Source of the DNA: Bacillota bacterium
GTDB lineage: Bacteria; Bacillota; Dehalobacteriia; UBA4068
Length of the DNA stretch: 64,000 nucleotides
Reading direction: 5' to 3'
NCBI GenBank assembly: GCA_024679955.1
Contig: JAILCQ010000009.1
Span: 76,814-140,813, forward strand
In this document: piece after piece, positions 1-64,000 of the stretch
Layout of the letters: each line of letters starts with the position of its first letter
Numbering within the stretch: position 1 is the stretch's first letter
Program-made: the position numbers and the translations under genes
Notes under the pieces: generated by a model
What the model saw: only the letters and a program-made list of their open reading frames with translations
Told to the model about the DNA's origin: nothing
Database searches by the model: none

Positions 1-654
1 TATCCCGGCGGATATGTGCTTTCCGCGGGCAGCTACGGCTGCAATTTCCGTTGTCCCTTTTGCCAGAATCACAGCATTTCCATGGACAGCGCCGCCCCCG
101 CCGTCTATATCAGCCCGGAGGAATTGGTCGCCCAAGGGGAACGCTGCCGCAAGCAGGGGAATATCGGCCTGGCCTTTACCTATAACGAACCTTTGGTGGG
201 CTATGAATATGTGATGGATTGCGCCGTTTTGGCCCGTCAGGCCGGTTTGCGCACCGTGCTGGTGACCAATGGCGGGATAGAGGCCGCCTATTGGCAAAAG
301 CTGCTGCCCTGGATCGACGCGGTGAATATCGATCTAAAAGCCTTTCGCCCGGAATTTTATGAAAAAATCGGCGGGGATTTGACGACCGTAAAGCAAAACA
401 TCGCCGGGACTTGCGGTCGCAGCCATATGGAGATCACCACCCTGGTCATCCCCGGAGAAAACGACGGGGATGACGAAATAGAAGCCCTGGCCGCCTGGCT
501 GGCCGCTCTGGATCCACATATACCGTTGCATCTCAGCCGCTTTTTTCCTCGCTATCAATGGGCGAACCGGCAGCCTACCGAAGTATCCCGCATCTATCGC
601 CTGGCCGACGTGGCCAGAGCGCATCTGCGGTATGTATATTGTGGAAATTGTTAG
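1..654 (+). CDS. radical SAM enzyme (PflA-like / AmmeMemoRadiSam-system type), 5' partial
   Basis: The reading frame is open from base 1. A CNFRCPFC (CxxxCxxC) radical-SAM motif lies near the window start, and the C-terminal CGNC resembles PFL-activase-like radical SAM proteins. Confidence 0.6.
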   Translation, partial: YPGGYVLSAGSYGCNFRCPFCQNHSISMDSAAPAVYISPEELVAQGERCRKQGNIGLAFTYNEPLVGYEYVMDCAVLARQAGLRTVLVTNGGIEAAYWQKLLPWIDAVNIDLKAFRPEFYEKIGGDLTTVKQNIAGTCGRSHMEITTLVIPGENDGDDEIEALAAWLAALDPHIPLHLSRFFPRYQWANRQPTEVSRIYRLADVARAHLRYVYCGNC

Positions 655-958
655 ACTTTTTCATCATTTTTTTGTATGCTTTTAAAAAAATTTTTAAAAA
701 AAGCAGCTTTGCCGCTTTTTTCTTTTGCTAAAGTATTATATAATAATAAATTGGAGTGACAGTGAACTTTTCCAGGCCGTCGGTCGTCTATACTACGGCG
801 GTTTGTGCAGAGCGATAAATTGCCGTTGCACGCTTGCCGGCTTTAGAAAGAATTAAACGCTTTGCCCCTTGGTTTTTAATACTCTTTCCGCTAATATATA
901 GGGCGGTAACCAAGGATTCCCTTTTGACTTATATCCCATCTTTCAGGAAGGTGCGTTT

Positions 959-2104
959 ATGAAAATATTGATTTTGACCGGGAAATTCGGTATGGGGCAT
1001 TATTCCGCCGCCCTCACGCTGGCGGAGCAAATCAAAGCTTTTGATCCGCATATCGAGATCACGGTGAAAGATATATATGAAATCGCCTACCCGGACTATT
1101 GTGAAATGTTTTACCGTTCCTATATGTCTTTGGTAAGCAAAGGCTGCAAACTCTACAATTTCGCCTATAAAAAAGCGGTTCACAGTAAACTGTTGAAAAA
1201 GAAGGACCGGAATAGCAATAAATCCCAATGGCAAAAAGGGCATATTGTTCATATGCTGGGCAAAACCATACAAGAGCTGTCGCCGGACGTAATCATTTCC
1301 ACCTATTCCCTATGCGCCCGGTTTGCGGCGGATTATAAACAGATCAGCGGCCACAATATCCCGCTGATCACCTGCGTCACCGACGTCAGCATTCACAATG
1401 TGTGGATCAATCCCGGTACCGATATCTATTTGGTGGGGGCCCGGGAAACCAAAGACAGCCTGATCGACGCCGGCGTGCGGCCGGAACAGATCTTTGTCAG
1501 CGGCATCCCGGTGAAAAGCGTCTTCGGGCAGGCGGAGGATGCGGAAACGGCGCAGGGGTCAAAAACAAAGGAGATTTTGATCATGGGCGGCGGTTTGGGC
1601 CTGTTGCCCCGGCAAAACCGCTTCTATGAGGAATTGGCCGCTTTGCCCAATACACATACCACCATCATCGTGGGGAAAAACGAAAAACTGCGCAAAAAAC
1701 TCAGCGGCAAATACGACAGCATCTCCGTGATCGGCTATACCGATCGGGTGAACGATTATATGCGCAAGGCCGACCTGTTGATCAGCAAGGCCGGCGGCAT
1801 CACCATGTTCGAGGCCATACATAGCCGTTTGCCTTTGCTGATTTTCCAACCTTTTTTGGAACAGGAAATCAGCAACGCCCGCTTCTTGCAGGATAACGGC
1901 TTGGCCCATATCTTGCGGGATGAAAACAAAGCGGCGGAGCAAATCGCCGCCCTCCTCTTTGACGATCAGGGCTTGCAGCGTATCCGGAAAAATATGGACC
2001 TGCTGTGCCGTAGCCTGGATAAAGAAGCTTTATGCCGTTGCCTGGACAAATTGGGCGACGGCCGTCCCGGCGACGGCGGCGGGGAAAGACAGAGGATAGC
2101 GTAA
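959..2104 (+). CDS. MGDG-synthase-family (GT28) glycolipid glycosyltransferase, HexS-like
   Basis: 381 aa. The N-terminal MKILILTGKFGMGHYSAALTLAEQI is typical of the UgtP/MGDG synthase N-domain, followed by a GT-B C-terminal domain. An RBS-like ggaagg precedes the ATG. Confidence 0.8.
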   Translation: MKILILTGKFGMGHYSAALTLAEQIKAFDPHIEITVKDIYEIAYPDYCEMFYRSYMSLVSKGCKLYNFAYKKAVHSKLLKKKDRNSNKSQWQKGHIVHMLGKTIQELSPDVIISTYSLCARFAADYKQISGHNIPLITCVTDVSIHNVWINPGTDIYLVGARETKDSLIDAGVRPEQIFVSGIPVKSVFGQAEDAETAQGSKTKEILIMGGGLGLLPRQNRFYEELAALPNTHTTIIVGKNEKLRKKLSGKYDSISVIGYTDRVNDYMRKADLLISKAGGITMFEAIHSRLPLLIFQPFLEQEISNARFLQDNGLAHILRDENKAAEQIAALLFDDQGLQRIRKNMDLLCRSLDKEALCRCLDKLGDGRPGDGGGERQRIA

Positions 2105-2135
2105 AGGCAGAGGACAGTTTTCAGAGGATGGTTCC

Positions 2136-2831
2136 ATGAATACATTGGCGGTTTTTATCCTGGCTGTTTTGGGGGCGGCGGCGGTATATGCCGTGGGGCC
2201 CACGCTTTGGTATAAATACGGCCGCCGCAACACGCCGTTGTCCGGCAAACAAAAACAAATCATCCTTAGCTTTGACGACGGGCCCGATCCCCGTTATACC
2301 CCGGAATTATTGAAGATTTTACAAACGTATCAGGTAAAAGCGGCCTTTTTTGTCCTGGCGGAAAAAGCGGAGAAATATCCGCAGCTGATGCAGGACATTG
2401 TGGCCCAGGGACATCTGGTGGGCCTGCACGGTTGGGATCACCGGCAAACCCTGTTCGCCTCCTGCCGGCGGCTTTCCCGGGATTTGCAGCGGGGGCTTGC
2501 CGCGCTGCAAAAGGCCGGCTGCCATCCGCGATATTACCGGCCGCCCCATGGTTATATCAATTTGTCTCTTCTGTTGCTGTTGAAAAAAAACCGTTTGCAT
2601 TTGCTGCTGTGGACGGTGATGGCCCAGGACTGGCAGGCCGCTACCACGGATGCGCAAATCCTGGATAAATTATGCCGGCGTTGCCGGCCGGGCTCGTTGA
2701 TTTGTTTGCATGATTCCGGCGAAGGCAGCGGCGGCGCGCCCGGCGCGCCGCAACGTACCTTGGCCGCGCTGAGACGTTTTATTCCGCAAATGCAGGAAGC
2801 CGGTTATCGATTTGTTTTGCCCCTGCCATAG
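2136..2831 (+). CDS. polysaccharide deacetylase (NodB/CE4), membrane-anchored, HexD-like
   Basis: N-terminal TM helix. The FDDGPDP motif and the H..H pair in LHGWDH are typical of the CE4 family. Confidence 0.85.
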   Translation: MNTLAVFILAVLGAAAVYAVGPTLWYKYGRRNTPLSGKQKQIILSFDDGPDPRYTPELLKILQTYQVKAAFFVLAEKAEKYPQLMQDIVAQGHLVGLHGWDHRQTLFASCRRLSRDLQRGLAALQKAGCHPRYYRPPHGYINLSLLLLLKKNRLHLLLWTVMAQDWQAATTDAQILDKLCRRCRPGSLICLHDSGEGSGGAPGAPQRTLAALRRFIPQMQEAGYRFVLPLP

Positions 2832-2858
2832 CCGGGGAGAAAGAAAAGGTTAAACGCA

Positions 2859-3998
2859 ATGGAAAAATTTGCCGCCAATAAAAAACGCCAATGCATCAGC
2901 ATCGCCGTGATCGCGACGATTTTGGCCGTGACCTTTTTTTTGCTGTTCCGGGATCAGGAGTTGCCGGAATTGCTCCCCTTGCTGAAGTCCTTGCAGCCCG
3001 CCTATTTGCTGGCCGCCGTTTTGGCCATGCTGGCGTTTTTTGCTTTTGAAGCCCTTAGCCTGCGTCTTTTGCTGGGTGCGCTGCGCTACCGGCCCGGATT
3101 CTGCCGCTGCTACAGCTATGCGCTGATCAATTTCTATTTCAGCTCCATCACACCGGGGTGCTGCGGCGGCCAGCCCTCCCAGCTTTACTATATGAAACGG
3201 GACGGCATCGGTTTGGGCAGCTCTTCTTTGACCGTATTGCTGTTCAACGTAGCCTATCATCTCTCGGCCATAACCATTATCCTCTGCGCTTTGCTGTGGG
3301 GCGGCAAGAATCTGCTCCATGATTTGAGCATGATCAAGTATTTGCTGATTTACGGGATGACGGTTCAGTTCCTATGCATGGCTGCCTACGGTTTTCTGAT
3401 TTTTTCCCCGAAAACGGCCCCTCTGGCGGTGGACAAAGTCATTCGCCTTTTGGCAAAATTGCATATCGTCAAGGACAGTGCCGCGGCGGAACAAAAGATG
3501 GCCAATCAGTTGAACCGGTATCGCAAAGGCGTAAGCTATATCAAAAAGCATCCGCTGATCCTGTTGAAGCTGTTTGCCATCACCACCTGCCATGTTTTGG
3601 TGCTCTATTCCGTGCCCTATTGGATATACCGGGCTTTGGGCTTGAGCGAATACAGCCTGCCGGCCATGTTGGCCATCCAAACCGTTTTGACCCTGGCATT
3701 GGAATCTTTGCCCATCCCCGGCGGGGCAGGCGTGGCGGAAGGCAGCTATTTGCTGGTCTACGGACAGATATTCGGCCCGGCTTTGGTGGTGCCGGCTTTG
3801 CTGTTGTGCCGGGGCATGAATTATTACAGCGGGCTTTTGGCCGGCGGTTTGGTTTCCGCCTACGCCCATAGCAAGCGGCTGCGCCTGCGGCGGCTGCGCC
3901 CCCGCCTGGGCAAGATGATCATCCGCTCCGGAAAGACCGTGTCCGCTTTGCGTCGTTATACGGCTTTGCCGCCGATGTCCAGGGAATTGGAGATATGA
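2859..3998 (+). CDS. lysylphosphatidylglycerol-synthase TM-region (MprF flippase-like, UPF0104) membrane protein, HexF-like
   Basis: 379 aa polytopic membrane protein with a conserved PGCCGGQPSQLYYM-type motif, with no C-terminal synthase domain. Confidence 0.75.
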   Translation: MEKFAANKKRQCISIAVIATILAVTFFLLFRDQELPELLPLLKSLQPAYLLAAVLAMLAFFAFEALSLRLLLGALRYRPGFCRCYSYALINFYFSSITPGCCGGQPSQLYYMKRDGIGLGSSSLTVLLFNVAYHLSAITIILCALLWGGKNLLHDLSMIKYLLIYGMTVQFLCMAAYGFLIFSPKTAPLAVDKVIRLLAKLHIVKDSAAAEQKMANQLNRYRKGVSYIKKHPLILLKLFAITTCHVLVLYSVPYWIYRALGLSEYSLPAMLAIQTVLTLALESLPIPGGAGVAEGSYLLVYGQIFGPALVVPALLLCRGMNYYSGLLAGGLVSAYAHSKRLRLRRLRPRLGKMIIRSGKTVSALRRYTALPPMSRELEI

Positions 3999-4067
3999 TC
4001 CTTCCTTTTGCACATGCCGGCATACCTGCCTCATATGTGTTGGATTGCGGTATGGAAAATAAACAAA

Positions 4068-4097
4068 CCCCCTTTTCCCGGCAATGGGAAAAGGGGG
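4068..4097. terminator. bidirectional rho-independent terminator
   Basis: cccccttttccc-ggcaat-gggaaaaggggg perfect 12-bp stem between the convergent genes, with flanking A/T runs. Confidence 0.7.
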
Positions 4098-4113
4098 TTC
4101 TTGTCCGGAGCTT

Positions 4114-4782
4114 TTAATCCGCATCCTGGGCCAGATCGCTGAAGTATTCGTAAAACGGCGCCAGAAAGCTATACCCTTCCAGCAGGCGGTCTATCAAAGC
4201 CGGGGAAAAGATATCCGGGCCCACGGCTTCCTCATGGGACAAGGCGAAGCTTTTTTTGTTATACCAATCCCGCAGCAAAGGGCCGGGATCGCCTTTGGGC
4301 CGCACATAGGCCGGGCCCTCCAGCACGAACTCCTTTTGCTTTTGCAGCCGCCGGGCCAGTTTGGCCAGTCTTTGCGGCTGCCGGTCTATCCGGGCCCGGT
4401 GTTTGGCCATCAGCGCCGGTTTGGCCTGATAATAGCCCAGACCGTAGCTCCAGCTTTCCGCCGCCAATTCGAACCAAAAGGTGAGTTTGGCGGACATATC
4501 CTCCTCCATCCTTTGGCTGAAGGTAAACCATAGCCGGTCTTTGTAGGGGCCTTTGCCGTGACAGCGGCGGATATCCCGATAAATGCGGCAAACCTTCGGT
4601 TCCAGATCGAATTGGGGGTAGAGGTTTTGAAACGCATCGTAGGTTTCGGCGGCCAATTGGCGCATGGGCATAAGCAAATGCTGGCGATATTGCTGTTTGT
4701 GCTCCTCAAACCAGCTTTTTTCGTTATATATGCCGATACCTTTTAAAAAGCCCAGGGTTTGTTGGGTGAAGCCTTGAAACAT
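4114..4782 (-). CDS. DUF2461 (TIGR02453) family protein
   Basis: 222 aa. Conserved WFEEHK..Y motif architecture of the DUF2461 family. Confidence 0.6.
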   Translation of the reverse strand: MFQGFTQQTLGFLKGIGIYNEKSWFEEHKQQYRQHLLMPMRQLAAETYDAFQNLYPQFDLEPKVCRIYRDIRRCHGKGPYKDRLWFTFSQRMEEDMSAKLTFWFELAAESWSYGLGYYQAKPALMAKHRARIDRQPQRLAKLARRLQKQKEFVLEGPAYVRPKGDPGPLLRDWYNKKSFALSHEEAVGPDIFSPALIDRLLEGYSFLAPFYEYFSDLAQDAD

Positions 4783-5015
4783 AGTTGCTCTCCTTTGTTG
4801 CGCGGGGAAGGTGGCGCTTATGCGTCTTTATTCTCCGTAACGACGGTAATAAAACCTGGCGTTATTTGGGTGAAAGCCTGAAACAGAGGCAGATTCCGTT
4901 TTTTACAAAGCAAGGGGCGCATAAGCGCCCCTTGAACGGCATCGTTGATATGGCAATGTTTCGCCGGGGATCGCCTCAGGCTTTTTGCGGCAAAAGGCGC
5001 GTCCGGGAAAAACCT

Positions 5016-5549
5016 TTACAGTTTGGCTGCCAAAGCGGCAATTTCTTTTTTGGCCGCGGCGGTTTTGGCTTCGTCGCCCTGGAAAGAGCCGGCAACGTAT
5101 TGGCCCGCAAACTCCCAGCCCAAAAAGGCGCAGATCGCCTGAACATTGCCGGCGATCAAATCATACTGGCCGGACGGGGGCGGGGTGCCGCCGATGGCGA
5201 TGACCGCCACTTTTTTGGACGCGGCTTGCAGTTTGTCCACTTTGGCAAAGAAACGATCGATCAGCGCTTTCAGCTGTGCGGTGATGCCCATGAAATAGAC
5301 CGGGGTAGCAAATACCAGGGCGTCGGCGGCGACGACTTTGGCCAATACTTCTTCGGCGTCGTCTTTTTGTACGCAGGTTCCCCCGTTTTGTTTGCAGGCG
5401 AAACAGGATTTGCAACCGCCGATTTTCAAAGCGGCTACGTTGACCGTTTCCACATTGCTGCCGGCGGGCAGAGCTTCCGCCAGCATTTTCAAGGCTTCCG
5501 TCGTGTTGCCCGCTGCTCTGGGGCTGCCGTTTAATAATACGATATTCAT
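5016..5549 (-). CDS. iron-sulfur flavoprotein-like NADPH-dependent FMN reductase (flavodoxin fold)
   Basis: 177 aa with a flavodoxin-like fold (LNGSPR..GNT). The compact CKSCFACKQNGGTC (CX2CX2CX6C) motif is characteristic of ISF proteins. Confidence 0.7.
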   Translation of the reverse strand: MNIVLLNGSPRAAGNTTEALKMLAEALPAGSNVETVNVAALKIGGCKSCFACKQNGGTCVQKDDAEEVLAKVVAADALVFATPVYFMGITAQLKALIDRFFAKVDKLQAASKKVAVIAIGGTPPPSGQYDLIAGNVQAICAFLGWEFAGQYVAGSFQGDEAKTAAAKKEIAALAAKL

Positions 5550-5830
5550 TTCCTTGACCTCCTTATGTTGTATATATGCTGTCTATCTGGCAAGCAAAAA
5601 ATATCTCAAATACGTTTTTTATTTAACTTTAATTATACCACATGCCGGCAGGATTTGCCATAGCAAATCGGCAAATCCGGGATAAGAATATTTTTGAAAA
5701 AAAACAAGGTCAAACGCGAAACGGCCAGAAGTATTATAGTTGGCCGGAAAAAACGAGCGGTTCTTTTGCAGGAAAAAGTTCGCTTAGGATAACCGCCGCC
5801 GCCTCAACTGAAAGGAAAGGAGTTTTGAAC

Positions 5831-6523
5831 TTGAATTACACCAATGAAGTCACCAATATGTGCGTTGTGGCCAAAGGCGCCGATCATGGCCCCGCGCCGA
5901 TCCCGGAAGAAGGCAAATGGGTCGCCGCCAAACAAATCAGCGACATTTCCGGTTTGACCCATAGCGTGGGCCGCTGCGCGCCCCAACAGGGCGCTTGCAA
6001 GCTCACCCTGAACATCAAAAACGGTATCATTGAGGAAGCTTTGGTGGAAACTTTGGGTTGTAGCGGTATGACCCACTCCGCGGCGATGGCGGCGGAAATT
6101 TTGCCGGGAAAAACCATCCTGGAAGCGTTGAACACCGATTTGGTGTGCGACGCCATCAATGTGGCTATGCGGGAAATTTTTTTGCAAATCGTCTACGGAC
6201 GCAGCCAAACCGCCTTTTCTGAAAACGGCCTGCCCATCGGCGCCAGCCTGGAGGATTTGGGCAAAGGTATGCGCAGCCAGATCGGCACCACCTTTGGCAC
6301 CAAGGCCAAAGGCGCCCGCTATTTGGAAATTGCCGAGGGATATGTGACCAAGTTGGCTTTGGATAAAGATATGCAAATCATCGGCTACCAGTTCATCCAT
6401 TTGGGCAAAATGATGGATTTCATCAAAAAGGGTATGGATGCCAATGAAGCCTTGGCCAAAGCCACCGGCAAGTACGGCAGATTTGACGAAGCCGACACCT
6501 ATATCGATCCCCGGCAAGAATAG
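5831..6523 (+). CDS. IscU/NifU-N-like Fe-S scaffold-domain protein (partner of GGGtGRT protein)
   Basis: GACKLTLNIKNGIIEEALVETLGCSGMTHSAAMAAEILPGKTILEAL matches the IscU core pattern (GDVM.L.IKV..G.I.DA.F.T.GC..A.AS.S). The start is uncertain: a TTG at 5831 lies 8 nt after AGGAG, with an alternative ATG at 5858. Confidence 0.6.
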   Translation: MNYTNEVTNMCVVAKGADHGPAPIPEEGKWVAAKQISDISGLTHSVGRCAPQQGACKLTLNIKNGIIEEALVETLGCSGMTHSAAMAAEILPGKTILEALNTDLVCDAINVAMREIFLQIVYGRSQTAFSENGLPIGASLEDLGKGMRSQIGTTFGTKAKGARYLEIAEGYVTKLALDKDMQIIGYQFIHLGKMMDFIKKGMDANEALAKATGKYGRFDEADTYIDPRQE

Positions 6524-6539
6524 AAAAGGAGGCGCGACC

Positions 6540-7541
6540 ATGGCATTATTTGAAAGTTACGAAAGAAGAATCGATAAAATCAACAAGGTTTTGGCTGAAT
6601 ACGGCCTCGGTTCCTTGGAAGAGGCGGCGGAGCTTTGCCATAAGGCCGGTATAGATCCCTATACCACGGTAAAAGATATCCAGCCCATTGCTTTCGAGAA
6701 CGCTTGCTGGGCCTATACGCTGGGCAGCGCCATCGCCCTGAAAAAAGACTGCCGGGACGCCGCCGCGGCCGCCGAAGCCATCGGCATCGGCCTGCAGGCC
6801 TTTTGCATTCCCGGTTCGGTGGCGGAAAACCGCCAGGTAGGCGTGGGCCATGGCAATTTGGCGGCCATGCTGCTCAGGGATGAGACCCAATGCTTCGCCT
6901 TTTTGGCCGGCCATGAATCTTTCGCCGCTGCGGAAGGGGCCATCGGCATCGCCAAAAGCGCCAATACCGTGCGCAAACAGCCGCTGCGCATCATTTTGAA
7001 CGGTTTGGGCAAGGACGCGGCGATGATCATCGCCCGCATCAACGGCTTTACCTATTGTCAGACCAAGTTCGATTATTATACCAGCGAATTGACGGTCGTC
7101 CGGGAAATTGCCTATTCCAATGGCGAACGGGCGAAGGTGCGCTGCTTCGGCGCGGACGATGTGCGGGAAGGCGTGGCCATCATGCATCACGAGGGCGTGG
7201 ACGTGTCCATCACCGGCAATTCCACCAACCCCACCCGCTTCCAGCATCCGGTGGCGGGCACCTATAAAAAAGAATGCATAGAGCAGGGAAAACGCTATTT
7301 CTCCGTGGCCTCCGGCGGCGGCACCGGCCGCACCCTGCATCCGGATAATATGGCGGCGGGGCCGGCCTCTTACGGCATGACCGATACCATGGGCCGTATG
7401 CATTCCGACGCCCAGTTTGCCGGTTCCTCCTCCGTGCCGGCCCATGTGGAAATGATGGGCTTCATCGGCATGGGCAATAACCCGATGGTTGGGGCTACGG
7501 TGGCCTGCGCGGTGGCCGCCGCCAAAGCGCTGAACCGGTAA
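6540..7541 (+). CDS. GGGtGRT family protein
   Basis: 333 aa. The family-defining SGGGTGRTLHP motif is present, with an RBS aaaaggagg 8 nt upstream of the ATG. Confidence 0.85.
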   Translation: MALFESYERRIDKINKVLAEYGLGSLEEAAELCHKAGIDPYTTVKDIQPIAFENACWAYTLGSAIALKKDCRDAAAAAEAIGIGLQAFCIPGSVAENRQVGVGHGNLAAMLLRDETQCFAFLAGHESFAAAEGAIGIAKSANTVRKQPLRIILNGLGKDAAMIIARINGFTYCQTKFDYYTSELTVVREIAYSNGERAKVRCFGADDVREGVAIMHHEGVDVSITGNSTNPTRFQHPVAGTYKKECIEQGKRYFSVASGGGTGRTLHPDNMAAGPASYGMTDTMGRMHSDAQFAGSSSVPAHVEMMGFIGMGNNPMVGATVACAVAAAKALNR

Positions 7542-7597
7542 AAACGGCCCCTTTGCGGGTTTGGGAGTATGTTGCAGTTTTATTAATATAGGCAAAT

Positions 7598-7630
7598 AAA
7601 AGGGATCGAGGCCTCGCCTCGATCCCTTTG
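7598..7630. terminator. bidirectional rho-independent terminator
   Basis: aaaagggatcgagg-cc-tcgcctcgatcccttt palindrome between convergent genes. Confidence 0.7.
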
Positions 7631-7640
7631 TATACGCGGT

Positions 7641-8753
7641 TTATGCCAATATGGCGCAGGGGCGTCCCTTTCGGGCATGACGGCCGTATTTGCGGGCGGC
7701 CAGCAGCATAGCCAGGAGATTTTCCCGGCTGACGCCGGGGGGAAGCTGGCAACCGGCGGCCAGGGTGAAACCCATCGGATTGCCGGAAGCCTGCTCTATA
7801 CATCGTTTGCCCGCTTGCAGCACCTGATCCGTCGAACCCTGCAGCATCACTTCTACCGGCGGGATATTGCCGGCGATAGCGATTTTTTCTCCTGCCGCCT
7901 GCTGCAGCAGGGCCAGGCTTTCGCAGTCGTCCACCCGGAAAGAGGCGATGTCCAGCGTGGCCAGATCCGGCCAAATGGCGGCGGTTTTGCCGCAAATATG
8001 CAGGGAAGGCCGTTTGCCGGTGATCCGTATCGTTTCCTCTACCAGACGGCGCAAACGGGGCAAAATCAATTGCCGGAACAACCTGGGACTCAGCAGGTTC
8101 AGGGAAGCGGCCGGGTCGGCGATATTCACGCCGGTCACGCCGAACAGGCGATGGGCCGTTTGCACCCACAGCAATTGGCATTCCACGGAAAAATCCAAAA
8201 GCCGCTGCAATTCCTGGGGATGCTTGCGGCAATCCGCCATGACCATTTCCACCGGACGGATGGAAATGGCGGTGCTCATGGGCCCGCCGATTTCCGTTTT
8301 CACCGGGAAACCGTCGCCGAAATGGGCTTTGTAGCGGCCGATTTCATCCAGCAGCGGTTTTAAAACGGCATTGCTTTCCGGCTGCGGCGGTTCGTAAGCG
8401 CCGAGATCCGCATAATCGGTCAACGGTTGCTGCAGCAGATAATCCGCGTCCTGCTCCGGATAAACGGCTTTCGCCCCCAAGGCTTCGCCAATTTTTTTTA
8501 AATTGGGGCCGATGGCAATGCCATGACAGCCGAATTCCCGGGCGGCCTGTTGATATACGGCAGCCCGTACGGCAAACTGCCGCCGGTATTCGCTTACGCT
8601 GTAACCGTACAGCGGGGCCATGGTTTCCCGCACGGATATGGCTGCAGGCAGACGGTCCACTTCCTCTCCGGCGGCATAGGCCCGGCTGCGTTCCGCCGCC
8701 GTCATCTGATCTTTGTACCGTTCCAGTTCTTTATACAACGTATCTCTATCCAT
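7641..8753 (-). CDS. uroporphyrinogen decarboxylase (URO-D/MtaA-like) family protein
   Basis: About 370 aa of URO-D fold (MtaA/MtbA/HemE superfamily). The start is taken at MDRDTLYKELE. It is the last gene of the nine-gene operon. Confidence 0.65.
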   Translation of the reverse strand: MDRDTLYKELERYKDQMTAAERSRAYAAGEEVDRLPAAISVRETMAPLYGYSVSEYRRQFAVRAAVYQQAAREFGCHGIAIGPNLKKIGEALGAKAVYPEQDADYLLQQPLTDYADLGAYEPPQPESNAVLKPLLDEIGRYKAHFGDGFPVKTEIGGPMSTAISIRPVEMVMADCRKHPQELQRLLDFSVECQLLWVQTAHRLFGVTGVNIADPAASLNLLSPRLFRQLILPRLRRLVEETIRITGKRPSLHICGKTAAIWPDLATLDIASFRVDDCESLALLQQAAGEKIAIAGNIPPVEVMLQGSTDQVLQAGKRCIEQASGNPMGFTLAAGCQLPPGVSRENLLAMLLAARKYGRHARKGRPCAILA

Positions 8754-9816
8754 TTTTCTCCTGCTCCAGCAGGCCCAGCCATTGTCCGGCAAATCTTTTC
8801 AGGTCGAAATCGTTGGCTTGGTCAACGGTGGTCAGATAATGCTTGGGGAATATGCCTGCCCCGCGCCAGGCGCCGCCGATAGCGCCGATGATCGAGGCGA
8901 TGGCGGCCGTTTCGTCGCCGATATTCACGCCGTCCAACAAGGCGGCCATCACGTCGCCCTGATTGGCGATGAGCAGGCCGATTGCAACGGGGAAGGTCTC
9001 CGCCACGGCGGGGCCGCTGCCGATGATATCCCGCAGCTCTTCCATGGCGTTGGCGTCGCCTTTGACCGCCACGTCGATGGACATATCCAGGCGGCGGCTC
9101 ACGGAGGGGCCGGGGTACAGCCAGATATCCTTACGGGCCCGGGCCTGTTTTTCCCCTTCCGCCGCGCCGTATTTGGCGGCTTCTGTGATTGCATACAGGG
9201 TGACGTTGCCGTCCAGGGCCCGGCTGACGGCGGCGGCCATGGCGCAAGCGCCGGAAATGCTCAGCGGGTCGTCATGGGAAGCCATGGTCAATTCCACGGC
9301 GGCGGCAATGGCGGCGTCCACGTCGCCGGGATGCAGCAGCGCCGCCGGCCAGGCTTTCACCGCCGCGCCGTTGGAAGAAAGGGCGTAATAATGCCCTTTG
9401 AACAGTTTATTGCCCAAGTGTCCGGCATAGGACCACATTTCCTGCCGGTCGTCCTGTTTCAAACGGTTGACGACTTTGCGGGTGGTCATACCGGCGAAAG
9501 GCCCGAACCAGGGGCTTTCGCCCCATTGCCGCAAGGCTTCCTCTCCCGCCCGGCGGCTGGCTTGGCCGTGATTGAGAAAAAGCTGCTGCGACAGAAAATA
9601 GGGGATGGAGAAAGCGTCCGTGACCTGCCCGGCTTTTCTGCCCCGGGAAAGGCTTTGCTCCGACGGGGTGACGAAATCCGTGATCCGTCCGCCGTAAATC
9701 TGCATGATCTGTGTGGTGGAGAGCGGCTCCCCGGCGGCTCCCAAAGCGTCGCCGGCGGCAGCGCCGGTGATGCAGCCCAAATATTTATCCTGTAAAGTAA
9801 CGGTTTGAGCAGCCAT
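8746..9816 (-). CDS. ADP-ribosylglycohydrolase (ARH/DraG) family protein
   Basis: 356 aa with an N-terminal GAAAGDALG motif and ARH-fold Asp-rich metal-site motifs. Confidence 0.85.
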   Translation of the reverse strand: MAAQTVTLQDKYLGCITGAAAGDALGAAGEPLSTTQIMQIYGGRITDFVTPSEQSLSRGRKAGQVTDAFSIPYFLSQQLFLNHGQASRRAGEEALRQWGESPWFGPFAGMTTRKVVNRLKQDDRQEMWSYAGHLGNKLFKGHYYALSSNGAAVKAWPAALLHPGDVDAAIAAAVELTMASHDDPLSISGACAMAAAVSRALDGNVTLYAITEAAKYGAAEGEKQARARKDIWLYPGPSVSRRLDMSIDVAVKGDANAMEELRDIIGSGPAVAETFPVAIGLLIANQGDVMAALLDGVNIGDETAAIASIIGAIGGAWRGAGIFPKHYLTTVDQANDFDLKRFAGQWLGLLEQEKNG

Positions 9817-9818
9817 GC

Positions 9819-10862
9819 TTATCCCTCCTTCCGATTGACGCTGTTTTCGGCTATGGCGGTGATTTGCGCCGCCAGCGGCAGTATGGGCAAACCGTTGGCC
9901 TGCTCCAATGTGGGCAAAAAGTGACGGGGCCAGGCATTGGCGCCGTATAATGCGCCGGCGATGGCGCCGGTCATGGTACCGATGGTATCCGTATCATAGC
10001 CGATATTGGCCGCGCCCACGATAGCGCCCAGAGGATCTCCGGGATTGGCTGCCACCAAGCCCACGGCGCAGGGGATGGCCTCCGCCACATGGAGCCCGGC
10101 GCCGATGCACTGGCCCAGCAGCACCATTTTTTCTTCCGGGCTGCCCGGCCCCAGGCCGATTTCAATGGCTTTTTCCAGGCGTTTGACCACGGAAGGGGAG
10201 GCCACGTCCAGGGCGATCTCCCGGCCCCGGCGTTCTCCTTCTATCGCGCCGTAGCGGGCCGCCTGCAGTACCGAATACAGATCCGCTTCCGGGGTAAGGG
10301 CCTGGCTGACTGCGCAGGAAATGGCGCAGGCCCCGGAGAGCGCAGGGAAATTATCATGGGTGAGCATGGTGACGGTGATGCTGTCGGCGATGGTTTGTTC
10401 CAGGTCTCCGGGATGGAACATGCCGATCGGCGAGATGCGCATGGCCGAGCCGTTGGTCGCTTGCCGGGATTGCAGTTTGACGCCGCCGGAATCGGGCACC
10501 GTCTCCCCCTGGAATCGTTTGATCGCCACCCGGGTGGTGGGGCCGGCAAAACGGTCGAAGAAAACCGCATGCTTCGACCATTCCACCAAAGCTTGCTGTA
10601 CATTGGGCACATTGACCCGGCCGCCGTCGCCGGCAATGCTTTTGGCCAAAAACCAGGCGGAACTGAAATCGTCGGTGGCCTGTCCGGGAACGTTGCCCGC
10701 GCCGAAGGTATCATTGGGCGGGGTCTCAAAATCCGTTACCGTATGGCCGAAGTATTCCAGGATTTGCTCTGTGGTACGGGCTTCCGTAGCCGCGCCCATA
10801 CCGTCGCCGGCCGCCGCGCCGATCAAAGCGCCGAGGATCCGGTCGAATAGGGAATAGGACAT
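9819..10862 (-). CDS. ADP-ribosylglycohydrolase (ARH/DraG) family protein, tandem paralog
   Basis: 347 aa with GAAAGDGMG, paralogous to the preceding ARH gene. Confidence 0.85.
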   Translation of the reverse strand: MSYSLFDRILGALIGAAAGDGMGAATEARTTEQILEYFGHTVTDFETPPNDTFGAGNVPGQATDDFSSAWFLAKSIAGDGGRVNVPNVQQALVEWSKHAVFFDRFAGPTTRVAIKRFQGETVPDSGGVKLQSRQATNGSAMRISPIGMFHPGDLEQTIADSITVTMLTHDNFPALSGACAISCAVSQALTPEADLYSVLQAARYGAIEGERRGREIALDVASPSVVKRLEKAIEIGLGPGSPEEKMVLLGQCIGAGLHVAEAIPCAVGLVAANPGDPLGAIVGAANIGYDTDTIGTMTGAIAGALYGANAWPRHFLPTLEQANGLPILPLAAQITAIAENSVNRKEG

Positions 10863-10877
10863 ATGCTTTACCTCCGT

Positions 10878-12017
10878 TTACAGCATTTCGGTGAAGGCGT
10901 TGAGCCTGGTTTTGATCTGCTCGTCGCCGCTTTGGGAATAATCGGTTTCGATCGCCAGATAGGGCAGTCCCTTTTCTTCCGTGACCAGGCGGCGTACGTT
11001 TCTGGTCTCTATGGCGTAGGTCAAACAGGTTTGCAGCACCACTTCCACCACGCCGTCGATACGGAACTCGTCGATCATGCGCCGCAGCAGATCCATGCGG
11101 TAGGTGTTCGGCGACATGCAGGAGCAGCCGATATGCAAATAGCGGCGGGCCAGGGCGTCGTAAATGTCACCGGCGTCCTCATCCACCATCTCATAAAGGG
11201 ATTTGGCGCCGCTGCAGCTTTCAAAGGCCACGGCATAGGCGTTTTCTTCCAGCGCGGACAGCACTTTTTGATATACGCCGCCCAGGGGGCTGCCGGTCAC
11301 CAGGATACGCGGTCTTTTTTCTTTCAAGCCGCCTTGCTGCCGCAGCCGTTGGGTCAGCTCGACGATCTCCTGCCGGGCCGCTTCCCGGTCGAAACGGAAA
11401 GAACTGCCGTTCAGCACTTTATAACAATCCATACCCGTCATAGGCGGCGGGTCCATTTTCATCAATTCATAAAAATCTACCAGCGCCCGGCGTTCCCGAT
11501 TGCGTTGGGCCACGGCGGCCCGCAGTTTTTCCTCGGTGATTTCCACGCCGAATTTTTGTTCCAGGCAAGCTTTGAGCCGAAGGATTTCTTTTTTCCATAA
11601 TCGTAGCGCATCTTCGGATTGATTATTGGTCAATTCCATGACCCATACGTCTTTAAAATCCGCCAGATGCTCATACATTTTTTTCTTGCCGTCGCAAGTG
11701 GTTTCCGCAATGACCAGATCGGAGAAATAGAAATAGGGGCATTTATCCGTCTTGGCAAAACCGTAACTGGCTTTGATCAAGGGGCAGAGATTCCGGGGCA
11801 GGTCCTGCTCGGCGGCGGGTATGGTCTCGTCGCTGACCGAGCAAAGACTGACCACCGCCGCGCCGGCGGCCAGGGGCAATTCGATCGGCATATAGGTGCA
11901 AAAGATACCTACCAACGGTGTGCCGCTTTGTTTAAATTCTTTGGCTGTGATAAAGCTTTGCCTTCTTTGTTGGCTGAAGGTATCGAATATTTTCGGTAAA
12001 TCTGCGACCGTGCTCAT
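10878..12017 (-). CDS. 2-hydroxyacyl-CoA dehydratase / benzoyl-CoA reductase-family single-subunit Fe-S protein (HgdB/DCCP-like)
   Basis: 379 aa, Cys-rich (about 11 Cys), HgdB/BcrB-like fold. It is a solo subunit sharing an operon with a BcrAD/HgdC-type activase. Confidence 0.65.
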   Translation of the reverse strand: MSTVADLPKIFDTFSQQRRQSFITAKEFKQSGTPLVGIFCTYMPIELPLAAGAAVVSLCSVSDETIPAAEQDLPRNLCPLIKASYGFAKTDKCPYFYFSDLVIAETTCDGKKKMYEHLADFKDVWVMELTNNQSEDALRLWKKEILRLKACLEQKFGVEITEEKLRAAVAQRNRERRALVDFYELMKMDPPPMTGMDCYKVLNGSSFRFDREAARQEIVELTQRLRQQGGLKEKRPRILVTGSPLGGVYQKVLSALEENAYAVAFESCSGAKSLYEMVDEDAGDIYDALARRYLHIGCSCMSPNTYRMDLLRRMIDEFRIDGVVEVVLQTCLTYAIETRNVRRLVTEEKGLPYLAIETDYSQSGDEQIKTRLNAFTEML

Positions 12018-12163
12018 AATCGTTCCTTTCTTTTCTTATATTGCAATACGGTATGCTGCGCTTCGCTGGGGCTTCTATACCGGTATTGCGCTTGCGGCGG
12101 CGTTTACCGCCGCCTTTTGCGGATCTGCATATACGGTGGATGGGTTGTATGGCTTGCCAATAG

Positions 12164-12205
12164 TAAAGTATCTCACTTACCGTTAGATGAAGTGAGATAC
12201 TTTAC
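12164..12205 (-). other. intercistronic perfect 16-bp stem-loop (mRNA stability or processing element)
   Basis: gtaaagtatctcactt-(11 nt)-aagtgagatactttac between the SBP and DCCP genes, with no T-run, so not a classic terminator. Confidence 0.5.
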
Positions 12206-12277
12206 CAAAGCGTTAGAAAAAGAAGAGATAAGAGATGGATTTATCAGAAGAATTCTATTGTAGATATAGGCTGCGCA

Positions 12278-13393
12278 TTATTTCCAGCCGTCGTATTGAT
12301 CCACGTTGTCGGCGTTGACCAAAGCGAAGGGCGTCCAGAACATATCTTCGGTGATTTCATGGCCCTGAACCGCTTTCAACGCCAGGATCAGGCCGGCTTT
12401 ACCGAACAGGTAGGGGGACATGACCACGGAACCGTCCAGTTCGCCGTTTTCAATGGAGGTTTTGGCTTCTTCGATGAAGTCGATACCGACCACTTTCACC
12501 TGGTCTTTGACGCCGGCGGCTTTCATGGCTTCCACCACGCCCAAGGCCATTTCGTCATTGGCGCACATAATGCCCTGCAGGTCGGGATTGGCTTGCAGGA
12601 TATTGGTGGCGATGTCATAAGCCGTTTGACGGTCCCAGTTGGCCGCTTCTACCGCCACGATTTCGCCGCCGTTTTCTTCAAAACCGGCGATGGCGCCGTT
12701 TTTCCGCTGTTCGCTGTTGTCCGCGCCGGCCTGGCCTTCGATGACGGCCACTTTGCCGGAGCCGCCCAACAGTTCCATGATGTAGGAAGCGCCCAGTTTG
12801 CCTTGGGCTTCAAAGTCGGAGGTAACGAAAGCTTCCACTTTCGCGCCGGCGTCTTTGGCGGCCTGTTCGTCGATGTTGGTGCCGACGGCTACGACTTTAA
12901 TGCCGCGAGAGGTGGCTTCGGCCACCGGGTTCACCAGACTGAAGGGCGTCATGGCGGAGACGGCAAACGCGTCATAATCTTTGGCCAGCAGCGCGGTCAT
13001 GGCGTCCGCCTGGCCTTGTTCATCGGCTTCGTTGGGGGAGGCGACCACGTCTACGCTTACGCCGTATTCTTTGGCGGCGTCTTCATAGCCTTCCTGAACG
13101 GTCACCCAGAAAGGATTGGTCATGCTGAAGGCGATGGCGCCGATCTTTTCACCGTTTCCTTTTTCCGGCAGCGGAGACAAGGCTTCCAGCATAGAAGCTT
13201 CCGCTTCTTTCAGCAATTCGTTGGTGATGGTAAAGGAGTCTTCTTCTGTGTTGGCGGCTTCGTTGTTTTCATCGGTTTCGGCAGACGTGTCATCCTGCGT
13301 ATCCGCGGGATTTTCCTGGGTGCAGCCGCAAAACGCGAAGCAGGCCAGCAACAGGCACAGAGTAACGATCAACAAAAATTTGATTCTTTTCAT
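12278..13393 (-). CDS. sugar ABC transporter substrate-binding lipoprotein (ribose/xylose-type PBP1)
   Basis: Lipobox LLACFAFCGC, an acidic low-complexity linker, then a periplasmic-binding-protein type-1 fold. Confidence 0.85.
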   Translation of the reverse strand: MKRIKFLLIVTLCLLLACFAFCGCTQENPADTQDDTSAETDENNEAANTEEDSFTITNELLKEAEASMLEALSPLPEKGNGEKIGAIAFSMTNPFWVTVQEGYEDAAKEYGVSVDVVASPNEADEQGQADAMTALLAKDYDAFAVSAMTPFSLVNPVAEATSRGIKVVAVGTNIDEQAAKDAGAKVEAFVTSDFEAQGKLGASYIMELLGGSGKVAVIEGQAGADNSEQRKNGAIAGFEENGGEIVAVEAANWDRQTAYDIATNILQANPDLQGIMCANDEMALGVVEAMKAAGVKDQVKVVGIDFIEEAKTSIENGELDGSVVMSPYLFGKAGLILALKAVQGHEITEDMFWTPFALVNADNVDQYDGWK

Positions 13394-13500
13394 TCTTTTT
13401 CTTTTCCTCCTTGCTATTTCTGCATCTCTTCTATATTATTACTTCCATCCGAAGGACGGAGGTCCGGGGGACGGAAGCGATAACCCCAAAGCGATCCTTC

Positions 13501-14445
13501 TTATTTGGCGTGCTCCCGCATAAAGCGTTTTACTTCATCCGCATGCGCCTTGATGCGGGGACCGAAACGAAGGCATTTCATAGCGCCCACCGCCGCCGCG
13601 AATTCCAGCGCCGCCTGGGCGCTTTGGCCTTCGTGGAAAAAGGCGTAGATCAGGCCGCCCAAAAAACTGTCCCCGGCCCCGGTAGAATCTACCGGCACAA
13701 TGGAGAAGGCGGGACTGTGCAGGGTTTTTCCCTCCTGCAGCCATATGGCGCCGCAATCGCCGGCGGTGCATACCGCGCCGAAACGGGGACGGTATTCTTC
13801 ATATACGGCGGCCAGCGCCTGCTGCATATCCGCTAAACCGCTGTATTCCTCATACGGCTCCCGGCCGCTGACGATCAAGTCGGCCAGGGCCAGCGAGGCC
13901 TCCAGATCCGCGTCTGTGTTGCCGGCTTTTCGCATAAAGCTGGGCGTGCATTGCATACATAAGACCACGGGGATGTCCTTTTTTTTGCACATACGAGCGA
14001 TCTTCAGCGTCGCTTTCCCCGGGAAGAAGTCGCTGTAGAACAAATCTACCCCATCCAGGATGGATTCGTCGATCTCCTCCGGTTGCAGATCCATCAAAGC
14101 GTCGCCCAAATTGACGAAAATGCAGTGATTGCCTGTGGCTGCCGCCCAAATATAGGTATGCAGGGTGACGCCGCCCGGCTTTTCTACCAGCCAACCGTCC
14201 TCCACGCCGTCTTGCCGCAGGGTGGAGCGGAACAAACGGCCCCGCTCATCGTCGCCGATCTTGGCCAACAGGCGGGCCCGCACCCCCAAGGCGGCCAGAG
14301 CCGCCAGCATATTGGCGCAGCTGCCGCCGGGCAGGAGTTGCTCCCGGTCAATGACTTGAAAACTGTCTTCCTGAGGCAGGCGGTCGCAACCGATCACGGT
14401 GTCCATGGCCGCCGCGCCCAGGCCCAAAACGGTGTTTACCGACAT
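13501..14445 (-). CDS. PfkB-family carbohydrate/nucleoside kinase (ribokinase-like)
   Basis: 314 aa. N-terminal GGAAMD plus GG dipeptide, and a C-terminal DSTGAGDSF anion-hole motif. Confidence 0.85.
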   Translation of the reverse strand: MSVNTVLGLGAAAMDTVIGCDRLPQEDSFQVIDREQLLPGGSCANMLAALAALGVRARLLAKIGDDERGRLFRSTLRQDGVEDGWLVEKPGGVTLHTYIWAAATGNHCIFVNLGDALMDLQPEEIDESILDGVDLFYSDFFPGKATLKIARMCKKKDIPVVLCMQCTPSFMRKAGNTDADLEASLALADLIVSGREPYEEYSGLADMQQALAAVYEEYRPRFGAVCTAGDCGAIWLQEGKTLHSPAFSIVPVDSTGAGDSFLGGLIYAFFHEGQSAQAALEFAAAVGAMKCLRFGPRIKAHADEVKRFMREHAK

Positions 14446-14517
14446 GCGTTTTCCTTCTTTCTATGATCCAGCTTTCCGGCAGCCGCCGGAAACGCTATGG
14501 TATTCGATGAGATTCGA

Positions 14518-15501
14518 TCAATGGGAACGATCCCGGTTGTTTCTGATCTGCGCGATGATGATGGCAATGAGGATGACCCCGCCGGTGATCAGTTGTTGGA
14601 AATAGGTGGGGATGGACAACAGGGTCAGGCCGTTGCGCAATACGCTCAAGGTGATGCAGGCGATAAAGACGCCGAAAATGGAACCGCTGCCGCCGTTGAG
14701 GCTGCCGCCGCCCAAAACCACGGCGGCGATGGCGTCCATCTCATAGGTGGAACCGGCCAAGGGGGCCGCCGAATTCAAACGGGCGGTCATGATCAGACCG
14801 GCCACGGCGGCGCAAAAACCGGATACGGCATAAATGCTGATGCGGTACAGATTGACCCGCACCCCGGAACGGCGCAGGGCTTCGGCATTGCCGCCCAGGG
14901 AAAGGCTGTATTTGCCCCACAGGGTGCGGCGCATCACCACAAAAGCGGCCAGGGTCAGCAGCAGGGAAAGGACGATGGGTGGATTCAGCGGGCCGATATC
15001 GCCGGTTCCCCACCATTTGAAGCTTTGGGCAAAACCGTATATGGATACGCCGCCGGTCAGGATCAGGGCGACGCCCCGGGTAATGGTCATGGTGGCCAGG
15101 GTGGTGATAAAGGGATTGACGCGGATCAGGGCAACGATGACGCCGTTGACCACGCCGGAAACGACGCCGATGGCTATGCCCAGCAAAATAGCGGGGTAGG
15201 TGGCAACGCCCCCATGCATCAAAACAGCCATGATGACGCCGCACATACCGGCGACGCTGCCTACGGAAAGATCGATGCCGCCGCTGGCAATGACGAAAGC
15301 CATGCCCAGGGACAATATCAGATATACGGAGCATTGATCCAGGATATTGCGAAAGTTTTTCCAGGCCCAGAAATAATCCGAGCTGACAGATAGGAAAATC
15401 ACCAAAACCAACAAAGCCAGCGTCAGCAATAATTGTGGAAAAGCGCGGCTCAAAGTGGCGGAAAAGGCGGTTTTCCCTTGGCCGGTATCGTGTTTTTTCA
15501 T
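14518..15501 (-). CDS. ABC transporter permease (RbsC/CUT2-type)
   Basis: Polytopic membrane protein of the branched-chain/ribose permease family. Start taken at MKKHDTG, overlapping the ATPase stop (ATGA coupling). Confidence 0.8.
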   Translation of the reverse strand: MKKHDTGQGKTAFSATLSRAFPQLLLTLALLVLVIFLSVSSDYFWAWKNFRNILDQCSVYLILSLGMAFVIASGGIDLSVGSVAGMCGVIMAVLMHGGVATYPAILLGIAIGVVSGVVNGVIVALIRVNPFITTLATMTITRGVALILTGGVSIYGFAQSFKWWGTGDIGPLNPPIVLSLLLTLAAFVVMRRTLWGKYSLSLGGNAEALRRSGVRVNLYRISIYAVSGFCAAVAGLIMTARLNSAAPLAGSTYEMDAIAAVVLGGGSLNGGSGSIFGVFIACITLSVLRNGLTLLSIPTYFQQLITGGVILIAIIIAQIRNNRDRSH

Positions 15502-16262
15502 TGTTTGGCTCCATTTGACGCCGAACCGCCGACGATCATGCAAACGATATCGTCCGCGGTAACGGATTTTGTATCCAGTACAGCCAGAACCTTCCCTTGC
15601 CGTATCACGCAAATGCGATCTGACAATTCAAATACCTGTGGGATATTGTGGCTGATGATGATGACGCCGTATCCCTGGTCGGCCAGGTGGCGGATCAGCT
15701 TTTGCACTGCCGCGGTTTCTTTCAGGCCCATGGCCGCCGTGGGCTCGTCGAGGATGATCATTTTCCCGCCCTGGCGAATGGCACGGGCCACCGCCAAAGC
15801 CTGCCGCTGGCCGCCGGAAAGATCGGCCACGACCGACTCCTGATCCGGGATGGATACCTGCAGCCGCTCCAGAAGCTCTGCCGTTTCCCGGCGCATCTTT
15901 TTCTTATTGAGCCAGCCCCAGCGCCGGTATTCATGGCCGAGAAAGATGTTTTCCCAGACGGTTTGGGTATTGACCAGCGCCAGATCCTGATATACGGTGG
16001 TGATGCCTTTTTCCTCCGCCAGTTTCGGCGTCAGGTGTGCAAAGCTTTGTCCGTCTATGGAGATTACCCCGCCGTCCGGCGTGATGGCCCCGGATAAAGC
16101 TTTGATCAAGGTGCTTTTGCCGGCGCCGTTATCGCCGACGATGGCCAGTATTTCCCCGGGATAGGCTTCCAGACTGGCGCCTTTCAGCGCCTCGATATGG
16201 CCGAAGTTTTTTTTCAAGTTTTCTACCCGTATATAGGGTTGCCGTTCGTTCACCTTACGCAC
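15498..16262 (-). CDS. ABC transporter ATP-binding protein (single NBD)
   Basis: Walker A GDNGAGKST, signature LSGGQRQ, Walker B IILDEPT. Confidence 0.9.
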   Translation of the reverse strand: MRKVNERQPYIRVENLKKNFGHIEALKGASLEAYPGEILAIVGDNGAGKSTLIKALSGAITPDGGVISIDGQSFAHLTPKLAEEKGITTVYQDLALVNTQTVWENIFLGHEYRRWGWLNKKKMRRETAELLERLQVSIPDQESVVADLSGGQRQALAVARAIRQGGKMIILDEPTAAMGLKETAAVQKLIRHLADQGYGVIIISHNIPQVFELSDRICVIRQGKVLAVLDTKSVTADDIVCMIVGGSASNGAKQ

Positions 16263-16334
16263 CTCGATCGTTGAAAAGGCTTATATGGGAAAGGCTTTTC
16301 CCGCCAGGAAAGCAGGGAAAGCCCGGCATTCGCT

Positions 16335-17099
16335 TTACCGTTCCGCCGCCAAGAGCGCCGCGCCGATGGCGCCCGCAAATCTGGCGTTTTCATGGCTGAC
16401 CAGGGGCTTGCCCAGTCGCTGGCCCAGGGCGCGGATCAGGTTTTCCTGCTTGCATAGGCCGCCGGTAAGAAAAACCGGCTCGTCGCTGATGAGCTTGGCG
16501 GCCTGGGCGCAGACTTTTTGCACGATGGAATCCACAATGGCGTAGGCGATATCCGCCCTGGCCGTTCCTTTGCCGATCAAACCCACCACTTCCGACTCGG
16601 CGAAGACCGTGCACATGGAAGAAATATGCACGCCGCCGCCGGTGGCGGCCAAATCGCATAATTCGTCAATGGATATGCCCAGGGCCGCGGACATGATTTC
16701 CAAAAAACGGCCTGTCCCGGCAGAGCATTTGTCGTTCATCATAAAATCCCGCACTTTGCCGTGCTCGATGCGCATGATCTTGCTGTCCTGGCCGCCGATA
16801 TCGATCACCGTGGCCGCTTCCGCGCCGAACAGCCAATACGCGCCTCTGCCATGGCAGGTGATTTCGGTAATGCGCTTGCCGGCATAGGCGACGGCGTTGC
16901 GGCCGTATCCGGTGGCCACCACTTTTTCCTGCTGTACGTCCATGTGCAGGCGGGCGAAATCTTCCGCCAAAGCCTGGGCGGCGCCGGCGCTGTCCCAACC
17001 GGTGGGACGCAGCAGCGTATGCAGCAAAGCGCCCGTCTCATCGACTACGGCCGCCTTGGCGCTGGAGGAACCAATATCGATACCAATAAAAAAAGACAT
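16335..17099 (-). CDS. BadF/BadG/BcrA/BcrD-type ATPase (2-hydroxyacyl-CoA dehydratase activase HgdC-like)
   Basis: FIGIDIGSSSAKAAV N-terminal ASKHA motif, NDKCSAGTGRF cluster-ligand loop, about 255 aa. First gene of the operon. Confidence 0.8.
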   Translation of the reverse strand: MSFFIGIDIGSSSAKAAVVDETGALLHTLLRPTGWDSAGAAQALAEDFARLHMDVQQEKVVATGYGRNAVAYAGKRITEITCHGRGAYWLFGAEAATVIDIGGQDSKIMRIEHGKVRDFMMNDKCSAGTGRFLEIMSAALGISIDELCDLAATGGGVHISSMCTVFAESEVVGLIGKGTARADIAYAIVDSIVQKVCAQAAKLISDEPVFLTGGLCKQENLIRALGQRLGKPLVSHENARFAGAIGAALLAAER

Positions 17100-17198
17100 A
17101 CCTTTACCTCTTTGCAAGCCCAAGACGGGAAAGTCCGGTGTTGTGGCATGTAATGGTTAGAAACAAAAGTTTAAATTATCCTAGAAACAGCATGATTA

Positions 17199-17227
17199 AG
17201 TATAGCATGCTGCCCTAACAGTTTCAA
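17199..17227 (-). promoter_or_regulatory. sigma-A-type promoter for the nine-gene operon
   Basis: On the minus strand: TTGAAA, a 17-nt spacer, then TATACT, about 100 nt upstream of the activase start. Confidence 0.5.
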
Positions 17228-17314
17228 TGAAATCCAGGGGATTTTAATATTGTTTTTCAATATAATAGTATTATATTATCGATTAAATCGATGTATAATC
17301 ATGTATGATTGCAA

Positions 17315-17351
17315 ATAAAAATCCCAAGATACACCGGGCCGGTATCTTGGG
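17315..17351 (-). terminator. rho-independent terminator of hisC
   Basis: cccaagatac-cggcccggt-gtatcttggg stem followed by a T-run on the minus strand. Confidence 0.75.
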
Positions 17352-17410
17352 ATTGGTACAAACGCTATGAAAGCCGCGGCAGGCCGCCGGGGCGGGGGAC
17401 AGAAGAGAGA

Positions 17411-18535
17411 CTATTTGGCGTCGTATTCCGCTTTGATTTTGCGCAGGGCGCTGATGAAACGCTGGTTTTCTTCCATGGTGCCGATGCTGACCCGCAGGAA
17501 TTCGGGGCAATTGAAAAGGAAGCCGGGGCGGACGATGACCCCTTGGCGCAGCAATTCTTCGTTGATCTCCCGGGAGGGCATGCCGATATTGACGAAAATG
17601 AAATTGCTGGAGGAGGGGGCGCATTCCATGCCCATTTCCTTTAATTGCTGCTGCAGATAGGTACGGCCCTCTTCGTTATTGGCGATCACCCGGGTCAGGA
17701 ATTCTTCGTCGTCCATGGCCGCGTATGCCGCGACCTGGGACAGACGGGTGACGGGGAAAGCGGGGATGACCCGGCCCAAAGCCTCTGCCAGATGCAAAGG
17801 CGCCACGGCGTAACCGATGCGCAAACCGGCCAGGCCGTATGCCTTGGAGAAGGTGCGCAGGACGATCACGTTTTTCCCGGCGCGCACATAGTCCATGCCG
17901 TCGGGATAGTCCGGATCTGATACGAATTCAAAATAGGCCTCGTCCAAAAGTACCACCACATGATCGGGGATATTGTCCATAAGCTTTTGCATTTTCTTTT
18001 TGCCGATTATGGTGCTGGTGGGATTATTGGGATTGCACAAAAAGATCATCTTGGTTTTGGGCGTGATCGCCGCCAAAACGGCGTCCACGTCAAAGCGGTA
18101 CTCCTTATCCACCGATAATTCGATCAATTTGCCGCCCATCAACCTTGTATATATATTGTAGGAGGCAAAAGTAGGTTCGCAAACGATGGTTTCGTCGCCT
18201 TCATTGATGAAGGCGTTACAGGCCAGGATGATGATATGCTCACCGCCGTCTCCCACAATGATCTGTTCCGGGGAAACGCGGTATTTGGCAGCCAGTTTTT
18301 CCCGCAAAAGCGGGCTGCTGCCTTCGGGATACAAATAGCAATTCTCCAGTTCCTGCTGCATCGCGGCGATGGCTTTGGGGGAGGTATGCAAGGGATTCTC
18401 GTTAGAAGCCATTTTGATGGCGTTGTGCACGCCGTATTCCCGTTCTACCGCTTCTATGGGTTTACCGGGTATATAAGGGGGCAGATCCATTACGTTTTTG
18501 CGGGCGAATTTGGTTCCGTCGGCCATTTCCATCAT
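17411..18535 (-). CDS. hisC: histidinol-phosphate aminotransferase
   Basis: Closely resembles B. subtilis HisC (PGKPIE, ASNENP, LRTFSKAYGLAGLRIGY). ATGATG start preceded by aggaaag; monocistronic. Confidence 0.8.
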   Translation of the reverse strand: MMEMADGTKFARKNVMDLPPYIPGKPIEAVEREYGVHNAIKMASNENPLHTSPKAIAAMQQELENCYLYPEGSSPLLREKLAAKYRVSPEQIIVGDGGEHIIILACNAFINEGDETIVCEPTFASYNIYTRLMGGKLIELSVDKEYRFDVDAVLAAITPKTKMIFLCNPNNPTSTIIGKKKMQKLMDNIPDHVVVLLDEAYFEFVSDPDYPDGMDYVRAGKNVIVLRTFSKAYGLAGLRIGYAVAPLHLAEALGRVIPAFPVTRLSQVAAYAAMDDEEFLTRVIANNEEGRTYLQQQLKEMGMECAPSSSNFIFVNIGMPSREINEELLRQGVIVRPGFLFNCPEFLRVSIGTMEENQRFISALRKIKAEYDAK

Positions 18536-18744
18536 CTTCTTTCCTGTTTTTTGCAATAGTCATAAGCGATTTTATTCTCTTATTTTTTATTATCATGATA
18601 AAAAATTATAAAACGCTCATTTTGCACGAAGAGGGCAAGAGCTTGTTTCGGCTCCTACCCTTTGAACGCACATATAGATGATTAAATTCTTCATAAAATA
18701 AAGTTTTCCTGCAATATTGATAGAATATTATTGCTTGCTCTACG

Positions 18745-18885
18745 ATTGGCAGGCAGGTATGCGTAAGCGGTTGCTCTTTCCCGGCTTCCCCGGTCAGTGC
18801 GCCTGGATATCCCTGCGCCGGAGAGCTGGGAAAAGACGGAAGGCCGCCATAAATTCGCTGCCGCGCCGTTGACTACGGAAGTAAG
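18745..18885 (-). ncRNA. candidate cobalamin (AdoCbl-type) riboswitch in the hisC leader
   Basis: Minus-strand read: ..CAGGGATATCCAGGCGCACTGACCGGGGAAGCCGG...GCATACCTGCCTGCC. This has B12-box-like elements (GC(G)CACTG...GGGAAGCC...ATACCTGCC) but the GGTG element is missing. Confidence 0.4.
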
Positions 18886-18959
18886 ATAAAGTAAAATATT
18901 TGTAACAAACTGCCTGTAATACGGAGAAGCTTTGTCAGATGGATGAAGGAGGCCTGAAA

Positions 18960-19628
18960 ATGGCGAGAAACGTGCAGATGTTGACCGATTTTACGATGCA
19001 TATAGATGAAGCCGCTTTTCTGACGGAGATGAAGGTCAAGCCCGGCAGCCGGCGGGAGCAAATGTGTTTGCATTTGATCGAAAAAATCAATGCTTTGCTC
19101 AAACCCAAGGCCGGTTTTTGCGAAGCCGTGGTGGAAGAATTGGACGAAAGCGGCATGACGGTGGACGGCGTTCGCTTCACCGGCACCCTGTTTGCCGACC
19201 GACTGAAGGTGGGGCAAAAGCTCTATCCGTTCTTATGCAGCTGCGGCAAGGAAGCCGGCGATCTGGAATATACCGTTTGGGGCGACGTATTGCAGCAATA
19301 TTGGGCGGATGTATTGATGGAAAAATCCCTGCGTTGTATCGGCCAGGCTTTGGAAGAACGCGTGTCCGCCTATATACAGGGGGAATTTATCGCGCGCTTC
19401 AACCCCGGTTCCTTACCGGCCTGGCCCCTGATGGAACAGCGGCCTTTGTTCCAGCTGTTGGGGGAGATCGTTCCGGCTGTGGGCGTGGAACTGACGGATC
19501 ATTTCATCATGCTGCCCCAAAAGTCGGTGTCCGGCTTCTATTTCAGCTCGGAGCAGGAGTATCACAACTGCTCTTTGTGCCCCCGTTTGCATTGCCCCAC
19601 CCGGCAGACGGAATTTATCGGCGGATAA
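18960..19628 (+). CDS. vitamin-B12-dependent methionine synthase activation-domain (Met_synt_B12) protein
   Basis: C-terminal region NPGSLPAWPLMEQRPLFQLL..VELTDHFIMLPQKSVSGFYFSSEQEY matches MetH reactivation-domain motifs (GYPACPD..LTESFAMWPGASVSGWYFSHP). AAGGAGG RBS. Confidence 0.7.
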   Translation: MARNVQMLTDFTMHIDEAAFLTEMKVKPGSRREQMCLHLIEKINALLKPKAGFCEAVVEELDESGMTVDGVRFTGTLFADRLKVGQKLYPFLCSCGKEAGDLEYTVWGDVLQQYWADVLMEKSLRCIGQALEERVSAYIQGEFIARFNPGSLPAWPLMEQRPLFQLLGEIVPAVGVELTDHFIMLPQKSVSGFYFSSEQEYHNCSLCPRLHCPTRQTEFIGG

Positions 19629-19695
19629 CAGCGCCGCTGTAAACCCTTGTCCGCCGGCGCTTTGCCGGCTAACCGACAGCGATAAGGAGATACGA

Positions 19696-20823
19696 ATGCG
19701 TTTATGTTCTTTGCCCAGCCCCTGCTATATCATTGATAAGGCGGCGCTGACCGGCAATTTGCAGCTTTTGCATCAGGTGATGCAGGCCAGCGGCTGCAAG
19801 ATACTCCTGGCGCAAAAGGCTTTCGCGGCCTATGCCCTGTATCCTTTGATCGGCTCCTATTTAAGCGGCGCGGCCGCCAGCGGCCTCTTCGAGGCCCGTT
19901 TGAGCCGGGAAGAAATGGGCAAGGAGACCCATGTCTTTTCTCCGGCCTTTCGTGAGGATGAGATCGGGGAGATTCTGGGCTATGCCGATCATATCGTTTT
20001 CAATTCCCTGGATCAATGGCGCCGCTTCGGCGCTTTGACGGTGGAGGCCGGGGTGGAAGCGGGCCTGCGCATCAATCCTGAATGCTCTACCCAAAGCGGC
20101 CCCGCCATTTACGATCCCTGCGCCCCCGGCTCCCGCCTGGGCATTGTGACCGGCGCTATGCCCGACCGCTTGCCGGCGGGCGTCAGCGGCCTGCATTTTC
20201 ATACCCTGTGCGAGCAAAACGCCGACGCCTTATCCGTTACCATGGCGGCGGTGGAAGAAAAATTCGCCCGGCAGCTGCGGCAGATCTCCTGGCTGAATAT
20301 GGGCGGCGGCCATCATATCACCCGGGCCGGTTATGATTTGGATCAATTATACCGTTTGCTGCGCCGGGTGCGCGAAGACTACGGTTTGCAGATCTATCTG
20401 GAACCGGGGGAAGCGGTGGCCCTGAACGCGGGGTATTTGTACTGCACCGTTTTGGATATCGTGGAAAACCGGGGACAGATCGCTATTCTGGACGCTTCCG
20501 CCGCCTGTCATATGCCGGATGTGCTGGAAATGCCTTACCGTCCGCCCTTGCTGGACGCCGCTATGCCGGGGGAAAAGCCCTATACCTACCGTCTGGCCGG
20601 GCCCACCTGTTTGGCCGGGGACGTGATCGGCGAGTATTCTTTCGACCGGCCTTTGCGGCCCGGCAGCGCCTTGCTCTTTGCCGATATGGCGATTTATACC
20701 ATGGTAAAAAACAATACCTTCAACGGCATGGCCCTGCCGGCCATCGCTATAAAAGAAGGCGACGACGACTACAGCCTGTTGAAAACCTTTGCTTATGAGG
20801 ATTTTAAGGGCCGTTTATGCTGA
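19696..20823 (+). CDS. nspC: carboxynorspermidine/carboxyspermidine decarboxylase
   Basis: 375 aa with YIIDKAAL near the N-terminus and overall CANSDC architecture. Confidence 0.8.
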   Translation: MRLCSLPSPCYIIDKAALTGNLQLLHQVMQASGCKILLAQKAFAAYALYPLIGSYLSGAAASGLFEARLSREEMGKETHVFSPAFREDEIGEILGYADHIVFNSLDQWRRFGALTVEAGVEAGLRINPECSTQSGPAIYDPCAPGSRLGIVTGAMPDRLPAGVSGLHFHTLCEQNADALSVTMAAVEEKFARQLRQISWLNMGGGHHITRAGYDLDQLYRLLRRVREDYGLQIYLEPGEAVALNAGYLYCTVLDIVENRGQIAILDASAACHMPDVLEMPYRPPLLDAAMPGEKPYTYRLAGPTCLAGDVIGEYSFDRPLRPGSALLFADMAIYTMVKNNTFNGMALPAIAIKEGDDDYSLLKTFAYEDFKGRLC

Positions 20824-20841
20824 AAACGGTTGCGCCGGCCT

Positions 20842-21966
20842 TCATCGGTTGGCGGCCTCTTGATAGTATAGCGGATAAGTGGCCAAAATTTGGCCGTCTG
20901 CCGTTTTTATTTGGAAAAAACCGCCGTGCTCTCCGGCTTGGGCAGTTTGCCAAGGGTTAAATTGCCAGGAGAGAACGGCGTTTTTTCTTTCTTCCGGGGC
21001 GGTCAACAGCCAGCAATCCGCGTGCACGCTTACGCTTTGCCAGGAGCCGCCGTCCAAAGGCAGCAGGGCCACGGTTTCGCCGGCGGCGAACAGCCGGCCC
21101 AGTTGATAATGACCTGCGCCGTAATCCAGCAAAGCCAGGCTTTCGCCGTAACGGTCGGGGCTGTGCAGCACCACGCTGATGAAATGGGCCCGGCCCTGGC
21201 GGCGGGAAGCGATCAGGCAACTGCCGGCCGCCTCCGTGGTGCCGGTTTTTACGCCGTCCACCCGATCGTCCTGCCATAAAAGCTTGTTGGTGTTCCGCAA
21301 ACGGCGAAAACTGCCGCCGCTGCCGATATCCCGGTATTTGCTGGAGACGATTTGGGCGAAGGTTTCGTTTTGCAAGGCATAGGCGGCGATCTTGGCCAAA
21401 GCGGCGGCGCTGATCAGATGATTTTCTGCCGGCAAGCCGTTGCTGTTGGCCAGATGAGCGTTATATATGCCCAGCGTTTTCGCTTTGACGTTCAGCCAAT
21501 CGATAAACAGCGATTCCCGGCCGGCGGTATGCTCCGCCAAAGCCACGCAGGCGTCGTTGCCCGAACGCATCAACGCGCCCGCCAGCAGTTCTTCCACCTG
21601 CAGCCGTTCGCCCTGGCGCAAATGGATGCTGGATTCTCCCACGGCCGCCGCCTTGGCGCTGACCCGGGCGGTTTCCCGAATGTCCGCCGTGTCCAGCACG
21701 GTGACGGCGGTCAGTATTTTGCTGGTGGAGGCGGGGGGCAAAGGCGCATCCGGCTGCCGGCCCCACAGCAAGCGGCCGCTGGTGGCTTCCCAAAGCACGG
21801 CGGCGCCGGCGGCGATGTTTTCCGGCGCGATTACCGCTTGGGCGTCGTATAGCGGCGGCATACCCGCCTCCGGCTCCGTTCCCCAGGCTGCAGACGGCAG
21901 AAAGCATAGCAGCAGCGGGAACAGCACGGACAGAGCGCTAATCGATATTCTGCGAAACCGTGCCAA
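20842..21966 (-). CDS. D-alanyl-D-alanine carboxypeptidase (serine-type PBP5/DacF-like)
   Basis: Signal peptide, then the STSK, SGN and KTG motifs. Confidence 0.85.
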   Translation of the reverse strand: MARFRRISISALSVLFPLLLCFLPSAAWGTEPEAGMPPLYDAQAVIAPENIAAGAAVLWEATSGRLLWGRQPDAPLPPASTSKILTAVTVLDTADIRETARVSAKAAAVGESSIHLRQGERLQVEELLAGALMRSGNDACVALAEHTAGRESLFIDWLNVKAKTLGIYNAHLANSNGLPAENHLISAAALAKIAAYALQNETFAQIVSSKYRDIGSGGSFRRLRNTNKLLWQDDRVDGVKTGTTEAAGSCLIASRRQGRAHFISVVLHSPDRYGESLALLDYGAGHYQLGRLFAAGETVALLPLDGGSWQSVSVHADCWLLTAPEERKNAVLSWQFNPWQTAQAGEHGGFFQIKTADGQILATYPLYYQEAANR

Positions 21967-22633
21967 AATCCCACCCCTTTTCCCGTACCATGGCGATGAT
22001 TTGCGGCAAAGCGGCCACGGTAACCGCCGTAGGGTGAGCGAGAATGATGGAGCCAGCCGTCAATTTGCTCTCTACGCGATCCAAAAGGGTCTGCCGGTCT
22101 GGATTTTGCCAATCGATGGTATCCACGCTCCACAGTATGGTGCGATAGCCGCATCGGTCCGCCGCTTCGATCACATGGGGCTCCGATTCGCCGGAGGGCG
22201 GCGCATATAAGGCGGTACGATAGCCGGTAGCGTCAAAAATCGCTTGTTCCGCCTGTTTGATTTCTTTCATGATCTCTTCCTTGCCGCAGGCGTTGGGACT
22301 GTTATGGTGATAGCCGTGATTGCCCAGCTCATGGCCGCCTTCGGCGATTTGCCGGGCCAGCTTTGGGTTTTCCGCAGCCCATCTGCCGGTCAGGAAAAAG
22401 GTGGCTTTTACCTGTTGCTCGTCAAGGATGCGCAAAAGCTCCGGCAGGTATTCATTGCCCCAATCCACGTTTACGGTCAAGGTCACCAGGCTTTTTTCCG
22501 GTATGCCGGCATGATAAGGGGCCAGGGCGGTTTGGGCCTGCCGGTTTGTTTCCACGGCGACTGCCAGGCAAACTGCCGCCAGCAATACGCACAGGTAGAG
22601 ATATTTCTTTTTCACATATATGGCTCGCATAGC
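21938..22633 (-). CDS. polysaccharide deacetylase, sporulation PdaB-like
   Basis: NodB domain with a signal/TM segment. Start chosen at MRAIYV, preceded by GGAGG. Confidence 0.75.
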   Translation of the reverse strand, partial: AMRAIYVKKKYLYLCVLLAAVCLAVAVETNRQAQTALAPYHAGIPEKSLVTLTVNVDWGNEYLPELLRILDEQQVKATFFLTGRWAAENPKLARQIAEGGHELGNHGYHHNSPNACGKEEIMKEIKQAEQAIFDATGYRTALYAPPSGESEPHVIEAADRCGYRTILWSVDTIDWQNPDRQTLLDRVESKLTAGSIILAHPTAVTVAALPQIIAMVREKGWDFGTVSQNID

Positions 22634-22745
22634 AAAACCTCCTTTTCGTCCCATATATATGAACGAAGCAAGGAGGCTATTCCCAGAGTAGGCAGATTTT
22701 CCCGCCCCCAAACGGCCCGGCCCGAGAGGCGGCGTCGCTCGGGAT

Positions 22746-23480
22746 TCAGGATTCGTACAGGTCCACCGTGGCTTTCAGCCGTCCCCGTTTGCTCATACCT
22801 TCCTGGCCCAGAAAGCGAAAACGGCCATAGCCGCGAACGGAAACGATTTGCTGCGGTTTGGGCATATAGTCGGGCTTGCCGCAGGGCATGCTGTTGACGA
22901 AAACCTGCTCTTTCAGGCATAAGCGGCGACTGTCTTCCCGGGCGATATGATATACGGCGGCGATCAGCCCATCCAGGCGCAGGGAGGATACGGAAACGGA
23001 GATCGTGCGCAGCCGGGGCAGGGCATAGGCGGGCAGATCGTTTCTTTGTTCCACAAAAACCGAAGTCCGGTTGACTTGCTGCAGACTTTCCGCAATATAA
23101 CCGGCCACGCTGTGGAGGCAGACGCAAAAAGCCTGATCTTCGCCGGGCAGGATATCCCCCAAAACCTGGCGCTTGACGCCCAAAGCCAGCAAAGCGCCCA
23201 GATAATCCCGATGGGTCAGGGCTTGGGCAAACTTGGCGTTGCGGGGGCGGATGCACAAATAACAGATGGGCGGCGGCGCTTCCGGCCCAAAGCAAAGGAT
23301 TTTTCTTTCCGCTTCCGGAAAGCCGCCCCAGGCCCGGTAAGCCTGAGCCGGCAGTATCCTGGCGGCGATATCCTGCTCCGCCAAAGTCAAAAACGGGGTA
23401 AAGAACGCCCTGTCCAGCGTTTCCGCCTTATTGGCCAATTCCAGCAGACGTTTTTGCAGCAACAGCGTTTCTTCCGGCAT
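22746..23480 (-). CDS. ylmH: YlmH-like S4-domain RNA-binding protein
   Basis: 244 aa with a C-terminal S4 domain and YlmH family architecture. Confidence 0.7.
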   Translation of the reverse strand: MPEETLLLQKRLLELANKAETLDRAFFTPFLTLAEQDIAARILPAQAYRAWGGFPEAERKILCFGPEAPPPICYLCIRPRNAKFAQALTHRDYLGALLALGVKRQVLGDILPGEDQAFCVCLHSVAGYIAESLQQVNRTSVFVEQRNDLPAYALPRLRTISVSVSSLRLDGLIAAVYHIAREDSRRLCLKEQVFVNSMPCGKPDYMPKPQQIVSVRGYGRFRFLGQEGMSKRGRLKATVDLYES

Positions 23481-23705
23481 AAGCGGCCTTCCTCCCGGCG
23501 CGAAATATTGGTATACTAATATTTCGCCTGCCGCCGGGCAAACCCTGTCTCATATCGCAAGGGCGGGATGTATCTTCGGCAAAGGCTGGAAAAAAAATGC
23601 TCTTTGGTATATAATAAATCAATGAAAACATACCGATAGAAAAACACGCCGCCCTAACGGCAAAGGTATCCCAAGAGTTGGGATTCTGTAAATCAAGGAG
23701 GCTAT

Positions 23706-26081
23706 ATGAGCGAAAAGAAAAAAAATCGCCAAATCGACGACGGGCTGTTGGCGAAAATGGACGCCTATTGGCGCGCCGCCAATTATTTATCTTTGGGCCA
23801 ACTGTATCTGATGGACAATCCTTTGTTGAAGGAACCGTTGGCTTGGGAGCATATCAAACCTACCGTAGTTGGCCATTGGGGCACCGCGCCCGGACAGAAT
23901 TTTATCTATGTCCATTTGAATCGAGTGATCAAACAGTACGATTTGGATATGATCTATATATCCGGCCCGGGCCACGGCGGCCAAGCCATGGTTTCCAATA
24001 CCTGGCTGGAAGGCTCCTATTCCCAGGTGTATCCCAATATCAGCCAGGACGAGGCGGGGATGAAAAGGCTGTTCAAGCAGTTCTCTTTCCCCGGCGGCAT
24101 TTCCAGCCATGTGGCCCCGGAAACCCCCGGTTCCATCAATGAAGGCGGGGAATTGGGCTATTCGCTGGCCCATGCTTTCGGCGCGGTGCTGGACAATCCG
24201 GATCTGATCGCCGCCTGTGTGGTAGGGGATGGGGAAGCGGAAACCGGTCCCTTGGCCACAGCCTGGCATGGCAATAAGTTTTTGGATCCCCGCAGCGACG
24301 GGGCTGTTTTGCCCATCCTGCATCTGAACGGCTATAAAATCGCCAATCCCACCGTTTTGGCGCGGATCCCGGAGGAGGAATTGGAGCAGTTCTTCTACGG
24401 TTGCGGTTGGCGTCCCTATTTTGTCAGCGGCAGCGATCCGATGGAAATGCACCGGCAGATGGCGGAAACCCTGGATGCGGTGATCGGCGAGATCCTGCAG
24501 ATCCGCCGCAACGCCCGGGAAAACGGGGATTCCGGCCGTCCCCGCTGGCCGCTGATCGTCTTCCGTTCGCCCAAGGGCTGGACCGGGCCGAAAGAGGTCA
24601 ACGGCCTGCCCAATGAAGGCAGCTTCCGTTCCCATCAGGTGCCCCTGGCGGTGAACCGGGATCATCCGCAAAATCTGATTTTACTGGAACAGTGGCTGAA
24701 AAGCTACCGGCCGCAAGAATTGTTCACCGAGGAAGGCCGGCTGAAACCGGAATTGGCGGAGCTGGCGCCGGAGGGGGAGCGGCGCATGGGCGCCAATCCC
24801 CATGCCAACGGCGGCGAATTGCTGCGAAATTTGAAAACCCCGGATTACCGGCAATACGCATTGCCTTTGGAAAAACCGGGGGCTACGGAAGCGCAGGATA
24901 TGACGGTTTTGGGCGGCTATATGCGGGATCTGGTACGGGAAAATCCCTCGACCTTCCGCCTGTTTGCCCCGGATGAAACCGTATCCAATCGCCTGGGAGC
25001 GGTGTTCGAAGTGACCGACCGCAAATGGAACGGCCAAACCCTGGCGGAAGACGATCATCTGGCTCCTGCCGGGCGGATCATGGATTCCATGCTTTCCGAG
25101 CATGTATGCCAGGGTATGCTGGAAGGCTATTTGCTGACCGGACGGCACGGCGTGTTCAGCAGCTACGAGGCCTTCATCCGCATTGTGGATTCCATGTTCA
25201 GCCAACATGCCAAATGGCTGAAAGTGACGGCCCAATTGCCCTGGCGGGAGGATATCGCCTCTTTGAATTATCTGCTGTCCTCTCATTGCTGGCAGCAGGA
25301 TCATAACGGCTTTACCCATCAGGACCCAGGCTTTTTGGATCATGTGGCCAATAAAAAAGCGGACGTGATCCGCTTGTACCTGCCGCCGGACGCCAATTGC
25401 CTGCTTTCGGTGTTTGACCATTGCATCAAAAGCCGCAATTATGTCAATGTGGTGGTGGCTTCCAAGCATCCCCGTCCTCAGTGGTTGACTATGGAGCAGG
25501 CCATCATCCATTGCACCCAGGGCATCGGTATCTGGCAATGGGCCGGCAACGACCAGGGCCAGGAACCGGATATCGTCATGGCCTGCTGCGGCGATACGCC
25601 CACGCTGGAAACATTGGCGGCGACCACCATTTTGCATGAGCATTTTCCGGAGATCAAGATCCGCGTGGTCAATGTGGTGGATCTGATGCGCCTGCAGGCG
25701 GATACGGTACATCCCCACGGCCTGTCCGAGATCGATTACGAGTCCCTGTTTACCGGGGATAAGCCGGTGATCTTCGCTTTCCACGGTTATCCTTCTCTGA
25801 TCCATGAGCTTACCTATCATCGCCGCAACAAACCCGCCCAGGTACATGGCTATATCGAAGAAGGAACCATCACCACGCCTTTCGACATGCGGGTGCAGAA
25901 CGGTTTGGATCGCTTCCATCTGACGCTGTCCGCCCTGGATCATTTGCCGCGGCTGGGCAATCGCAGCGGCTATTTGCGGCAGCTGATGCGGGATAAACTG
26001 GTGGAACACAAGCAGTATATTGCCGATTATGGCCAGGACTTGCCGGAAATCCGCAATTGGCGGTGGAAACCCCTGGAATAA
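23706..26081 (+). CDS. xfp: xylulose-5-phosphate/fructose-6-phosphate phosphoketolase
   Basis: 791 aa with TPP-binding motifs ([16 protein letters not shown]) and strong family match. Confidence 0.95.
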
Positions 26082-26101
26082 TCAGATAACAGCTTCATAG
26101 A

Positions 26102-26142
26102 AAAGCTCGCGCCGGACAAAAGGGCAGGCGCGAGCTTTTTGT
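26102..26142 (+). terminator. rho-independent terminator of xfp
   Basis: aagctcgcgcc-loop-ggcgcgagctt followed by TTTT. Confidence 0.8.
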
Positions 26143-26329
26143 CTATATCATCCTGATATGTATATAGAACGGATGGTTATTAGAGTTATGCTTATGCTTA
26201 CACGATTTTTCTTTTACCAGCCATTTTCCGAATTATAATATTATTTTGCGACAATTTACACAATGTATGTAAAGCTTTTAGCTGAGAAGATAGTAAAAAC
26301 AGCTTTTCCGGTATTTTTTTATACTATTT

Positions 26330-26338
26330 TTATCCACA
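26330..26338 (+). promoter_or_regulatory. consensus DnaA box TTATCCACA
   Basis: Exact 9-mer in the AT-rich intergenic island. Confidence 0.5.
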
Positions 26339-26416
26339 TTTGTACCGTTGATTTCTGAACCTACTTTAGCAGGTGTTTTTCTAAGAATAAAAAAAATAGG
26401 CAAACATATACACAAG

Positions 26417-26425
26417 TTATCCACA
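26417..26425 (+). promoter_or_regulatory. consensus DnaA box TTATCCACA
   Basis: Second exact 9-mer, 87 bp from the first and in the same orientation. Confidence 0.5.
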
Positions 26426-26689
26426 AATTCTTTGCATATGTTTGCATAATTATTCTATGATGTGTTTCGACTTTGTTTTTGCGCGAATTCGGGCGGAGAA
26501 AGAGAGTTCGACGTTCGATTTTTTTATTTTGTATTGTTTCGCTGTCTGTGGGCTTTCTTTTTAAGTCTGCAAAAAAGCGAAAGCGGCCGGCCTTCCGCCG
26601 GCCGCCATATGTCCTGCAAGGAAACCCCATTTGCCTGACGGCGCATGCCGCGGAAAACCCCGAAAACGGCGGATATACCGACGCAAGCA

Positions 26690-26728
26690 GGAAAAACCGG
26701 GCTTTGCCGTTTGTTTTTGCCGGCAAAG
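26690..26728 (-). terminator. rho-independent terminator of yqeK-rsfS
   Basis: ctttgccg-loop-cggcaaag stem followed on the minus strand by ccggttttt. A second GC hairpin (gcggccggc..gccggccgc plus T-run) lies at 26570-26605. Confidence 0.6.
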
Positions 26729-26760
26729 GGCCAAAGCAGCGGGGTTTTTCGCCGGGGCGG

Positions 26761-27723
26761 TTATTCGTATTGCTGCGCCGGCGCGTCGGCCCAAAGCTTT
26801 TCCAGATTATAGTATTGCCGTTCGTCCTGAAGGAAGATATGCACCACCAAAGAACCGAAATCCAGCAATATCCAGCGGCTGTCCCGGTAGCCTTCCATGC
26901 GCAGCAGGGCGGCGCCGGCTTCTTTCAGTTTTTCGCAAATATGGTCGGCAGTGGCCTGGGCCAGCCGGTTGTTGTTGACGCTCATGATCAGAAAATAATC
27001 GGCTATGGTGGTGATGCCTTTCAATTCCAGGCTGAGCAGGTCCGCCGCTTTTTTCTCCTGTGCCGCCCGTACGGCCAGTTGCAGCATGGTTTCCGAGGAT
27101 AATGTTTGCTCCATATCGTTTCCTCCGTTATATTTTTCCTTCAGCGTTTGATAGGTCTGTAAGGCCATCGGGTGGCAAGGCTCCTGTTTGCCGGCCAGAT
27201 AGCTGAACGTATAGGCCAACGCGGCCAAAATGGCTCGATCCAAATCGATATAGGCCTGGTCGCGCAGTTGTTCCAAACCGGGCCAGCTTTGCCGCAAGGG
27301 TTCGATGATGTCGGCCAGGAAAATGATTTTGGCCAAAAGGCTCATCTGCGGGTGGCCTACGGTGTGATATTTTACCGCCTCCAGGATCTCCGCATCCGTT
27401 ACGCCCCATTCCTGCTCCAAAATGGCCGCGCCTACCGGCGCGTGCAGCAACGGGTCATGCCGGTTTTGCCATTCATCCAGCTCAAGATGCAGCTCTGCCG
27501 CTTTTTGCCGCAATTGCGCCGGGGTATAACAACGCCCCACGTCATGGATCAAACCGGCCAGATAGGCTTTTTCTTTGGGGACTTGCCAGCGTTCGGCCAG
27601 GGCGGCCGCGGTTTGCGCCACGGACAGGCTGTGCTGGAAACGGCGGGGAGACAGGTCCCGGGCCAGTTTTTGGCGGTAGGCGTCGATTTGTTCGCTGCTG
27701 TTCATGATATCGTCCTTGTACAT
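26761..27723 (-). CDS. rsfS: YqeK (HD-domain Ap4A hydrolase) fused in-frame to ribosome silencing factor RsfS
   Basis: 320-aa ORF. Residues 1-205 form a YqeK HD domain. From MEQTLSSE onward the sequence is near-identical in pattern to B. subtilis RsfS (KGITTIADYF, RMEGY, YYNLEKLWADAP). An internal GGAGGA RBS lies 6 nt before the MEQT ATG. Confidence 0.8.
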   Translation of the reverse strand: MYKDDIMNSSEQIDAYRQKLARDLSPRRFQHSLSVAQTAAALAERWQVPKEKAYLAGLIHDVGRCYTPAQLRQKAAELHLELDEWQNRHDPLLHAPVGAAILEQEWGVTDAEILEAVKYHTVGHPQMSLLAKIIFLADIIEPLRQSWPGLEQLRDQAYIDLDRAILAALAYTFSYLAGKQEPCHPMALQTYQTLKEKYNGGNDMEQTLSSETMLQLAVRAAQEKKAADLLSLELKGITTIADYFLIMSVNNNRLAQATADHICEKLKEAGAALLRMEGYRDSRWILLDFGSLVVHIFLQDERQYYNLEKLWADAPAQQYE

Positions 27724-27747
27724 AATCCCAATCAGACAGAAATGGGT

Positions 27748-28395
27748 TCAATCCACAGTTGCCGGTGGCATATCTTCCGCCCTGTGCTGGTACAGGCCGT
27801 GGCTCTGTATATAGGTCAACACAGGCTTGGGCGTCCATTGGCTGACGTCCCGGCCGGCGGCGATGCTTTCGCGTATCTCCGTGGAGGAAATGGCGATGGG
27901 CGATATGCAGATGGGAATGATCCTTTCCCGCTGCCGCCGGGGAAGCGCCTCCAGCTTCGCCAGGTCGAAGCCTGGGCGGGATATGGCGATGAAATGGCAC
28001 ATTTCTGTTAGGATATCCCCGTTTTTCCAGGTGTGGATATCCAAAATGGCGTCGGCGCCGGTGATGAAAAACAGCTCGGTTTGGGGATAATGGTTCCGAA
28101 AATAAGTCAGCGTATCGAAAGTATAGGAATAGCCCACTCTGGCCGATTCCAAATCGGAAACCTGAAACAAAGGGTTGTCCCCGGTGGCCAATAAGGTCAT
28201 CTCGTAGCGGTTTCCGGCGGGAGCGGTCAAGCCTATGGGCTTATGGGGCGGATTGCCGGTAGGGATAAAAATCACCTGCGACAGGGAACAATGTCTGGCC
28301 GCCGCCTGGGCCGCCAGCAAATGTCCATAGTGGATCGGATCGAAAGAACCGCCCATCAGCCCCCAGCGGGGACGGGTTTTTTTTTGTTTTTTCAT
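27748..28395 (-). CDS. nadD: nicotinate-nucleotide adenylyltransferase
   Basis: GGSFDPIHYGH (H/T)xGH motif, 215 aa. Confidence 0.9.
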   Translation of the reverse strand: MKKQKKTRPRWGLMGGSFDPIHYGHLLAAQAAARHCSLSQVIFIPTGNPPHKPIGLTAPAGNRYEMTLLATGDNPLFQVSDLESARVGYSYTFDTLTYFRNHYPQTELFFITGADAILDIHTWKNGDILTEMCHFIAISRPGFDLAKLEALPRRQRERIIPICISPIAISSTEIRESIAAGRDVSQWTPKPVLTYIQSHGLYQHRAEDMPPATVD

Positions 28396-28406
28396 GGCTC
28401 TTCCTG

Positions 28407-29678
28407 CTATTCGGTATAGTCGAAACTGTTGCCGGCGATATTCACCGTATCGCCCACTTGTACGCCGGCTTCACGCAGCGCGTCTTCCAAACCCATTTTA
28501 ACAAATATCCTTTGCATGCGCAACACGGCGTCTTCGTTATTGAGATCCGTCATTTTTACCAGTTTTTCAATGCGTTCGCCGCTGACCTGCCATATGCCGT
28601 TATCGTCCCGGAGGATGGAAAAAGGCTGCTCGTCCCGAACCACGGTGGTCAGCATTTCTTCCCGGGCAGGCTCCGTTTCCAGGGGCGGCAATTGGCTGAG
28701 GGTTTGCCGCAGGGCGGATAAAAGCTGGGGGATGCCCTGGCCGGTCAGGGCGGATATGGGAAAGATAGGATATTTCCCGTCTACCCTTTTTTGCAATTCC
28801 TTCAATTTTTCCGCCGCGTCCGGCATGTCCATCTTATTGGCGGCAATGACGGCGGGTCTTTGCAAAAAGTCGTTTTTATACAGACGCAATTCTTCTTCAA
28901 TGGCGGCCAGGTTTTCCCAAGGCTCTTTTTCCGTCAGGCCGCTCATATCCAAAACATGTACCAAAATGCGATTCCGTTCCGCATGGCGCAAAAAGCGATG
29001 CCCCAGGCCGATGCCGGAAGCCGCCCCCTCGATCAAACCAGGTAAATCGGCGATTACCAGGTCGCTGTGATCGTCAAAACGCACCACGCCCAAGTTGGGA
29101 TTGAGGGTGGTGAAGGGGTAGTCGGCGATTTTCGGCGTGGCCGCGCTGACCCGGGACAGCAGGGTGGATTTGCCCGCGTTGGGAAAACCGACCAGACCCA
29201 CATCGGCGATGAGCTTCAGCTCGAAGATCAGCCATTTTTCCTGCCCCGGTTCCCCGTTTTCCGCATAGCGGGGGGCTTTGTCATGGGCGTTGGCAAAACG
29301 GCTGTTGCCCCGGCCGCCCCGGCCGCCTTTGGCCAGGATCACTTTTTGGCCCGGCAGGGTGATATCGGCCAGGATCTGCCCATGCTCGTCTTTGACCACT
29401 GTGCCCAAAGGCGTTTGCAGCAGCAGATCTTCGCCGTTGGCCCCGTGCATGTTTTTGGCCATGCCGTTTACGCCCTTTTCCGCTTTGTAATGGCGGCGGT
29501 ATTTGAAATCGGTCAGGGTGGTCAGCATGGGGTTGCCCACGGCGACCACATTGCCGCCCCGGCCGCCGTCGCCGCCGGCGGGGCCGCCCATAGGTATATA
29601 TTTTTCCCGGCGAAAAGCGACCATACCATTGCCGCCGTCGCCGCCTTTGACATAGATTTTTACATAATCATGAAACAT
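28407..29678 (-). CDS. obg: GTPase Obg
   Basis: N-terminal Gly-rich Obg fold (GGDGGNGMVAF, GGPAGGDGGRGG), G-domain GFPNAGKST, and the C-terminal OCT domain. Confidence 0.95.
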   Translation of the reverse strand: MFHDYVKIYVKGGDGGNGMVAFRREKYIPMGGPAGGDGGRGGNVVAVGNPMLTTLTDFKYRRHYKAEKGVNGMAKNMHGANGEDLLLQTPLGTVVKDEHGQILADITLPGQKVILAKGGRGGRGNSRFANAHDKAPRYAENGEPGQEKWLIFELKLIADVGLVGFPNAGKSTLLSRVSAATPKIADYPFTTLNPNLGVVRFDDHSDLVIADLPGLIEGAASGIGLGHRFLRHAERNRILVHVLDMSGLTEKEPWENLAAIEEELRLYKNDFLQRPAVIAANKMDMPDAAEKLKELQKRVDGKYPIFPISALTGQGIPQLLSALRQTLSQLPPLETEPAREEMLTTVVRDEQPFSILRDDNGIWQVSGERIEKLVKMTDLNNEDAVLRMQRIFVKMGLEDALREAGVQVGDTVNIAGNSFDYTE

Positions 29679-30126
29679 AGGTCTATTCCCTCCGTTTCCC
29701 TATTATACGCATATATCGAAAAAATAGTCAATTGCCGCGCCCGGTCTTATTGCGGAACAAAGGCCGGAAAAGAGGATTTTTTTCGCTTTTGCCGCTATAA
29801 AAAATCAAAGAAAAATGAAAGGCCTTTGATTTTTTCTCTGGCAATATCAGAAGGTATATAGTATAATAAGAATTAAAATATGGGATAGTATTTTGTTTTG
29901 CCGAAACGCGGGGAAATACGAAAAACGTAAACGGCAGGAAAGCCCCCTGCGTGACGGCAAAATATAGCGATAGATCGATGGAAAGCGGCCCTTTAGCGGC
30001 GGCGGCGCAACCATTTGCCGCCCGCGGCGGGAACGGTTGCCGCAAAAGTAATTCTTATCCTTGCCTTAGGCAATGCAAGCAGGCAATTCAAATAAAACAG
30101 TCATTCCAAAGTAAAGGGGAAATTCT

Positions 30127-33100
30127 GGTGAATACAAATTATGATGAACAAAACGTATCGGAGACGCTAACAGACAAAGTGGATATTCCGGAATTGGCTT
30201 TGGATCATGAACAAGCGGAATTGGCCGCGGCGATCGCCCCGCAGTCCAAGTACAGCGATGAAGATATTGCCGCTTTCGAGCAAGCCAAGGAAATCGCCAT
30301 CAAAGCGGCCGAGCAATTGACCGAGGCGCGCCGGGTTTTATCCCAAAGCGAAGACGAAGCCGCCAAGGCGGATACCGCCTATCAGGCGGTAGCGGATCTG
30401 CCGGAAAAATTGCTGGCCGACGAAGAAGAGGCGAAAACCGTGGCAAAGCTGGCCGCCGCCCTGGTGGTGGATACCCAGGTGACAAAAAGCCTGGCCGACG
30501 AGGAATACGCCCGGCTGTTGACCAAAGCGGCGGAAGATCTGGAGGAAACCGCCGCCCAGGCGAAAGCCGATTTGGCGGAAAAAAAGGCGGCCCGCATCGC
30601 CGCGGAGTATGAAAAAGCCCATGTGTTTGTGGAAAAAGCCAGGACTCGCCTGATCGCGGATCGGGCGGCGGTAAAAGCGGCGGAGGCGAAACGCGGCCGC
30701 ATCTCGGCGGAAAACGACATGACGGTCAAGGTGGCCGAAGCGGATATGAACTTTTCCACCCATTTGCAGGAGCAAGCCGCCCAGGCCGCCCAGGAAGCCG
30801 ATCGGAAACTGAAAGAAGCGGAACAGGATCAAACCCGGGCAATAGAAGAATCCAAGCGCCTGCAGGATGAAGAACTGAACCTGCGCAGAAACAGCGAGTT
30901 GGAGCTGGAAAAGCTGGCCTTGTCCCATCAAGCGCCGTTGAAAGCGTGCGCGGAAAAAACTTACCAGGCCAAAATCGACGAAGAAAACGCCAAGCAAGAG
31001 GCGGACGACACCGAGAGAGTCGCGGCGGAGAAAAACGATATCTGGCATACGGCGCAGCAAAAAGCCAAGCAAGCCGCGGAGGATGAGGAAAGCACCAGGC
31101 AAAATACCGCGGCTGATCTGGAACGGGTGACCAACGAAGCTTTTGAAGCCCGCAATATCGCCAGCGCCAAGGCATCCGGCCTGGCCGCGGCGGCGGAATC
31201 GGCCAAACAAGCCGCCCTGGAAGCCACCCAGCGGGCGGAAGAAGCGCAAATGGCGATCCCGCCGGTGCAGGACGAAGTCAAAATGCGGGAAGAAGCTTTG
31301 GCGGCGGCACGGCATACCTCAAATGAAGCGGCGCGTATGGCGGCCAACGCCACGGCGGCCCGGGTCGCGGTAAAAGAAACTTCCTCCGCTTTGTTGGCCC
31401 AGGCGGAAAAAATCCTCCAGGATACGGCGACGAACGCGGAAAAACTGGTGGAAAAGAGAGATTTGGAATATCAAACCGCGGTGAACACCCTGGAACAGCT
31501 GCAGGCGCAAGCGGAAAGCGCCCTGCATGCCGCCAAGGACGCCGCGCAAATCGCCCAGGATACGGAAAGCGCCAAGAACAAGGCGGAAGATGATTTCCAT
31601 CAGATCTGCCTGGAAAACGACGACAGGATCAAATCCACCCGGGAAACCATGGAGCGGATGTGCAACGACGCCCAGGCGGCCCGCATTACCGCCGCCGAAG
31701 AAGTGGTGATCGCAGAAAAAATCGCCCGGGAAGCGGACGCCCAGGCGGAGCAGAAAAAGCAGCTGTATTTGCAGGCGGTAGACGCCAGGGAAAAAGCCGA
31801 GGAACACGAGCAAGCGATCACGGCGCAAACCCAGGAAGAAATGCGCGCGGCCCAGGAAAACTGGGACAGGGAAATTGCGGATATGCAATCTTCCTGCCGG
31901 GCGGCGGAAGAAGCGCAAGCGGCCCGCATCGCCCAGCGGGAATCTTTGGAATTGGCTGCGCAGGAAGCGGCCAAGACTTTGCAAAAAGCGGAAACCGGCA
32001 AGTTAGCGGCTTCTAAAAGATTGGCGGCTGCTGTGGCGAGAGCGGCGATCCGGCTGAAAGCCGCCGAAGAGGAATTGGCGCAGATCGCCCTCAAGGAAAA
32101 ACCGGCGCAACTGGCGTTTGAAGAAGCTTTGCAGGCGGAAGTATTGATGAAGGCCCAGTATAATGAAGTCGCTATCGCGGAAGCCCCTGCGGCGGAAGAA
32201 ACCCCTGCTGTAGAAGAAGCGCCTGCGGCGGAAGAAGCGCCTGCGGCGGAAGAAGCCCCGGCGGCAGAAGAAGCCCCGGCGGCAGAAGAAGAGCCTGCGG
32301 CGGAAGAAGAGCCTGCGGCGGAAGAAGCCCCGGCGGCAGAAGAAGCCCCGGCGGAAGAAGAAGCCCCGGCGGCGGAAGAAGCCCCTGCGGCGGAAGAAGC
32401 CCCTGCGGCGGAAGAAGCCCCGGCGGTAGAAGAAGAGCCGGCGGCAGAAGAAGCTTCCGCGGAGTCGTTCTTCCGGCAAGCGGTGGCTTTGGCGGTGGAA
32501 AAGGCCGCTGCCAAAGCGGATCTGGACGCCAAAAATGAACTTGCGCCAGAGGATAAACCCGCCTTTGCGCCGCCTTTTGTCATGGCTGCCGATACGGTGA
32601 CCCCGGCAAAGGCCTCCCATGATATCATACAAAACGCTTTGGATCAACTCACCATCGAGTTGGATCGGGCGGAGGTGGAAGCGGCTTTAGCGGCGGTACC
32701 GGGGGTGAAACCCACGGCGGACAACAATGCCGCGTCCGCGCAGCATACGGCGGCGGACGATCCTGCGCCGCAAGGAAAAACGACCGCTCATGCCGATCCG
32801 CAATTGGCCGGTCTTTCTTCGGTACTGGAGGCGGCCCACGACGAATTGGCGAAACTGGACGAGTTGATGACGCAAAGCCAGGCCATGCATCAGCCTGCCG
32901 CAGAAGGAGAAGCTTCTCCCATTGCGGAGACGGCTGCGGAAAAAACGACGGCGGCGAAACCGGAAATGCAAGGCCCGGTATGGGATAAAGACGAAAAGCC
33001 GGCGCATCGCAAACCCTGGGACCGTTTGTTCGGCAAAGGAAAACGGCATAACGGCCATGGCAACGGCGAGGAAAACGGAGCGGCGGACAAAGCGGCAGAG

Positions 33101-33448
33101 ACGGCTGCGGAGAAAACGCCGGTAGCGGAAAAGGCAACGGAAGCGCCGGCCGCCAAAGAAAAGGCGGAAGCGGAAAGCCGGCCGGCAGCAGCCCCGGCGG
33201 CGCAGCCTCAGCCTGCCGCCGAGAAAGCGGAAGCCGTTATCGACGAGGCGGACGAATTGCTGCGCTTGGCCAAAAACGAGGCGGAGGTTTTGGCCCAGGC
33301 GGCCAAGGATGGCGGCGATCATGCTTTGGACAAGCTGAATGACGCCAACTTGCAGCAGGCCATCGAAACCCGGGCCGCCGAAAAGAAAGAAGCGGAAGAA
33401 GAAGCGGAATTGCGCAAAGCCATTTTTTCAATGATCGATAAAAAATAA
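30127..33448 (+). CDS. large acidic Ala/Glu/Lys-rich coiled-coil protein with a tandem (EEAPAA)n repeat
   Basis: About 1107 aa from a GTG preceded by aaagggg. There is no signal peptide or TM segment, heptad-like A/E/K/Q composition throughout, about 15 hexapeptide repeats, and a basic G/H-rich segment (KGKRHNGHGNGEENG). Confidence 0.7.
32180..32455 (+). repeat. 18-bp coding tandem repeat (gaagaagcccctgcggcg)n, about 15 units
   Basis: Direct, near-perfect 18-bp units encoding EEAPAA, with occasional T/V/E substitutions. Confidence 0.9.
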
Positions 33449-33545
33449 TGCCTTTTCAGGCAACACGGCGACAAGGCTGTTTCAAAACCTGCAGCGGCTG
33501 GCTGCCGAACGTTTTGAAGCAGCCTTTCTATTTAGGAACGGAGGT

Positions 33546-33821
33546 ATGGGGATGAGGGCTGTTATTTCTGTAGTCGGTAAGGATCGCACCGGCATATTGG
33601 CAAAAGTGAGCGGCAAATGCTTTGAACTGAACGCCAATATCGTCGATGTGACGCAAACCATTTTGGAAGATTTATTCGTCATGGTCATGTTGGCGGAAAT
33701 CGACCGCATCAATTGCGATTATCAGCGTTTCGTAGCCTTGTTTACGGAATTGGCGGAAGAAAACGGTTTGAAGATCCATGTGATGAACGAAGATATCTTT
33801 AACGCCATGCATCGTATTTAG
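33546..33821 (+). CDS. ACT-domain protein (UPF0237)
   Basis: About 90 aa ([17 protein letters not shown]), the conserved partner of UPF0210. Confidence 0.8.
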
Positions 33822-33829
33822 GAGGAGCT

Positions 33830-35197
33830 ATGCTGAATATTCGCGATATATTAGAAACCATTCATATGATCGACGAGGAGCATCTGGATATCCGTACCGT
33901 CACCATGGGTATTTCTTTATTGGACTGTACGGATAGCGATGTGAAGAAAGCTTGCGAAAAAATATATGACAAAATCTGCCGCAAAGCGGAAAACCTGGTG
34001 AAAGAAGCGGAGCTTTTGGCGGAAAAGTACGGGGTGCCGATCATCAACAAAAGGATTTCCGTTACCCCCATTGCCTTAATGACCGCCGCCGCCGCGGACA
34101 GCAACGACGATACCTTGCTGCAATACGCTTTGACCATGGACAAAGCGGCCCAAAGCTGCGGCGTGGATTTTATCGGCGGCTACGGGGCTTTGGTGCATAA
34201 AGGCTTGAGCGCCAAGGCAAAGGCTTTTTTGCGCTCCATACCCCGGGCCCTGGCGGAAACGGAGAAAGTATGCTCTTCCGTCAATGTGGGCTCCAGCAAA
34301 AGCGGCATCAATATGGATGCGGTGGCGATCATGGGGGAGGTCATCCATGAAACCGCCCGGCTTACCGCCGGCGCCAATTGCATCGGCGCCGCCAAATTGG
34401 TGGCCTTTTGCAATGCCGTGGAGAACAATCCCTTTATGGCCGGCGCTTTTCACGGCGTGGGCGAAGGGGACGCCTGCATCAACGTAGGCGTATCCGGGCC
34501 CGGAACGGTGCAGGCCGCTTTATCCCGGCATCCCCAGGCCGATTTCAGTCAATTGGCGGATATCATCAAACGCACTGCCTGCAAGATCACCCGGGTGGGG
34601 CAGTTGATCGGCGAGGAAATCTCCCAGCGCCTGGATATCCCCTTCGGCATTGTGGATCTGTCCTTGGCGCCTACCCCGGCCCGGGGCGATTCGGTGGCCC
34701 GCATCCTGGAGGAGATGGGCTTGCCTTTCTGCGGCGCTTGCGGCACCACCGCGGCCTTGGCCCTGCTGAACGACGCGGTGAAAAAAGGCGGGGTTATGGC
34801 TTCCTCCCGGGTGGGCGGGCTTTCCGGCGCTTTTATACCGGTGACCGAGGACGCCGGCATGATCGAAGCGGCGGAAAAAGGCGCTCTGTCCATCGAAAAG
34901 CTGGAAGCCATGACGGCGGTTTGCTCCGTGGGCCTGGATATGATCGTGATCCCCGGGGATACCCGTCCGGAAGTGATCGCCGCCATTATCGCCGACGAGG
35001 CGGCCATCGGCATGATCAACAACAAAACCACCGCCGTGCGTTTGATCCCGGCTATCGGCAAACAAGTGGGGGATCGTTTGGAATTCGGCGGCTTGCTGGG
35101 CGGCGGCCCGGTGATGCGGGTCAGCGATTTGTCGCCGGTGGATTTCGTGCGCCGCGGCGGCGTGATCCCCGCGCCCATCCACAGCCTGCGCAATTAA
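33830..35197 (+). CDS. PFL-like UPF0210 (DUF711) family protein
   Basis: 455 aa matching the UPF0210 family over its full length. The 2-nt spacing after the ACT gene indicates coupling. Confidence 0.8.
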
Positions 35198-35457
35198 CAC
35201 AGAAACGGGCCTGTTTACCGAAGGCCTTCGGCATGTCGAGCCTTGTTTACCAGGTGACCCATAATAACCGAAAAGACTCTGCGAAAAGCGGGGTAGGGAA
35301 CCAATGGTTCTTTGCCCGCTTTTTTATACGCCAAGCCCCATCCGTCAGACGGATGGGGCTTGGCGCTTATAAATGCGGAAACGCCGCCTGTCCAGGCGGC
35401 GTTTCCGGTAAAGAGGCATGTTTTTCAGACGGCGGGCCGCCAAAAGGCATAAGGCCC

Positions 35458-35805
35458 TTATTCTTTGCCTTGCCATTGATCTTCTACGGTTTGCTCCCAC
35501 AGGGGTATGCCGGCGCGATAGGCGTTTTTGGCCATATAATGGGAGCCGATGGGATTGGTGAGGCAGATGAACAAAAGCGTCAACAGGCAGCGGGCGATCA
35601 GACTGCCGGTGTTTCCTTCCCCCGCAAAAAACAGGATCAGCGCCAGCATCAGCCCGGACATCCCCAACAGCAGGCCCATGGTGGCGGCGTGCATGCGGCA
35701 GTATACGTCGGGAAAACGAATGATCCCCAAGGCGCCGCAGAACAGGAACAGGCAGCCGCCTACGATGCATATGGCTATAGCGATGCTGAGTATGGTTTCA
35801 ATCAA
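35458..35805 (-). CDS. mrpG: Na+/H+ antiporter subunit G
   Basis: 115-aa membrane protein of the MnhG family, in its expected operon position. Confidence 0.8.
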   Translation of the reverse strand: MIETILSIAIAICIVGGCLFLFCGALGIIRFPDVYCRMHAATMGLLLGMSGLMLALILFFAGEGNTGSLIARCLLTLLFICLTNPIGSHYMAKNAYRAGIPLWEQTVEDQWQGKE

Positions 35806-36082
35806 GGATATCCCCGTCCCCTCCGATAAATTTGGCGATCACCAGCATAGAAATGAACCCCAATACGGCCACCACCCATACGGCGGGCAAATAATCCAGA
35901 CTGTCGAATTTGATGCAGCACAGGCTGATCCCCCCCATGACGCAGGCGGCCAAAGCGTCGGAGCCCACCGCCCGGTCGGCGGCGGAGGGGCCGCGGACGA
36001 TGCGATACAGGCATAGCAAAACGGCGGCGGCCAAAAGGATCAATCCCACGTTGACGGCGGCGTCGATGATCATTTCGTTCAT
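35798..36082 (-). CDS. mrpF: Na+/H+ antiporter subunit F
   Basis: About 94 aa from MNEMIIDAAV, MrpF/PhaF-like. Confidence 0.75.
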   Translation of the reverse strand: MNEMIIDAAVNVGLILLAAAVLLCLYRIVRGPSAADRAVGSDALAACVMGGISLCCIKFDSLDYLPAVWVVAVLGFISMLVIAKFIGGDGDILD

Positions 36083-36555
36083 TGGATCACCTTCTTTATT
36101 CTCGATTCCAATGTGCGGCGTATGCTTTGGCAAAGCTTATCCGCATCCTGCAGATACAGGGTATGGATATATAAAGCGGAACGGTCTTCCGCCACTTCCA
36201 CGGTCAGGGTCCCCGGCGTCAGGGTGATCATATTGGCCAAAGCGGTGATCTGCTCCGGGGTATGCAGGTCGATCTCCATTTTGACGATGGCCGGACGGAC
36301 AGGCGATCCCGGCCGCAGGATACGGCTTAAAACCTGGAAGCCGGATTTGACCGCCGCCGCCGCAAAAGCCGCCAGCAGTTGCAGCGCGTACAGCACCCGC
36401 AGGCCGTAAAAACGGCCCTGATGCAGCAGGGGACAGAGCAAAGCGATCAATACCGCCCCCAAAACAAAGCCGGTGAAAAAATCCATTGCCGTAAAGGAAG
36501 GATGGAAAAAGGTCCAGAGCAAAGCCAAAAAGACGTTCAAAAGGAATTGTTTCAT
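36079..36555 (-). CDS. mrpE: Na+/H+ antiporter subunit E
   Basis: 158 aa, MnhE family. Confidence 0.8.
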   Translation of the reverse strand: MKQFLLNVFLALLWTFFHPSFTAMDFFTGFVLGAVLIALLCPLLHQGRFYGLRVLYALQLLAAFAAAAVKSGFQVLSRILRPGSPVRPAIVKMEIDLHTPEQITALANMITLTPGTLTVEVAEDRSALYIHTLYLQDADKLCQSIRRTLESRIKKVIQ

Positions 36556-36570
36556 ATTTTCCGCCTGCTT

Positions 36571-38079
36571 TCAGTATATTTGGCCGAATACCGCCTGAAT
36601 ATATAGGCCGGGGTCGCTGATCTCGGCGGCGGCCTGCAGCACGACGCCGGTCACCGGAGCCGAAGCCAGACCGGCGGCCAGGGAAAGCGCTACCAGCAGC
36701 AAAGGCGAAGCCAATTTGCGGCGATAGGTAGCGTTACCGGCAGCGTCCAGGGGCAGGAGGGATTTTTCCTCACCCCAATAGCAATGCATAAAAATTTTGA
36801 TTGTGTAAAACAAGGTCAAAAAGCCAACCGCCAAGGTAAAGAACATGGCCCAGCCGTCGCCGCTTTCCGCCGCGCTCTGCAGCAGCAACAGCTTGGCAAA
36901 AAAGCCGGAAAAAGGAGGAACACCGGCCAGGGATATGCCGCCCAGGAAAAAGCCCCAGGCCAGAAGGGGAAAACGGTGGATCAAACCACTCATTTGTTTC
37001 AAATCGCCGGTTCCGCTGATCTCTTCCGTAGCGCCGGCAAAATAGAACAGGCTGGTTTTGACAAGGATATTGTGAAACAGGAAATATATGGCGGCGGCGA
37101 TGCTCAGCACGGTGTGCATGGCCAGGCCCAGCACCATATACCCCACTTGGCTGATGATAGAAAAGGAGAGTATCTTGCGGTACTGATATTGGTATATGGC
37201 CCCCAATCCGCCCAGCACCATGGTGGCGGCGCCCAGGACGTACAGCAGAGTGTATATATAAGCGCTTACCCCGGCAAACAGCAGCGTGAACGTGCGGATC
37301 AGGCAGTATACCCCAACTTTTGTCAGCAGGCCGCCGAAAATGGCCGAAACCGCCGCCGGCGGCTGGGCATAGGAATGAGGCAGCCAATAGAACAGGGGGA
37401 AGATGGCGGCTTTGCTGCCAAAGACAAACAAGAAAATGACGGCGATCAGATCCACCAGATCTCGGTTCTGGATCTGCGGCAGCTTTACCGCCAGATCCGC
37501 CATATTGAGGGTGCCGGTTATGCCGTAGAGCAAGCCCAATCCCACCAGGAAAAATGTGGAAGCCAGGATGTTCAGCACCGCATAGGGAAGGGTTTCCCGC
37601 AATTGTCCTTTTTCGCCTCCCAGCGCCAACAACACATAGGAAGAGAGCAGGAGGATCTCGAACCAGACGTACAGGTTGAATATATCGCCGGCCACAAAAG
37701 CGCCGTTGCATCCCACCAGCATCATTTGCAGCAGGAAATAGTAAAAGTGCCTTTCCCGCCCGGCGTCTATATGGGAAAAGGAATAAAAGATGCAGGTGGT
37801 CTCGATGATGGCCGTCAACAGTACCAGCAGGGCGGAAAAGGTATCTGCCACCATGGTAATGCCGAAAGGAGGCAGCCAGTCGCCGGCCCAGAATACCAAA
37901 GTGCCTTTTTTCAGCACGCAATGAAGCAAATAGGCGGCGTTGGCCAAAGCGATAACGGCGGAAACGCCGCTGACGGCCCGCTGCCAGATAATACGGCGGT
38001 GCAGGAACAGCAGAAGGATCGCCGTGATCCAGGGGATCAGTTGCGGGGTCAATACCTGATTGCTACTCATTTTCCGCAC
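36571..38079 (-). CDS. mrpD: Na+/H+ antiporter subunit D (NuoN/M-like)
   Basis: 502 aa with a proton-pumping NuoL/M/N fold. Confidence 0.9.
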   Translation of the reverse strand: MRKMSSNQVLTPQLIPWITAILLLFLHRRIIWQRAVSGVSAVIALANAAYLLHCVLKKGTLVFWAGDWLPPFGITMVADTFSALLVLLTAIIETTCIFYSFSHIDAGRERHFYYFLLQMMLVGCNGAFVAGDIFNLYVWFEILLLSSYVLLALGGEKGQLRETLPYAVLNILASTFFLVGLGLLYGITGTLNMADLAVKLPQIQNRDLVDLIAVIFLFVFGSKAAIFPLFYWLPHSYAQPPAAVSAIFGGLLTKVGVYCLIRTFTLLFAGVSAYIYTLLYVLGAATMVLGGLGAIYQYQYRKILSFSIISQVGYMVLGLAMHTVLSIAAAIYFLFHNILVKTSLFYFAGATEEISGTGDLKQMSGLIHRFPLLAWGFFLGGISLAGVPPFSGFFAKLLLLQSAAESGDGWAMFFTLAVGFLTLFYTIKIFMHCYWGEEKSLLPLDAAGNATYRRKLASPLLLVALSLAAGLASAPVTGVVLQAAAEISDPGLYIQAVFGQIY

Positions 38080-38404
38080 CCCGGCAAAGCTCCGTATCGT
38101 CGCTGCCCAGAACCTGATAGGCGCGATAGCATAATACGATGAGAAAAGCGGTTATGCCGAAACCGATCACGATGGCTGTCAGGATCAGCGCCTGGGGCAA
38201 AGGATCCGCATAAGCGGCGGCAGCCCGGGCATGGAGGAGCGGCGCCGCGCCGGCATTCAATTTGCCCATGGCCAGCAACAGCAAAAGCACGCCGTGAGTA
38301 GTTAAGCTGACGCCCAATAGGATACGCAACAGGGTGCGGCTCAACAGCAGATAGATACCGGCGCTGAACAATGCGCCGATGACGATGGCGATCAACAATT
38401 CCAT
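38063..38404 (-). CDS. mrpC: Na+/H+ antiporter subunit C (NuoK-like)
   Basis: 113 aa with three TM segments. Confidence 0.85.
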   Translation of the reverse strand: MELLIAIVIGALFSAGIYLLLSRTLLRILLGVSLTTHGVLLLLLAMGKLNAGAAPLLHARAAAAYADPLPQALILTAIVIGFGITAFLIVLCYRAYQVLGSDDTELCRGAENE

Positions 38405-38432
38405 TTTTACATCTCCCTTCCGGCCGGCGGCT

Positions 38433-39032
38433 TTATGCTTCGTCTTTGTGCCGGGGATTTTGTCTTCCCGGGATATGGACCTTCCGGTCAGGCCGCCCGT
38501 CGCGGCCGCTTTCGCCGATGGCGGTGATGATGGATAGGCAAGCGCCGCAAACCGTACAGTAAACGCCCAAATCGAAAACGGTGGCTGTGGTCCATTGGAT
38601 ATCGCCCAGCAGCGGCAGGGAAAGAACGCCGAAGCTATGGGTCAAAAACGGGCGCCCCAGGAGGACGGCGGCCAAGCCGCAAACCAAAGCCAGGGACAGG
38701 CCGATGGCGACCAAATATTTGAAATCGAAATCCAGGCTATGCAGCCAGCGGGAGCCCAAGGCCAGATAGGCCAGGAGCACGGCGGCGGCGGTGATCAATC
38801 CGGCGATAAAACCGCCCCCCGGCGCATGATGCCCATACCAAAACAGGAAAAAGGCCAGGAACAGAATGATATATACCAGCCAGCGGATAGAGGTTTGCAG
38901 AATCAGCGGATTGCCCTTGCTCGCGTCCCTGGGCGCAGTGGGCTCGGCCTGTGGCGTTTTGGGGCTTCCGGCCGCTCTATCCGTTTTGTTGGAGAGGGTT
39001 TCCGATGTTTTCGTTTTTGCATATGGTTTCAT
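38433..39032 (-). CDS. mrpB: Na+/H+ antiporter subunit B
   Basis: MnhB domain with a hydrophilic N-terminal extension. ATGA overlap with mrpA. Confidence 0.7.
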   Translation of the reverse strand: MKPYAKTKTSETLSNKTDRAAGSPKTPQAEPTAPRDASKGNPLILQTSIRWLVYIILFLAFFLFWYGHHAPGGGFIAGLITAAAVLLAYLALGSRWLHSLDFDFKYLVAIGLSLALVCGLAAVLLGRPFLTHSFGVLSLPLLGDIQWTTATVFDLGVYCTVCGACLSIITAIGESGRDGRPDRKVHIPGRQNPRHKDEA

Positions 39033-41389
39033 TGCCGGTCACCACCTTGACGGTTGAAGGGCTTGACCGGAGACAGGCCGATCAAGACAAATACGCCGAT
39101 GGCGGCCACGGCGATCACCGATATCTCGCCCATGGTGTCCAAGCCGCGGAAGTCCACCAGAATGACGTTGACGATATTGGAGCCCCCGGTCAAAGCTTTG
39201 GCGTTTTCCACATAATAACCGGAGATGCCGGAAAACATGCGGTTGCTCTGGCCGATGAGGGCCACCAGCGAAACGCAGCAGCCGGTCAGTAGGGCGATCA
39301 GCAAATTGAAGCGTTTGCGCCGCCTGCTTTGGGGTTTATCGGCAAAGGAGGCGGGCAGATGACGGAAAGCGAGGAAAAACAGGGCCAGGGAAACGGTTTC
39401 GATCAACAATTGGGTAAGCGCCAGATCCGGCGCGCAAAAGACGGCAAAAAAGAAGGAAACGGAATAGCCGATGGCCCCCAGGGAAAGAACGGCCGGTATG
39501 CGGTTTTGGCTTCGGACCACGGCGATGGCGGCCGCGATGATGCAGGCGGCCCATGCGTATGCAAAGGGACTGACCGGCGAGATTTCCGGCAGCAGACGCA
39601 GCCCATGGACATGGCAGAAAATGGAGCCCAGGGTCATGCATAGAAAAAACAGCAGATTGAAGACTATATAGTCCTGCAATCTTCTGGTCATATACAGATC
39701 CGTCACTTTACCGGCGGCGGCGATCAGCCCATTGCCGGGGATCAGCCGGTCGTATACGGCGTTGGCGGAGCACAGCTTCGGCAGACCAAAGAAAAGCTTT
39801 CGCGCTTGGGGCCAGGCTTTGTACAGGGCAAAGCCCAGGGCAAAGACGAGCAGGGTCATCAGCAGGCTGAGGTTGAAGCCGTGCCAAAAGGCGATATGTA
39901 TGCGTACCGTTTCGCCCAACAGGCCGCTTATGGCCGGCGTCAGCAGATATCGGGCCAGCAGATTGGGGAAAAAGGCTATGATCAAGGTAAAAGAAGCCAG
40001 GATGGCGCTGGGCCAGAGCATGATCCTCGGGGCTTCATGAGGCGTCTGGGGCAAAGCGGCGGGCAAAGGGCCGGCGAAGACCCGGAAAAGGATCAACAGG
40101 CAATAGGCGAAAGTGAAAATACTGCCCAACACCGCCAAAGCGGGGATCAGCCAGGCGGCGCCGCCGAGAAAGGCCAAATTGCCGGAAACCGCTTCCAGGG
40201 CGCTGCCGAAAAACAGCTCCTTGCTGAGAAAACCGTTGAACGGAGGCAACCCGGCCATGGCCAAACAGCCGCAGGCCGCCAGAACGGCAGTGCGGGGCAT
40301 GACCTTCGCCAGGCCGCCCAGCCGGCGGACGTCCCGGGTGCCGCAGCTATGGTCGATCATGCCCGCCACCAGGAACAGGCTGCCTTTGAAGGTAGCGTGG
40401 TTGACGGTATGGAACAGGGCGGCGGTCAACGATGCTTGGCTGCCGAAGCCGATCAAAGCGACGATCAGCCCCAATTGGCTTACCGTGGAATAGGCCAAAA
40501 TGGCTTTGAGATCCGTTTGTTTCAGGGCCTGATACGCGCCCCAAATCAGCGAAAGCAGACCGACGCCGGAAACCGCGGCGAACCACAGCGCATTGCCGCC
40601 CAGCAGAGGCGTCATGATCAGCAGCAAATATATGCCCGCTTTGACCATGGTGGCGCTGTGCAGAAAACAGGAGATGGGGGTAGGCGCTTCCATAGCGTCC
40701 GGCAGCCAAATATGAAAAGGGATTTGGGCGCTTTTGGTGAAAGCGCCCAAAACCGTTAGGATAAGGATCGGTATATAGGCGGGAGAATGGAGGATCAGTT
40801 CTTTTCTTTGCAGCAGCGTATCGATATCCAGGGAGCCGGCAACGGTGTAGAGCAGGACGAAAGCGGCAAAAAGACAGAACCCGCCGCAAACGGTGAGGAA
40901 TAAAGCTTTTTGCGCACCGTAACGGGCCCGAGAACGGTCATGCCAGAAGCCGATCAACAAAAAGGATGTAACGGAGGTCCATTCCCAAAATAAGTAAAGA
41001 ACCATGAGGTTGCGGGCGACGACGACCCCCAGCATGGCTCCTAAAAAGAATAGGATCAAACAATAGTATGCGGTCAGATTTTCCTGCGGTTTGAGATATC
41101 CGATGGAATAGCAGCAGATCAAAGCGCCGATGCCGGAAATCAGCAGGGCGAAAATAAGAGAAACCCCGTTTAAGCCCAAGGCAAAATCAATGCCCAATTG
41201 GGGCAGCAGGGGGCAGGAAAAAGCCGCCCCCGCGCCGGCGGCCACCCGGGGGATTTGCCAAACAAAATAGAGGAACAGGACGATCGGTACGGGCAGGACG
41301 AATAGCCCGGCCCGCGGAGACAGTTTGCATCCGCAACAGGCGAGAGCAATACCGTATAGAAAGGGTAATAAGATGATTGCCGCTAACAT
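39029..41389 (-). CDS. mrpA: Na+/H+ antiporter subunit A
   Basis: NuoL-like. Start taken at the internal MLAAIILLPF (AAGAGG RBS) rather than the upstream in-frame Met; a roughly 470-nt leader follows. Confidence 0.85.
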   Translation of the reverse strand: MLAAIILLPFLYGIALACCGCKLSPRAGLFVLPVPIVLFLYFVWQIPRVAAGAGAAFSCPLLPQLGIDFALGLNGVSLIFALLISGIGALICCYSIGYLKPQENLTAYYCLILFFLGAMLGVVVARNLMVLYLFWEWTSVTSFLLIGFWHDRSRARYGAQKALFLTVCGGFCLFAAFVLLYTVAGSLDIDTLLQRKELILHSPAYIPILILTVLGAFTKSAQIPFHIWLPDAMEAPTPISCFLHSATMVKAGIYLLLIMTPLLGGNALWFAAVSGVGLLSLIWGAYQALKQTDLKAILAYSTVSQLGLIVALIGFGSQASLTAALFHTVNHATFKGSLFLVAGMIDHSCGTRDVRRLGGLAKVMPRTAVLAACGCLAMAGLPPFNGFLSKELFFGSALEAVSGNLAFLGGAAWLIPALAVLGSIFTFAYCLLILFRVFAGPLPAALPQTPHEAPRIMLWPSAILASFTLIIAFFPNLLARYLLTPAISGLLGETVRIHIAFWHGFNLSLLMTLLVFALGFALYKAWPQARKLFFGLPKLCSANAVYDRLIPGNGLIAAAGKVTDLYMTRRLQDYIVFNLLFFLCMTLGSIFCHVHGLRLLPEISPVSPFAYAWAACIIAAAIAVVRSQNRIPAVLSLGAIGYSVSFFFAVFCAPDLALTQLLIETVSLALFFLAFRHLPASFADKPQSRRRKRFNLLIALLTGCCVSLVALIGQSNRMFSGISGYYVENAKALTGGSNIVNVILVDFRGLDTMGEISVIAVAAIGVFVLIGLSPVKPFNRQGGDRQ

Positions 41390-41858
41390 ATCGAGCCTCT
41401 TTACCGGACAGTACCGTCCTATAGCAATATTTCCCATAAGCAGCCAGCTATAGGATGATAATTGTTTTTTATTGTACAGTATGAGTAATGCGTTTGTCAA
41501 TAGATATGCCTGGTATCCGAGGATGGTTTTGTAGGATGCCTCTGCCATTTTTGAAAAAGCGATATCTATATAAGCGACCAAAGAATGCAGATTATTACAA
41601 GCTGTTATTATGAGGATGCGCGAATGTGCAAAAAAACGATATGTGATTTGTGCAAAGATGCATTTTTGTATGGAACTCCGGCAGTTTTTGGCAAATGTCC
41701 TGCGGTGAAAACAGCGGCGGTATCGCTTAATGAAAAGCGTCCGCCGGTATCCGCCGCTACATAGACAAACGGCAGGTTATCCCAGCACCGGCTGGGTAAC
41801 ATCTGCCGTTTGATTCTATGCGTTTTGCGGGGAACGTCCGCCGTTCCACCTAATAATC

Positions 41859-42932
41859 CTATGCGTGTATGCCTTCCTGATAATCCGTGGAAAGCTGTAT
41901 TTCCGCAAAGGTGTTCATTTCATTGATGATGGCCAAAGCGTCGTCCACAATACCCATGGCGATGGGGCAGCCGCTGCCTTCGCCCAAGCGCATATCCATG
42001 AGCAAAAACGGCTTCATATCCATAGCCCGGCAGGCCATTTCATAGGCCGGTTCTTTGGAGATATGGGAAGGAATCAAAAAGTCTTTGACCAAAGGCTGGA
42101 AGCAATAGGCCAGCAATGCGCCGGCAATGGCGATCACCCCGTCGACGATGATGGGGATGCGATAGTAAGCCGCGCCGATATACATGCCGCACATGGCGGC
42201 GATATCCAGGCCGCCGACTTTGCTGAGGATATCCAAAAAGTCGTTGGGATCCGGCCGGTGCAGGGCCAAAGCGTCCGCGATCACCTGTTTTTTCCGGGCG
42301 TAGGCTTCATCGGTCAGCCCGGCGCCCCGGCCCACGCCATGATGCAGATCATAATCCTGCAAAACGGCTTTGATGCAGGCGGCGGCGGTGGTGGTATTGC
42401 CCATGCCCACTTCGCCGGCGCTGATGATCGTATAGCCGCTGTCCATGGCTTCTTTTACCAGGTTAAAGCCGGTTTCCACCGCTTTTTCTGCGATTTCCCT
42501 GGGCATAGCCGCTTCCTTGGCCATATTATTGGTGCCGTTGGGCATCAGTTTGACCCGGCGGACATTGCCCTGGACTTCGCCGATAATGCCCATATCCACG
42601 GTATAGAGATCGATGTTATGCTGCCGGCAGAGGACGGTGATGCCGCAATTGACGCCCTGGCAGTAAAAGCCCATCAGCAATCTGGTGAATTCCTGGGGGC
42701 TGGCCGTCACGCCTTCGGCATATACGCCGTTATCCGCGCCGAACAGATAATGGGCCTTTTTGTCCGCCCGGTTTTTCACCTGACCGGTGATGCCGGCGAT
42801 TTGGATCGATATTTTTTCCAGCATGCCCAGACTGCCCGCCGGTTTTACCAAAGAATCCTGATATTCAGCCGCTTGTTTCATGGCTTGCGCATCCAAAGGT
42901 TGGATCGCCGCCTTGATTTCTTGCCAATTCAT
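41859..42932 (-). CDS. cobT: nicotinate-nucleotide--dimethylbenzimidazole phosphoribosyltransferase
   Basis: 357 aa with the CobT fold and the GEVGMGNTT motif. Confidence 0.9.
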   Translation of the reverse strand: MNWQEIKAAIQPLDAQAMKQAAEYQDSLVKPAGSLGMLEKISIQIAGITGQVKNRADKKAHYLFGADNGVYAEGVTASPQEFTRLLMGFYCQGVNCGITVLCRQHNIDLYTVDMGIIGEVQGNVRRVKLMPNGTNNMAKEAAMPREIAEKAVETGFNLVKEAMDSGYTIISAGEVGMGNTTTAAACIKAVLQDYDLHHGVGRGAGLTDEAYARKKQVIADALALHRPDPNDFLDILSKVGGLDIAAMCGMYIGAAYYRIPIIVDGVIAIAGALLAYCFQPLVKDFLIPSHISKEPAYEMACRAMDMKPFLLMDMRLGEGSGCPIAMGIVDDALAIINEMNTFAEIQLSTDYQEGIHA

Positions 42933-42963
42933 TTTTTACCTCCCCAAGATACGAAGATAAATT

Positions 42964-43626
42964 CTAAAGAATATGCATGATCACTTCGCGAAACTCCCGC
43001 ACATGGGTTTCCATGGCTGTGCGGGCTTTTTCCTGGTCATGCTCCATGATGGCGGTCAGGATATCTTTCAGGTTATCCATCGAAGCCGCCACATTGCCGA
43101 TATTGCTCATGTTGTAATACCAGCCCCGGGTGCAGCGGTCGTCCACTTCTTCGCAGATTTCGTTTAAAGATTGATTCAAAACACAGCTGCGGATGATCAG
43201 ATGAAACTGCTGATCCAAAAGCGCCAGTTGTTCGCTGCTTTTTGCCGGGTTATGCTCTTTGATCTCCTGAATGATCGCCTGCAAGGCGTCGATTTTTTCT
43301 TCGGTGATGGTTTCAACGGCCAAGGCAGCGCTGAGACCTTCCAACACCTCGCGGATTTGATATAGGTTTTTCAATTCCAGCAGATTGATATCCTCCGCAA
43401 AGGTGCCGAAACGGGGCAATATTTTCAATAGCTTTTTATTCTGCAACTTCAGCAACAGTTCGCGCAAAGGCGTACGTCCGATGCCGAATTCGTCGCATAA
43501 TTCTTTTTCATTGATGATTTGCCCCGGTTGATAATGTAAATATACCAGACGGTGACGCAGTATATCATACACTTCTTCCTTGTCTTTTTTTTGGACAGCG
43601 GTGGCGGATTGGCTTGCCTGTTCCAT
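42964..43626 (-). CDS. GntR-family (FadR/FCD subfamily) transcriptional regulator
   Basis: N-terminal wHTH (GQIINEKELCDEFGIGRTPLRELL) and an FCD C-terminal domain. It is divergent from the BCCT-mtmB cluster. Confidence 0.85.
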   Translation of the reverse strand: MEQASQSATAVQKKDKEEVYDILRHRLVYLHYQPGQIINEKELCDEFGIGRTPLRELLLKLQNKKLLKILPRFGTFAEDINLLELKNLYQIREVLEGLSAALAVETITEEKIDALQAIIQEIKEHNPAKSSEQLALLDQQFHLIIRSCVLNQSLNEICEEVDDRCTRGWYYNMSNIGNVAASMDNLKDILTAIMEHDQEKARTAMETHVREFREVIMHIL

Positions 43627-43707
43627 ACTTATACGCTCCTAATAATATGTAAAAGATGTTTATTATAATGGAAGCTATTATTCATTATACAGTGATTCCT
43701 GCCAAAA

Positions 43708-43721
43708 GGCAATATATTGCC
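43708..43721. promoter_or_regulatory. perfect 14-bp palindrome GGCAATATATTGCC (candidate GntR operator)
   Basis: Self-complementary sequence in the divergent intergenic region between the GntR and BCCT genes. Confidence 0.4.
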
Positions 43722-44308
43722 AAGAATTGTATAAAGAAAATATATAACGAAGTAAACTTTTTCTATCTCCGCAAGTTTTTTGTCACTAAGATAATAAATT
43801 TTATTTATCGCATTGGCAGGAAAAAGCTTTTTCCTATCGTATATAAATTATATATCAATAAAATATTAATAATATATTATATGGATTTTCGATTCAGGCA
43901 ATGCTGTAACGATAGATTCATGTTCATGGTTGAAACAGGCGGCAAGCTCGGATTGGCGCATAGAAAGGAAAACAACAAGGGAGGCATAGACAAACAATCG
44001 TGATATGCCGTTTGCAGGCGACCGCCGGGACGCAATGGGCGCGCCGGCGGTTGCCGTCATAGGGAACGGTATTTTGATCGGAGCTTGCGGCTTGTCGCAA
44101 TAACGCAGCGCAGACAGAATAACGAGAACAGGTCTTTCTATGTACGCCGCAGATTTTCTACTGGCGGCCGGTCGGACGGATGGCGGGGATCCGGGACTTC
44201 AAGCGGCAGAGTGCATATACGCAGCTGTACGCCCTGCTTTGATGCATGGAGTTTTCCCGCCGGGCATGAGAACCCGTTGCGATTTGAAAATAAGGAGTTG
44301 AGTTTACC

Positions 44309-45907
44309 ATGAACAGCCTACAAACATCCGGTCAGCCTGAACCGGCAGGTAAGACCATACATGACTTGAACAAAGGCGTTTTTTGGCCGGCCTTGATCGT
44401 TATCGGTTTGATTGTCTCCTTGCTGTTGCTATTTCCCAGTCAAGGCAATTTGACGATCAATGCCACGTTGCACTGGATAGAATACCGTTTGGATTGGTTT
44501 TTTGAGATTGGCAATTTCGGTTTTTTGCTCTTTGGACTGTATATGGCTTTTGGTAAATATGGCAAAGTAAAAATGGGAGATCCTCTATCGAAGCCGGAAT
44601 TTTCCACTTTAAGCTGGGCGGCGATGTTGTTTTGTACCGGAATCGGTTCCAGTTTGATCTATTGGGGCGTTTGCGAACCTTTGTCTTATTGGGGTTGGCC
44701 CCCCTTTGGACTGGAGGCCTATTCTTTGGAAGCCGCGGACTGGGGCGTGCCCTATGTGATGTTCCATTGGGGGATCATGGGATGGGTGCCTGCCGTTATC
44801 CCCGGCTTGGCGGTGGGTTTTGCCTATCACAATCGCAGCAACGGATCCTTGGCCATTTCCCAGGCCTGCGTGCCTTTGATCGGGCAGGCCAGGGCGAATG
44901 GCCTGTTGGGCAAGATCATTGATATTCTGGTGATTTTCGGTATCATGGGTGCTGCGGCCACTTCTTTAGGCATCGGCGTTCCGCAGTTGACGGAAGCGAT
45001 ATCCCAGTTGTTCCATGTTCCCGTTACCTCGTTTATGCAGATCATGGTGCTGCTCATATGGGTATGCATATTTGGTTTCAGCGTGTACAGCGGCTTGTAT
45101 AAAGGCATCAAGAAGCTCTCGGATATCAACGTTTATTTAGCCTTCTTTTTATTGGCCGCCGTTATCGTTTTGGGGCCAACCGCGTTTATTCTCTCCAATA
45201 TGACCAATGGCTTTGGCCTGATGCTGCAGAATTTTGTGCGGATGTGTTTCTACACCGACGCCATCGGCGGCAGCGGTTTTCCTCAGGAGTGGACGGTATT
45301 CTTTTATGCCTGGTGGATTTGCTACGGCCCGCTGATCGGCATTTTCCTGGCGCGGGTTTCCAAAGGCCGTACCTTCCGGGAAGTGGTTCTGTGCTGCATC
45401 CTTTTTGCGTCGCTGGGCTGCTGGCTGGTGACCGGCATTTTCGGCAGCTATGCCGTGAACCTGCAAACAACCGGAGCCGTGGATTTGCTGGGGATTTATG
45501 CGGAGCAAGGCGGCGCGGCCGCTATGGTGGCAACCATTACCTCCTTGCCTGGGGCTGAATTCTTCTTAGTGGTGTTCATCGTGTTACAATTCATTTTTAT
45601 GGCCACCACTTTGGATTCCGCCGCTTTCGTGATGGCCTGCAATTGCACCAAAAATTTAAAAGGCGAGGAACAGCCCAATCGCAATTTGCGGGTGATTTGG
45701 GCATGTATGCTGGGCGCTTTGGGTTTAGGCGTGCTGCTGATCGGCACACTCAAAGCGGTGCAATCCACTTCCATCATTGGTTCCGTACCGATCTTTCTCG
45801 TGTGGATCGTCTTGATCTGTTCCCTGTTGCGTTGGCTAAAGAGCACCTATGGAAGCGGCCCCATCGATGTGAACAAACCGGCGCCCCGGGATGAAGACGC
45901 GGCTTGA
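44309..45907 (+). CDS. BCCT-family (betaine/carnitine/choline) transporter
   Basis: 532 aa, 12 TM segments, BCCT signature region (WTVFFYAWW..). Confidence 0.9.
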   Translation: MNSLQTSGQPEPAGKTIHDLNKGVFWPALIVIGLIVSLLLLFPSQGNLTINATLHWIEYRLDWFFEIGNFGFLLFGLYMAFGKYGKVKMGDPLSKPEFSTLSWAAMLFCTGIGSSLIYWGVCEPLSYWGWPPFGLEAYSLEAADWGVPYVMFHWGIMGWVPAVIPGLAVGFAYHNRSNGSLAISQACVPLIGQARANGLLGKIIDILVIFGIMGAAATSLGIGVPQLTEAISQLFHVPVTSFMQIMVLLIWVCIFGFSVYSGLYKGIKKLSDINVYLAFFLLAAVIVLGPTAFILSNMTNGFGLMLQNFVRMCFYTDAIGGSGFPQEWTVFFYAWWICYGPLIGIFLARVSKGRTFREVVLCCILFASLGCWLVTGIFGSYAVNLQTTGAVDLLGIYAEQGGAAAMVATITSLPGAEFFLVVFIVLQFIFMATTLDSAAFVMACNCTKNLKGEEQPNRNLRVIWACMLGALGLGVLLIGTLKAVQSTSIIGSVPIFLVWIVLICSLLRWLKSTYGSGPIDVNKPAPRDEDAA

Positions 45908-45983
45908 GCAGCCGGGTTTTTTATTCTCTGTTGAGGAAAATCTATAAAGACCTGTTTTCGTTATGCAAAATTCCAGTTTTCCC

Positions 45984-46012
45984 TTGACAATTTCTTATAA
46001 TATTATTAATAT
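45984..46012 (+). promoter_or_regulatory. sigma-A-type promoter of the corrinoid-protein/mtmB-like operon
   Basis: TTGACA, 17 nt, then TAATAT, followed by an approximately 200-nt leader. Confidence 0.45.
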
Positions 46013-46211
46013 ATTAGTAACATATAACATGAGCCGCAAATAAATTGGCGCTGCAAAGTTGATTTCAAGATACAGGAAAAAGGCAAAGCCATCCGTCGTA
46101 AAAGCCGCTCCGGCAAGATGTTGTTTGCATATGCTGCGATCAAGCTGAGGCGTAAGCTGTTGCTTGCCAAGCTTTGGCCGCATAGGAATTCACTTTAAGG
46201 AGGTTGTAAAA

Positions 46212-46847
46212 ATGTCTGATTTGTATGCGCAAATGAAACAGTCCATACTGGATTTGGATAGCGATTTGGCGGTAGAGTTGGCGGAAAAAGCCCTGGACGC
46301 GGGTATGGCTCCTTTGGAGGCCATAGAGAAAGGGTTTGCCCCCGGCATGGAGGAAATCGGCGAAATGTTTGACCGCCTGGAAATATTCTTACCGGAAGTG
46401 ATTTTGGCGGCGGACGCGATGATCGCCGCTGTGGAAAGACTGAAGCAAAACATCGAGCATGCGGAGGTGGGCTTTCAGGGACGGGTGGTCATCGGCACGA
46501 TCAAAGGCGACGTGCATGATATCGGCAAAAATATTATCAAAACCATGTTGATCGCCACCGGCTTCGAGGTATTGGATTTGGGTAAGGACGTTTCTCCCAA
46601 CACCTATGTGGAAAGAGCCGTAGAGGCGGACGCGGATATCATCGCTATGTCGGCCTTATGTACCTCCACCATGCTGCATATGCCGGATGTGGTGCGTATC
46701 CTCAACGAAGAAGGATTGCGCAGCCGCTTCAAAGTCATTGCCGGCGGGGCGCCGGTTTTGCCCGACTGGGCGTATAGTTGGGGCGCCGACGGTTATGGAG
46801 ATAGCGCCTCCGAAGCCGTGCAATTGTGCAAACGACTGACCCGTTAG
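46212..46847 (+). CDS. corrinoid (B12-binding) protein, MtmC/MtbC-like
   Basis: N-terminal B12-binding_2 cap plus a Rossmann B12 domain carrying the DVHDIGKN (DxHxxG) motif. AAGGAGG RBS. Confidence 0.9.
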   Translation: MSDLYAQMKQSILDLDSDLAVELAEKALDAGMAPLEAIEKGFAPGMEEIGEMFDRLEIFLPEVILAADAMIAAVERLKQNIEHAEVGFQGRVVIGTIKGDVHDIGKNIIKTMLIATGFEVLDLGKDVSPNTYVERAVEADADIIAMSALCTSTMLHMPDVVRILNEEGLRSRFKVIAGGAPVLPDWAYSWGADGYGDSASEAVQLCKRLTR

Positions 46848-46910
46848 CGGGAAGGGTAGAAACCTCAAACATGCTCGTGAAAGAATAAACAAAAAGGAGG
46901 CGTATCTGCC

Positions 46911-48308
46911 ATGTACGTTAGTTATCAGGAAGTATTACATCGCGCCGAGACCGGAGCCTTGATGAAAGAATCGGATTTCGACCGCAAGGTGGGCCAAACG
47001 GCCCGGGAATTGGTAAAAAAATATGATTTGCAGTATGATCCTGATGTGGCGGTCAATTATGACGACGATATCGCCGACCGGTTTTTTGAAGCGGCTTTGG
47101 ATTTCTTTGTGGAAGTGGGCGTGTATATCACCGAATACCAGCGGGTGGTGAAGTTCACCAGGGAAGAAACCTTGGATACCATTGCCGGCGTCCTTTCGCA
47201 AGTGCAATATGGCCGCAATAAGGACGCCAAAGATGTTTGGAAACGAAGAATCGAAGATTATATCGATCCCTTTATCGTGTTCAGCCCGGTGGGCAATCCG
47301 GTGGATCAGGAATTGTTCCAGGCTTTTATCCAGCACTATGCTCAGGAGCGGATCACGGACGCTTTGTTCAGTCCTGTTTTGACCAAATTCAACGGCCAAC
47401 CTGTGAAATCCGACGTGGCCTCGGAAATGGAGGCTTCCATCTGGAATTTGAAGACCCTGCGGGAAGCCGCGCGTATGGTGGGCCGTCCGGATATCGGTTT
47501 ATGCAACTGGGCTTCTACGGCGGAGCGCACCGACGTGGTCATCGCCCTGGCGGATCCCGCTTTCGGTTCGATTGTCAACGACGGCGTTTTGGTTGCGGCC
47601 ATCGCCGAAATGAAAGTGGATCAGGAGCGTCTGAAAAAAGTCAGCTACTTGCGGCAAAGAGGCTTCATACTGGAAGGCCTGCTGGGGCCGCTGATGGGCG
47701 GATATGCCGGCGGCCCGGCGGAGACCTCGATCTGCCTGATTGCCCACCATTTTCTGGCCGCTTGTGTCTATCGTACCGATATCAATGTAGGGTTCCCGAT
47801 CCATATCAATTATTGTTGCAATACCACGGCGGAAATGCTCTGGCTGACCTCTATCACCAATCAGGCTTTGGCCAGGAACTGCAACATACTTAAAATGGCC
47901 AATATGTTCAATCATGCCGGGCCGAATACCGAATGCTGTATGTTGGAATCCGCCTGTTACGGCTTAGCGGCCACCGTTTCCGGGGCCGATGCTTTGGATT
48001 TGGGCGCTTTGACCATGAACCGCCATCCCATGCGTTGGGCGGTGCAGGAACCGAAACTGGCTGCGGAAGTGGGACATATTGCGGCAAGGATGGGTATGAC
48101 CAGGCAGCAAGCCAATACCATTGTAAAAGCCTTGCTTCCCGAGTATCAGCATTTGCTGGGAACGATGCCTCTGGGGTCCACGTGGACGGAATGCTATGAT
48201 ACGGAGCGCTTGGTACCCACCGGCGATTATGCGGATTTGGTAGAGCGGATGCATAAAAAGCTGGAAAGTTTCGGCTTGGATTGGCAAGCGCTTCGGGTGG
48301 ATAGATGA
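46911..48308 (+). CDS. monomethylamine-methyltransferase (MtmB) family substrate:corrinoid methyltransferase, non-pyrrolysine homolog
   Basis: 465 aa colinear with Methanosarcina MtmB, sharing motifs such as GGYAGG, STNT.E and a C-terminal TECYD motif. The MtmB Pyl position (GRPGMGV-O-GPETS) aligns with GRPDIGL-C-NWAST, so Pyl is replaced by Cys and there is no in-frame TAG. Confidence 0.7.
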   Translation: MYVSYQEVLHRAETGALMKESDFDRKVGQTARELVKKYDLQYDPDVAVNYDDDIADRFFEAALDFFVEVGVYITEYQRVVKFTREETLDTIAGVLSQVQYGRNKDAKDVWKRRIEDYIDPFIVFSPVGNPVDQELFQAFIQHYAQERITDALFSPVLTKFNGQPVKSDVASEMEASIWNLKTLREAARMVGRPDIGLCNWASTAERTDVVIALADPAFGSIVNDGVLVAAIAEMKVDQERLKKVSYLRQRGFILEGLLGPLMGGYAGGPAETSICLIAHHFLAACVYRTDINVGFPIHINYCCNTTAEMLWLTSITNQALARNCNILKMANMFNHAGPNTECCMLESACYGLAATVSGADALDLGALTMNRHPMRWAVQEPKLAAEVGHIAARMGMTRQQANTIVKALLPEYQHLLGTMPLGSTWTECYDTERLVPTGDYADLVERMHKKLESFGLDWQALRVDR

Positions 48309-48392
48309 TTTCCTGGCATATTGCTTGCTTCCGGCGAGGCCTTGTTGCAAGCGCCTCGCCGGATATTACGCTTTGGGAAAGGGGAAGTAGCA

Positions 48393-49037
48393 ATGCCGCC
48401 GCTTATTATCGCAAGACAATGGTTGGACGATTATGCGGAAAAGGCCTTTCGGGAACTATGCGGCATAGACCGTAGACCAAAACGATTGGCTTCTCTGTGG
48501 GAAAAAGCATTGCGCCTACGGGATGAAGCTACCGGCGACTGGCAATGCCGCTTTACCTGGCGCAGCTTTCGCCAATTCTCTCTGCAAGGCGATACGCTGG
48601 AGATCGAGGGCATACGTTTTGTTTCCGGCGATCTAGCGGGGTATGGAGAACAGCAGATCGACGAGATCCTCGTTTATTTGTTTCGCGGCCCTGCCTGGCA
48701 GGCGGAGGAAGGTTTGCCCACGATAGAATTGTTGCTGAAAAACAATTGGGCCTCCGCCTATGTGATGGCGGCGTTTAAATATCTGCGCCAATATTTTAGC
48801 CGGCGCTTGTTTCCCGATCAGGCGCTTTCGCCTTCACTGGCCCCCGGTTACGGCTTTTCCTGCCGGCAGGTGGAAGCCTTTTTCCAACTGGTAAACGGCG
48901 GCGCCATCGGCATAGAGTTGACGGAGGAAGGCCTCATACGCCCCTTCAACAGTTGCGTGGGTCTATATCTGGTCTATCGCCGGCCGCGGCTGGAATTGCC
49001 TTTTGGCGAAAATCCGGCGGGAAAGGTAAGCCAATGA
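48393..49037 (+). CDS. vitamin-B12-dependent methionine synthase activation-domain (Met_synt_B12) protein
   Basis: LAPGYGFSCRQVEAFFQLVNGGAIGIELTEEGLIRPFNSCVGLYLVY matches the MetH reactivation-domain C-terminal motifs. It is the second such gene in the window. Confidence 0.7.
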   Translation: MPPLIIARQWLDDYAEKAFRELCGIDRRPKRLASLWEKALRLRDEATGDWQCRFTWRSFRQFSLQGDTLEIEGIRFVSGDLAGYGEQQIDEILVYLFRGPAWQAEEGLPTIELLLKNNWASAYVMAAFKYLRQYFSRRLFPDQALSPSLAPGYGFSCRQVEAFFQLVNGGAIGIELTEEGLIRPFNSCVGLYLVYRRPRLELPFGENPAGKVSQ

Positions 49038-49187
49038 TCCTTTTGCGCCGGAGATCGGGCGGAAGGCGGCAAACGCCAGGCGCGTTGGCTGCCGGACTTT
49101 GTCGGCCGGCTGCGATCTGCTTTCTTCCGCAGGATAGGAAAGCGCCGTACAAAAGAAAAAACCGCCTTTCCGCAAAAGGCGATTGCG

Positions 49188-49230
49188 AGACCGTATTCTG
49201 TCCGGGCTGATAAACGATCGATTTATCAGC
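49188..49230. terminator. 18-bp perfect inverted repeat with a 7-nt loop (bidirectional terminator)
   Basis: tctgtccgggctgataaa-cgatcga-tttatcagcccggacaga, lying between convergent genes and followed by a T-rich tract. Confidence 0.6.
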
Positions 49231-49259
49231 CCGGACAGATTGTATTCGTTTATTTGCAA

Positions 49260-50414
49260 TCAAAAAATCTTGGAGATGATATCCAGACCCGCCACAAAGG
49301 TGCCGATGACGCTGCCGATATTGGCCATAATGACGATGAGCAATATGCGCAAAAAACGGTTGCGGAAAAAACCTTTGATATGCAGGATATCCTCCGGGAT
49401 ATTGTTGATGTCTTTCACGGTGGGTTTGCGGATGGCGGCTTCGGTCAGGCCGGCAAACCAGCCGCAGGCCAAAAGCGGATTCAGGGAAGAGATGGGCGCC
49501 ACCAGAAGGGCGGTCAAAACGGTCAGCGGATGGCCCAAAGAGACCAGGGTGAACAGGGCGGCCAGGCTGCCGTTCCACAGAATCCAGGATTTGATTTGCT
49601 GCCAACCGATTTGCGGATTGATGAAAAAACCGTAGACGATCAAACCCACGATCAAAGCGGGGATCAGCCAGCCGATGATTTTCCCTGTAGGTTTTTTGGG
49701 GGGGATGGCGGTCAATTCCTGCAAATCATGGTCTTTGGCGATTTCTTTGCATACGCCAGGCACATGGGCCGCGCCCAAAATGGCCACCACCTTGGGGCCG
49801 GGGGCGTTTTTGATTTTTTCCGCCAGATGTTGATCCCGTTCGTTTACCAAGATGCTGCCGATTTGCGGGAATTCCTGCTTCAGATCGGCCAATGCCGACT
49901 CCAGCATATCTTTTTCCATGATTTCCTGCAAATACTCGTCGGATACTTCATCCTCGCCATTGTCGCCCAGTATGAGGTTAAACAGCAATTTGCATTTGTC
50001 GCGAAAACCGATTTTGCGCCAGATGCGCAAAAAAGTAACCTTTATGCTGCGGTCGGCCAAAACCAAATTGGCGCCGGTCTCTTCCGCGCTGATCATGCCC
50101 TGCACCATTTCCTGGCCTACCGTGGTATCCAGCTTTTCGGCGATACGTTTTTGATAGGAGCTCAGCGCCAGGTTGACCAATACGAAGGCGACTTTTTTTT
50201 CTTTAATGATTTTTACGACGTCGGTGTTTTCCCATTCCTGGGGATTTTTGATGCTGTGATATCTGGCTTCGTCCAATTCGATGCAGATGCTGTCCGGCTT
50301 TTCCGCATCGATGGTTTCCTTTACCAATTCGGCGCTTTCTTTGGAAACGTGAGCGGTGGCGATCAGGACGATCTCTTTGTTTTGATATGTCAGTCTGGTT
50401 ATTTGTTCGCTCAA
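49260..50414 (-). CDS. TraB/GumN family protein
   Basis: 384 aa with an N-terminal TraB domain (IATAHVS..ICIELDE) and C-terminal TM segments. Confidence 0.8.
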   Translation of the reverse strand: MSEQITRLTYQNKEIVLIATAHVSKESAELVKETIDAEKPDSICIELDEARYHSIKNPQEWENTDVVKIIKEKKVAFVLVNLALSSYQKRIAEKLDTTVGQEMVQGMISAEETGANLVLADRSIKVTFLRIWRKIGFRDKCKLLFNLILGDNGEDEVSDEYLQEIMEKDMLESALADLKQEFPQIGSILVNERDQHLAEKIKNAPGPKVVAILGAAHVPGVCKEIAKDHDLQELTAIPPKKPTGKIIGWLIPALIVGLIVYGFFINPQIGWQQIKSWILWNGSLAALFTLVSLGHPLTVLTALLVAPISSLNPLLACGWFAGLTEAAIRKPTVKDINNIPEDILHIKGFFRNRFLRILLIVIMANIGSVIGTFVAGLDIISKIF

Positions 50415-50535
50415 AAATACAACCCCTTATTCCATATGCTATACGGAAACAGCCGGCATAGCCTGTGACCGTCGGGAAAATGCAGACGCAGGCAAGACCG
50501 TATACCAATCTTGCCTGGGAAACGATGATCCGCTA

Positions 50536-50952
50536 TTAATAATCATATTTGCCGATGGCTTTCAATCTGGCCACGGCTCTGGCCAAGGCGGCTTCCGCCC
50601 GGGCTTTATCCAGATTGGCTTCTTGGGCTTCCAGACGCTGTTTGGCCCGTTCCAAAGCGGCTTTGGCACGGGCTTCGTCAATGTCTTCCGCCATTTCCGC
50701 GCATTGTACCAAAATAAGCGCTTCGTTGTCTTTGACTTCCATAAAGCCGTTGCCAACGGCGATTTTGCCCGTTTTATTCGTGGATTTGTATTCCAAGATG
50801 CCTGTGGTCACCACGGTGAGCAGGGGAGCATGATTCGCCAAAATGCCGGTCATGCCGCATGCCGTAGGCACGTTCAGGCTTTCTACCATGGCGCGGAACA
50901 CCTCTTTATCGGGGGTCACGATATCCACAAAGATTCTATCTCGGTCGGTCAT
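50536..50952 (-). CDS. atpC: F1 ATP synthase subunit epsilon
   Basis: 138 aa, family match. Confidence 0.95.
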   Translation of the reverse strand: MTDRDRIFVDIVTPDKEVFRAMVESLNVPTACGMTGILANHAPLLTVVTTGILEYKSTNKTGKIAVGNGFMEVKDNEALILVQCAEMAEDIDEARAKAALERAKQRLEAQEANLDKARAEAALARAVARLKAIGKYDY

Positions 50953-50969
50953 GCTATCACCTTACCCTT

Positions 50970-52397
<1,428 letters not shown>

Positions 52398-52429
52398 CTA
52401 GCGGCAACCGGGCTTTTACCGGCCCGGCA

Positions 52430-53281
52430 TCAGGTTAAAGCGGCCGCGCCGCCAACGATTTCCGATATTTCCGTGGTGATCGCCGCTTGTCTCGCCCGAT
52501 TCAGGGACAGGGTAAGTTTGCCAATCATTTCATTGGCGTTGTCGGTAGCGGCGCTCATGGCGGTCATTCTCGCCCCGTGTTCCGAGGCTTTCGCTTCCTG
52601 CAAAGCGCAGAAAACGTCGATTTCCACATATTGGGGGACCACTACGTTGAGGATGGCTTTGCCGCTGGGCTCGTAAATGAATTCCCTGCCGTCAAATTTG
52701 TTTTCCATGGCGGAGTAGTCCACCGGCAGCAATTGTTTCTGAATGGGCGCTTGACTCATGGCGCTTTTGAATTGGCTGTATACCAGGATCACCTGATCGT
52801 ATTCCCCGGCGTCATAGCCGGCGGAAATGATGCGGGCCAATTCCTGCCCTTGGGAAAAGGCCGGGTTTTCGCCGATTTCCGTAAATTTTTCCAGGACGGG
52901 ATACTGCCTCCGTATGCAGTATTCTTTGGCTTTGCGCCCCAGGACGATCAGGCAGTAAGGGCGTTTTTCCTCTTCCAGTATATGATCCAGAAAACGATGC
53001 AGATTGGCGTTGAAACCGCCGCATTGCCCGCGGTCGCTGCCGATCACCACATAGCAGACTTTATGTATTTCCGGACGGGAACACAAATAGGGATGGGTAA
53101 CGCCGCTTTTGCCGATATCGCGGATGATTCGCTCGATTTTTGCTGTAAAAGGACGCACGGCTTGCACGCTGGCCTGCGATTTGCGCAGCTTGGCTGCGGA
53201 AATCATTTTCATGGCTTTGGTGATTTGCTGTGTGCTTTGTACGCTTTTGATTCGTCTTTTAATATCCCGCGCATTTGTCAT
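52430..53281 (-). CDS. atpG: F1 ATP synthase subunit gamma
   Basis: Start at MTNARDIKRRIKSVQSTQQITKAM. Confidence 0.95.
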   Translation of the reverse strand: MTNARDIKRRIKSVQSTQQITKAMKMISAAKLRKSQASVQAVRPFTAKIERIIRDIGKSGVTHPYLCSRPEIHKVCYVVIGSDRGQCGGFNANLHRFLDHILEEEKRPYCLIVLGRKAKEYCIRRQYPVLEKFTEIGENPAFSQGQELARIISAGYDAGEYDQVILVYSQFKSAMSQAPIQKQLLPVDYSAMENKFDGREFIYEPSGKAILNVVVPQYVEIDVFCALQEAKASEHGARMTAMSAATDNANEMIGKLTLSLNRARQAAITTEISEIVGGAAALT

Positions 53282-53342
53282 GTGTTGATTCTCCCTTGTT
53301 GGCAAGGCTTAGCGCCATACCGGTTTTGGGGCAAAACCCGAA

Positions 53343-54881
<1,539 letters not shown>

Positions 54882-55418
54882 TTATTTCGCTAATTGCTGG
54901 CGCAGCGTTTGCAATTGATGCGCTACGCTGCCATCTATTACTACATCGTCGATGATGATTTTACACCCGGCGATCAAACTTTCGTCGATATGGGTAGTAA
55001 ACTGGATTTTCTTTCCCAGGCTGCGCTGGAGGGCGGCGGCCAAAGCCTCGGTCTGCTCTTTAGTCAACGGGCAGGCGCTGAACAGATCCGCCTCCTGCCA
55101 TCCTGACGCCTGTTGCTGATACTGGCGGTATAAATCCACCACGGAGGGGAATATGTTTTCCCGGTTTTTATCGATCAATACCAGCAAAAGATTCTGCGCC
55201 AAATGCGGTTCTTGTCCGGCGAAAATATCGTTGACGATGGCTTTTTTTACGCCCGCCACAATGCTTTTGCCGGTAAAAGCCAGCCGCAGATCCTCGTTTT
55301 CTTCCAGCAAGGCCATAAACTCCGCCAATTGCGCATAGGTCTCTTCTGTTTTACCGATTTCCTCCGCCGCCTCATAAACCGCTTTGGCATATCGATGGGC
55401 GCTGGCTTCGATCATCAT
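54882..55418 (-). CDS. atpH: F1 ATP synthase subunit delta
   Basis: 178 aa with the OSCP fold, in operon position. Confidence 0.9.
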   Translation of the reverse strand: MMIEASAHRYAKAVYEAAEEIGKTEETYAQLAEFMALLEENEDLRLAFTGKSIVAGVKKAIVNDIFAGQEPHLAQNLLLVLIDKNRENIFPSVVDLYRQYQQQASGWQEADLFSACPLTKEQTEALAAALQRSLGKKIQFTTHIDESLIAGCKIIIDDVVIDGSVAHQLQTLRQQLAK

Positions 55419-55900
55419 GGCAATTCTCCTACCTCTTTGATAAACTTATCCATCAACCGCTTTTGCTGATCTTCGCTAAGCCCGCCTTCCAGAACCTTTT
55501 CCGTCAACATGACGGTAAGCTCCGCCAATTGATTCTTCAATTCCGCGACGGCCTGTTCTTTTTCCTGTTCGATTTTTATGCGAGCCTGTTCGGTTAAAGC
55601 CTGGGATTGCGCTTTAGCCTCCCGGATAATTTCGTCTTTGACTTGTTCGCCCTGTTTTTGGGCGTCAGCAACGATGGCCTGGGCGTTTTTTCTGGCTTCC
55701 AGCAAATTGGCGCGAATGGTGTCGTTGGTGGCGGCCACTTCCTTACGGGCCTCTTCCGCGTCATCCAGCGCCTTGTTGATGCCGGCTTTCCGCTCATCCA
55801 GCATTTTTAAAGTAGGTTTATATAAAAATTTGGTCAAAAGAAAAACCAAAAGCGCAAAATTGAATATTGCGGCGATAATCGACGGTAATTCCAGAGTCAA
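55415..55900 (-). CDS. atpF: Fo ATP synthase subunit b
   Basis: TTG start after GGAGGAGG, an N-terminal TM segment, then a charged coiled coil. Confidence 0.85.
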   Translation of the reverse strand: MTLELPSIIAAIFNFALLVFLLTKFLYKPTLKMLDERKAGINKALDDAEEARKEVAATNDTIRANLLEARKNAQAIVADAQKQGEQVKDEIIREAKAQSQALTEQARIKIEQEKEQAVAELKNQLAELTVMLTEKVLEGGLSEDQQKRLMDKFIKEVGELP

Positions 55901-55982
55901 AGGAATAACCTCCTCCACAAAACGATTGTCCCGGGACGGCGGGCAGGCCGCCCCGGGATAGAAACAAATAGGAACCGTTTTC

Positions 55983-56207
55983 TCACATCTTGCCAAAGAT
56001 CATGAAGGCGATAAGCAAGCCGTAAATCGTCAAAGATTCCATAAAAGCAAAGGCCAAAATCATATTGGTACGGATTGTGCCGATGGCTTCGGGCTGACGC
56101 GCCATGCTCTCCAATGCTTTGGCTGCGGTGGTCCCTTGTCCGATGCCCGGGCCGATCGTGGAAACAGAAATAGCGATAGCTGCGGCGATCGCGATCAATC
56201 CTTCCAT
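55983..56207 (-). CDS. atpE: Fo ATP synthase subunit c
   Basis: 74-aa hairpin proteolipid with the conserved Glu (FMESL). Confidence 0.95.
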
Positions 56208-56288
56208 GAGGAATCCTCCTTTCCCTAGGTTCTTATTGCAATGCGTATATGAAAAATGTAAACGTTGAAACCGAAATAAAAACGGGCG

Positions 56289-56966
56289 TCAATGGCCTTC
56301 TCCGGATGCGCCGCTGATATAAATGCTGGACAGCAGCACGAACACCATGGCCTGTATAAAGCCCATCAGCAAAGTTAAGGCGTTCATCACCAAAGGCACC
56401 AAATAGGGAACCAAATGGAACAGTTGCGTCGTGACTTCTTCGTCGCCGAAAGTATTGCCGTAAAGACGAAGGGAGAGAGAAAGCGGCCGAACGAATTCGT
56501 CCATCAACAATAAGGGCAGCAAAAAGGCGAAGGGCGAAATAAAATGCTTGGCATAGCCCAGCAAACCGTTGCTGCGCACGCCCATGTAATGGGTGTAGGC
56601 AAAGGTGCATATGGCCAGGGTCGCTGTGACGGAAAGACTGGAGGTGGGGGCGGACAGACCGGGGAGTTTGCCGGCAAAGGGCAGCAGGCCGCTGTAATTG
56701 GATATGAGGATAAAGATGAACAGGGTGGCCAGATAAGGAAAACAGCGGCGGCACAAGTCCTTGCCCATGATATCGCTGATAAAATTATCCAGCATTTCCA
56801 CGGTTTTTTCCAAAACGTTCTGCAAACCGCTGGGCCGTTCCTTCATATGCCGGGTGCCCCGCCAGCATACCAAAGTCAAAAGCAGGGTGATGCCCAGCAT
56901 GGTCGTCATGATGCTGGTCACGCCGAAATTGCCGATATAAAACAAAGCGGCGCCATGTTCTTCCAT
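56289..56966 (-). CDS. atpB: Fo ATP synthase subunit a
   Basis: 225 aa with the conserved Arg in the TM4 region (LSLRLYGN). Confidence 0.95.
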   Translation of the reverse strand: MEEHGAALFYIGNFGVTSIMTTMLGITLLLTLVCWRGTRHMKERPSGLQNVLEKTVEMLDNFISDIMGKDLCRRCFPYLATLFIFILISNYSGLLPFAGKLPGLSAPTSSLSVTATLAICTFAYTHYMGVRSNGLLGYAKHFISPFAFLLPLLLMDEFVRPLSLSLRLYGNTFGDEEVTTQLFHLVPYLVPLVMNALTLLMGFIQAMVFVLLSSIYISGASGEGH

Positions 56967-56970
56967 ATCG

Positions 56971-57321
56971 CTATTTCACCCCCAGATCGTCTTCGTTGGC
57001 GTCCGTCTGTGTGGCAGCCGTACCATGGGACAGCGCTTCCTTTAAAGGGAAAAGCTTGCCGGACAAGCTCAATGCCAGCGCTGCGCCGATGATCGTGGCT
57101 GTAAAGGAATAAGGCCACACATGACGCAAAAAATAAACGGTCATCAAAACCGCCGCGTCGATCAACATGCTGATCATTATATTGCCGTATATATGCTTGG
57201 CGTCGCAGGTTCTGAGGCCTTTGGCGATAGGACGCCACAGCAATATATATTTGATAAGCCCGATCGCCCCGCCGAAAACAGCGCCGGCTGCCGCGCCGAT
57301 CCCATATGTCAATGCATTCAC
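56971..57321 (-). CDS. atpI: ATP synthase protein I (AtpI/AtpZ-like)
   Basis: 116-aa small membrane protein at the head of the atp operon. Confidence 0.7.
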   Translation of the reverse strand: MNALTYGIGAAAGAVFGGAIGLIKYILLWRPIAKGLRTCDAKHIYGNIMISMLIDAAVLMTVYFLRHVWPYSFTATIIGAALALSLSGKLFPLKEALSHGTAATQTDANEDDLGVK

Positions 57322-57662
57322 CTCATTTTTGGCTTTGCCTGTCGGAAATCAGCCCGTTTATGGAGCGGCGAGCCTCATGGACAAAGCGCCGTTGACTCGC
57401 AGGGGAGAGCCAAGACAAACAACTGCAATTCGAAAAAATATGACAATTTAATGTTCTCTGTTTTTACCCGAGTTCCTTTTTTTCATCCCATATTAATATT
57501 ATATCTTCATCGTACCGTTTTGAATGTATTGGCGGCGGGAAAAAAGCCGGCGGCAGATACGGCCGGTACGCGGGATAGGTACGGGGATAGGGAAAGGCTG
57601 CGACGGCATACGATCCGGCCGGTACAGCCTTTGCGCTTCCCGGAAAGATGGGAATCTTGGCT

Positions 57663-58790
57663 TTACGCTTCCAGCCGGCCGGCCAGAGTGGGGGCCACAT
57701 GCTCCTGCAGGATGGCGCAGATCTGTTCCGCCGCATGCCCGTCGCCGTAGGGATTGGCCGCATGGGACATGCGCCGGTATAAGGCTTCGTCTTCCAGCAG
57801 CCGGCTCAGCTTGGCATAGACGCTGTCAAAGGTCACCCCGGCCAGGTCGGCGGTGCCGGCGGCGATGGCTTCCGGCCGTTCCGTGACCTGCCGCAGCACC
57901 AATACCGGTTTGCCCAGGGCCGGGGCTTCTTCCTGCAGGCCGCCGCTGTCGGTAATGATCAGATCGCTTTTTTTCATCAGGACGGCGAAAGGCTGATAGT
58001 CCAGGGGGGCGATGATCCGCGCTTGCGGCAGATCGTCAAAGGCCGCATGGGCCTGCTGCTGCACCAGGGGATTGAGATGGGCCGGGAAAATCAATCGGCA
58101 ATCCGGTTTTTCCAGCAGCACCCGGCGTATGGCTGCAAAGATCTGCCGCATGGGCTCGCCCCAGTTTTCCCGGCGGTGACAGGTCAGGGTCAGCAGCCGC
58201 TTGCCCTGAATATCCCGGAGCCAGGGGTAATCCTCCTCCGGCATGGCGGTGACCTGCAGCAAGGCGTCGATCACCGTATTGCCGGTGATAAAGATGCGGT
58301 CTTCGGGAATATTCTCCGCTTTGAGGTGGCCGGCCGCCGTTTGCGTGGGGGCGAAGAACCAATCGGCCATGGCGTCCGTCAGCTTGCGGTTGATCTCCTC
58401 GGGAAAGGGAGCGGCTTTATCGCCGCTGCGCAAGCCGGCCTCCACATGGCCGATGGGAATGTGGCGGTAGAAGGCCGCCAAAGCCGCGGCGAAGGTGGTG
58501 GTGGTGTCCCCATGCACCAAAACCAGATCCGGCTTTTCCTTTTCCAAAACCGGGTCCATTTTTTGTAAAACGGCCTGGGTGATGGAAGAAACGGTTTGTC
58601 CGTGGCGCATCAGGTCGAAGTCGTAATCGGCCTTCAGGGAGAACAATTGCATGACCTGATCCAGCATTTGCCGGTGCTGGGCGGTGACGGCCACCACGCT
58701 GTCCATGCCGGGGGTTTTCTCCAGCGCCTGGATCAGCGGCGCCATTTTGATCGCTTCCGGCCTGGTGCCGAATACGGAAAGAATTTTCAT
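57663..58790 (-). CDS. wecB: UDP-N-acetylglucosamine 2-epimerase (non-hydrolyzing)
   Basis: MKILSVFGTRPEAIKMAPL N-terminus and GT-B-like epimerase fold. Confidence 0.95.
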   Translation of the reverse strand: MKILSVFGTRPEAIKMAPLIQALEKTPGMDSVVAVTAQHRQMLDQVMQLFSLKADYDFDLMRHGQTVSSITQAVLQKMDPVLEKEKPDLVLVHGDTTTTFAAALAAFYRHIPIGHVEAGLRSGDKAAPFPEEINRKLTDAMADWFFAPTQTAAGHLKAENIPEDRIFITGNTVIDALLQVTAMPEEDYPWLRDIQGKRLLTLTCHRRENWGEPMRQIFAAIRRVLLEKPDCRLIFPAHLNPLVQQQAHAAFDDLPQARIIAPLDYQPFAVLMKKSDLIITDSGGLQEEAPALGKPVLVLRQVTERPEAIAAGTADLAGVTFDSVYAKLSRLLEDEALYRRMSHAANPYGDGHAAEQICAILQEHVAPTLAGRLEA

Positions 58791-59251
58791 GGCTGCTCCT
58801 TTTTGAATTTTACCAGTTCCATACCGGCTTCCTTGGCCAGGCGGCAAGCCAGATCGTCAGGATAATCGCTGTCGAACACCACTTTGACGATGCCGCTGGT
58901 CACCATGGCTTTGATACAGGTGGTGCAGGGACGGGCGGTGACGTACATGGTGGCTCCCGCCAAAGGCAAGCCGTAACGGGCGGCAAAGTTGCATACGTTG
59001 GCTTCCGCATGCTGGGCCCGGCACAATTCCTGCCGCTGGCCGGAGGGGATGCCCAACTGATCCCGCAGGCAGCCGGTTTCGTCGCAATGGGGCGTGCCGG
59101 GCAGGGAACCGTTATAGCCGGTGCCCAGTATCCGTTTTTCCGGCGAAACCGCTACCGCTCCCACTTGCCGGCGGAGACAGGTGGAACGGGTCTTCACCAT
59201 ATGGGCGATGGCCATAAAGTATTCGTCCCAACTTTGGCGCATGGGAATCAC
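58787..59251 (-). CDS. dCMP/cytidine deaminase-family protein (ComEB-like)
   Basis: HAEANV...PCTTC zinc-ligand motifs, 154 aa. Confidence 0.9.
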   Translation of the reverse strand: MIPMRQSWDEYFMAIAHMVKTRSTCLRRQVGAVAVSPEKRILGTGYNGSLPGTPHCDETGCLRDQLGIPSGQRQELCRAQHAEANVCNFAARYGLPLAGATMYVTARPCTTCIKAMVTSGIVKVVFDSDYPDDLACRLAKEAGMELVKFKKEQP

Positions 59252-59694
59252 CTCCTGCAGTCATCCAATTCTTTGATCATTTCCAGCCTTTGGCTATGCC
59301 GGCCGCCGGCGAATTGGCTGTCCAGCCACACCTCCAGGATCAATTTCATTTGCTCCGGGGTCAATACCCGGGCGCCCATCACCAAAATATTGGCGTCGTT
59401 ATGTTCACGGCTGGCTTTGGCGGTAAAGGCGTCGTGGCAAAGGGCGGCGCGAATGCCGGGGATTTTGTTGGCGACGATGCTCATGCCGATGCCGGTGCCG
59501 CATATCAATATGCCTTTTTCGGCCTGCCCCTGGCTGACCGCCTGGGCTACCGCTTTGCCGTATACGGGATAATGGACGCTTTCTTCACTGAAGCAGCCCA
59601 GATCCTCCACGGTGTAGCCTTTTTCTTCCAGATAGCTTTTCAGGGTCTCTTTGGCAAAATAGCCGGCGTGATCGCTGCCTATCGCTATATTCAT
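59248..59694 (-). CDS. rpiB: ribose-5-phosphate isomerase B
   Basis: MNIAIGSDHAGY, ICGTGIG motifs. Confidence 0.95.
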   Translation of the reverse strand: MNIAIGSDHAGYFAKETLKSYLEEKGYTVEDLGCFSEESVHYPVYGKAVAQAVSQGQAEKGILICGTGIGMSIVANKIPGIRAALCHDAFTAKASREHNDANILVMGARVLTPEQMKLILEVWLDSQFAGGRHSQRLEMIKELDDCRR

Positions 59695-59867
59695 GGGTTT
59701 GCCTCCTTACATGATGGTGAATGATGGGAAATCGAATGGGGTCGCTATACCTTTCCTTTTCCTTTTTTATTCTTAAAAAACCTTCTTTTATTTTATAAGA
59801 AAAGGTGTTTTGAGGGAAAGCTATTTATAGAAAGAGGTTTTTTGCGAATGCCCGCTATGATCATGGG

Positions 59868-60794
59868 TCATAGCAGCAGCAGGTAGACCATAAGCGGGAT
59901 CGTGAACAGGGAAAGCATGGTGGAAATAAACACGCCTTTGGACGCCAGATCCAGGGATTTATGATAACGGGCGGAAAAAAGCGTGGCGTTATTGGCAACC
60001 GGCATGGCGGCAAGCAGCACGATGACCCCCAGGATCAAGCGGTCGTGGACAAAAAGGCCAAAGACCAGCCAGGTGAGATAGGGGATGGCGATGAGCCGGA
60101 TCAGGCAGAATACATAGACGCGCCAATCGCCGAAAACGCCTTTCAGCGGCAGGCCGGCCAAAGAAGCGCCCAATACCATCATGGAGCCGGGAACCATGAT
60201 CTGCCCGGTGAGGGACAGCGTTTCTTCCACCACCGCCGGAAAAGAAATATTGCACAAATAGATGATCATGGAGAGCACGGCGGCGACGACGCCGGGCGTC
60301 AAAAACAGGTGGTAATCCATTTTCACTTCGCTGTCATTGCCCACCACCAAATACAGTCCCAAGGTAAACACCATCAAAGCGCAGGGCACATTGTAAACCG
60401 AGGCATACAGCAAAGCGGTGTTGCCCAGTATCGATTGGGTGATGGGGAAGCCCATAAAGCCGGAATTGGAAAAAATGCCCATAAAGCGGTACATGCCTCT
60501 TTCCGTCTTGGGCGCTCCCAGCAAAAACGGTATAAACCAGGAAAAGGCCGTAACAAGAGCATAAAACAGAAAGGTGATCAAAAACATCATCAGGATCTGC
60601 CGGGCGCTGGTGGCATGTTCGGCATTCAGTACGGCGCTGATCACATAAGCGGGCAGGGAAATGGTAAGGATCAGCCGGGAAAGCTTGCTGTTCATTTCTG
60701 CGTCCATGATGCCCAGCTTGCCGGCGATAAAGCCCACGGCGATCAGCAGGAACAGGACGAAGATCTTGGAAAAAACTACGACGATATCCATGTG
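59868..60794 (-). CDS. AEC-family (auxin efflux carrier / malate permease-like) transporter
   Basis: About 308 aa with 10 TM segments, Mem_trans family. Confidence 0.8.
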   Translation of the reverse strand, partial: HMDIVVVFSKIFVLFLLIAVGFIAGKLGIMDAEMNSKLSRLILTISLPAYVISAVLNAEHATSARQILMMFLITFLFYALVTAFSWFIPFLLGAPKTERGMYRFMGIFSNSGFMGFPITQSILGNTALLYASVYNVPCALMVFTLGLYLVVGNDSEVKMDYHLFLTPGVVAAVLSMIIYLCNISFPAVVEETLSLTGQIMVPGSMMVLGASLAGLPLKGVFGDWRVYVFCLIRLIAIPYLTWLVFGLFVHDRLILGVIVLLAAMPVANNATLFSARYHKSLDLASKGVFISTMLSLFTIPLMVYLLLL

Positions 60795-60845
60795 TTTCCA
60801 CTTCTTTCGCAACCAAGAATAGAATATCCGATCGGGCTGTCTTAT

Positions 60846-61757
60846 TTATTCTTCCGGGTTTTGCATATCCGGGGTTTTGATATCGAATAAAGATAAAAAC
60901 AGTTTGACGCTGCGGGAAAGATATATGTTGTTGTTCCAGATCAAAGAAGGATAGGTTTTCATATCAAAGTTTTTGATGGGTTTGGAATATACGTCGGGGA
61001 TATTCAGGGTCGAGACGATGCTGCGGGGCTGATAGCTCAAACCCATTTTCAACTGCACCAGCTGCATGACGATGGAAGTATCCGTGCATTGGCAGACGAT
61101 GTTGGGGGTAAAACCGTGTCTTTCGCATTCGTTGACCAGGTATTCGTTATAGCCCCAGTGTTTGCCGCTGCGCAGGGTGCACAGGGGCAGATCTTTCAGG
61201 GCCAGGATATCGATTTCGCTTTGGTCCGGCGCAGGATCCAAATCCCGGTGCATCACCAGTTCCAACGGATCGGCCTCCAGCAGCACCGAGTGAAAGCCCC
61301 GCAAATCGCAGGTGGGTGTGCGCATGAACAGCAAATCCACCTCGTTTTTTTCCAGGGCGTCCACCAGATCCACCGGCGTTCCGTGATGGATCTTGAAATG
61401 GATCAGGGGATAATGCTGCCGGATGTAGAGCATTTTGTCGATGAAAAAGGGAACGTCGGAAAAAAATGTGCCGATGGTGATGGTGCCGCGCACGCCGGAG
61501 TCGGTTTCCCGAACCATTTCCACCATTTCGCCCACGTCTTTGAATAGTTTCGCGGATTTGTCATACAGCATTTGGCCGGCAGGGGTCAAATCTATGCCTT
61601 TGTTGCTTCTTTTAAATAGGGTAACCCCCAATTCTTCCTCCAGCAAAGTCAATTGCCGGCTGAGAGGCGGTTGGGCCATATGGAGCTTCTTGGCCGCGCC
61701 GGTGATATTGTGCTGTTCCGCCGCCGCCATAAAATAGGTCAATTGTTTTAGATTCAT
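60846..61757 (-). CDS. LysR-family transcriptional regulator
   Basis: N-terminal HTH (LKQLTYFMAAAEQHNITGAAKKLHMAQPPLSRQL) and a substrate-binding C-terminal domain. Divergent from the FAD oxidase/etf genes. Confidence 0.9.
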   Translation of the reverse strand: MNLKQLTYFMAAAEQHNITGAAKKLHMAQPPLSRQLTLLEEELGVTLFKRSNKGIDLTPAGQMLYDKSAKLFKDVGEMVEMVRETDSGVRGTITIGTFFSDVPFFIDKMLYIRQHYPLIHFKIHHGTPVDLVDALEKNEVDLLFMRTPTCDLRGFHSVLLEADPLELVMHRDLDPAPDQSEIDILALKDLPLCTLRSGKHWGYNEYLVNECERHGFTPNIVCQCTDTSIVMQLVQLKMGLSYQPRSIVSTLNIPDVYSKPIKNFDMKTYPSLIWNNNIYLSRSVKLFLSLFDIKTPDMQNPEE

Positions 61758-61931
61758 AGATTTTCGCCTTCTTGATTTTCAATATAAAAGTTATATATAT
61801 AAACAGATAAAATTGATATTTGTTATTATACCAAGTTTGTGCTAGTATAACAATAGGCTAAAATTGACAAAATAGTTTGTTAAAATTTTTTTTTGCAACG
61901 GGAAAAAATTCTATGCTGAAAGGAGCGGCTT

Positions 61932-63512
61932 ATGAATCTGATTCGACCCCTAACCGAAGATTACAGCGATTATCTCCGTGACGAATCCCGTACCCTGGGC
62001 TACGCGGATACCATTTCCTTTGTCAAAACGGAGGAAGACATTGTGGAAGTTGTGAAATACTGTTATGAAAACGGTATTCTCATCAATATCCAAGGCGCCC
62101 GCACCGGTTTGGCCGGCGGAGCCAGTCCCTTGGGCGGGCATGTGTTGAATGTAAGCAGGATGACAAAAATCACCGGTATGCGGTATGATCCCAAGGCGGA
62201 TTGTTATTATCTCACGGTCCAGCCGGGCGTGCTCCTTTCCCAGGTTCGTAAGGCTCTGGAAAATAAAGCTTTCGATATCGCCGGTTGGTCTCAGGAGTCC
62301 ATCGACGTCCTGAGCAAAATCAAACCCGGCGAATTGTTCTTCTCCCCCGATCCTACCGAAACCACGGCCAGCATCGGCGGTATGGCCGCCTGCAACGCTT
62401 CCGGCGCCCGTTCTTTCCTCTACGGTTCCACCCGGGTACATATCCATGCTTTGCGGGTGGTCCTGGCCGACGGCTCCGTCACCGTGCTGGAACGGGGCGT
62501 GCACAAAGCCCATGGCCGGGATTTTGTTTTGCCTTTGGAAGGCGGCGGCGAATTTGTCGGACGTTTGCCGGATTTTGACACGCCCCATACCAAAGACGCC
62601 GGTTTTTATTTCCGCGACGATATGGATCTGGTGGATCTGTTCATGGGTTCTCAGGGCACCCTGGGTATCATCAGCGAACTGGAAATCTCTTTGATGCCCG
62701 CCCCCAAGATCATGTGGGGCGCCACCACCTTTTTGCCCAGCGACGAAGCCGGTCTGAAATTCATCCGTGCGGTGAGAGGCGAAGAGATCCCCGGTGTGCC
62801 GGTGTTCAAGCACAAACCCGCTTCCCTGGAGTTTTTCAATAAAAACGCCTTGGAAATGATCCTGAAACAAAAAGAGATCACCACCGCCTTCAGCCAGCTG
62901 CTGGAGATCCCGGAAAACTTCAACTGCGCTGTTTATACCGAATTCAACGATGCCGATCCGGAATCTTTCCTGCCGATTTTGAAAGAATTGGCCCAGGTGG
63001 TCGTGGCCTGCGACGGTGATTTGGATCGCACCTGGGTGGCCAAGGACGCCCGGGAATTGGAAAAACTGATCTTCTTCCGCCATACGGTTCCCGAAACCGT
63101 CGATATGCTGGTGGACGAAAACAAAAAGAACGAACCCTGCATCACCCTGCTTTCCACCGATATGTCCGTGGAAGACAAAGATTTTGAAAAACTGTACCAT
63201 CTGTATAAAAGCACCTTGGAAAAAACCAATTTGCATTGGGTCATCTTCGGCCATTCCGGCGAGAATCATTTCCATCCCAATATCATGGCCCGCAACAAAG
63301 AGGAATTTGAACAGGGACATGCCATTTTCAAAGAATGGGCCAAGGAAGTCAGCAAAATGGGCGGCACCATCACGGCGGAACACGGCGCCGGTAAAATCAA
63401 ACGGGAATTGGCGCTGATCATGTACGGAGAAGAGAATATGGCCAAGATCAAGGCCTTCAAGCAGACTTTGGATCCGAAAAACCTGCTCTCTCCCGGCAAC
63501 ATTATTAGTTAA
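61932..63512 (+). CDS. FAD-binding oxidoreductase (GlcD/LctD-like 2-hydroxyacid dehydrogenase)
   Basis: FAD_binding_4 N-terminal domain (GARTGLAGGA) plus a FAD-oxidase C-terminal domain. It is followed by etfB. Confidence 0.8.
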   Translation: MNLIRPLTEDYSDYLRDESRTLGYADTISFVKTEEDIVEVVKYCYENGILINIQGARTGLAGGASPLGGHVLNVSRMTKITGMRYDPKADCYYLTVQPGVLLSQVRKALENKAFDIAGWSQESIDVLSKIKPGELFFSPDPTETTASIGGMAACNASGARSFLYGSTRVHIHALRVVLADGSVTVLERGVHKAHGRDFVLPLEGGGEFVGRLPDFDTPHTKDAGFYFRDDMDLVDLFMGSQGTLGIISELEISLMPAPKIMWGATTFLPSDEAGLKFIRAVRGEEIPGVPVFKHKPASLEFFNKNALEMILKQKEITTAFSQLLEIPENFNCAVYTEFNDADPESFLPILKELAQVVVACDGDLDRTWVAKDARELEKLIFFRHTVPETVDMLVDENKKNEPCITLLSTDMSVEDKDFEKLYHLYKSTLEKTNLHWVIFGHSGENHFHPNIMARNKEEFEQGHAIFKEWAKEVSKMGGTITAEHGAGKIKRELALIMYGEENMAKIKAFKQTLDPKNLLSPGNIIS

Positions 63513-63533
63513 GATAAGGCGGTGATCAATCAT

Positions 63534-64000
63534 ATGAAAATAATCGTTTGCATCAAGCAGGTTCCCGCCACCAATGAAGTGCGCCTGGATCCTGTTACCA
63601 ATACCATCATTCGCGAAGGCATCGAATCCATTACCAATCCTTTCGATACCTACGCCATCGAAGAAGCGATTCGCCTGAAGAAAAAACTGGGCTGGCAGAC
63701 CGCTGCGCTGAGCATGGGTATTCCCGCGGTGAAGGAGATTTTGCGGGACGCCATGGCTTTGGGCATCGATGAAGCCTATTTGCTGAGCGACCGGGGCTTC
63801 GCCGGCGCGGATACTTTGGCCACCGCTTATGCTTTGGCCGGCGGCGTGCAAAAAGTGGGCGGCGCGCAGTTGATCATCTGCGGCAAAATGGCCACCGACG
63901 GCGATACCGCGCAAGTCGGCCCCATGCTCGCTGAAATGCTGGGCGTCCCCCATATTACCGACGTGGCGGAAATCATCAGCATCGACGAAAAGGAAATGGT
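63534..64000 (+). CDS. etfB: electron transfer flavoprotein beta subunit, 3' partial
   Basis: MKIIVCIKQVPATNEVRLDP canonical EtfB N-terminus. Runs off the window end. Confidence 0.9.
   Translation, partial: MKIIVCIKQVPATNEVRLDPVTNTIIREGIESITNPFDTYAIEEAIRLKKKLGWQTAALSMGIPAVKEILRDAMALGIDEAYLLSDRGFAGADTLATAYALAGGVQKVGGAQLIICGKMATDGDTAQVGPMLAEMLGVPHITDVAEIISIDEKEM

Follow-up and report, generated by a model that had tools for sequence, protein, structure and literature searches.

Which compound is processed by an operon that combines an ATP-driven iron-sulfur reductase with the genes of an ABC transporter, a kinase and two ADP-ribosylglycohydrolase (ARH) paralogs? The question is raised by a nine-gene locus in the 64,000-nucleotide stretch of DNA analysed here (the window), for which an initial annotation had proposed one pathway of import, glycosidic cleavage, sugar phosphorylation and radical chemistry. 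The follow-up analysis partly supported this interpretation.

Gene order and boundaries of the locus

All nine minus-strand open reading frames were present between positions 7641 and 17227 (Table 1), and each matched the family previously named for it with an E-value of 1e-32 or better. The identical nine-gene order was found in a related Peptococcaceae MAG (74–91% amino acid identity); the arrangement is therefore not due to chance. Likely true starts are ATG 17102 for the activase, where an RBS is present, ATG 15501 for the permease, and ATG 8753 for the UroD-like gene, whose 370-aa product from this start is identical to the database protein P0241. The tight or overlapping spacing claimed for the genes applies to four of the eight junctions (4-nt overlap, 15 nt, 2 nt, and 8-nt overlap) but not to the remaining four, which are gaps of 72, 72, 107, and 260 nt.

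Table 1. Features of the locus, in the direction of transcription (coordinates refer to the window).
Feature	Position	Strand	Observation
Terminator-like hairpin with U-run, upstream hisC end	17311..17354	-	dG -22.5 kcal/mol, z -3.8; followed by UUUUUAUUU
Promoter, sigma-70-like, TTGAAA-17-TATACT	17199..17227	-	10/12 consensus matches; TG-extended -10
ATP-dependent [4Fe-4S] activase ("archerase", YjiL/DCCP-R type; BcrAD/HgdC-type)	16335..17102	-	PF01869, 2.8e-52
Half-size (single-NBD) CUT2-type ABC ATPase	15498..16262	-	254 aa; kept in 46/57 related loci
ABC permease (BPD_transp_2)	14518..15501	-	Start overlaps ATPase stop (ATGA)
Ribokinase-like PfkB kinase	13501..14445	-	PF00294, 3.9e-34; best structural relatives are ribokinases
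Lipoprotein SBP (Peripla_BP_4), closest to D-allose-binding protein	12278..13393	-	PF13407, 4.5e-59
Hairpin without U-tract in the SBP-DCCP gap, 17–19 bp	12162..12206	-	dG -29.5 kcal/mol, z -7.6
Double-cubane cluster protein (DCCP), class II, YjiM ortholog	10878..12017	-	NF040772, 486 bits (cut-off 350)
ARH-A, ADP-ribosylglycohydrolase-fold hydrolase, intact di-metal site	9819..10862	-	PF03747, 1.3e-53
ARH-B, paralog with conserved but degenerate metal site	8746..9816	-	PF03747, 2.5e-40
MtaA/CmuA-like zinc methyltransferase, URO-D fold, His-Cys-Cys ligands	7641..8753	-	PF01208, 1.8e-47
Intrinsic terminator, 3' end of unit	7592..7629	-	14-bp GC-rich stem, then UUUUAUUU; dG -28.4 kcal/mol, z -6.0

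Terminator-like hairpins delimit the unit on both sides; the one at the end of hisC (TIGR01141, 344 bits versus a cut-off of 277) is its upstream boundary. The strong promoter proposed in front of the activase gene was recovered. That it is the only one is not demonstrable from sequence, because the 260-nt gap between the SBP and DCCP genes (12018–12277) contains a weak promoter-like match besides a hairpin that is conserved, and two transcripts are allowed. The stems of this hairpin are 100% conserved in locus L001, compared with approximately 75% identity in the rest of the gap, and its sequence occurs once in the window; it could serve in processing, stabilisation or attenuation, or act as an operator. 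In three close relatives (L007, L008, and L010) a PsuG-like gene sits in the corresponding gap, and no remnant of it is left in that of the window. This PsuG-like C-glycosidase gene, present in 29 of the 57 relatives, is absent from the operon. Neither the window nor 22 related loci yielded a riboswitch or regulator that points to a ligand.

The six-gene core and its optional modules

The gene neighbourhood comparison suggested by the initial annotation comprised approximately 57 related loci, with neighbours counted up to 10 kb away from the ARH genes and their core. Instead of one indivisible nine-gene pathway, it revealed a core of half-size ABC ATPase, permease, PfkB kinase, AlsB-like lipoprotein SBP, ARH-A, and ARH-B that about 50 species of anaerobic Firmicutes have kept together as a block (with carriers among Lachnospiraceae, Tissierellales, Peptococcaceae, Pelotomaculum, Thermacetogenium, Syntrophaceticus, Mogibacterium, and Christensenellaceae). 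The DCCP and UroD-like genes are absent within 10 kb in most core-containing species, and more than 30 loci contain no reductase within this distance. The locus is a six-gene conserved core with optional modules, a new combination of known families.

In 15 of the 57 loci a DCCP gene is found no more than 10 kb from the ARH core; the arrangements number at least six and differ in order and orientation. Elsewhere, a nitrogenase-like NifH/D/K set is found at the core in five loci (L046, L049 with a NifH fragment only, L058, L093, and L106), and a glycyl-radical enzyme in seven Lachnospiraceae loci. In L046 the NifH gene heads the cluster and NfD/NfK come after the SBP gene, a layout that resembles that of activase and DCCP in the window. 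This neighbourhood pattern across the 57 loci supports the earlier proposal of a functional link between the Fe-S reductase and the ARH, kinase, and transporter genes.

Within the core, the ABC ATPase aligns solely to the first half of three profiles of about 500 positions each (RbsA, XylG, and YtfR). With AlsB the SBP shares 40% identity (203 bits), and its score of 239 bits with NF007254 is under the cut-off of 335; a pyranose-binding protein as nearest relative suits a free sugar no less than a glycoside. The kinase retains the catalytic GAGD motif. As judged from alignment and not from structures, it is devoid of three residues that we take to be ribose contacts of RbsK (N14, K43, and E143, with A, S, and F at the equivalent positions), and the SBP of three of the ten presumed sugar contacts of RBP (D89, R90, and Q235, replaced by G, T, and M). 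These changes suggest that the substrate would be other than free ribose. Related superclusters use Bmp/PnrA nucleoside SBPs together with Nuc_H_symport-type MFS, which argues for a nucleoside-type substrate.

The two ARH paralogs share 37% identity and always accompany the transporter and kinase genes. ARH-A, whose TDD and DTDT motifs are retained in 52 of 57 orthologs, is predicted to be the catalytic glycosidase. In about 46 orthologs of ARH-B these motifs read TDA and (D/N)ET(S/A)A, respectively, and three of the six metal ligands kept by ARH-A are systematically missing. Thus, the assignment of two hydrolases stands for ARH-A, whereas ARH-B is probably a non-catalytic or specificity partner. 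ARH proteins are monomers as a rule; natural ARH-A–ARH-B fusions in four loci (L021, L051, L093, and L106) are the basis on which a heterodimer is suggested. The genes of more distant ARH-A homologs in Bacilli have PTS EIIBC and GntR/UTRA genes at their flanks, and a phosphorylated substrate is therefore expected for them.

Reductase and methyltransferase genes

The activase scored 236 bits with TIGR00241 (cut-off 125). The DCCP, with cysteines at positions 40, 59, 78, 108, 268, 300, and 331, aligned to the DCCP structure from C. hydrogenoformans (6eno, 245 bits) with every cluster cysteine matched. Homologs with 58–62% identity, and YjiM of E. coli itself, are located in unrelated housekeeping contexts; for this reason the DCCP may be general in role and only loosely tied to the core.

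For the UroD-like gene the initial annotation had left a choice between decarboxylase and methyltransferase. The decarboxylase was rejected in view of the MtaA-like His-Cys-Cys zinc methyltransferase features: the score with TIGR01463 was 126 bits and below the cut-off, MtaA (4ay7) was the sole PDB match, and H265-x-C267 and C348 were invariant in all 19 locus-associated homologs. All seven homologs with at least 52% identity are in ARH loci, and a 45%-identical one adjoins MetNIQ. Zinc ligation by His-Cys-Cys is a hallmark of S- or Se-methyltransferases, and DCCP and MarHDK homologs are frequent neighbours in the Mlp clusters of such enzymes (PMC10418091). Beside the ARH core of a Muricomes locus (L019), a full set of Mlp, RACo, and corrinoid protein is accompanied by DCCP. 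The operon in the window contains neither a corrinoid protein nor a RACE activator; the closest gene for a corrinoid protein is 30 kb off, inside a separate MtmB-like cluster.

Proposed route and alternative explanations

We give an even chance to the reading that the core, reductase, and methyltransferase modules jointly process a riboside or nucleoside-like compound and form a single transcription unit, in which the 260-nt gap may contain a processing site or a promoter. The core would import a ribo-configured glycoside, the PfkB kinase would phosphorylate it on the sugar, and an ARH-A/ARH-B heterodimer with ARH-A as the catalytic part would then split the glycosidic bond. This order is probably the reverse of the cleavage followed by phosphorylation assumed earlier, as judged from the PTS-linked homologs and from psuK/psuG logic, the PsuG family acting on ribose-5-phosphate adducts. 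The predicted products are ribose-5-phosphate, for which a phosphoketolase gene 6 kb from the operon offers a route of use, and the free aglycone. At a soft heteroatom (S or Se) of the latter, the MtaA-like enzyme would remove or add a methyl group with a corrinoid supplied from elsewhere, and the YjiM-type DCCP with its ATP-hydrolysing activase may catalyze a very-low-potential reduction or reductive bond cleavage of the recalcitrant aglycone or a fragment of it.

It appears unlikely that the core by itself constitutes a complete module for sugar or riboside use and that the DCCP, activase, and MtaA-like genes merely share an anaerobic transcript while serving unrelated substrates. This would fit with the core standing alone in most species, with DCCP homologs and YjiM in unrelated contexts, and with the 260-nt gap, whose conserved hairpin and promoter-like site divide the locus halves. 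However, DCCP occurs near the core in 15 of 57 loci, against an estimated 1–2% expected from 1–2 DCCP genes per genome of ~3 Mb, activase and DCCP flank the transporter genes here with a similar layout in L046, and close MtaA-like homologs are confined to ARH loci. A regulatory function, in which the ARHs would remove inhibitory ADP-ribose from the reductase ATPase (activase or NifH-like) as DraG does, with transporter and kinase being incidental, is highly improbable. The ARHs score 50–66 bits with the DraG and Tri1 equivalogs (cut-offs 337 and 490), no conserved ADP-ribosyltransferase-like family emerged when neighbouring ORFs were clustered, the Bacilli homologs are accompanied by PTS genes, and the pair invariably occurs with transporter and kinase, reductase-free loci being numerous. 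These findings outweigh the membership of DraG in the ARH family, the NifH-like genes directly adjoining ARH genes in L046, L049, L093, and L106, and the presence of activase and DCCP in the same operon as the ARHs.

The similarity of the SBP to the allose-binding protein would also be consistent with import of an unusual ribo- or allo-configured free sugar (e.g. a 5-substituted ribose such as 5-methylthioribose or a seleno analogue, or a rare hexose), with the ARHs acting on the sugar phosphate and DCCP and the MtaA-like enzyme processing the methylthio or methylseleno fragment; a parallel is the DHAP shunt with methylthio-alkane reductase as the subsequent step. Genes for PNP_UDP_1, IF-2B (MtnA-like), and a class II aldolase, which form a DHAP-shunt set, immediately precede the core in Tissierella praeacuta. 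The His-Cys-Cys ligation, the UroD homolog beside MetNIQ, and the link of Mlp, DCCP, and Mar to methyl-S/methyl-Se metabolism (PMC10418091) point in the same direction. Nevertheless, we consider a free sugar quite unlikely, since neither an isomerase nor an aldolase was found in the window or in most loci, and related superclusters contain nucleoside-type transporters. Moreover, 5-thio-substituted riboses are devoid of the free 5-OH or 5-phosphate that ribokinase-like PfkB and PsuG-like enzymes require, and glycosidic-bond hydrolysis is the only known activity of the ARH fold. There is very little to suggest an ordinary ribose or allose operon with extra genes beyond the families shared with rbsACBK and alsBAC: all equivalog scores are far under the cut-offs (e.g. 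RbsB 115 versus 337, ribokinase 100 versus 300), the half-size ATPase has one NBD, key ribose contacts are replaced, RbsD, RbsR, AlsE, and AlsK are all absent, and the block always includes the ARH pair. The view that the locus is not a canonical rbs/als operon was thus confirmed.

With joint processing of a riboside or nucleoside-like compound as the preferred reading, the locus can be compared with systems of E. coli. Its resemblance to yegTUV extends to the hydrolase (ARH-A is 32% identical to YegU over the full length) but not to the kinase, which at 21% identity is no YegV ortholog. The DCCP, described in the initial annotation as a "solo" protein, is of the ordinary YjiM type (57% identity over the full length), and the activase is 40% identical to YjiL. 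The operon joins a widespread module for riboside import, phosphorylation, and splitting to an ATP-driven iron-sulfur reductase, and provides a concrete, testable lead on the natural job of the YjiM-type reductase.

Organisation of the nine-gene operon

All nine minus-strand ORFs named in the initial annotation were recovered, each fitting the family assigned to it there, together with the strong promoter (table). The observation itself (ORFs, families and promoter) was thus borne out, and the interpretation placed on it in part. The gene junctions had been described as tight or overlapping, which holds for four of them (two overlap, at ATGA and by 8 nt, and two have spacers of 15 and 2 nt), whereas four others measure 72, 72, 107 and 260 nt.

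Features of the operon and of the surrounding window (SBP, substrate-binding protein; DCCP, double-cubane cluster protein; ARH, ADP-ribosylglycohydrolase paralog)
Feature	Position	Strand	Remarks
Promoter	17227-17199		TTGAAA-17-TATACT
Activase	16335-17102	-	TIGR00241, 236 bits (cut-off 125)
ABC ATPase	15498-16262	-	254 aa; match confined to the first half of the RbsA, XylG and YtfR profiles (~500 positions each)
Permease	14518-15501	-	BPD_transp_2
PfkB kinase	13501-14445	-	PF00294
Lipoprotein SBP	12278-13393	-	Peripla_BP_4
Inverted repeat	12162-12206		Perfect, 17-19 bp; SBP-DCCP spacer; unique in the window
DCCP	10878-12017	-	NF040772, 486.3 bits (above the curated cut-off of 350)
ARH-A	9819-10862	-	PF03747, 183 bits (gathering threshold 26.2); 37% identical to ARH-B
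ARH-B	8746-9816	-	PF03747, 139 bits (gathering threshold 26.2)
URO-D-fold protein	7641-8753	-	Top matches: MtaA/CmuA methyltransferases
GGGtGRT-family and NifU-like genes	5642-7541		Convergent; at the end of the operon
Phosphoketolase gene	23706-26081		Xylulose-5-phosphate/fructose-6-phosphate type; 6 kb from the operon
1165-aa ORF	29951-33448		Ala/Glu/Lys-rich, coiled-coil-like, without Pfam match; extreme AT skew (0.40)
Membrane subunits	36571-41581		Large, Mrp/Mbh-type antiporter-like (Proton_antipo_M, MbhD/E domains)
Phosphoribosyltransferase	41859-43626		CobT type (DBI_PRT); adjoins a GntR/FCD regulator
Methyltransferase cluster	44309-50468		BCCT transporter, B12-binding corrinoid protein (46164-46847), uninterrupted MtmB-family methyltransferase (46911-48308), two ORFs without family match

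Terminators delimit the operon on both sides, one following hisC and a strong one beyond the last operon gene. The promoter is present as predicted; that it is the only one is questioned by the 260-nt gap between the SBP and DCCP genes, which holds a hairpin (ΔG −29.5 kcal/mol, z −7.6) and a weak promoter-like match. The stems of the hairpin were 100% conserved in the closest relative (a 91%-related MAG), and the loop and surrounding spacer had diverged; the inverted repeat may serve as an operator or act at the RNA level, in processing or stabilisation. Co-transcription of the nine genes is likely as judged from their arrangement, but a single transcript is not provable from sequence because of this conserved hairpin and the promoter-like match. 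The closest genome in the species-level collection, an uncultured Peptococcaceae MAG, showed synteny of all nine genes at 74-91% identity.

The flanks consist of housekeeping genes (hisC, nspC, a gene for a MetH-activation-domain protein, and the convergent GGGtGRT/NifU-like pair) that do not stay with the cluster in more distant relatives. The upstream aminotransferase gene was considered as a pathway member and rejected, as it is hisC, scoring above the equivalog cut-off, with a terminator between it and the operon. A NifU_N gene also lies directly ahead of the DCCP/activase pair in Tissierella praeacuta (L005, 16023-18460), and such GGGtGRT/NifU-like neighbours hint at a cluster-assembly helper. 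A search of the window (E-value mode) and of 22 related loci detected no riboswitch that would control the core from upstream; those detected, of the cobalamin, ZTP, glycine and Moco classes, belong to neighbouring genes. Elsewhere in the window, the antiporter-like subunits suggest a membrane-bound hydrogenase or Mrp complex.

A conserved transport, kinase and ARH core

Eighty loci were pulled from the species-level genome collection by alignment with ARH-A homologs, the nine operon proteins were mapped on them, and every neighbouring ORF was clustered. This neighbourhood search, which had been proposed as a check, revealed a clearly modular organisation, in which six core genes (half-size ABC ATPase, permease, PfkB kinase, SBP, ARH-A and ARH-B) stay together in about 50 species at ARH-A identities of at least 54%. 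Homologs of ARH-A below approximately 47% identity occur alone, without the rest of the core, and 15 of 25 such solitary loci, mostly from Bacilli, are flanked by genes for a PTS EIIBC component and a GntR/UTRA regulator. In these loci (L060-L084, from Bacilli and some other Firmicutes; e.g. L062, 8584-11753), a single homolog of 39-47% identity lies between the two genes, often with BglG-type antiterminator and EIIA genes close by, which suggests an ARH-fold phospho-glycosidase family.

Accessory genes were counted within 10 kb of the core in 57 loci. Most frequent was a short PsuG/IndA-like protein (PF04227; 29 loci), followed by the MtaA-like URO-D protein (20), DCCP (15), activase (11), a B12-binding corrinoid protein (8), a glycyl-radical enzyme nearest to choline TMA-lyase and glycerol/diol dehydratases (7) and nitrogenase-like genes (5). 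The PsuG-like gene has no homolog in the whole 64-kb window. It sits exactly in the SBP-DCCP gap in the close relatives L007, L008 and L010; a remnant sought in the 260-nt gap of the window was not found. In five loci of two lineages (L030, e.g. 12175-12843, L034, L037, L043 and L050), the core has as its neighbour, on the other strand, a gene for an RluA-type pseudouridine synthase, whose connection with the PsuG-like companion may be a coincidence.

The assignment of two ARH-family hydrolases was confirmed at the family level for both proteins and at the level of the metal site for ARH-A only. ARH-A has the full set of di-metal ligands (T63-D64-D65 and D290-T291-D292-T293), kept in 52 of 57 orthologs. 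In ARH-B the set is incomplete (TDA and (D/N)ET(S/A)A), with three of six ligand positions gone; the same pattern in about 46 orthologs indicates a conserved change rather than decay. Fusions of the ARH-A and ARH-B genes, found in four loci, suggest a physical pair. Both proteins fall well short of the DraG and Tri1 equivalog cut-offs (66 and 50 bits against 337 and 490).

The kinase is ribokinase-like and retains the GAGD catalytic motif, with only a marginal match to the pseudouridine kinase profile. In the alignment, the positions matching N14, K43 and E143 of RbsK, which we take to be ribose contacts, are A, S and F. Similarly, the SBP keeps seven of ten presumed sugar-contact positions of RBP, the equivalents of D89, R90 and Q235 being G, T and M. 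Together with the PTS-linked homologs and the PsuG-like companions, these residue changes favour a glycoside that is phosphorylated before it is cleaved, which reverses the order proposed initially (cleavage, then phosphorylation of the sugar).

Reductase and methyltransferase partners of the core

The published seven-cysteine motif of DCCPs is CX19CX18-19CX29CX166-170CX32-34CX32C. The cysteines of the operon DCCP (positions 40, 59, 78, 108, 268, 300 and 331) all align with cysteines of structure 6eno; their spacings fall 1-7 residues short of those published, so that the literal regular expression fails. The cognate activase is encoded in the same operon, four genes away. Homologs of 58-62% identity from gut Clostridia lie among unrelated housekeeping genes, which argues for a general YjiM-type enzyme rather than a specialised paralog. 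DCCP nevertheless recurs beside the ARH core, where at least six arrangements differing in gene order and orientation were seen. Physiological function and substrate of the family are unknown (PMC7317905), and a tight co-occurrence of DCCPs with selD has been reported (Haft preprint).

In several relatives, a nitrogenase-like set adjoins the core where the window has DCCP and activase. The Pelotomaculum locus L046 has the order NifH-like, ARH, ARH, ATPase, permease, kinase, SBP, NifD-like and NifK-like; L058 has a D/K pair and L049 a NifH fragment. In L093 and L106, genes for IndA, NifH, PfkB, NifD/K and an MFS transporter are joined with those for UroD, PfkB, an ARH-A-B fusion, two further ARH proteins and a corrinoid protein. 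An assignment of the D/K-like subunits as Mar orthologs was unsupported: they are very divergent and gave weak NifE matches and no Mar match in the PDB. The same core is therefore adjoined by three unrelated kinds of "hard chemistry" enzymes, two ATP-driven low-potential reductases and one radical eliminase, which we take as the strongest evidence that in many lineages the pathway includes a difficult reductive or radical step.

A very divergent nitrogenase-like set (NifH and two Oxidored_nitro proteins) also recurs in gut metagenomes (L096-L102; L106, 8918-18942; L093, 11089-17222), clustered with a Bmp/PnrA protein, a two-NBD ABC ATPase, two permeases, PfkB and a PsuG/IndA-like protein. ARH genes are absent from these Bmp/PnrA clusters, and the one in L098 also holds a DCCP. 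In the reviews consulted, no nitrogenase-like clade is described from a nucleoside context. The use of Bmp/PnrA nucleoside-binding proteins and NupABC-type transporters in these clusters, with an additional Nuc_H_symport-type MFS in L106, suggests that the wider network handles nucleoside-like substrates.

For the URO-D-fold protein, the initial annotation had left decarboxylase and methyltransferase as options, and the latter was substantiated by the MtaA/CmuA best match and the His-Cys-Cys zinc ligands. The score with TIGR01463 (126.5 bits) is below the cut-off of 235.4, yet this is the top profile (hemE, 27 bits), and MtaA is the sole relative in the PDB. The zinc site (H265-x-C267 and C348) was invariant in 19 of 19 homologs adjoining ARH cores. 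Such His-Cys-Cys ligation marks S- and Se-methyltransferases in the superfamily, whereas O-demethylases replace the cysteines (Kountz and Balskus, PMC10418091). The subfamily is rare (48 database matches): all seven examined homologs of at least 52% identity are in ARH loci, a 45% homolog lies beside MetNIQ and a 35% homolog beside pyrimidine genes. The operon has no gene for a cognate corrinoid protein; such a protein is encoded nearby in eight related loci, and the nearest B12-binding protein of the window belongs to another cluster. That cluster is a separate corrinoid-dependent methyltransferase cluster, possibly acting on a quaternary amine.

Proposed pathway and comparison with known systems

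In the pathway that we infer, a ribo-configured glycoside would be imported and phosphorylated by the PfkB kinase, and ARH-A/ARH-B would hydrolyse the product to ribose-5-phosphate and the aglycone. Ribose-5-phosphate would enter central metabolism; a phosphoketolase gene is present in the window, and the encoded enzyme is a plausible pentose phosphate sink. Methyl transfer between a corrinoid and a soft heteroatom would fall to the MtaA-like enzyme, and a reduction or a reductive cleavage of a bond would be driven by ATP-energised electrons from DCCP and its activase. A more specific reading, which we consider rather improbable, is that the operon and its relatives scavenge S- or Se-bearing ribosides, with ARH-A/B as riboside-5'-phosphate hydrolase, the MtaA-like enzyme stripping the S- or Se-methyl group, and DCCP carrying out an ATP-driven reductive C-S/C-Se cleavage or ring reduction, as nitrogenase-like enzymes would elsewhere. 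Candidate substrates are tRNA-derived methylthio- and thio-nucleosides, alpha-ribosides of cobamide lower ligands (such as 2-methylthioadenine) and seleno analogues.

CobT-type phosphoribosyltransferases, one of which is encoded in the window, make alpha-ribotides of cobamide lower ligands. A substrate of the alpha-ribazole or cobamide-ligand kind is speculation; a cobalamin riboswitch controlling the core was found neither in the window nor in 22 related loci. The literature mentions CblT/CblS for the known salvage of alpha-ribazole.

Among the alternatives, a canonical rbs or als operon is excluded by equivalog scores that all lie under the cut-offs. The ATPase of 254 aa and the changed contacts likewise differ from the canonical rbsABC with rbsK against which the initial annotation was to be judged. 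A free-sugar or methylthioribose-type pathway would agree with the AlsB-like SBP and with the DHAP-shunt genes adjoining the core in Tissierella, but fits poorly with the chemistry of PfkB, PsuG and ARH proteins. The genes in question, located immediately upstream of the core in T. praeacuta (L005, 3265-5794), encode PNP_UDP_1, an IF-2B (MtnA-like) isomerase and a class II aldolase, a DHAP-shunt set for MTA or 5'-deoxyadenosine. That the ARH proteins are obligately linked to transporters and kinases contradicts a DraG-like regulatory role for them. It is possible that the locus is a mosaic without a shared pathway, given a generic DCCP and a core that usually occurs on its own.

If the scavenging of S- or Se-ribosides were true, it would provide the first physiological function for YjiM/YjiL-type DCCPs, YegU-like ARHs and a Group IV nitrogenase-like clade. 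Double-cubane proteins have been structurally characterised since 2018; they (YjiM/YjiL), the YegU-like ARHs and several nitrogenase-like clades are three widespread groups without a known physiological role, which the locus and its relatives link to one import, phosphorylation and cleavage module. Because this module has a dedicated binding protein, the substrate question becomes a feasible ligand-fishing experiment, and with it a practical way to find out what YjiM-type DCCPs, YegU-like ARHs and one nitrogenase-like clade act on physiologically. Lachnospiraceae of the human and mouse gut carry the module, as do anaerobic-digester syntrophs, so that the compound is probably a common, overlooked nutrient or trace-element source in anoxic habitats.

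The initial annotation did not recognise the gene combination as a known pathway, and this stands: the families are all known, and the literature searched on ARH with DCCP, PfkB/pseudouridine, ribokinase plus ABC transporters, and YjiM/YjiL contained no characterised system of this kind. As far as this literature shows, the combination is undescribed: a conserved ARH-pair/kinase/transporter module in which DCCP, nitrogenase-like and glycyl-radical partners can take each other's place, joined by a dedicated methyltransferase of the S/Se type.

The proposed echo of E. coli yegTUV, an uncharacterised operon regulated by GgaR/YegW (PMC10819704), applies to part of the locus. A transporter, a PfkB kinase and an ARH-fold protein are combined in each. 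ARH-A aligns with YegU along its whole length at 32% identity and has the TDD and DTDT metal motifs in common with it, and the relatives L093 and L106 have an NHS-type MFS like YegT. In contrast, the importer encoded in the operon is of the ABC type with an SBP rather than an MFS, a second, degenerate ARH is present, the kinase is non-orthologous to YegV (21% identity), a GntR regulator is lacking, and DCCP, activase and MtaA-like genes are added. With psuK/psuG it would share the logic of a PfkB kinase forming a 5'-phosphate from which a glycosidase releases ribose-5-phosphate, and a divergent gene of the PsuG/IndA family is present in half of the related loci; in the window, cleavage is assigned to the ARH-fold proteins instead. 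The likeness to rbsDACBK and alsBACEK comprises a CUT2-family transporter, an SBP 40% identical to AlsB and 24% to RbsB, and the ribokinase-like kinase, whereas the ATPase is half-size rather than of the fused two-NBD form, sugar-contact residues are altered, and genes for pyranase, epimerase and repressor are missing.

DCCP is 57% identical to YjiM over the full length and the archerase-type activase 40% to YjiL. Compared with the C. hydrogenoformans protein, this DCCP belongs to the short class II and lacks the channel-closing extension at the N-terminus; in contrast to DCCP/DCCP-R systems, four transporter and kinase genes lie between the two genes, which form part of a glycoside-type operon. 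The methylthio-alkane reductase MarBHDK and the Group IV nitrogenase-like enzymes are also ATP-driven low-potential reductases, but have no counterpart genes in the window. Type 1 mlp clusters often adjoin DCCP and MarHDK homologs, and ClMlp2 methylates selenide; ARH, PfkB and sugar transporters are unmentioned there (PMC10418091). The operon resembles these clusters in its MtaA-like URO-D-fold enzyme with His-Cys-Cys zinc ligands, in the recurrence of DCCP- and MarHDK-like neighbours and in the anaerobic Firmicutes hosts. It differs in that the window has a single Mlp-like gene, and thus no type 1 mlp cluster, and in that the operon encodes neither corrinoid protein nor RACE activator, whereas in Muricomes intestini (L019) three or four URO-D (Mlp) genes, RACo, a corrinoid protein and DCCP abut the ARH core.

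Follow-up and report, generated by a model that had tools for sequence, protein, structure and literature searches.

A real, conserved and previously unannotated gene under selection lies divergently from obg in the 64,000-nucleotide stretch of DNA analysed here (the window). It encodes a large acidic protein of a family that we call B. The best explanation that we can offer, to which we give slightly less than an even chance, is that B is a cytoplasmic, non-enzymatic and self-associating scaffold, possibly tethered to the membrane, which combines a helical rod, an acidic spacer, a cationic motif and a C-terminal tail. The gene and its surroundings comprise the following features.

28407..29678, minus strand: obg, the divergent neighbour (Pfam GTP1_OBG, MMR_HSR1 and DUF1967)
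29838..29867, plus strand: promoter-like site, CTGGCA and TATAAT with an 18-nt spacer (consensus scan, 10/12 matches)
29868..30127, plus strand: leader of ~260 nt with a local GC-rich hairpin cluster and the Shine-Dalgarno sequence AGGGG at 30115-30119 (read from the sequence)
30128..33448, plus strand: coding sequence of the family B protein, acidic, 1106 residues, GTG start and TAA stop (E 1e-217 against the orthologue L092_B)
33473..33529, plus strand: terminator-like long hairpin between the B gene and the ACT gene (-39.4 kcal/mol, z -3.15)
33552..33821, plus strand: ACT gene (Pfam PF13740), a lineage-specific neighbour
33830..35197, plus strand: DUF711/UPF0210 gene (Pfam PF05167), a lineage-specific neighbour

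The open frame is uninterrupted from 29951 to 33448, and its in-frame extension from 29951 shows no conservation. The Shine-Dalgarno sequence lies 8 nt upstream of the GTG at 30128, and this block of ribosome-binding site plus GTG is kept in the orthologue locus L092. The original prediction of 1107 residues from position 30127 was right about the long acidic reading frame, but the start is GTG 30128 and the product has 1106 residues. Further upstream, the promoter block at 29826-29868 aligns with positions 70-111 of L092, where it stands upstream of the gene for the partner protein A, and conservation of the leader with L092 is limited to its last ~40 nt (30092-30127). A GC-structured upstream region of about 450 nt had also been proposed. 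The 449-nt spacer in front of the gene has a GC content of 40-49%, below the window mean of 54.5%, a search of the window and the upstream spacer against Rfam returned zero matches, and the leader folded only marginally better than shuffled sequences (z -1.96). That proposal is not supported, and on the last two results we reject a riboswitch or other structured RNA upstream of the B gene.

Orthologues of B occupy the same site, next to and divergent from obg, in a small number of MAGs of uncultured Clostridia, and all family members, including the target protein, L092_B, P0006, P0047, P0020 and others, derive from uncultured MAGs or metagenomes. They have in common an N-terminal rod that is collinear among them and contains both shared modules, a middle that is acidic and variable, the tail EAELRxxIF(S/Q) at the C terminus and the divergent orientation to obg. 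Residues 1-680 align without a gap to L092_B, the nearest full-length orthologue, at 46-78% identity (about 60% overall). The pN/pS ratio was 0.32 for the N domain of B and dN/dS was 0.17 for the C part against L088, while dN of B was 0.34 compared with 0.06 for the neighbouring genes, indicating roughly five times faster evolution. Because B is under purifying selection and 680 residues align without a gap, it is not a pseudogene, frameshifted or otherwise. A spurious or decaying low-complexity frame without function might be suspected from the low complexity, the lack of a database family match and the split genes found in two loci (B in L087, into 444 + 820 residues, and A in L084). This suspicion is effectively refuted by the full-length orthologue, by a pN/pS well below 1, by the conserved start codon, ribosome-binding site and promoter, and by a C-terminal tail that is invariant between clades that share only 68% identity in Obg.

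Exhaustive phmmer with B gave 248 matches, of which only P0006, P0047 and P0020 are true homologues; nearly all the matches are unrelated proteins that match the EEAPAA repeat alone (residues ~680-780) by composition. A word-index search with the whole protein found no homologue because low-complexity words swamped the candidate list, the N domain of P0006 as a query found a single member, and two metagenome scans with family alignments, whose patterns were too degenerate, confirmed no locus. Exact-sequence look-ups of the target, ACT and DUF711 proteins returned no record, although the DUF711 protein of the window is identical to NCBI MCR4962586.1.

B is composed of 25.6% Ala and 15.5% Glu, with 128 Lys and Arg against 235 Asp and Glu and a net charge of -107 (-102 to -125 among the orthologues), just as the earlier description of an acidic, Ala/Glu-rich protein had it. 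That description was also correct in giving B neither a signal peptide nor a transmembrane segment: the N terminus MNTNYDEQNVSE is not signal-like, and the peak 19-residue Kyte-Doolittle mean of only 1.06 argues against a membrane-spanning segment. Searches of B and A against Pfam, NCBIfam, PHROG, PADLOC and the PDB (sequence and profile) found no significant match; hmmscan against Pfam-A at E <= 0.1 assigned 0 families to the target protein, and Foldseek against the PDB gave 0 matches at E <= 0.001. The sole NCBIfam SMC match was to the coiled-coil part of L092_A and scored 19.7 bits, where the cutoff is 567. The Walker A motif ([AG]x4GK[ST]) is absent from B and A proteins, and Pfam, NCBIfam and the Walker A scan revealed no enzymatic or SMC/ATPase domain in the orthologues, which supports the original view of a non-enzymatic, largely alpha-helical product of structural type. 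A role as a component of a defence system was considered and rejected.

The divergent arrangement with obg is shared by L081, L083-L085 and L087. This conserved closeness to obg gives, by itself, no functional clue. The gene had originally been seen as inserted beside the ACT/UPF0210 pair, but the family-wide neighbour is obg. ACT-DUF711 follows B in L086 and L088-L093 and not in L087, and it lies away from obg and rpmA in 80 other Clostridia loci. A contig scan based on DUF711 recovered Clostridia with 64-70% identity and no large Ala/Glu-rich reading frame among the matches listed. L088, L092 and L093 retain the stem of the hairpin between B and ACT, with some base changes, and the hairpin is absent 5' of ACT in 76 other Clostridia loci. 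A functional link of B to ACT/UPF0210 is rejected because the adjacency is lineage-specific and the terminator-like hairpin separates the genes.

The N-terminal part of B is a long rod carrying a module in two copies.

30257..32161, plus strand: N-terminal alpha-helical rod, residues 44-678 (AlphaFold2, gap-free alignment, periodicity)
30398..30568, plus strand: copy 1 of the module of ~55 residues common to A and B, residues 91-147 (motif HMM, 66.2 bits)
31292..31453, plus strand: copy 2 of the module, residues 389-442 (motif HMM, 60.4 bits)

AlphaFold2 predicted helices at residues 22-118, 125-264, 271-376, 383-414, 420-621 and 628-679 in monomer models of low to moderate confidence, one of them a single-sequence run, with pLDDT of 52 and 70.9 (rod helices) and a pTM of about 0.26. 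The family-averaged hydrophobicity has a periodicity of 3.5-3.6 residues (z 8.5-9.8), and its autocorrelation peaks at lags 7 and 11. The family periodicity agrees with the coiled coil named originally, but heptad analysis of large hydrophobic residues in the single B sequence gave a weak signal, and the cores of the rod would need to be Ala-rich. The absence of gaps over 680 residues implies a constraint on length that goes beyond mere multivalency. In our preferred explanation, the rod of ~635 residues and fixed length would self-associate by coiled-coil or helical-bundle packing, and the two modules that it bears would each form a helix-break-helix. Copy 1 sits at the predicted helix break 119-124, in the best-conserved part of B (residues 101-200, 78% identity to L092_B), and copy 2 at the low-confidence break 411-419.

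The same module links B to its partner family. An HMM built from B sequences only found it at two places in L092_A, with scores of 33.2 and 23.9 bits (the highest score among 1000 shuffles was 7.2), and hhalign joined L092_A to A proteins of 1100 residues with a probability of 96.8%. The A and B genes adjoin in L081, L083-85, L087 and L092. A gene for A was sought in the window and is absent; therefore, if A and B cooperate, B would act here alone or with an unlinked partner. A wider hypothesis, which we regard as doubtful, is that A and B make up an undescribed two-protein cytoskeletal or polar-scaffold system with a peripheral membrane tether, encoded divergently to obg and confined to an uncultured lineage of gut Clostridia. 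Its paralogous rods would have interchangeable cationic anchors, either a MinD-like helix in one of the two proteins or, in A, a poly-Lys tail, and the B spacer would serve as a ruler or brush whose length is reset in each lineage by slippage.

The rod is followed by an acidic region with a tandem repeat near its start.

32162..33226, plus strand: acidic Pro/Ala/Glu-rich region, residues 679-1033 (AlphaFold2 coil, pLDDT below 50)
32180..32449, plus strand: tandem repeat of 15 x 18 bp, (EAPAAE)n, residues 685-774 (Tandem Repeats Finder and list of units)
32615..32689, plus strand: conserved island SHDIIQNALDQLTIELDRAEVEAAL, residues 830-854, near-identical in L088, L092_B and L093/P0020

Residues 679-1033 are predicted to be non-helical or disordered, with a local net charge of -20 to -3 per 50 residues, and their identity to L092_B is 30-35% outside two conserved islands. 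Tandem Repeats Finder reported 15.3 copies with a period of 18 at 32180-32454, with 87% matches and 0 indels. About 15 near-perfect repeats of 18 bp had been described. The number is correct, but the 15 units fall into 9 DNA variants, with 4 pairs of identical neighbours, and the longest exact self-match is 44 bp, so that the repeat is good rather than "near-perfect". At the matching position of the protein, L088 has a 24-bp unit in at least 13.4 copies, L092 a 15-bp unit in 35.9 copies and L093 an 18-bp unit in at least 11.1 copies. This one site of the protein is thus a hotspot, at which four lineages have units of 18, 24, 15 and 18 bp that are unrelated to one another. L081 is without a repeat, and in the distant clade the site is filled by an acidic stretch that does not repeat. 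The suggestion that slippage could vary the length of the repeat is strengthened by this turnover, since unrelated units replace the repeat in every related lineage. A phase-variable ON/OFF switch was rejected because the length of every unit is a multiple of 3 bp, so that slippage would alter the length and leave the frame unchanged. We propose that the unstructured spacer may be under selection for length and negative charge, not for sequence, and that it has been rebuilt repeatedly via in-frame expansion and replacement of tandem repeats. The contigs of 5 of the 6 relatives, which are short-read assemblies, end inside the repeat. Because the repeat breaks such assemblies, protein databases derived from MAGs systematically lack family B or contain it in truncated form, and repeat copy numbers in MAGs, possibly also in this window, may be collapsed.

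Two further elements lie towards the C terminus.

32996..33055, plus strand: cationic amphipathic motif KPAHRKPWDRLFGKGKRHNG, residues 957-976, candidate membrane-targeting helix (charge, moment, conservation)
33227..33445, plus strand: C-terminal helical hairpin, residues 1034-1104, with the tail EEEAELRKAIFSMIDKK (AlphaFold2 helices 1034-1060 and 1064-1104)

The basic Gly/His patch near the C terminus, already recognised in the original prediction, is KPAHRKPWDRLFGKGKRHNGHGNG at residues 957-980. Its first 20 residues (957-976) carry a charge of +6, are tied for the most basic window of 20 residues and have the highest hydrophobic moment of the protein, 0.72. The pattern [WF]x1-3[KR][LIV]F occurs exactly once in each close B orthologue and also at the N terminus of L092_A, and the conserved core motif RKPWDRLFGKGKR resembles the MinD membrane-targeting helix (KKGFLQRLFGG at the C terminus in P. 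aeruginosa). The distribution of cationic ends is complementary: B of the distant clade is without the motif and its A partner ends in RRKKKKKK, and L092_A begins with KSGFFARLFNK. The core motif RKPWDRLFGKGKR might be able to dock B on an anionic membrane surface, as the helices of MinD and FtsA do. At the C-terminal end, E1090, E1092, A1093, L1095, R1096, I1099 and F1100 are invariant in all B proteins, including those of the distant clade across the Obg divergence noted above; S1101 was listed as invariant too, and the family tail is also written with S or Q at its end. The helical hairpin with this EAELRxxIFS tail may bind a conserved partner or mediate oligomerisation. The cellular function of such a scaffold might lie, for example, in division, in shape or at the pole.

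The acidity of B could, alternatively, be functional as such. B would then be a cytoplasmic polyanion without membrane attachment, that is, a PopZ-like condensate or hub scaffold, a cation buffer or a nucleic-acid mimic, for which bulk charge matters and the rod contributes only multivalency. The strongly negative net charge of B and its orthologues, a spacer sequence that changes freely while remaining acidic and a disordered middle between helical ends speak for this model. We nevertheless consider it unlikely, as a cationic amphipathic island is conserved within the acidic region, the gap-free rod is constrained in length, and the polybasic or amphipathic ends on A partners suggest that one particular anionic surface is targeted.

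Coat and exosporium proteins are commonly acidic and fast-evolving with lineage-variable repeats, and SpoVM-type helices target the forespore membrane. B might therefore be thought to be a sporulation-specific morphogenetic or coat scaffold that the mother cell makes and that assembles on the surface of the forespore, similar in function to the acidic SpoVID/SipL class: the host belongs to a Clostridia lineage, B is highly acidic and evolves fast with repeats that differ by lineage, and the amphipathic motif could act in the manner of the SpoVM-type helices. This is quite unlikely, given that Pfam and NCBIfam revealed no LysM, SpoVID or other sporulation domain, that a Pfam scan of 23 window ORFs showed no sporulation genes, and that the promoter resembles a housekeeping one in its -10 TATAAT. 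The gut-dwelling hosts (according to source labels), the long helical rod with a hypervariable repeat and the elevated dN relative to the neighbours would also suit a fibrillar protein resembling M proteins or adhesins, secreted or displayed on the surface, in which selection by host or phage makes the repeat region vary. The missing signal peptide and transmembrane segment make this very unlikely, as do the lack of an LPXTG, SLH or cell-wall-binding domain and of secretion-system genes nearby; the best-conserved elements are the termini and the internal cationic motif, not a wall anchor.

If the scaffold explanation is correct, B and A would represent an unannotated family and its partner family, both consisting of large structural proteins from gut Clostridia about which little is known, and they would enlarge the short list of bacterial scaffolds that are neither tubulins nor actins. 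The B spacer would also offer a clean natural case in which bulk properties (length and negative charge) are kept and the sequence is rebuilt by differing repeats at one site.

Among known systems, SMC, RecN and MukB have Walker A/B ATPase heads on either side of the coiled coil, and no Walker A motif occurs in B or A proteins. Likewise, the traits of TolA and EzrA (an N-terminal transmembrane anchor and a family domain) were not found in B, which has no transmembrane segment and no Pfam or NCBIfam match. The original assignment as Scy/FilP-like or DivIVA-like is not supported. Neither the target nor its orthologues match the N-terminal DivIVA domain (PF05103) or any other Pfam family, and the 51-residue coiled-coil repeat on which the Scy/FilP rod is reportedly built (Walshaw et al. 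2010) has no counterpart in the family hydrophobicity (lag 51, z -1.6; lag 102, z 0.2). B nevertheless has the long central helical rod typical of intermediate-filament-like proteins (predicted helices 22-679), a resemblance without a sequence relationship. A further mark of Scy/FilP and crescentin is that they form filaments in vitro unaided by cofactors. With the bacterial coiled-coil-rich and intermediate-filament-like proteins FilP, Scy, crescentin and the cyanobacterial CCRPs (PMC6599971, PMC10873595, PMC7002697), B appears from the models to share a long rod that is mainly alpha-helical and has a periodicity close to the heptad, a non-enzymatic and cytoplasmic nature and probable self-association. 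Unlike B, these proteins have no acidic disordered region of ~350 residues and no conserved tail, and sequence and profile similarity to B is lacking.

The spacer recalls other linkers. The Pro/Glu/Ala-rich spacers of TonB and TolA and the Ala-Pro linkers of E2 lipoyl domains are extended spacers that separate functional domains, and (EAPAAE)n is similarly rich in Ala, Pro and Glu. In contrast to TonB and TolA, B has neither an N-terminal membrane anchor nor a TonB/TolA C-terminal domain, and the spacer units of its orthologues (AEQAA and ATEEVVEA) are Pro-free. FtsZ consists of a folded domain, a variable disordered linker and a conserved C-terminal peptide. By analogy, B has a conserved structured N part, a linker that is free in sequence but retained, and a short C-terminal peptide that probably binds a partner, whereas it has no tubulin/GTPase domain and its linker is extremely acidic with lineage-specific tandem repeats. 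The polar landmarks HubP and FimV, which have a LysM-like domain, a transmembrane segment and a C-terminal FimV TPR domain, share with B a large size, an extensive cytoplasmic part with many acidic residues and repeats, and a proposed role as scaffold or hub (PMC12918733). B differs from them in having no LysM-like domain, transmembrane segment or FimV TPR domain (no Pfam match; hydropathy 1.06) and in the host phylum. B is no homologue of the ParA/MinD ATPases or of actin, and its cationic motif of ~11 residues is internal, ~130 residues before the C terminus. The motif nonetheless follows the form +,+,x,aromatic,x,+,L,F,G of the MinD/FtsA-type membrane-targeting amphipathic helices (PMC8155659), and both RKPWDRLFGKG of B and KSGFFARLFNK of L092_A come near to the MinD C terminus KKGFLQRLFGG (PDB 6riq).

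The gene for the unnamed protein family B occupies a plus-strand frame that is open from 29951 to 33448. Its functional start is GTG 30128, with an AGGGG Shine-Dalgarno sequence 8 nt upstream, which gives a product of 1106 aa. The block 30092-30151, comprising the ribosome-binding site, the GTG and the first codons, can be aligned to the start of the orthologue in the related locus L092, and the in-frame extension 29951-30127 has no counterpart in the alignment with that locus. The original prediction recognized a real gene, but its start at 30127 was off by one base. The frame is open for 59 codons 5' of the true GTG, from a further GTG at 29951, and gene callers could output a protein of 1165 aa. 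The 449-nt upstream spacer was described as GC-structured, a description contradicted by its GC content of 40-49% versus 54.5% for the window. It has no Rfam match, and the folding of its leader is only marginally better than that of shuffled sequences (z -1.96). A promoter-like site (29838-29867) lies in a spacer block that is conserved in L092, where the homologous promoter block precedes a gene of the partner family A. Compared with L092, the window simply lacks the A gene between the promoter and B.

B contains 25.6% Ala, 15.5% Glu, 7.3% Lys and 6.2% Gln and bears a net charge of -107. Neither a hydrophobic segment nor a Walker A motif was found in the protein, and it has no match in Pfam, NCBIfam or PDB sequences. 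An exhaustive phmmer search against 1.84 billion representatives returned 248 matches, nearly all of which were rejected as compositional, being unrelated proteins that cover the repeat alone (query residues ~680-780). The three genuine matches are P0006 (1228 aa) and P0047 (1282 aa) from a distant clade, aligned across residues ~45-620, and P0020, a 343-aa contig-end fragment aligned across residues 827-1105. Their C-terminal tails are near-identical (EAELRRLIFSSFK, EAELRRLIFSNFE and EAALREAIFSMIDKDQK, versus EAELRKAIFSMIDKK in the window). Contigs of close relatives yielded a full-length orthologue of 1199 aa (L092_B, from GCA_964407445.1) with a phmmer E-value of 1e-217, and residues 1-680 align to it with zero gaps at 46-78% identity per 100 residues. 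The lineage is rare, since the DUF711 protein encoded downstream (33830-35197; 100% identical to NCBI MCR4962586.1) retrieved only three clusters at 83-90% identity, the next being at 71%. Synonymous sites are saturated. The pN/pS of the N-terminal helical rod is 0.32. In the comparison with L088, the closest relative, the C-terminal part has a dN/dS of 0.17, beside 0.06 and 0.03 for the flanking DUF711 and ACT genes. B is therefore under purifying selection, yet it evolves at about five times the rate of the neighbouring proteins, and the objection that it could be a frameshifted pseudogene does not apply.

AlphaFold2 models from the single sequence (pLDDT 52) and, for the N domain, from a four-sequence alignment (pLDDT 70.9) agree on the following layout.

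Residues 22-118, 125-264, 271-376, 383-414, 420-621 and 628-679: predicted long helices (rod)
Residues 679-1033: predicted coil
Residues 1034-1104: predicted helix-turn-helix

As to the earlier designation as a coiled coil, the heptad score of the single sequence, counting large hydrophobic residues only, is weak. The family-averaged hydropathy of the rod has a strong periodicity of 3.5-3.6 residues (z 8.5-9.8 versus shuffles). Together with autocorrelation maxima at lags 7 and 11, this periodicity suggests Ala-rich helix-helix packing. A Foldseek search of the PDB retrieved only generic long-helix proteins, with zero hits at E <= 0.001.

The predicted 18-bp tandem repeat is present at 32180-32454, with 15.3 copies, 87% matches and 0 indels by Tandem Repeats Finder. 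In frame, it encodes 15 units, mainly EAPAAE (residues 685-774), written in nine DNA variants with four adjacent identical pairs. The comparison among relatives that had been proposed revealed a different array in each lineage at one protein position, which directly precedes a conserved segment, FFQEAVALAVEKAAAKAD / DIIxDALDQxTIELDRAEVEAAL.

Array at the repeat site of B, by lineage
Window: EAPAAE, 18 bp x 15
L088/L089 (closest relative, DUF711 90% identical): ATEEVVEA, 24 bp x at least 13.4, 94% matches
L092_B: AEQAA, 15 bp x 35.9
L093/L086: AEPxVV, 18 bp x at least 11.1
Distant clade (P0006, P0047): no repeat; non-repetitive acidic Pro/Glu-rich stretch of 400-500 residues

This site is a turnover hotspot that has acquired four independent repeats. 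The units have acidity and Ala content in common and differ in proline content and predicted conformation; the length and charge of the array, not its sequence, seem to be under selection. Because every unit length is a multiple of 3, slippage would alter the protein length rather than inactivate the gene. Of the six short-read contigs from close relatives, five (L086, L088, L089, L091, L093) start in or at the end of the repeat. B is poorly represented in protein databases because the repeat breaks assemblies and truncates proteins derived from metagenome-assembled genomes, and the copy number in the window, itself of such origin, could be collapsed.

The C-terminal half carries three short conserved elements: an island (SHDIIQNALDQLTIELDRAEVEAAL, residues 830-854), a cationic amphipathic motif and the extreme C terminus, E-E-A-x-L-R-x-x-I-F-S, which is invariant across the B proteins of the two clades. 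The basic Gly/His-rich patch noted before is real (KPAHRKPWDRLFGKGKRHNGHGNG, residues 957-980). The cationic motif reads HRKPWDRLFGKGKR in the window and L088, HKRPWGKLFSFASRK in L092_B and AKKPWNKLFNWGLRK in L093. It ties as the most basic 20-residue window despite the net charge of -107 and contains the top 11-residue hydrophobic moment of B. The motif resembles the C-terminal membrane-targeting helix of MinD (KKGFLQRLFGG in P. aeruginosa, PDB 6riq), a short amphipathic helix (PMC8155659).

In several relatives, an A gene lies directly upstream of B.

L092:231-4931: A
L081:4626-7928: A
L083:4629-7931: A
L087:6637-9939: A

A proteins are all-helical and acidic, and they match no database family searched. 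An hhalign comparison shows the 1566-aa L092_A and the 1100-aa A proteins to be homologous (probability 96.8%, E 3e-10, 428 columns). No A was found within the 64 kb of the window. A and B have a module of ~55 residues in common, ARxxAxxAxxLxxDAxxAKxxxDxxxxxLLxxAExxL, with two copies in every B, two in L092_A and one in the 1100-aa A proteins. On L092_A, an HMM made solely from the B copies scored 33.2 and 23.9 bits, versus a maximum of 7.2 in 1000 composition-matched shuffles. The copies in the window are as follows.

Residues 91-147: module copy 1, containing the predicted helix break 119-124
Residues 389-442: module copy 2, containing the predicted helix break 411-419

Cationic elements are distributed complementarily between A and B. 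Each 1100-aa A protein has the C-terminal sequence RRKKKKKK(K), with 6-8 consecutive lysines, and is paired with a B that lacks the W..LF motif. The N terminus of L092_A is KNRKSGFFARLFNK, including the MinD-like KSGFFARLFNK, and L092_B carries the motif; in the window, B has the motif and A is absent. B is split into 444 + 820 aa in L087 (10001-13877, 508-kb ENA contig), and A into 828 + 240 aa in L084 (3874-7177, Logan contig), which could be low-complexity sequencing indels or genuine disruptions.

Distant-clade loci have rsfS, nadD-yqeK and obg (Obg 68% identical) on one strand and A (1100 aa) followed by B on the other, so that obg adjoins the pair divergently in five of them. L092 has A, B, ACT and DUF711 in a row, facing rpmA and rplU, and its first 29 nt can be aligned to the window sequence beside the obg start. 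The conserved neighbour of the B family is obg. The ACT/UPF0210 (DUF711) pair, originally called conserved, lies 3' of B only in the sub-lineage of the window; it does not follow B in L087, and in 80 other Clostridia loci neither obg nor rpmA lies within 10 kb of it. The following element separates B from ACT.

33473-33529, plus strand: long hairpin GGCTGTTTCAAAAC ... GTTTTGAAGCAGCC with a U-rich tail, between the B stop and the ACT start

Its fold z is -3.15, and base substitutions in L088, L092 and L093 leave the stem intact, the last also having a loop insertion of ~170 nt. In 76 other Clostridia loci, ACT is not preceded by the motif, and the hairpin belongs to no Rfam family. Most simply, and probably, it terminates B; alternatively, it could serve ACT-DUF711 as a leader. 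On the minus strand, 26761-27723 joins yqeK (HD domain, residues 27-140) and rsfS (residues 215-310) in one uninterrupted ORF, and distant relatives have nadD-yqeK fused instead (394-413 aa) with rsfS separate. Elsewhere, the window encodes ordinary metabolic and transport functions (phosphoketolase, Mrp antiporter, CobT, BCCT, MttB-like methyltransferase, F-type ATPase). The cluster 41859-48308, also present in L088, encodes a CobT-like phosphoribosyltransferase, a GntR regulator (by L088 synteny), a BCCT transporter and an MtmB/MttB-family methyltransferase, which suggests quaternary-amine (betaine-type) demethylation.

We tentatively regard B as a non-enzymatic scaffold, a reading to which we give slightly less than an even chance. 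The helical rod of constrained length would self-associate, the acidic entropic spacer would be rebuilt through repeat turnover, and the short C-terminal elements would dock B to an anionic membrane and/or a conserved partner; B may work with the paralogous A protein where A is present. Of this reading, only the anatomy, the conservation and the synteny go beyond inference. That B is instead a soluble polyanionic hub or condensate scaffold we consider unlikely, and a sporulation or coat morphogenetic scaffold somewhat less likely still. A surface fibrillar protein is quite improbable, as B has no export or anchoring signal, and the conservation of B makes a meaningless ORF barely credible.

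A and B are an unannotated family pair, whose spacer is distinguished by repeat turnover. Four features deserve attention: a single site that carries four independent repeats, the module common to A and B, the MinD-like motif and a fixed place beside obg. As a putative scaffold, B would work most like the coiled-coil-rich scaffolds (FilP, Scy, crescentin, CCRPs), although it is a member of none. The proposed Scy/FilP-like assignment fails on the absence of the 51-residue repeat (autocorrelation at lag 51, z -1.6), the DivIVA-like one on the absence of a DivIVA domain, and SMC heads are also absent. The architecture of B recalls FtsZ-type designs, in which a domain is followed by a free linker and a conserved C-terminal peptide, without FtsZ-type membership. 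It likewise recalls the acidic hubs HubP/FimV, but B has no LysM, transmembrane or FimV domains and is not one of them.

Follow-up and report, generated by a model that had tools for sequence, protein, structure and literature searches.

A pyrrolysine-free MtmB-family methyltransferase encoded with a corrinoid protein and a BCCT importer: a probable onium demethylation locus

Introduction

Pyrrolysine (Pyl) binds and activates methylamine in the methyltransferase MtmB (Hao et al., 2002, as cited in PMC13044021). The locus described here encodes an MtmB-family protein that lacks this residue, in the company of genes for a corrinoid protein, a BCCT importer and a GntR regulator, which raises the question of what methyl donor such an enzyme would use and with which partners. 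The locus was analysed within a 64-kb stretch of DNA, referred to as the window, from a gut-type, Peptococcaceae-like Firmicutes genome, and compared with about 85 related loci, of which L008 is the nearest relative (94% identity).

Results

Organization of the locus

The five ORFs that a first-pass annotation had grouped into an island were all borne out at their coordinates, and the methyltransferase (MT1), its own DxHxxG corrinoid protein, the BCCT importer and the GntR regulator were each found by Pfam or TIGR profiles. The features are as follows.

42964..43626, minus strand: divergent GntR-family regulator with FCD ligand-binding domain, 220 aa (Pfam GntR 53.8 bits, FCD 83.2 bits)
43627..44308, no strand: GntR-BCCT regulatory spacer, 682 nt, with palindromes, promoter-like sites and a long leader
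43708-43721: perfect palindrome GGCAATATATTGCC in the spacer
43813: -35-like TTGGCA, conserved in the L008 alignment
43818-43835: perfect palindrome AGGAAAAAGCTTTTTCCT in the spacer
43860-43880: AT-rich block, conserved in the L008 alignment
44118-44137: 20-mer AATAACGAGAACAGGTCTTT in the long leader, conserved in the L008 alignment
44309..45907, plus strand: BCCT-family importer, 532 aa (Pfam BCCT 482.5 bits)
46212..46847, plus strand: cognate corrinoid (cobamide-binding) protein, 211 aa (Pfam B12-binding_2 and B12-binding)
46911..48308, plus strand: non-pyrrolysine MtmB-family methyltransferase, MT1, 465 aa (PF05369; NCBI MCR4962598.1)
48393..49037, plus strand: ORF5, small and fast-evolving accessory protein, 214 aa with ATG 48393 as start (TTG 48321 opens the ORF)
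49184-49160, minus strand: terminator-like site of the convergent TraB gene
49197..49239, plus strand: strong intrinsic-terminator-like hairpin (18-bp stem) that ends the operon 3' of ORF5
49260-50414, minus strand: TraB/PrgY family gene, next after the operon and followed by the ATP synthase operon

A perfect palindromic operator had been proposed for the divergent GntR gene, and two perfect palindromes, both putative operators, were indeed found in the GntR-BCCT spacer, the entire window holding six of at least 14 nt; neither of the two is kept in L008 according to the spacer alignment. An Rfam search of the spacer gave no match, and the predicted fold of 44000-44308 was not significant (z = -1.3). 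A GntR ortholog (87% identity) occupies the equivalent position in L008, which has the order Mrp-cobT-GntR-BCCT-corrinoid-MT1 in common with the window, and GntR/FCD genes of 43% identity adjoin the corrinoid/MtmB-like pair in loci L001 and L006.

The MtmB-like protein

The family assignment was upheld by profile search, as the protein matched PF05369 over its full length (287.8 bits, profile positions 5-450 of 450) and no other Pfam family, including MttB (PF06253). The 465 codons of its gene are closed by a single, terminal stop without any in-frame UAG, TAG is an ordinary stop in the window (it ends 11 of the 52 long ORFs) and no pyl context was found there. When the protein was aligned by phmmer with the Methanosarcina barkeri MtmB structures 1L2Q/1NTH, residues 9-456 matched 13-456 (E=1.3e-55), thus corroborating the colinearity and the Pyl-to-Cys column proposed earlier: the pyrrolysine (X) of GRPGMGV-X-GPETS corresponds to Cys198 of GRPDIGL-C-NWAST, encoded by TGC at 47502-47504. 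All 20 of 20 family-invariant residues are kept, and dN/dS was about 0.03 against both L008 and L005. The protein, 100% identical to P0072, carries the NCBI product name 'monomethylamine:corrinoid methyltransferase', and no NCBIfam model claims it.

The idea that Cys is a conserved catalytic substitute for pyrrolysine did not hold, since a relative of 74% identity (P0006) has Ala in this column, which is hypervariable over 129 family representatives, with F/W/H/Y/M/K/V in other clades. The Cys is a clade-specific residue and not a family signature.

The corrinoid protein and the importer

The corrinoid protein scored 220.6 bits against TIGR02370 (methyltransferase cognate corrinoid protein; cutoff 215.3) and carries the DxHxxG motif as DVHDIG. 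Its ORF opens at TTG 46164, and the true start is likely to be ATG 46212, with the ribosome-binding site AAGGAGG.

The importer most resembled DddT, which imports DMSP, and the carnitine/gamma-butyrobetaine antiporter CaiT. Among solved structures it scored 365 bits with DddT, 297 with CaiT, 249 with the TMA transporter/BetT and 205 with BetP, whereas its best NCBIfam match, the CaiT model, remained under the cutoff (436.5 vs. 541). Of the DddT ligand residues, those of the aromatic box and the Ser that binds carboxylate are kept (W140/W320/W321/Y324/S204 as W154/W335/W336/Y339/S219), and DddT Y112 is replaced by S126 (compared with PMC13270143). This similarity hints at a carboxylated onium compound, although by sequence it does not tell N+ from S+ substrates. 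With dN/dS of about 0.05 for the importer and 0.03-0.08 across the BCCT, corrinoid protein and MT1 genes, strong purifying selection acts on the three.

Gene linkage in relatives

MtmB homologs without pyrrolysine occur widely, forming 831 clusters at 50% identity. In almost all of the about 85 loci, which are bacterial as well as archaeal, a corrinoid gene lies directly 5' of the MtmB-like gene, and in none of them did the latter contain an in-frame stop. Uncultured Peptococcaceae MAGs are the nearest relatives that bear a name. In addition to the pair, six loci of the clade (L005/L007, L008, L009, L087, L089 and L090) have a linked BCCT gene, with varying arrangements and identities of 60-94%, and this recurrence supports an onium substrate. 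The linkage is not universal in the clade, as L001, L002 and L006 (73-75% identity) have no linked BCCT gene; L002 has a Liv-type ABC transporter.

Right after the pair, relatives encode a URO-D protein (MtaA/CmuA-like, 147-155 bits), a CobW/ZigA-like GTPase and a RACo activase (AcsV/RamA-like). The URO-D protein is their cluster-linked second methyltransferase (MT2), a Zn-type, MtaA-like protein of 450 aa, and the gene after it encodes a CobW-type metallochaperone. Neither an MT2 ortholog nor a RACo nor a second corrinoid protein was found in the 64-kb window. The UroD/MtaA-like gene at 7641-8792, previously put forward as the candidate MT2, is MtaA/CmuA-like, but it was rejected as an ortholog, given its 21% identity to the cluster-linked MT2 of relatives; its neighbours are unrelated and no corrinoid protein lies alongside. 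Regarding the B12-related elements suggested for the window, cobT was confirmed (TIGR03160, 372 vs. a cutoff of 319), whereas the riboswitch-like element was not, with no cobalamin riboswitch or other Rfam family detected at gathering score or at E<=1.

ORF5

ORF5 is the NCBI hypothetical protein K6B40_01805 (100% identical to P0066/MCR4962599.1), with homologs in only three clusters among 5.8 billion proteins. Those of L005 and L087, about 50% identical, lie directly 3' of the MtmB-like gene. For ORF5, pN (0.35) was below pS (0.75), and dN/dS was about 0.23 for L005 vs. L087. A PDB sequence search gave no match, and the AF2 model was poor (pLDDT 48.9).

The nearest relative of ORF5 is the activation (AdoMet-binding) domain of MetH (PF02965; E. 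coli MetH 897-1227, stand-alone TM0269, PDB 1J6R). Met_synt_B12 is the sole Pfam match for three of four ORF5 members, at sub-threshold level (best E 0.028; ORF5 13.6-13.8 bits, cutoff 25), and the C-terminal motif APGY...G[IV]xLT[ED]...P..S[CV][VS]G[LW]Y matches E. coli MetH residues 1136-1181. The profile link is transitive, through the window protein 18939-19628, which passes the Met_synt_B12 cutoff and aligns with ORF5 by hhalign (probability 87%, E=4e-6). By sequence, ORF5 thus appears to have a remote relationship, below the threshold, with the MetH activation-domain family; it differs from the MetH domain in standing alone, in its score (13.8 vs. 25 bits) and in adjoining a RACo activase in relatives. 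As a RACo/RamA-type activase is encoded directly 3' of the ORF5 homolog in L005/L007 and L087, ORF5 is not a stand-in for RamA, contrary to the first-pass annotation, which had a MetH-type protein replacing it.

Discussion

A probable front end for methyl transfer

With a probability of about 0.7, the locus serves an anaerobic Firmicutes bacterium as the substrate-specific front end of a methyl-transfer pathway that has three components and depends on a cobamide. A quaternary-amine-type demethylation pathway, as first suggested from the Pyl-free MT1, the corrinoid protein, the BCCT and the GntR genes, remains the best reading. The importer would bring in an 'onium' compound, a methyl donor with a permanent charge; quaternary ammonium compounds of the choline/betaine/carnitine kind are the likeliest candidates, and a sulfonium such as DMSP is the main alternative. 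The TIM-barrel MT1 would hold it in a pocket matching the site of the pyrrolysine-methylamine adduct of MtmB and offer one methyl to Co(I) of the adjacent corrinoid protein, yielding methyl-Co(III) and the demethylated product. We propose that pyrrolysine is not needed because the substrate is already cationic, and that Cys198 merely lines the pocket and helps to set specificity. A second methyltransferase encoded elsewhere in the genome would hand the methyl to tetrahydrofolate or to a thiol, and a RACo/RamA-type ATP-dependent activase encoded outside the window would re-reduce accidentally oxidised Co(II). ORF5 would have an auxiliary part, probably by docking on the corrinoid protein while it is reactivated. 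The divergent GntR/FCD protein may control expression, with the substrate or the product as the presumed signal.

Alternative readings

The protein could also be a functional ortholog of MtqB, converting choline and/or tetramethylammonium to dimethylethanolamine or trimethylamine. MtqB is the only characterised non-Pyl homolog of MtmB, with the same order of corrinoid and MT1 genes and a clade reported to contain bacterial members (PMC13044021), and choline carriers occur in the BCCT family (BetT, 249 bits). We regard this as possible but unlikely. The clade of the window protein is a narrow one with only 28% identity to MtmB1, and MtqB is said to branch close to the Pyl-MtmBs (PMC13044021). 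The importer, for its part, resembles DddT and CaiT more than choline carriers and keeps a Ser that binds a carboxylate, a group absent from choline and tetramethylammonium. Moreover, the Pyl column and the pocket residues are strongly clade-dependent, and such differences argue for different substrates.

Demethylation of the sulfonium DMSP to methylmercaptopropionate seems improbable, although DddT is the best solved match of the importer, end to end, with aromatic box and carboxylate Ser conserved (PMC13270143), and although a sulfonium and a quaternary amine are equivalent in chemical terms as donors of methyl to Co(I). BCCTs in general have the aromatic box, DddT Tyr112 is replaced, the best NCBIfam match is CaiT, and the relatives are Clostridiales/Peptococcaceae metagenome bins with no marine sign. 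A literature search linking MtmB-family proteins with DMSP found no connection, which also counts against it. Corrinoid-dependent anaerobic DMSP demethylation is an established physiology of sulfate reducers and acetogens, and this reading, if true, would name a gene for it.

It is very improbable that the island is a remnant, its RACo and MT2 genes lost and no working pathway left in the genome. In L005/L007 and L087 the cluster does continue after ORF5 with RACo (and URO-D), where the window has a terminator and the convergent TraB gene, and DNA similarity to L005 ends within ORF5; but the four genes are all intact and under strong purifying selection, and L008 keeps the matching gene order. 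In Eubacterium limosum several MT1s of MttB-family systems share an MT2 and an activase in trans, which likewise counts against a remnant. Finally, a monomethylamine:corrinoid methyltransferase working without pyrrolysine is hardly credible, family membership, the NCBI name and the trace monomethylamine activity of MtqB (PMC13044021) notwithstanding, since neither the methylamine-binding Pyl nor the GP(E/D)T motif next to it is kept, a BCCT importer is superfluous for a small amine, whether neutral or protonated, and no NCBIfam model claims the protein.

Comparison with known systems

The non-Pyl MtmB enzyme family is already known, its first function having been assigned in 2026, and the protein of the preferred quaternary-amine reading is an uncharacterised member of it. 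The non-Pyl MttB superfamily of Desulfitobacterium hafniense and Eubacterium limosum comprises MtgB (glycine betaine), MtpB (proline betaine), MtcB (carnitine) and MtyB (gamma-butyrobetaine). These are likewise Pyl-free methylamine methyltransferase homologs of anaerobic bacteria and demethylate quaternary amines through a corrinoid protein, an MT2 and a RamA-type activase, often with BCCT-type transporters nearby, but they belong to PF06253 and not to PF05369. M. barkeri MtmB1 (1L2Q/1NTH) shares with the window protein PF05369, colinearity over 9-456, the GGYAGG and AGP.TE motifs and a DxHxxG partner; the window protein differs in Cys198 for Pyl, NWAST for GPETS, 28% identity and a linked BCCT gene.

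The locus had been described as impossible to match to a characterized system, but besides the NCBI name two precedents exist, MtqB (March 2026) and a Peptococcaceae protein reported in 2022 (PMC9768040). The latter, Ga0180325_111810 of 'Candidatus Formimonas warabiya' DCMF, a non-Pyl MtmB-superfamily protein, resembles that of the window by description, being bacterial, Pyl-free and about 30% identical to known MtmBs; it was the protein most strongly induced on dichloromethane and was not amine-linked (PMC9768040), and by analogy this would count against an amine pathway. MtqB, the tetramethylammonium/choline:corrinoid methyltransferase of Methanococcoides methylutens Q3c, uses choline and tetramethylammonium to methylate cob(I)alamin, together with its upstream corrinoid protein MtqC, and acts on monomethylamine only in traces (PMC13044021). 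Both systems have a Pyl-free MtmB-family gene directly 3' of its own corrinoid gene, with MT2 and activase encoded elsewhere, and a permanently charged donor is proposed for the window as well. By its published description MtqB is set apart from the window clade in its nearness to Pyl-MtmBs; it is an archaeal enzyme that supplies coenzyme M and methanogenesis, whereas the locus of the window is bacterial and includes ORF5, a GntR regulator and a linked BCCT importer.

Identity of the MtmB-like protein

The five ORFs of the island reported in the first-pass annotation were all recovered at the positions it had given, with the following assignments.

42964-43626, minus strand: GntR regulator with an FCD domain (Pfam)
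44309-45907, plus strand: BCCT importer (Pfam PF02028, 482.5 bits)
46164-46847, plus strand: ORF of the corrinoid protein, with the start most likely at ATG 46212 (Pfam B12-binding_2 and B12-binding)
46911-48308, plus strand: MtmB-like protein MT1 (Pfam PF05369, 287.8 bits)
48321-49037, plus strand: small accessory protein ORF5 (no Pfam match at E<=0.01)

The MT1 protein matched PF05369 over its full length (287.8 bits, with a cutoff of 25; positions 5 to 450 of the 450-position profile), and its residues 9-456 were colinear with residues 13-456 of the MtmB1 chain of Methanosarcina barkeri (PDB 1L2Q/1NTH, E=1.3e-55). In this alignment, the pyrrolysine (Pyl), written as X in the sequence GRPGMGV-X-GPETS, was paired with Cys198 of MT1 in GRPDIGL-C-NWAST, encoded by a TGC codon at 47502-47504. 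The ORF contained a single stop codon, at its end, and none internally. Therefore, from the ORF positions, the family matches, the stop count and the alignment with MtmB1, the central observation made earlier was correct: a protein colinear with MtmB, without an in-frame UAG and with Cys in the Pyl column. As a UAG-encoded pyrrolysine is absent at the position of Pyl202, MT1 falls outside the Pyl-dependent MtmB sensu stricto on that criterion. Also absent was the GP(E/D)T motif that follows the Pyl column, which is kept in the Pyl-type MtmB1 and in the database proteins P0079 and P0085 and is replaced by NWAST in MT1.

No tRNA was found in the 64-kb window, nor a pyl-like cluster among its annotated genes; TAG closes 11 of its 52 long ORFs. 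MT1 was 100% identical to MCR4962598.1, for which the NCBI product name is 'monomethylamine:corrinoid methyltransferase', and ORF5 was 100% identical to MCR4962599.1, 'hypothetical protein K6B40_01805' (Firmicutes bacterium MAG), both entries being encoded on one contig of 220,748 bp.

The corrinoid gene (46212-46847) lies directly upstream of that of MT1 (46911-48308), and an AAGGAGG ribosome-binding site precedes its ATG at 46212. The earlier proposal of a corrinoid protein with a DxHxxG motif was borne out by the two B12 Pfam domains, by a score above the cutoff of NCBIfam TIGR02370 ('methyltransferase cognate corrinoid protein') and by the presence of DVHDIG.

Distribution of the family and variation of the Pyl column

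A word-indexed search retrieved 65 relatives of MT1. When 1.84 billion cluster representatives were searched exhaustively with HMMER, E-value limits of 1e-3, 1e-10 and 1e-30 gave 831, 465 and 152 clusters, respectively. These clusters are defined at 50% identity, and the whole clade of the window falls into one of them; the 831 clusters span Firmicutes, Desulfobacterota, Spirochaetota, Chloroflexota, Asgard archaea, Bathyarchaeia and Thermoplasmata. A genome scan gave at least 80 loci, the bacterial ones listed belonging to Peptococcaceae, Desulfobacterota, Syntrophia, Spirochaetota, Anaerolineae, Aminicenantes and Actinomycetota and the archaeal ones to Asgard archaea, Bathyarchaeia/Thermoproteota and Thermoplasmata; none of those listed came from Methanococcoides. 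The closest named genomes among the matches listed were uncultured Peptococcaceae MAGs, with 92-94% protein identity. When 86 loci were tallied in six frames, the gene immediately 5' of the MtmB-like gene was nearly everywhere one for a corrinoid protein, and no in-frame stop was present in the MtmB-like genes, two of which were frameshifted.

Cys198 was considered as a catalytic substitute for pyrrolysine, the position with which it aligns, and this role was rejected, as the column is not conserved. Within the clade of the window (at least 69% identity) one member, P0006 (74%), carries Ala, and over 129 full-length representatives the column was hypervariable, with Cys in 8. The residue was Phe in the 60% sister clade, Trp in a paralog from a Peptococcaceae MAG, His or Tyr in larger bacterial clades, Lys or His in Asgard clades, Met in Thermoplasmata and Bathyarchaeia, and Val in others. 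Since the residue varies between clades and Cys is no signature of the family, a pocket-lining position that sets specificity would fit these alignments better than a catalytic replacement of Pyl.

Database entries for true Pyl-containing MtmBs are either fragments of about 245 aa ending at the UAG or full-length proteins with Lys or Gln at the Pyl position, and a search seeded with M. barkeri MtmB1 revealed that the latter keep GP(E/D)T. Four proteins near MtmB1 (P0075, P0079, P0082 and P0085) have Lys or Gln exactly at the pyrrolysine position together with GP(E/D)T, these residues probably being UAG codons rendered as ordinary residues by the source pipelines. Such renderings are a trap when 'non-Pyl' MtmB homologs are counted.

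Several arrangements of multiple genes were also observed. One Peptococcaceae MAG (CAYOVS01; L007, L009 and L014) carries three pairs of corrinoid and MtmB-like genes, with 92%, 71% and 45% identity to MT1 and Cys, Cys and Trp, respectively, in the Pyl column, a set reminiscent of the multiple MttB paralogs of acetogens that use quaternary amines. In an Anaerolineales MAG (L085, 3582-10541), four MtmB-like genes, each with Met in the column, are arrayed in tandem with two genes for corrinoid proteins. In Heimdall-, Hod-, Borr- and Promethearchaeota (L055-L067), two divergent non-Pyl MtmB-like genes are often located a few kb apart, with Lys in the column of one and His in that of the other, this Lys being genuinely encoded as read from the DNA.

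Gene order in related loci

Loci with 73-75% identity (L001, L002-L004 and L006) showed the order (GntR)-corrinoid protein-MT1-URO-D (about 450 aa)-CobW-like GTPase-RACo, where RACo is a reductive activase; in L002 a Liv-type ABC transporter is located further along, after the cluster. The order in L005, equivalent to L007 (92%), was BCCT-corrinoid protein-MT1-ORF5 homolog-RACo-URO-D, and that in L087, from a Clostridiales MAG, was BCCT-corrinoid protein-MT1-ORF5 homolog-RACo. A BCCT gene was detected downstream of the corrinoid/MtmB-like pair in L009, L089 (70%) and L090 (60%, with a sigma-54 activator present), and linkage of an importer to MT1 recurs in six loci. The window and its ~94%-identical relative L008 have in common the layout Mrp antiporter-cobT-GntR-BCCT-corrinoid protein-MT1, at about 78% DNA identity. 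The cobT gene reported earlier is a true one, and its synteny with the island holds in L008. Downstream of the BCCT gene in L089 (2154-7558) lie a pair of genes resembling 2-oxoacid/indolepyruvate:ferredoxin oxidoreductase and one for an AMP-forming ligase, possible clues to what becomes of the product after demethylation.

A second methyltransferase (MT2) of the URO-D family was present in relatives L001-L007, and RACo was present in L002-L004 and L006 and after the ORF5 homolog in L005/L007 (at 4846-6471 in L005) and L087. The cluster-linked URO-D proteins were MtaA/CmuA-like (147-155 bits) and 55% identical to one another, the RACo proteins matched the NCBIfam models AcsV and RamA, and the GTPase was ZigA/CobW-like. 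The MT2 of these relatives (L001, 9528-11860 region; L005, 6513-7886) is extended at its C terminus by about 100 aa, in which a Cys-x-x-Cys motif occurs (SAACAAC or SASCAAC), and a CobW/ZigA-like metallochaperone GTPase follows it in L001 (10910-11860), L002 and L006. The extension and the adjoining metallochaperone suggest that the cluster-linked MT2 is metal-dependent.

No cognate MT2 was found within the island, and no RACo, second corrinoid protein or second MtmB-like gene was detected by BLAST against the six-frame translated window, even at E<=1. ORF5 is followed by a terminator-like hairpin with an 18-bp stem (49197-49239), beyond which lie a TraB-family gene in convergent orientation and then the ATP synthase operon. 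MT2 and the activase would have to be supplied to the island in trans.

The UroD/MtaA-like gene of the window had been put forward as the MT2 candidate. This gene (7641-8792), the only URO-D in the window, was MtaA/CmuA-like with 126 bits, under the cutoff of 235, and was rejected as an ortholog of the cognate MT2, its product being 21% identical to the cluster-linked MT2 of the relatives and its neighbourhood being unrelated, with no corrinoid protein near. It could still be an MT2, but no specific evidence points to this role. It is apparently co-operonic (7641-12017, minus strand) with two ADP-ribosylglycohydrolase genes and a gene similar to the D component of 2-hydroxyacyl-CoA dehydratase (HGD-D), a neighbourhood unusual for a methylcobamide methyltransferase homolog, and a gene for a GGGtGRT-family protein (6438-7541, plus strand; 648 bits) adjoins this operon.

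Possible relationship of ORF5 to the MetH activation domain

Homologs of ORF5 formed only three clusters among 5.8 billion proteins, and its sequence was about 50% identical between genomes that share 92% identity in MT1. For ORF5, pN was 0.35 vs. a pS of 0.75, and dN/dS was about 0.23 for L005 vs. L087, compared with 0.03-0.08 for MT1, BCCT and the corrinoid protein. ORF5 is a real but fast-evolving gene.

The sole Pfam family matched by ORF5 family members (three of the four) was Met_synt_B12 (PF02965), with a best E of 0.028 and with ORF5 below the gathering score (13.6-13.8 bits vs. a cutoff of 25). By hhalign, ORF5 was aligned with the window protein encoded at 18939-19628 (probability 87%, E=4e-6, 154 columns), which passes the PF02965 cutoff (32.3 bits) and matches E. 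coli MetH and TM0269 in the PDB. Both proteins contain the motif APGY...G[IV]xLT[ED]...P..S[CV][VS]G[LW]Y, corresponding to residues 1136-1181 of E. coli MetH. On the basis of the sub-threshold family match, the hhalign link and the common motif, ORF5 is plausibly a remote relative of the MetH activation domain. No match to ORF5 was found in the PDB by sequence or profile search, and an AF2 model built from three sequences was too poor for a fold search (pLDDT 48.9). The protein at 18939-19628 (plus strand) is a stand-alone protein of 229 aa whose gene adjoins no methionine synthase or corrinoid gene in the window.

It had been proposed that a MetH-type activation domain is used here instead of RamA. 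The likeness holds as a remote, sub-threshold one, but the substitution does not: because RACo comes after the ORF5 homolog in relatives wherever downstream sequence exists (L005/L007 and L087), ORF5 accompanies a RamA-type activase and does not replace it.

The region upstream of the importer gene

The 682-nt spacer between the GntR and BCCT genes contains two of the six perfect palindromes of the 64-kb window, a local enrichment. The palindromes described in the first-pass annotation as a perfect GntR operator are thus real and enriched, but L008, with a regulator 87% identical to that of the window, conserves neither. They were rejected as a conserved operator, being conserved in neither L008 nor L001, with each species having its own AT-rich repeats. 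The spacer elements conserved with L008 were a -35-like TTGGCA (43813), an AT-rich block (43860-43880) and a 20-mer (44118-44137).

The 20-mer, AATAACGAGAACAGGTCTTT (44118-44137, within the leader 43850-44308), is common to the window and L008 amid diverged sequence, and the two also conserve a long GC-rich leader (about 450 nt) ahead of the BCCT gene; either could be an attenuator or a protein-binding site. The leader folds no better than shuffled sequence (z = -1.3; alignment of two sequences) and had no Rfam match. A B12-riboswitch-like element suggested for the window was not found: Rfam scans of the whole window gave no cobalamin riboswitch (RF00174 and relatives) at the gathering score and four chance-level matches at E<=1, none of them cobalamin. 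Elsewhere in the window, a 1165-aa ORF without Pfam match (29951-33448, plus strand) coincides with a stretch where AT skew is strikingly positive (0.40 at 30001-32000 and 0.25 at 32001-34000).

The importer and the predicted substrate

The presence of a BCCT importer in the island was confirmed by the full-length match to PF02028 and the aromatic substrate box. The protein also matched NCBIfam TIGR00842 (436.7 > 407.6), and its best PDB matches were the DMSP importer DddT (365 bits), the carnitine antiporter CaiT (297), the TMA transporter and BetT (249 each) and BetP (205). The best NCBIfam equivalog model was CaiT, under its cutoff; as no equivalog model reaches its cutoff, the substrate is not assignable from the models.

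When the ligand residues of DddT (PMC13270143) were mapped onto the alignment, the aromatic box was found to be kept, with W154/W335/W336/Y339 of BCCT aligning with W140/W320/W321/Y324 of DddT; the carboxylate-binding Ser204 of DddT was conserved and Tyr112 was not. These residues support a predicted onium substrate, possibly one carrying a carboxylate, and do not separate ammonium from sulfonium. The predicted substrate is most likely a choline/betaine/carnitine-type compound, with DMSP as the alternative. The island is a predicted substrate-specific module, comprising importer, MT1, corrinoid protein, accessory protein and regulator, for the cobamide-dependent demethylation of an imported onium compound.

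A bolder reading, to which we would give roughly one chance in four, is that the 'C-NWASTAE' clade of Peptococcaceae/Clostridiales has a specificity new for corrinoid methyltransferases, for example for DMSP or a carboxylated betaine other than those of MttB-family enzymes, and that ORF5 is a new stand-alone, diverged MetH-activation-domain-like factor aiding RACo in the Co(I)/methyl-Co(III) cycle of the corrinoid protein.

Comparison with known systems

The non-Pyl MtmB homologs are a sizeable, almost entirely uncharacterised enzyme family in which only one member has an assigned substrate, and the different residue of each clade in the Pyl column suggests that many specificities for methyl donors are yet to be discovered. 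With its MT1 linked to an importer and a regulator of its own, the island offers a good starting point for finding substrates in bacteria. Were the substrate a quaternary amine from the diet, the pathway would be in competition with the routes that form trimethylamine in gut-type communities; were it DMSP, the island would supply a missing gene for anaerobic DMSP demethylation.

The Pyl-free MtmB-family enzyme had been described earlier as matching no characterized system. Such an enzyme has already been characterised in Methanococcoides methylutens Q3c: MtqB (ACT9XH_RS04775), a non-Pyl homolog of MtmB whose gene lies downstream of that for its corrinoid protein (PMC13044021, Front Microbiol, March 2026). 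MtqB methylates cob(I)alamin from choline and tetramethylammonium, and barely from monomethylamine; a conserved Met/Cys/aromatic pocket was reported for its clade, and the remaining clades of a tree of 1,061 sequences were described as 'of unknown function' (PMC13044021). Moreover, in 'Ca. Formimonas warabiya', of the Peptococcaceae, growth on dichloromethane induced a non-Pyl MtmB-superfamily protein more strongly than any other protein (PMC9768040, 2022). The island amounts to a refined annotation and an experimental candidate within a known but nearly uncharacterised family, not a new kind of system. As published for MtqB, its Pyl-free MtmB homolog is encoded directly downstream of a corrinoid gene.
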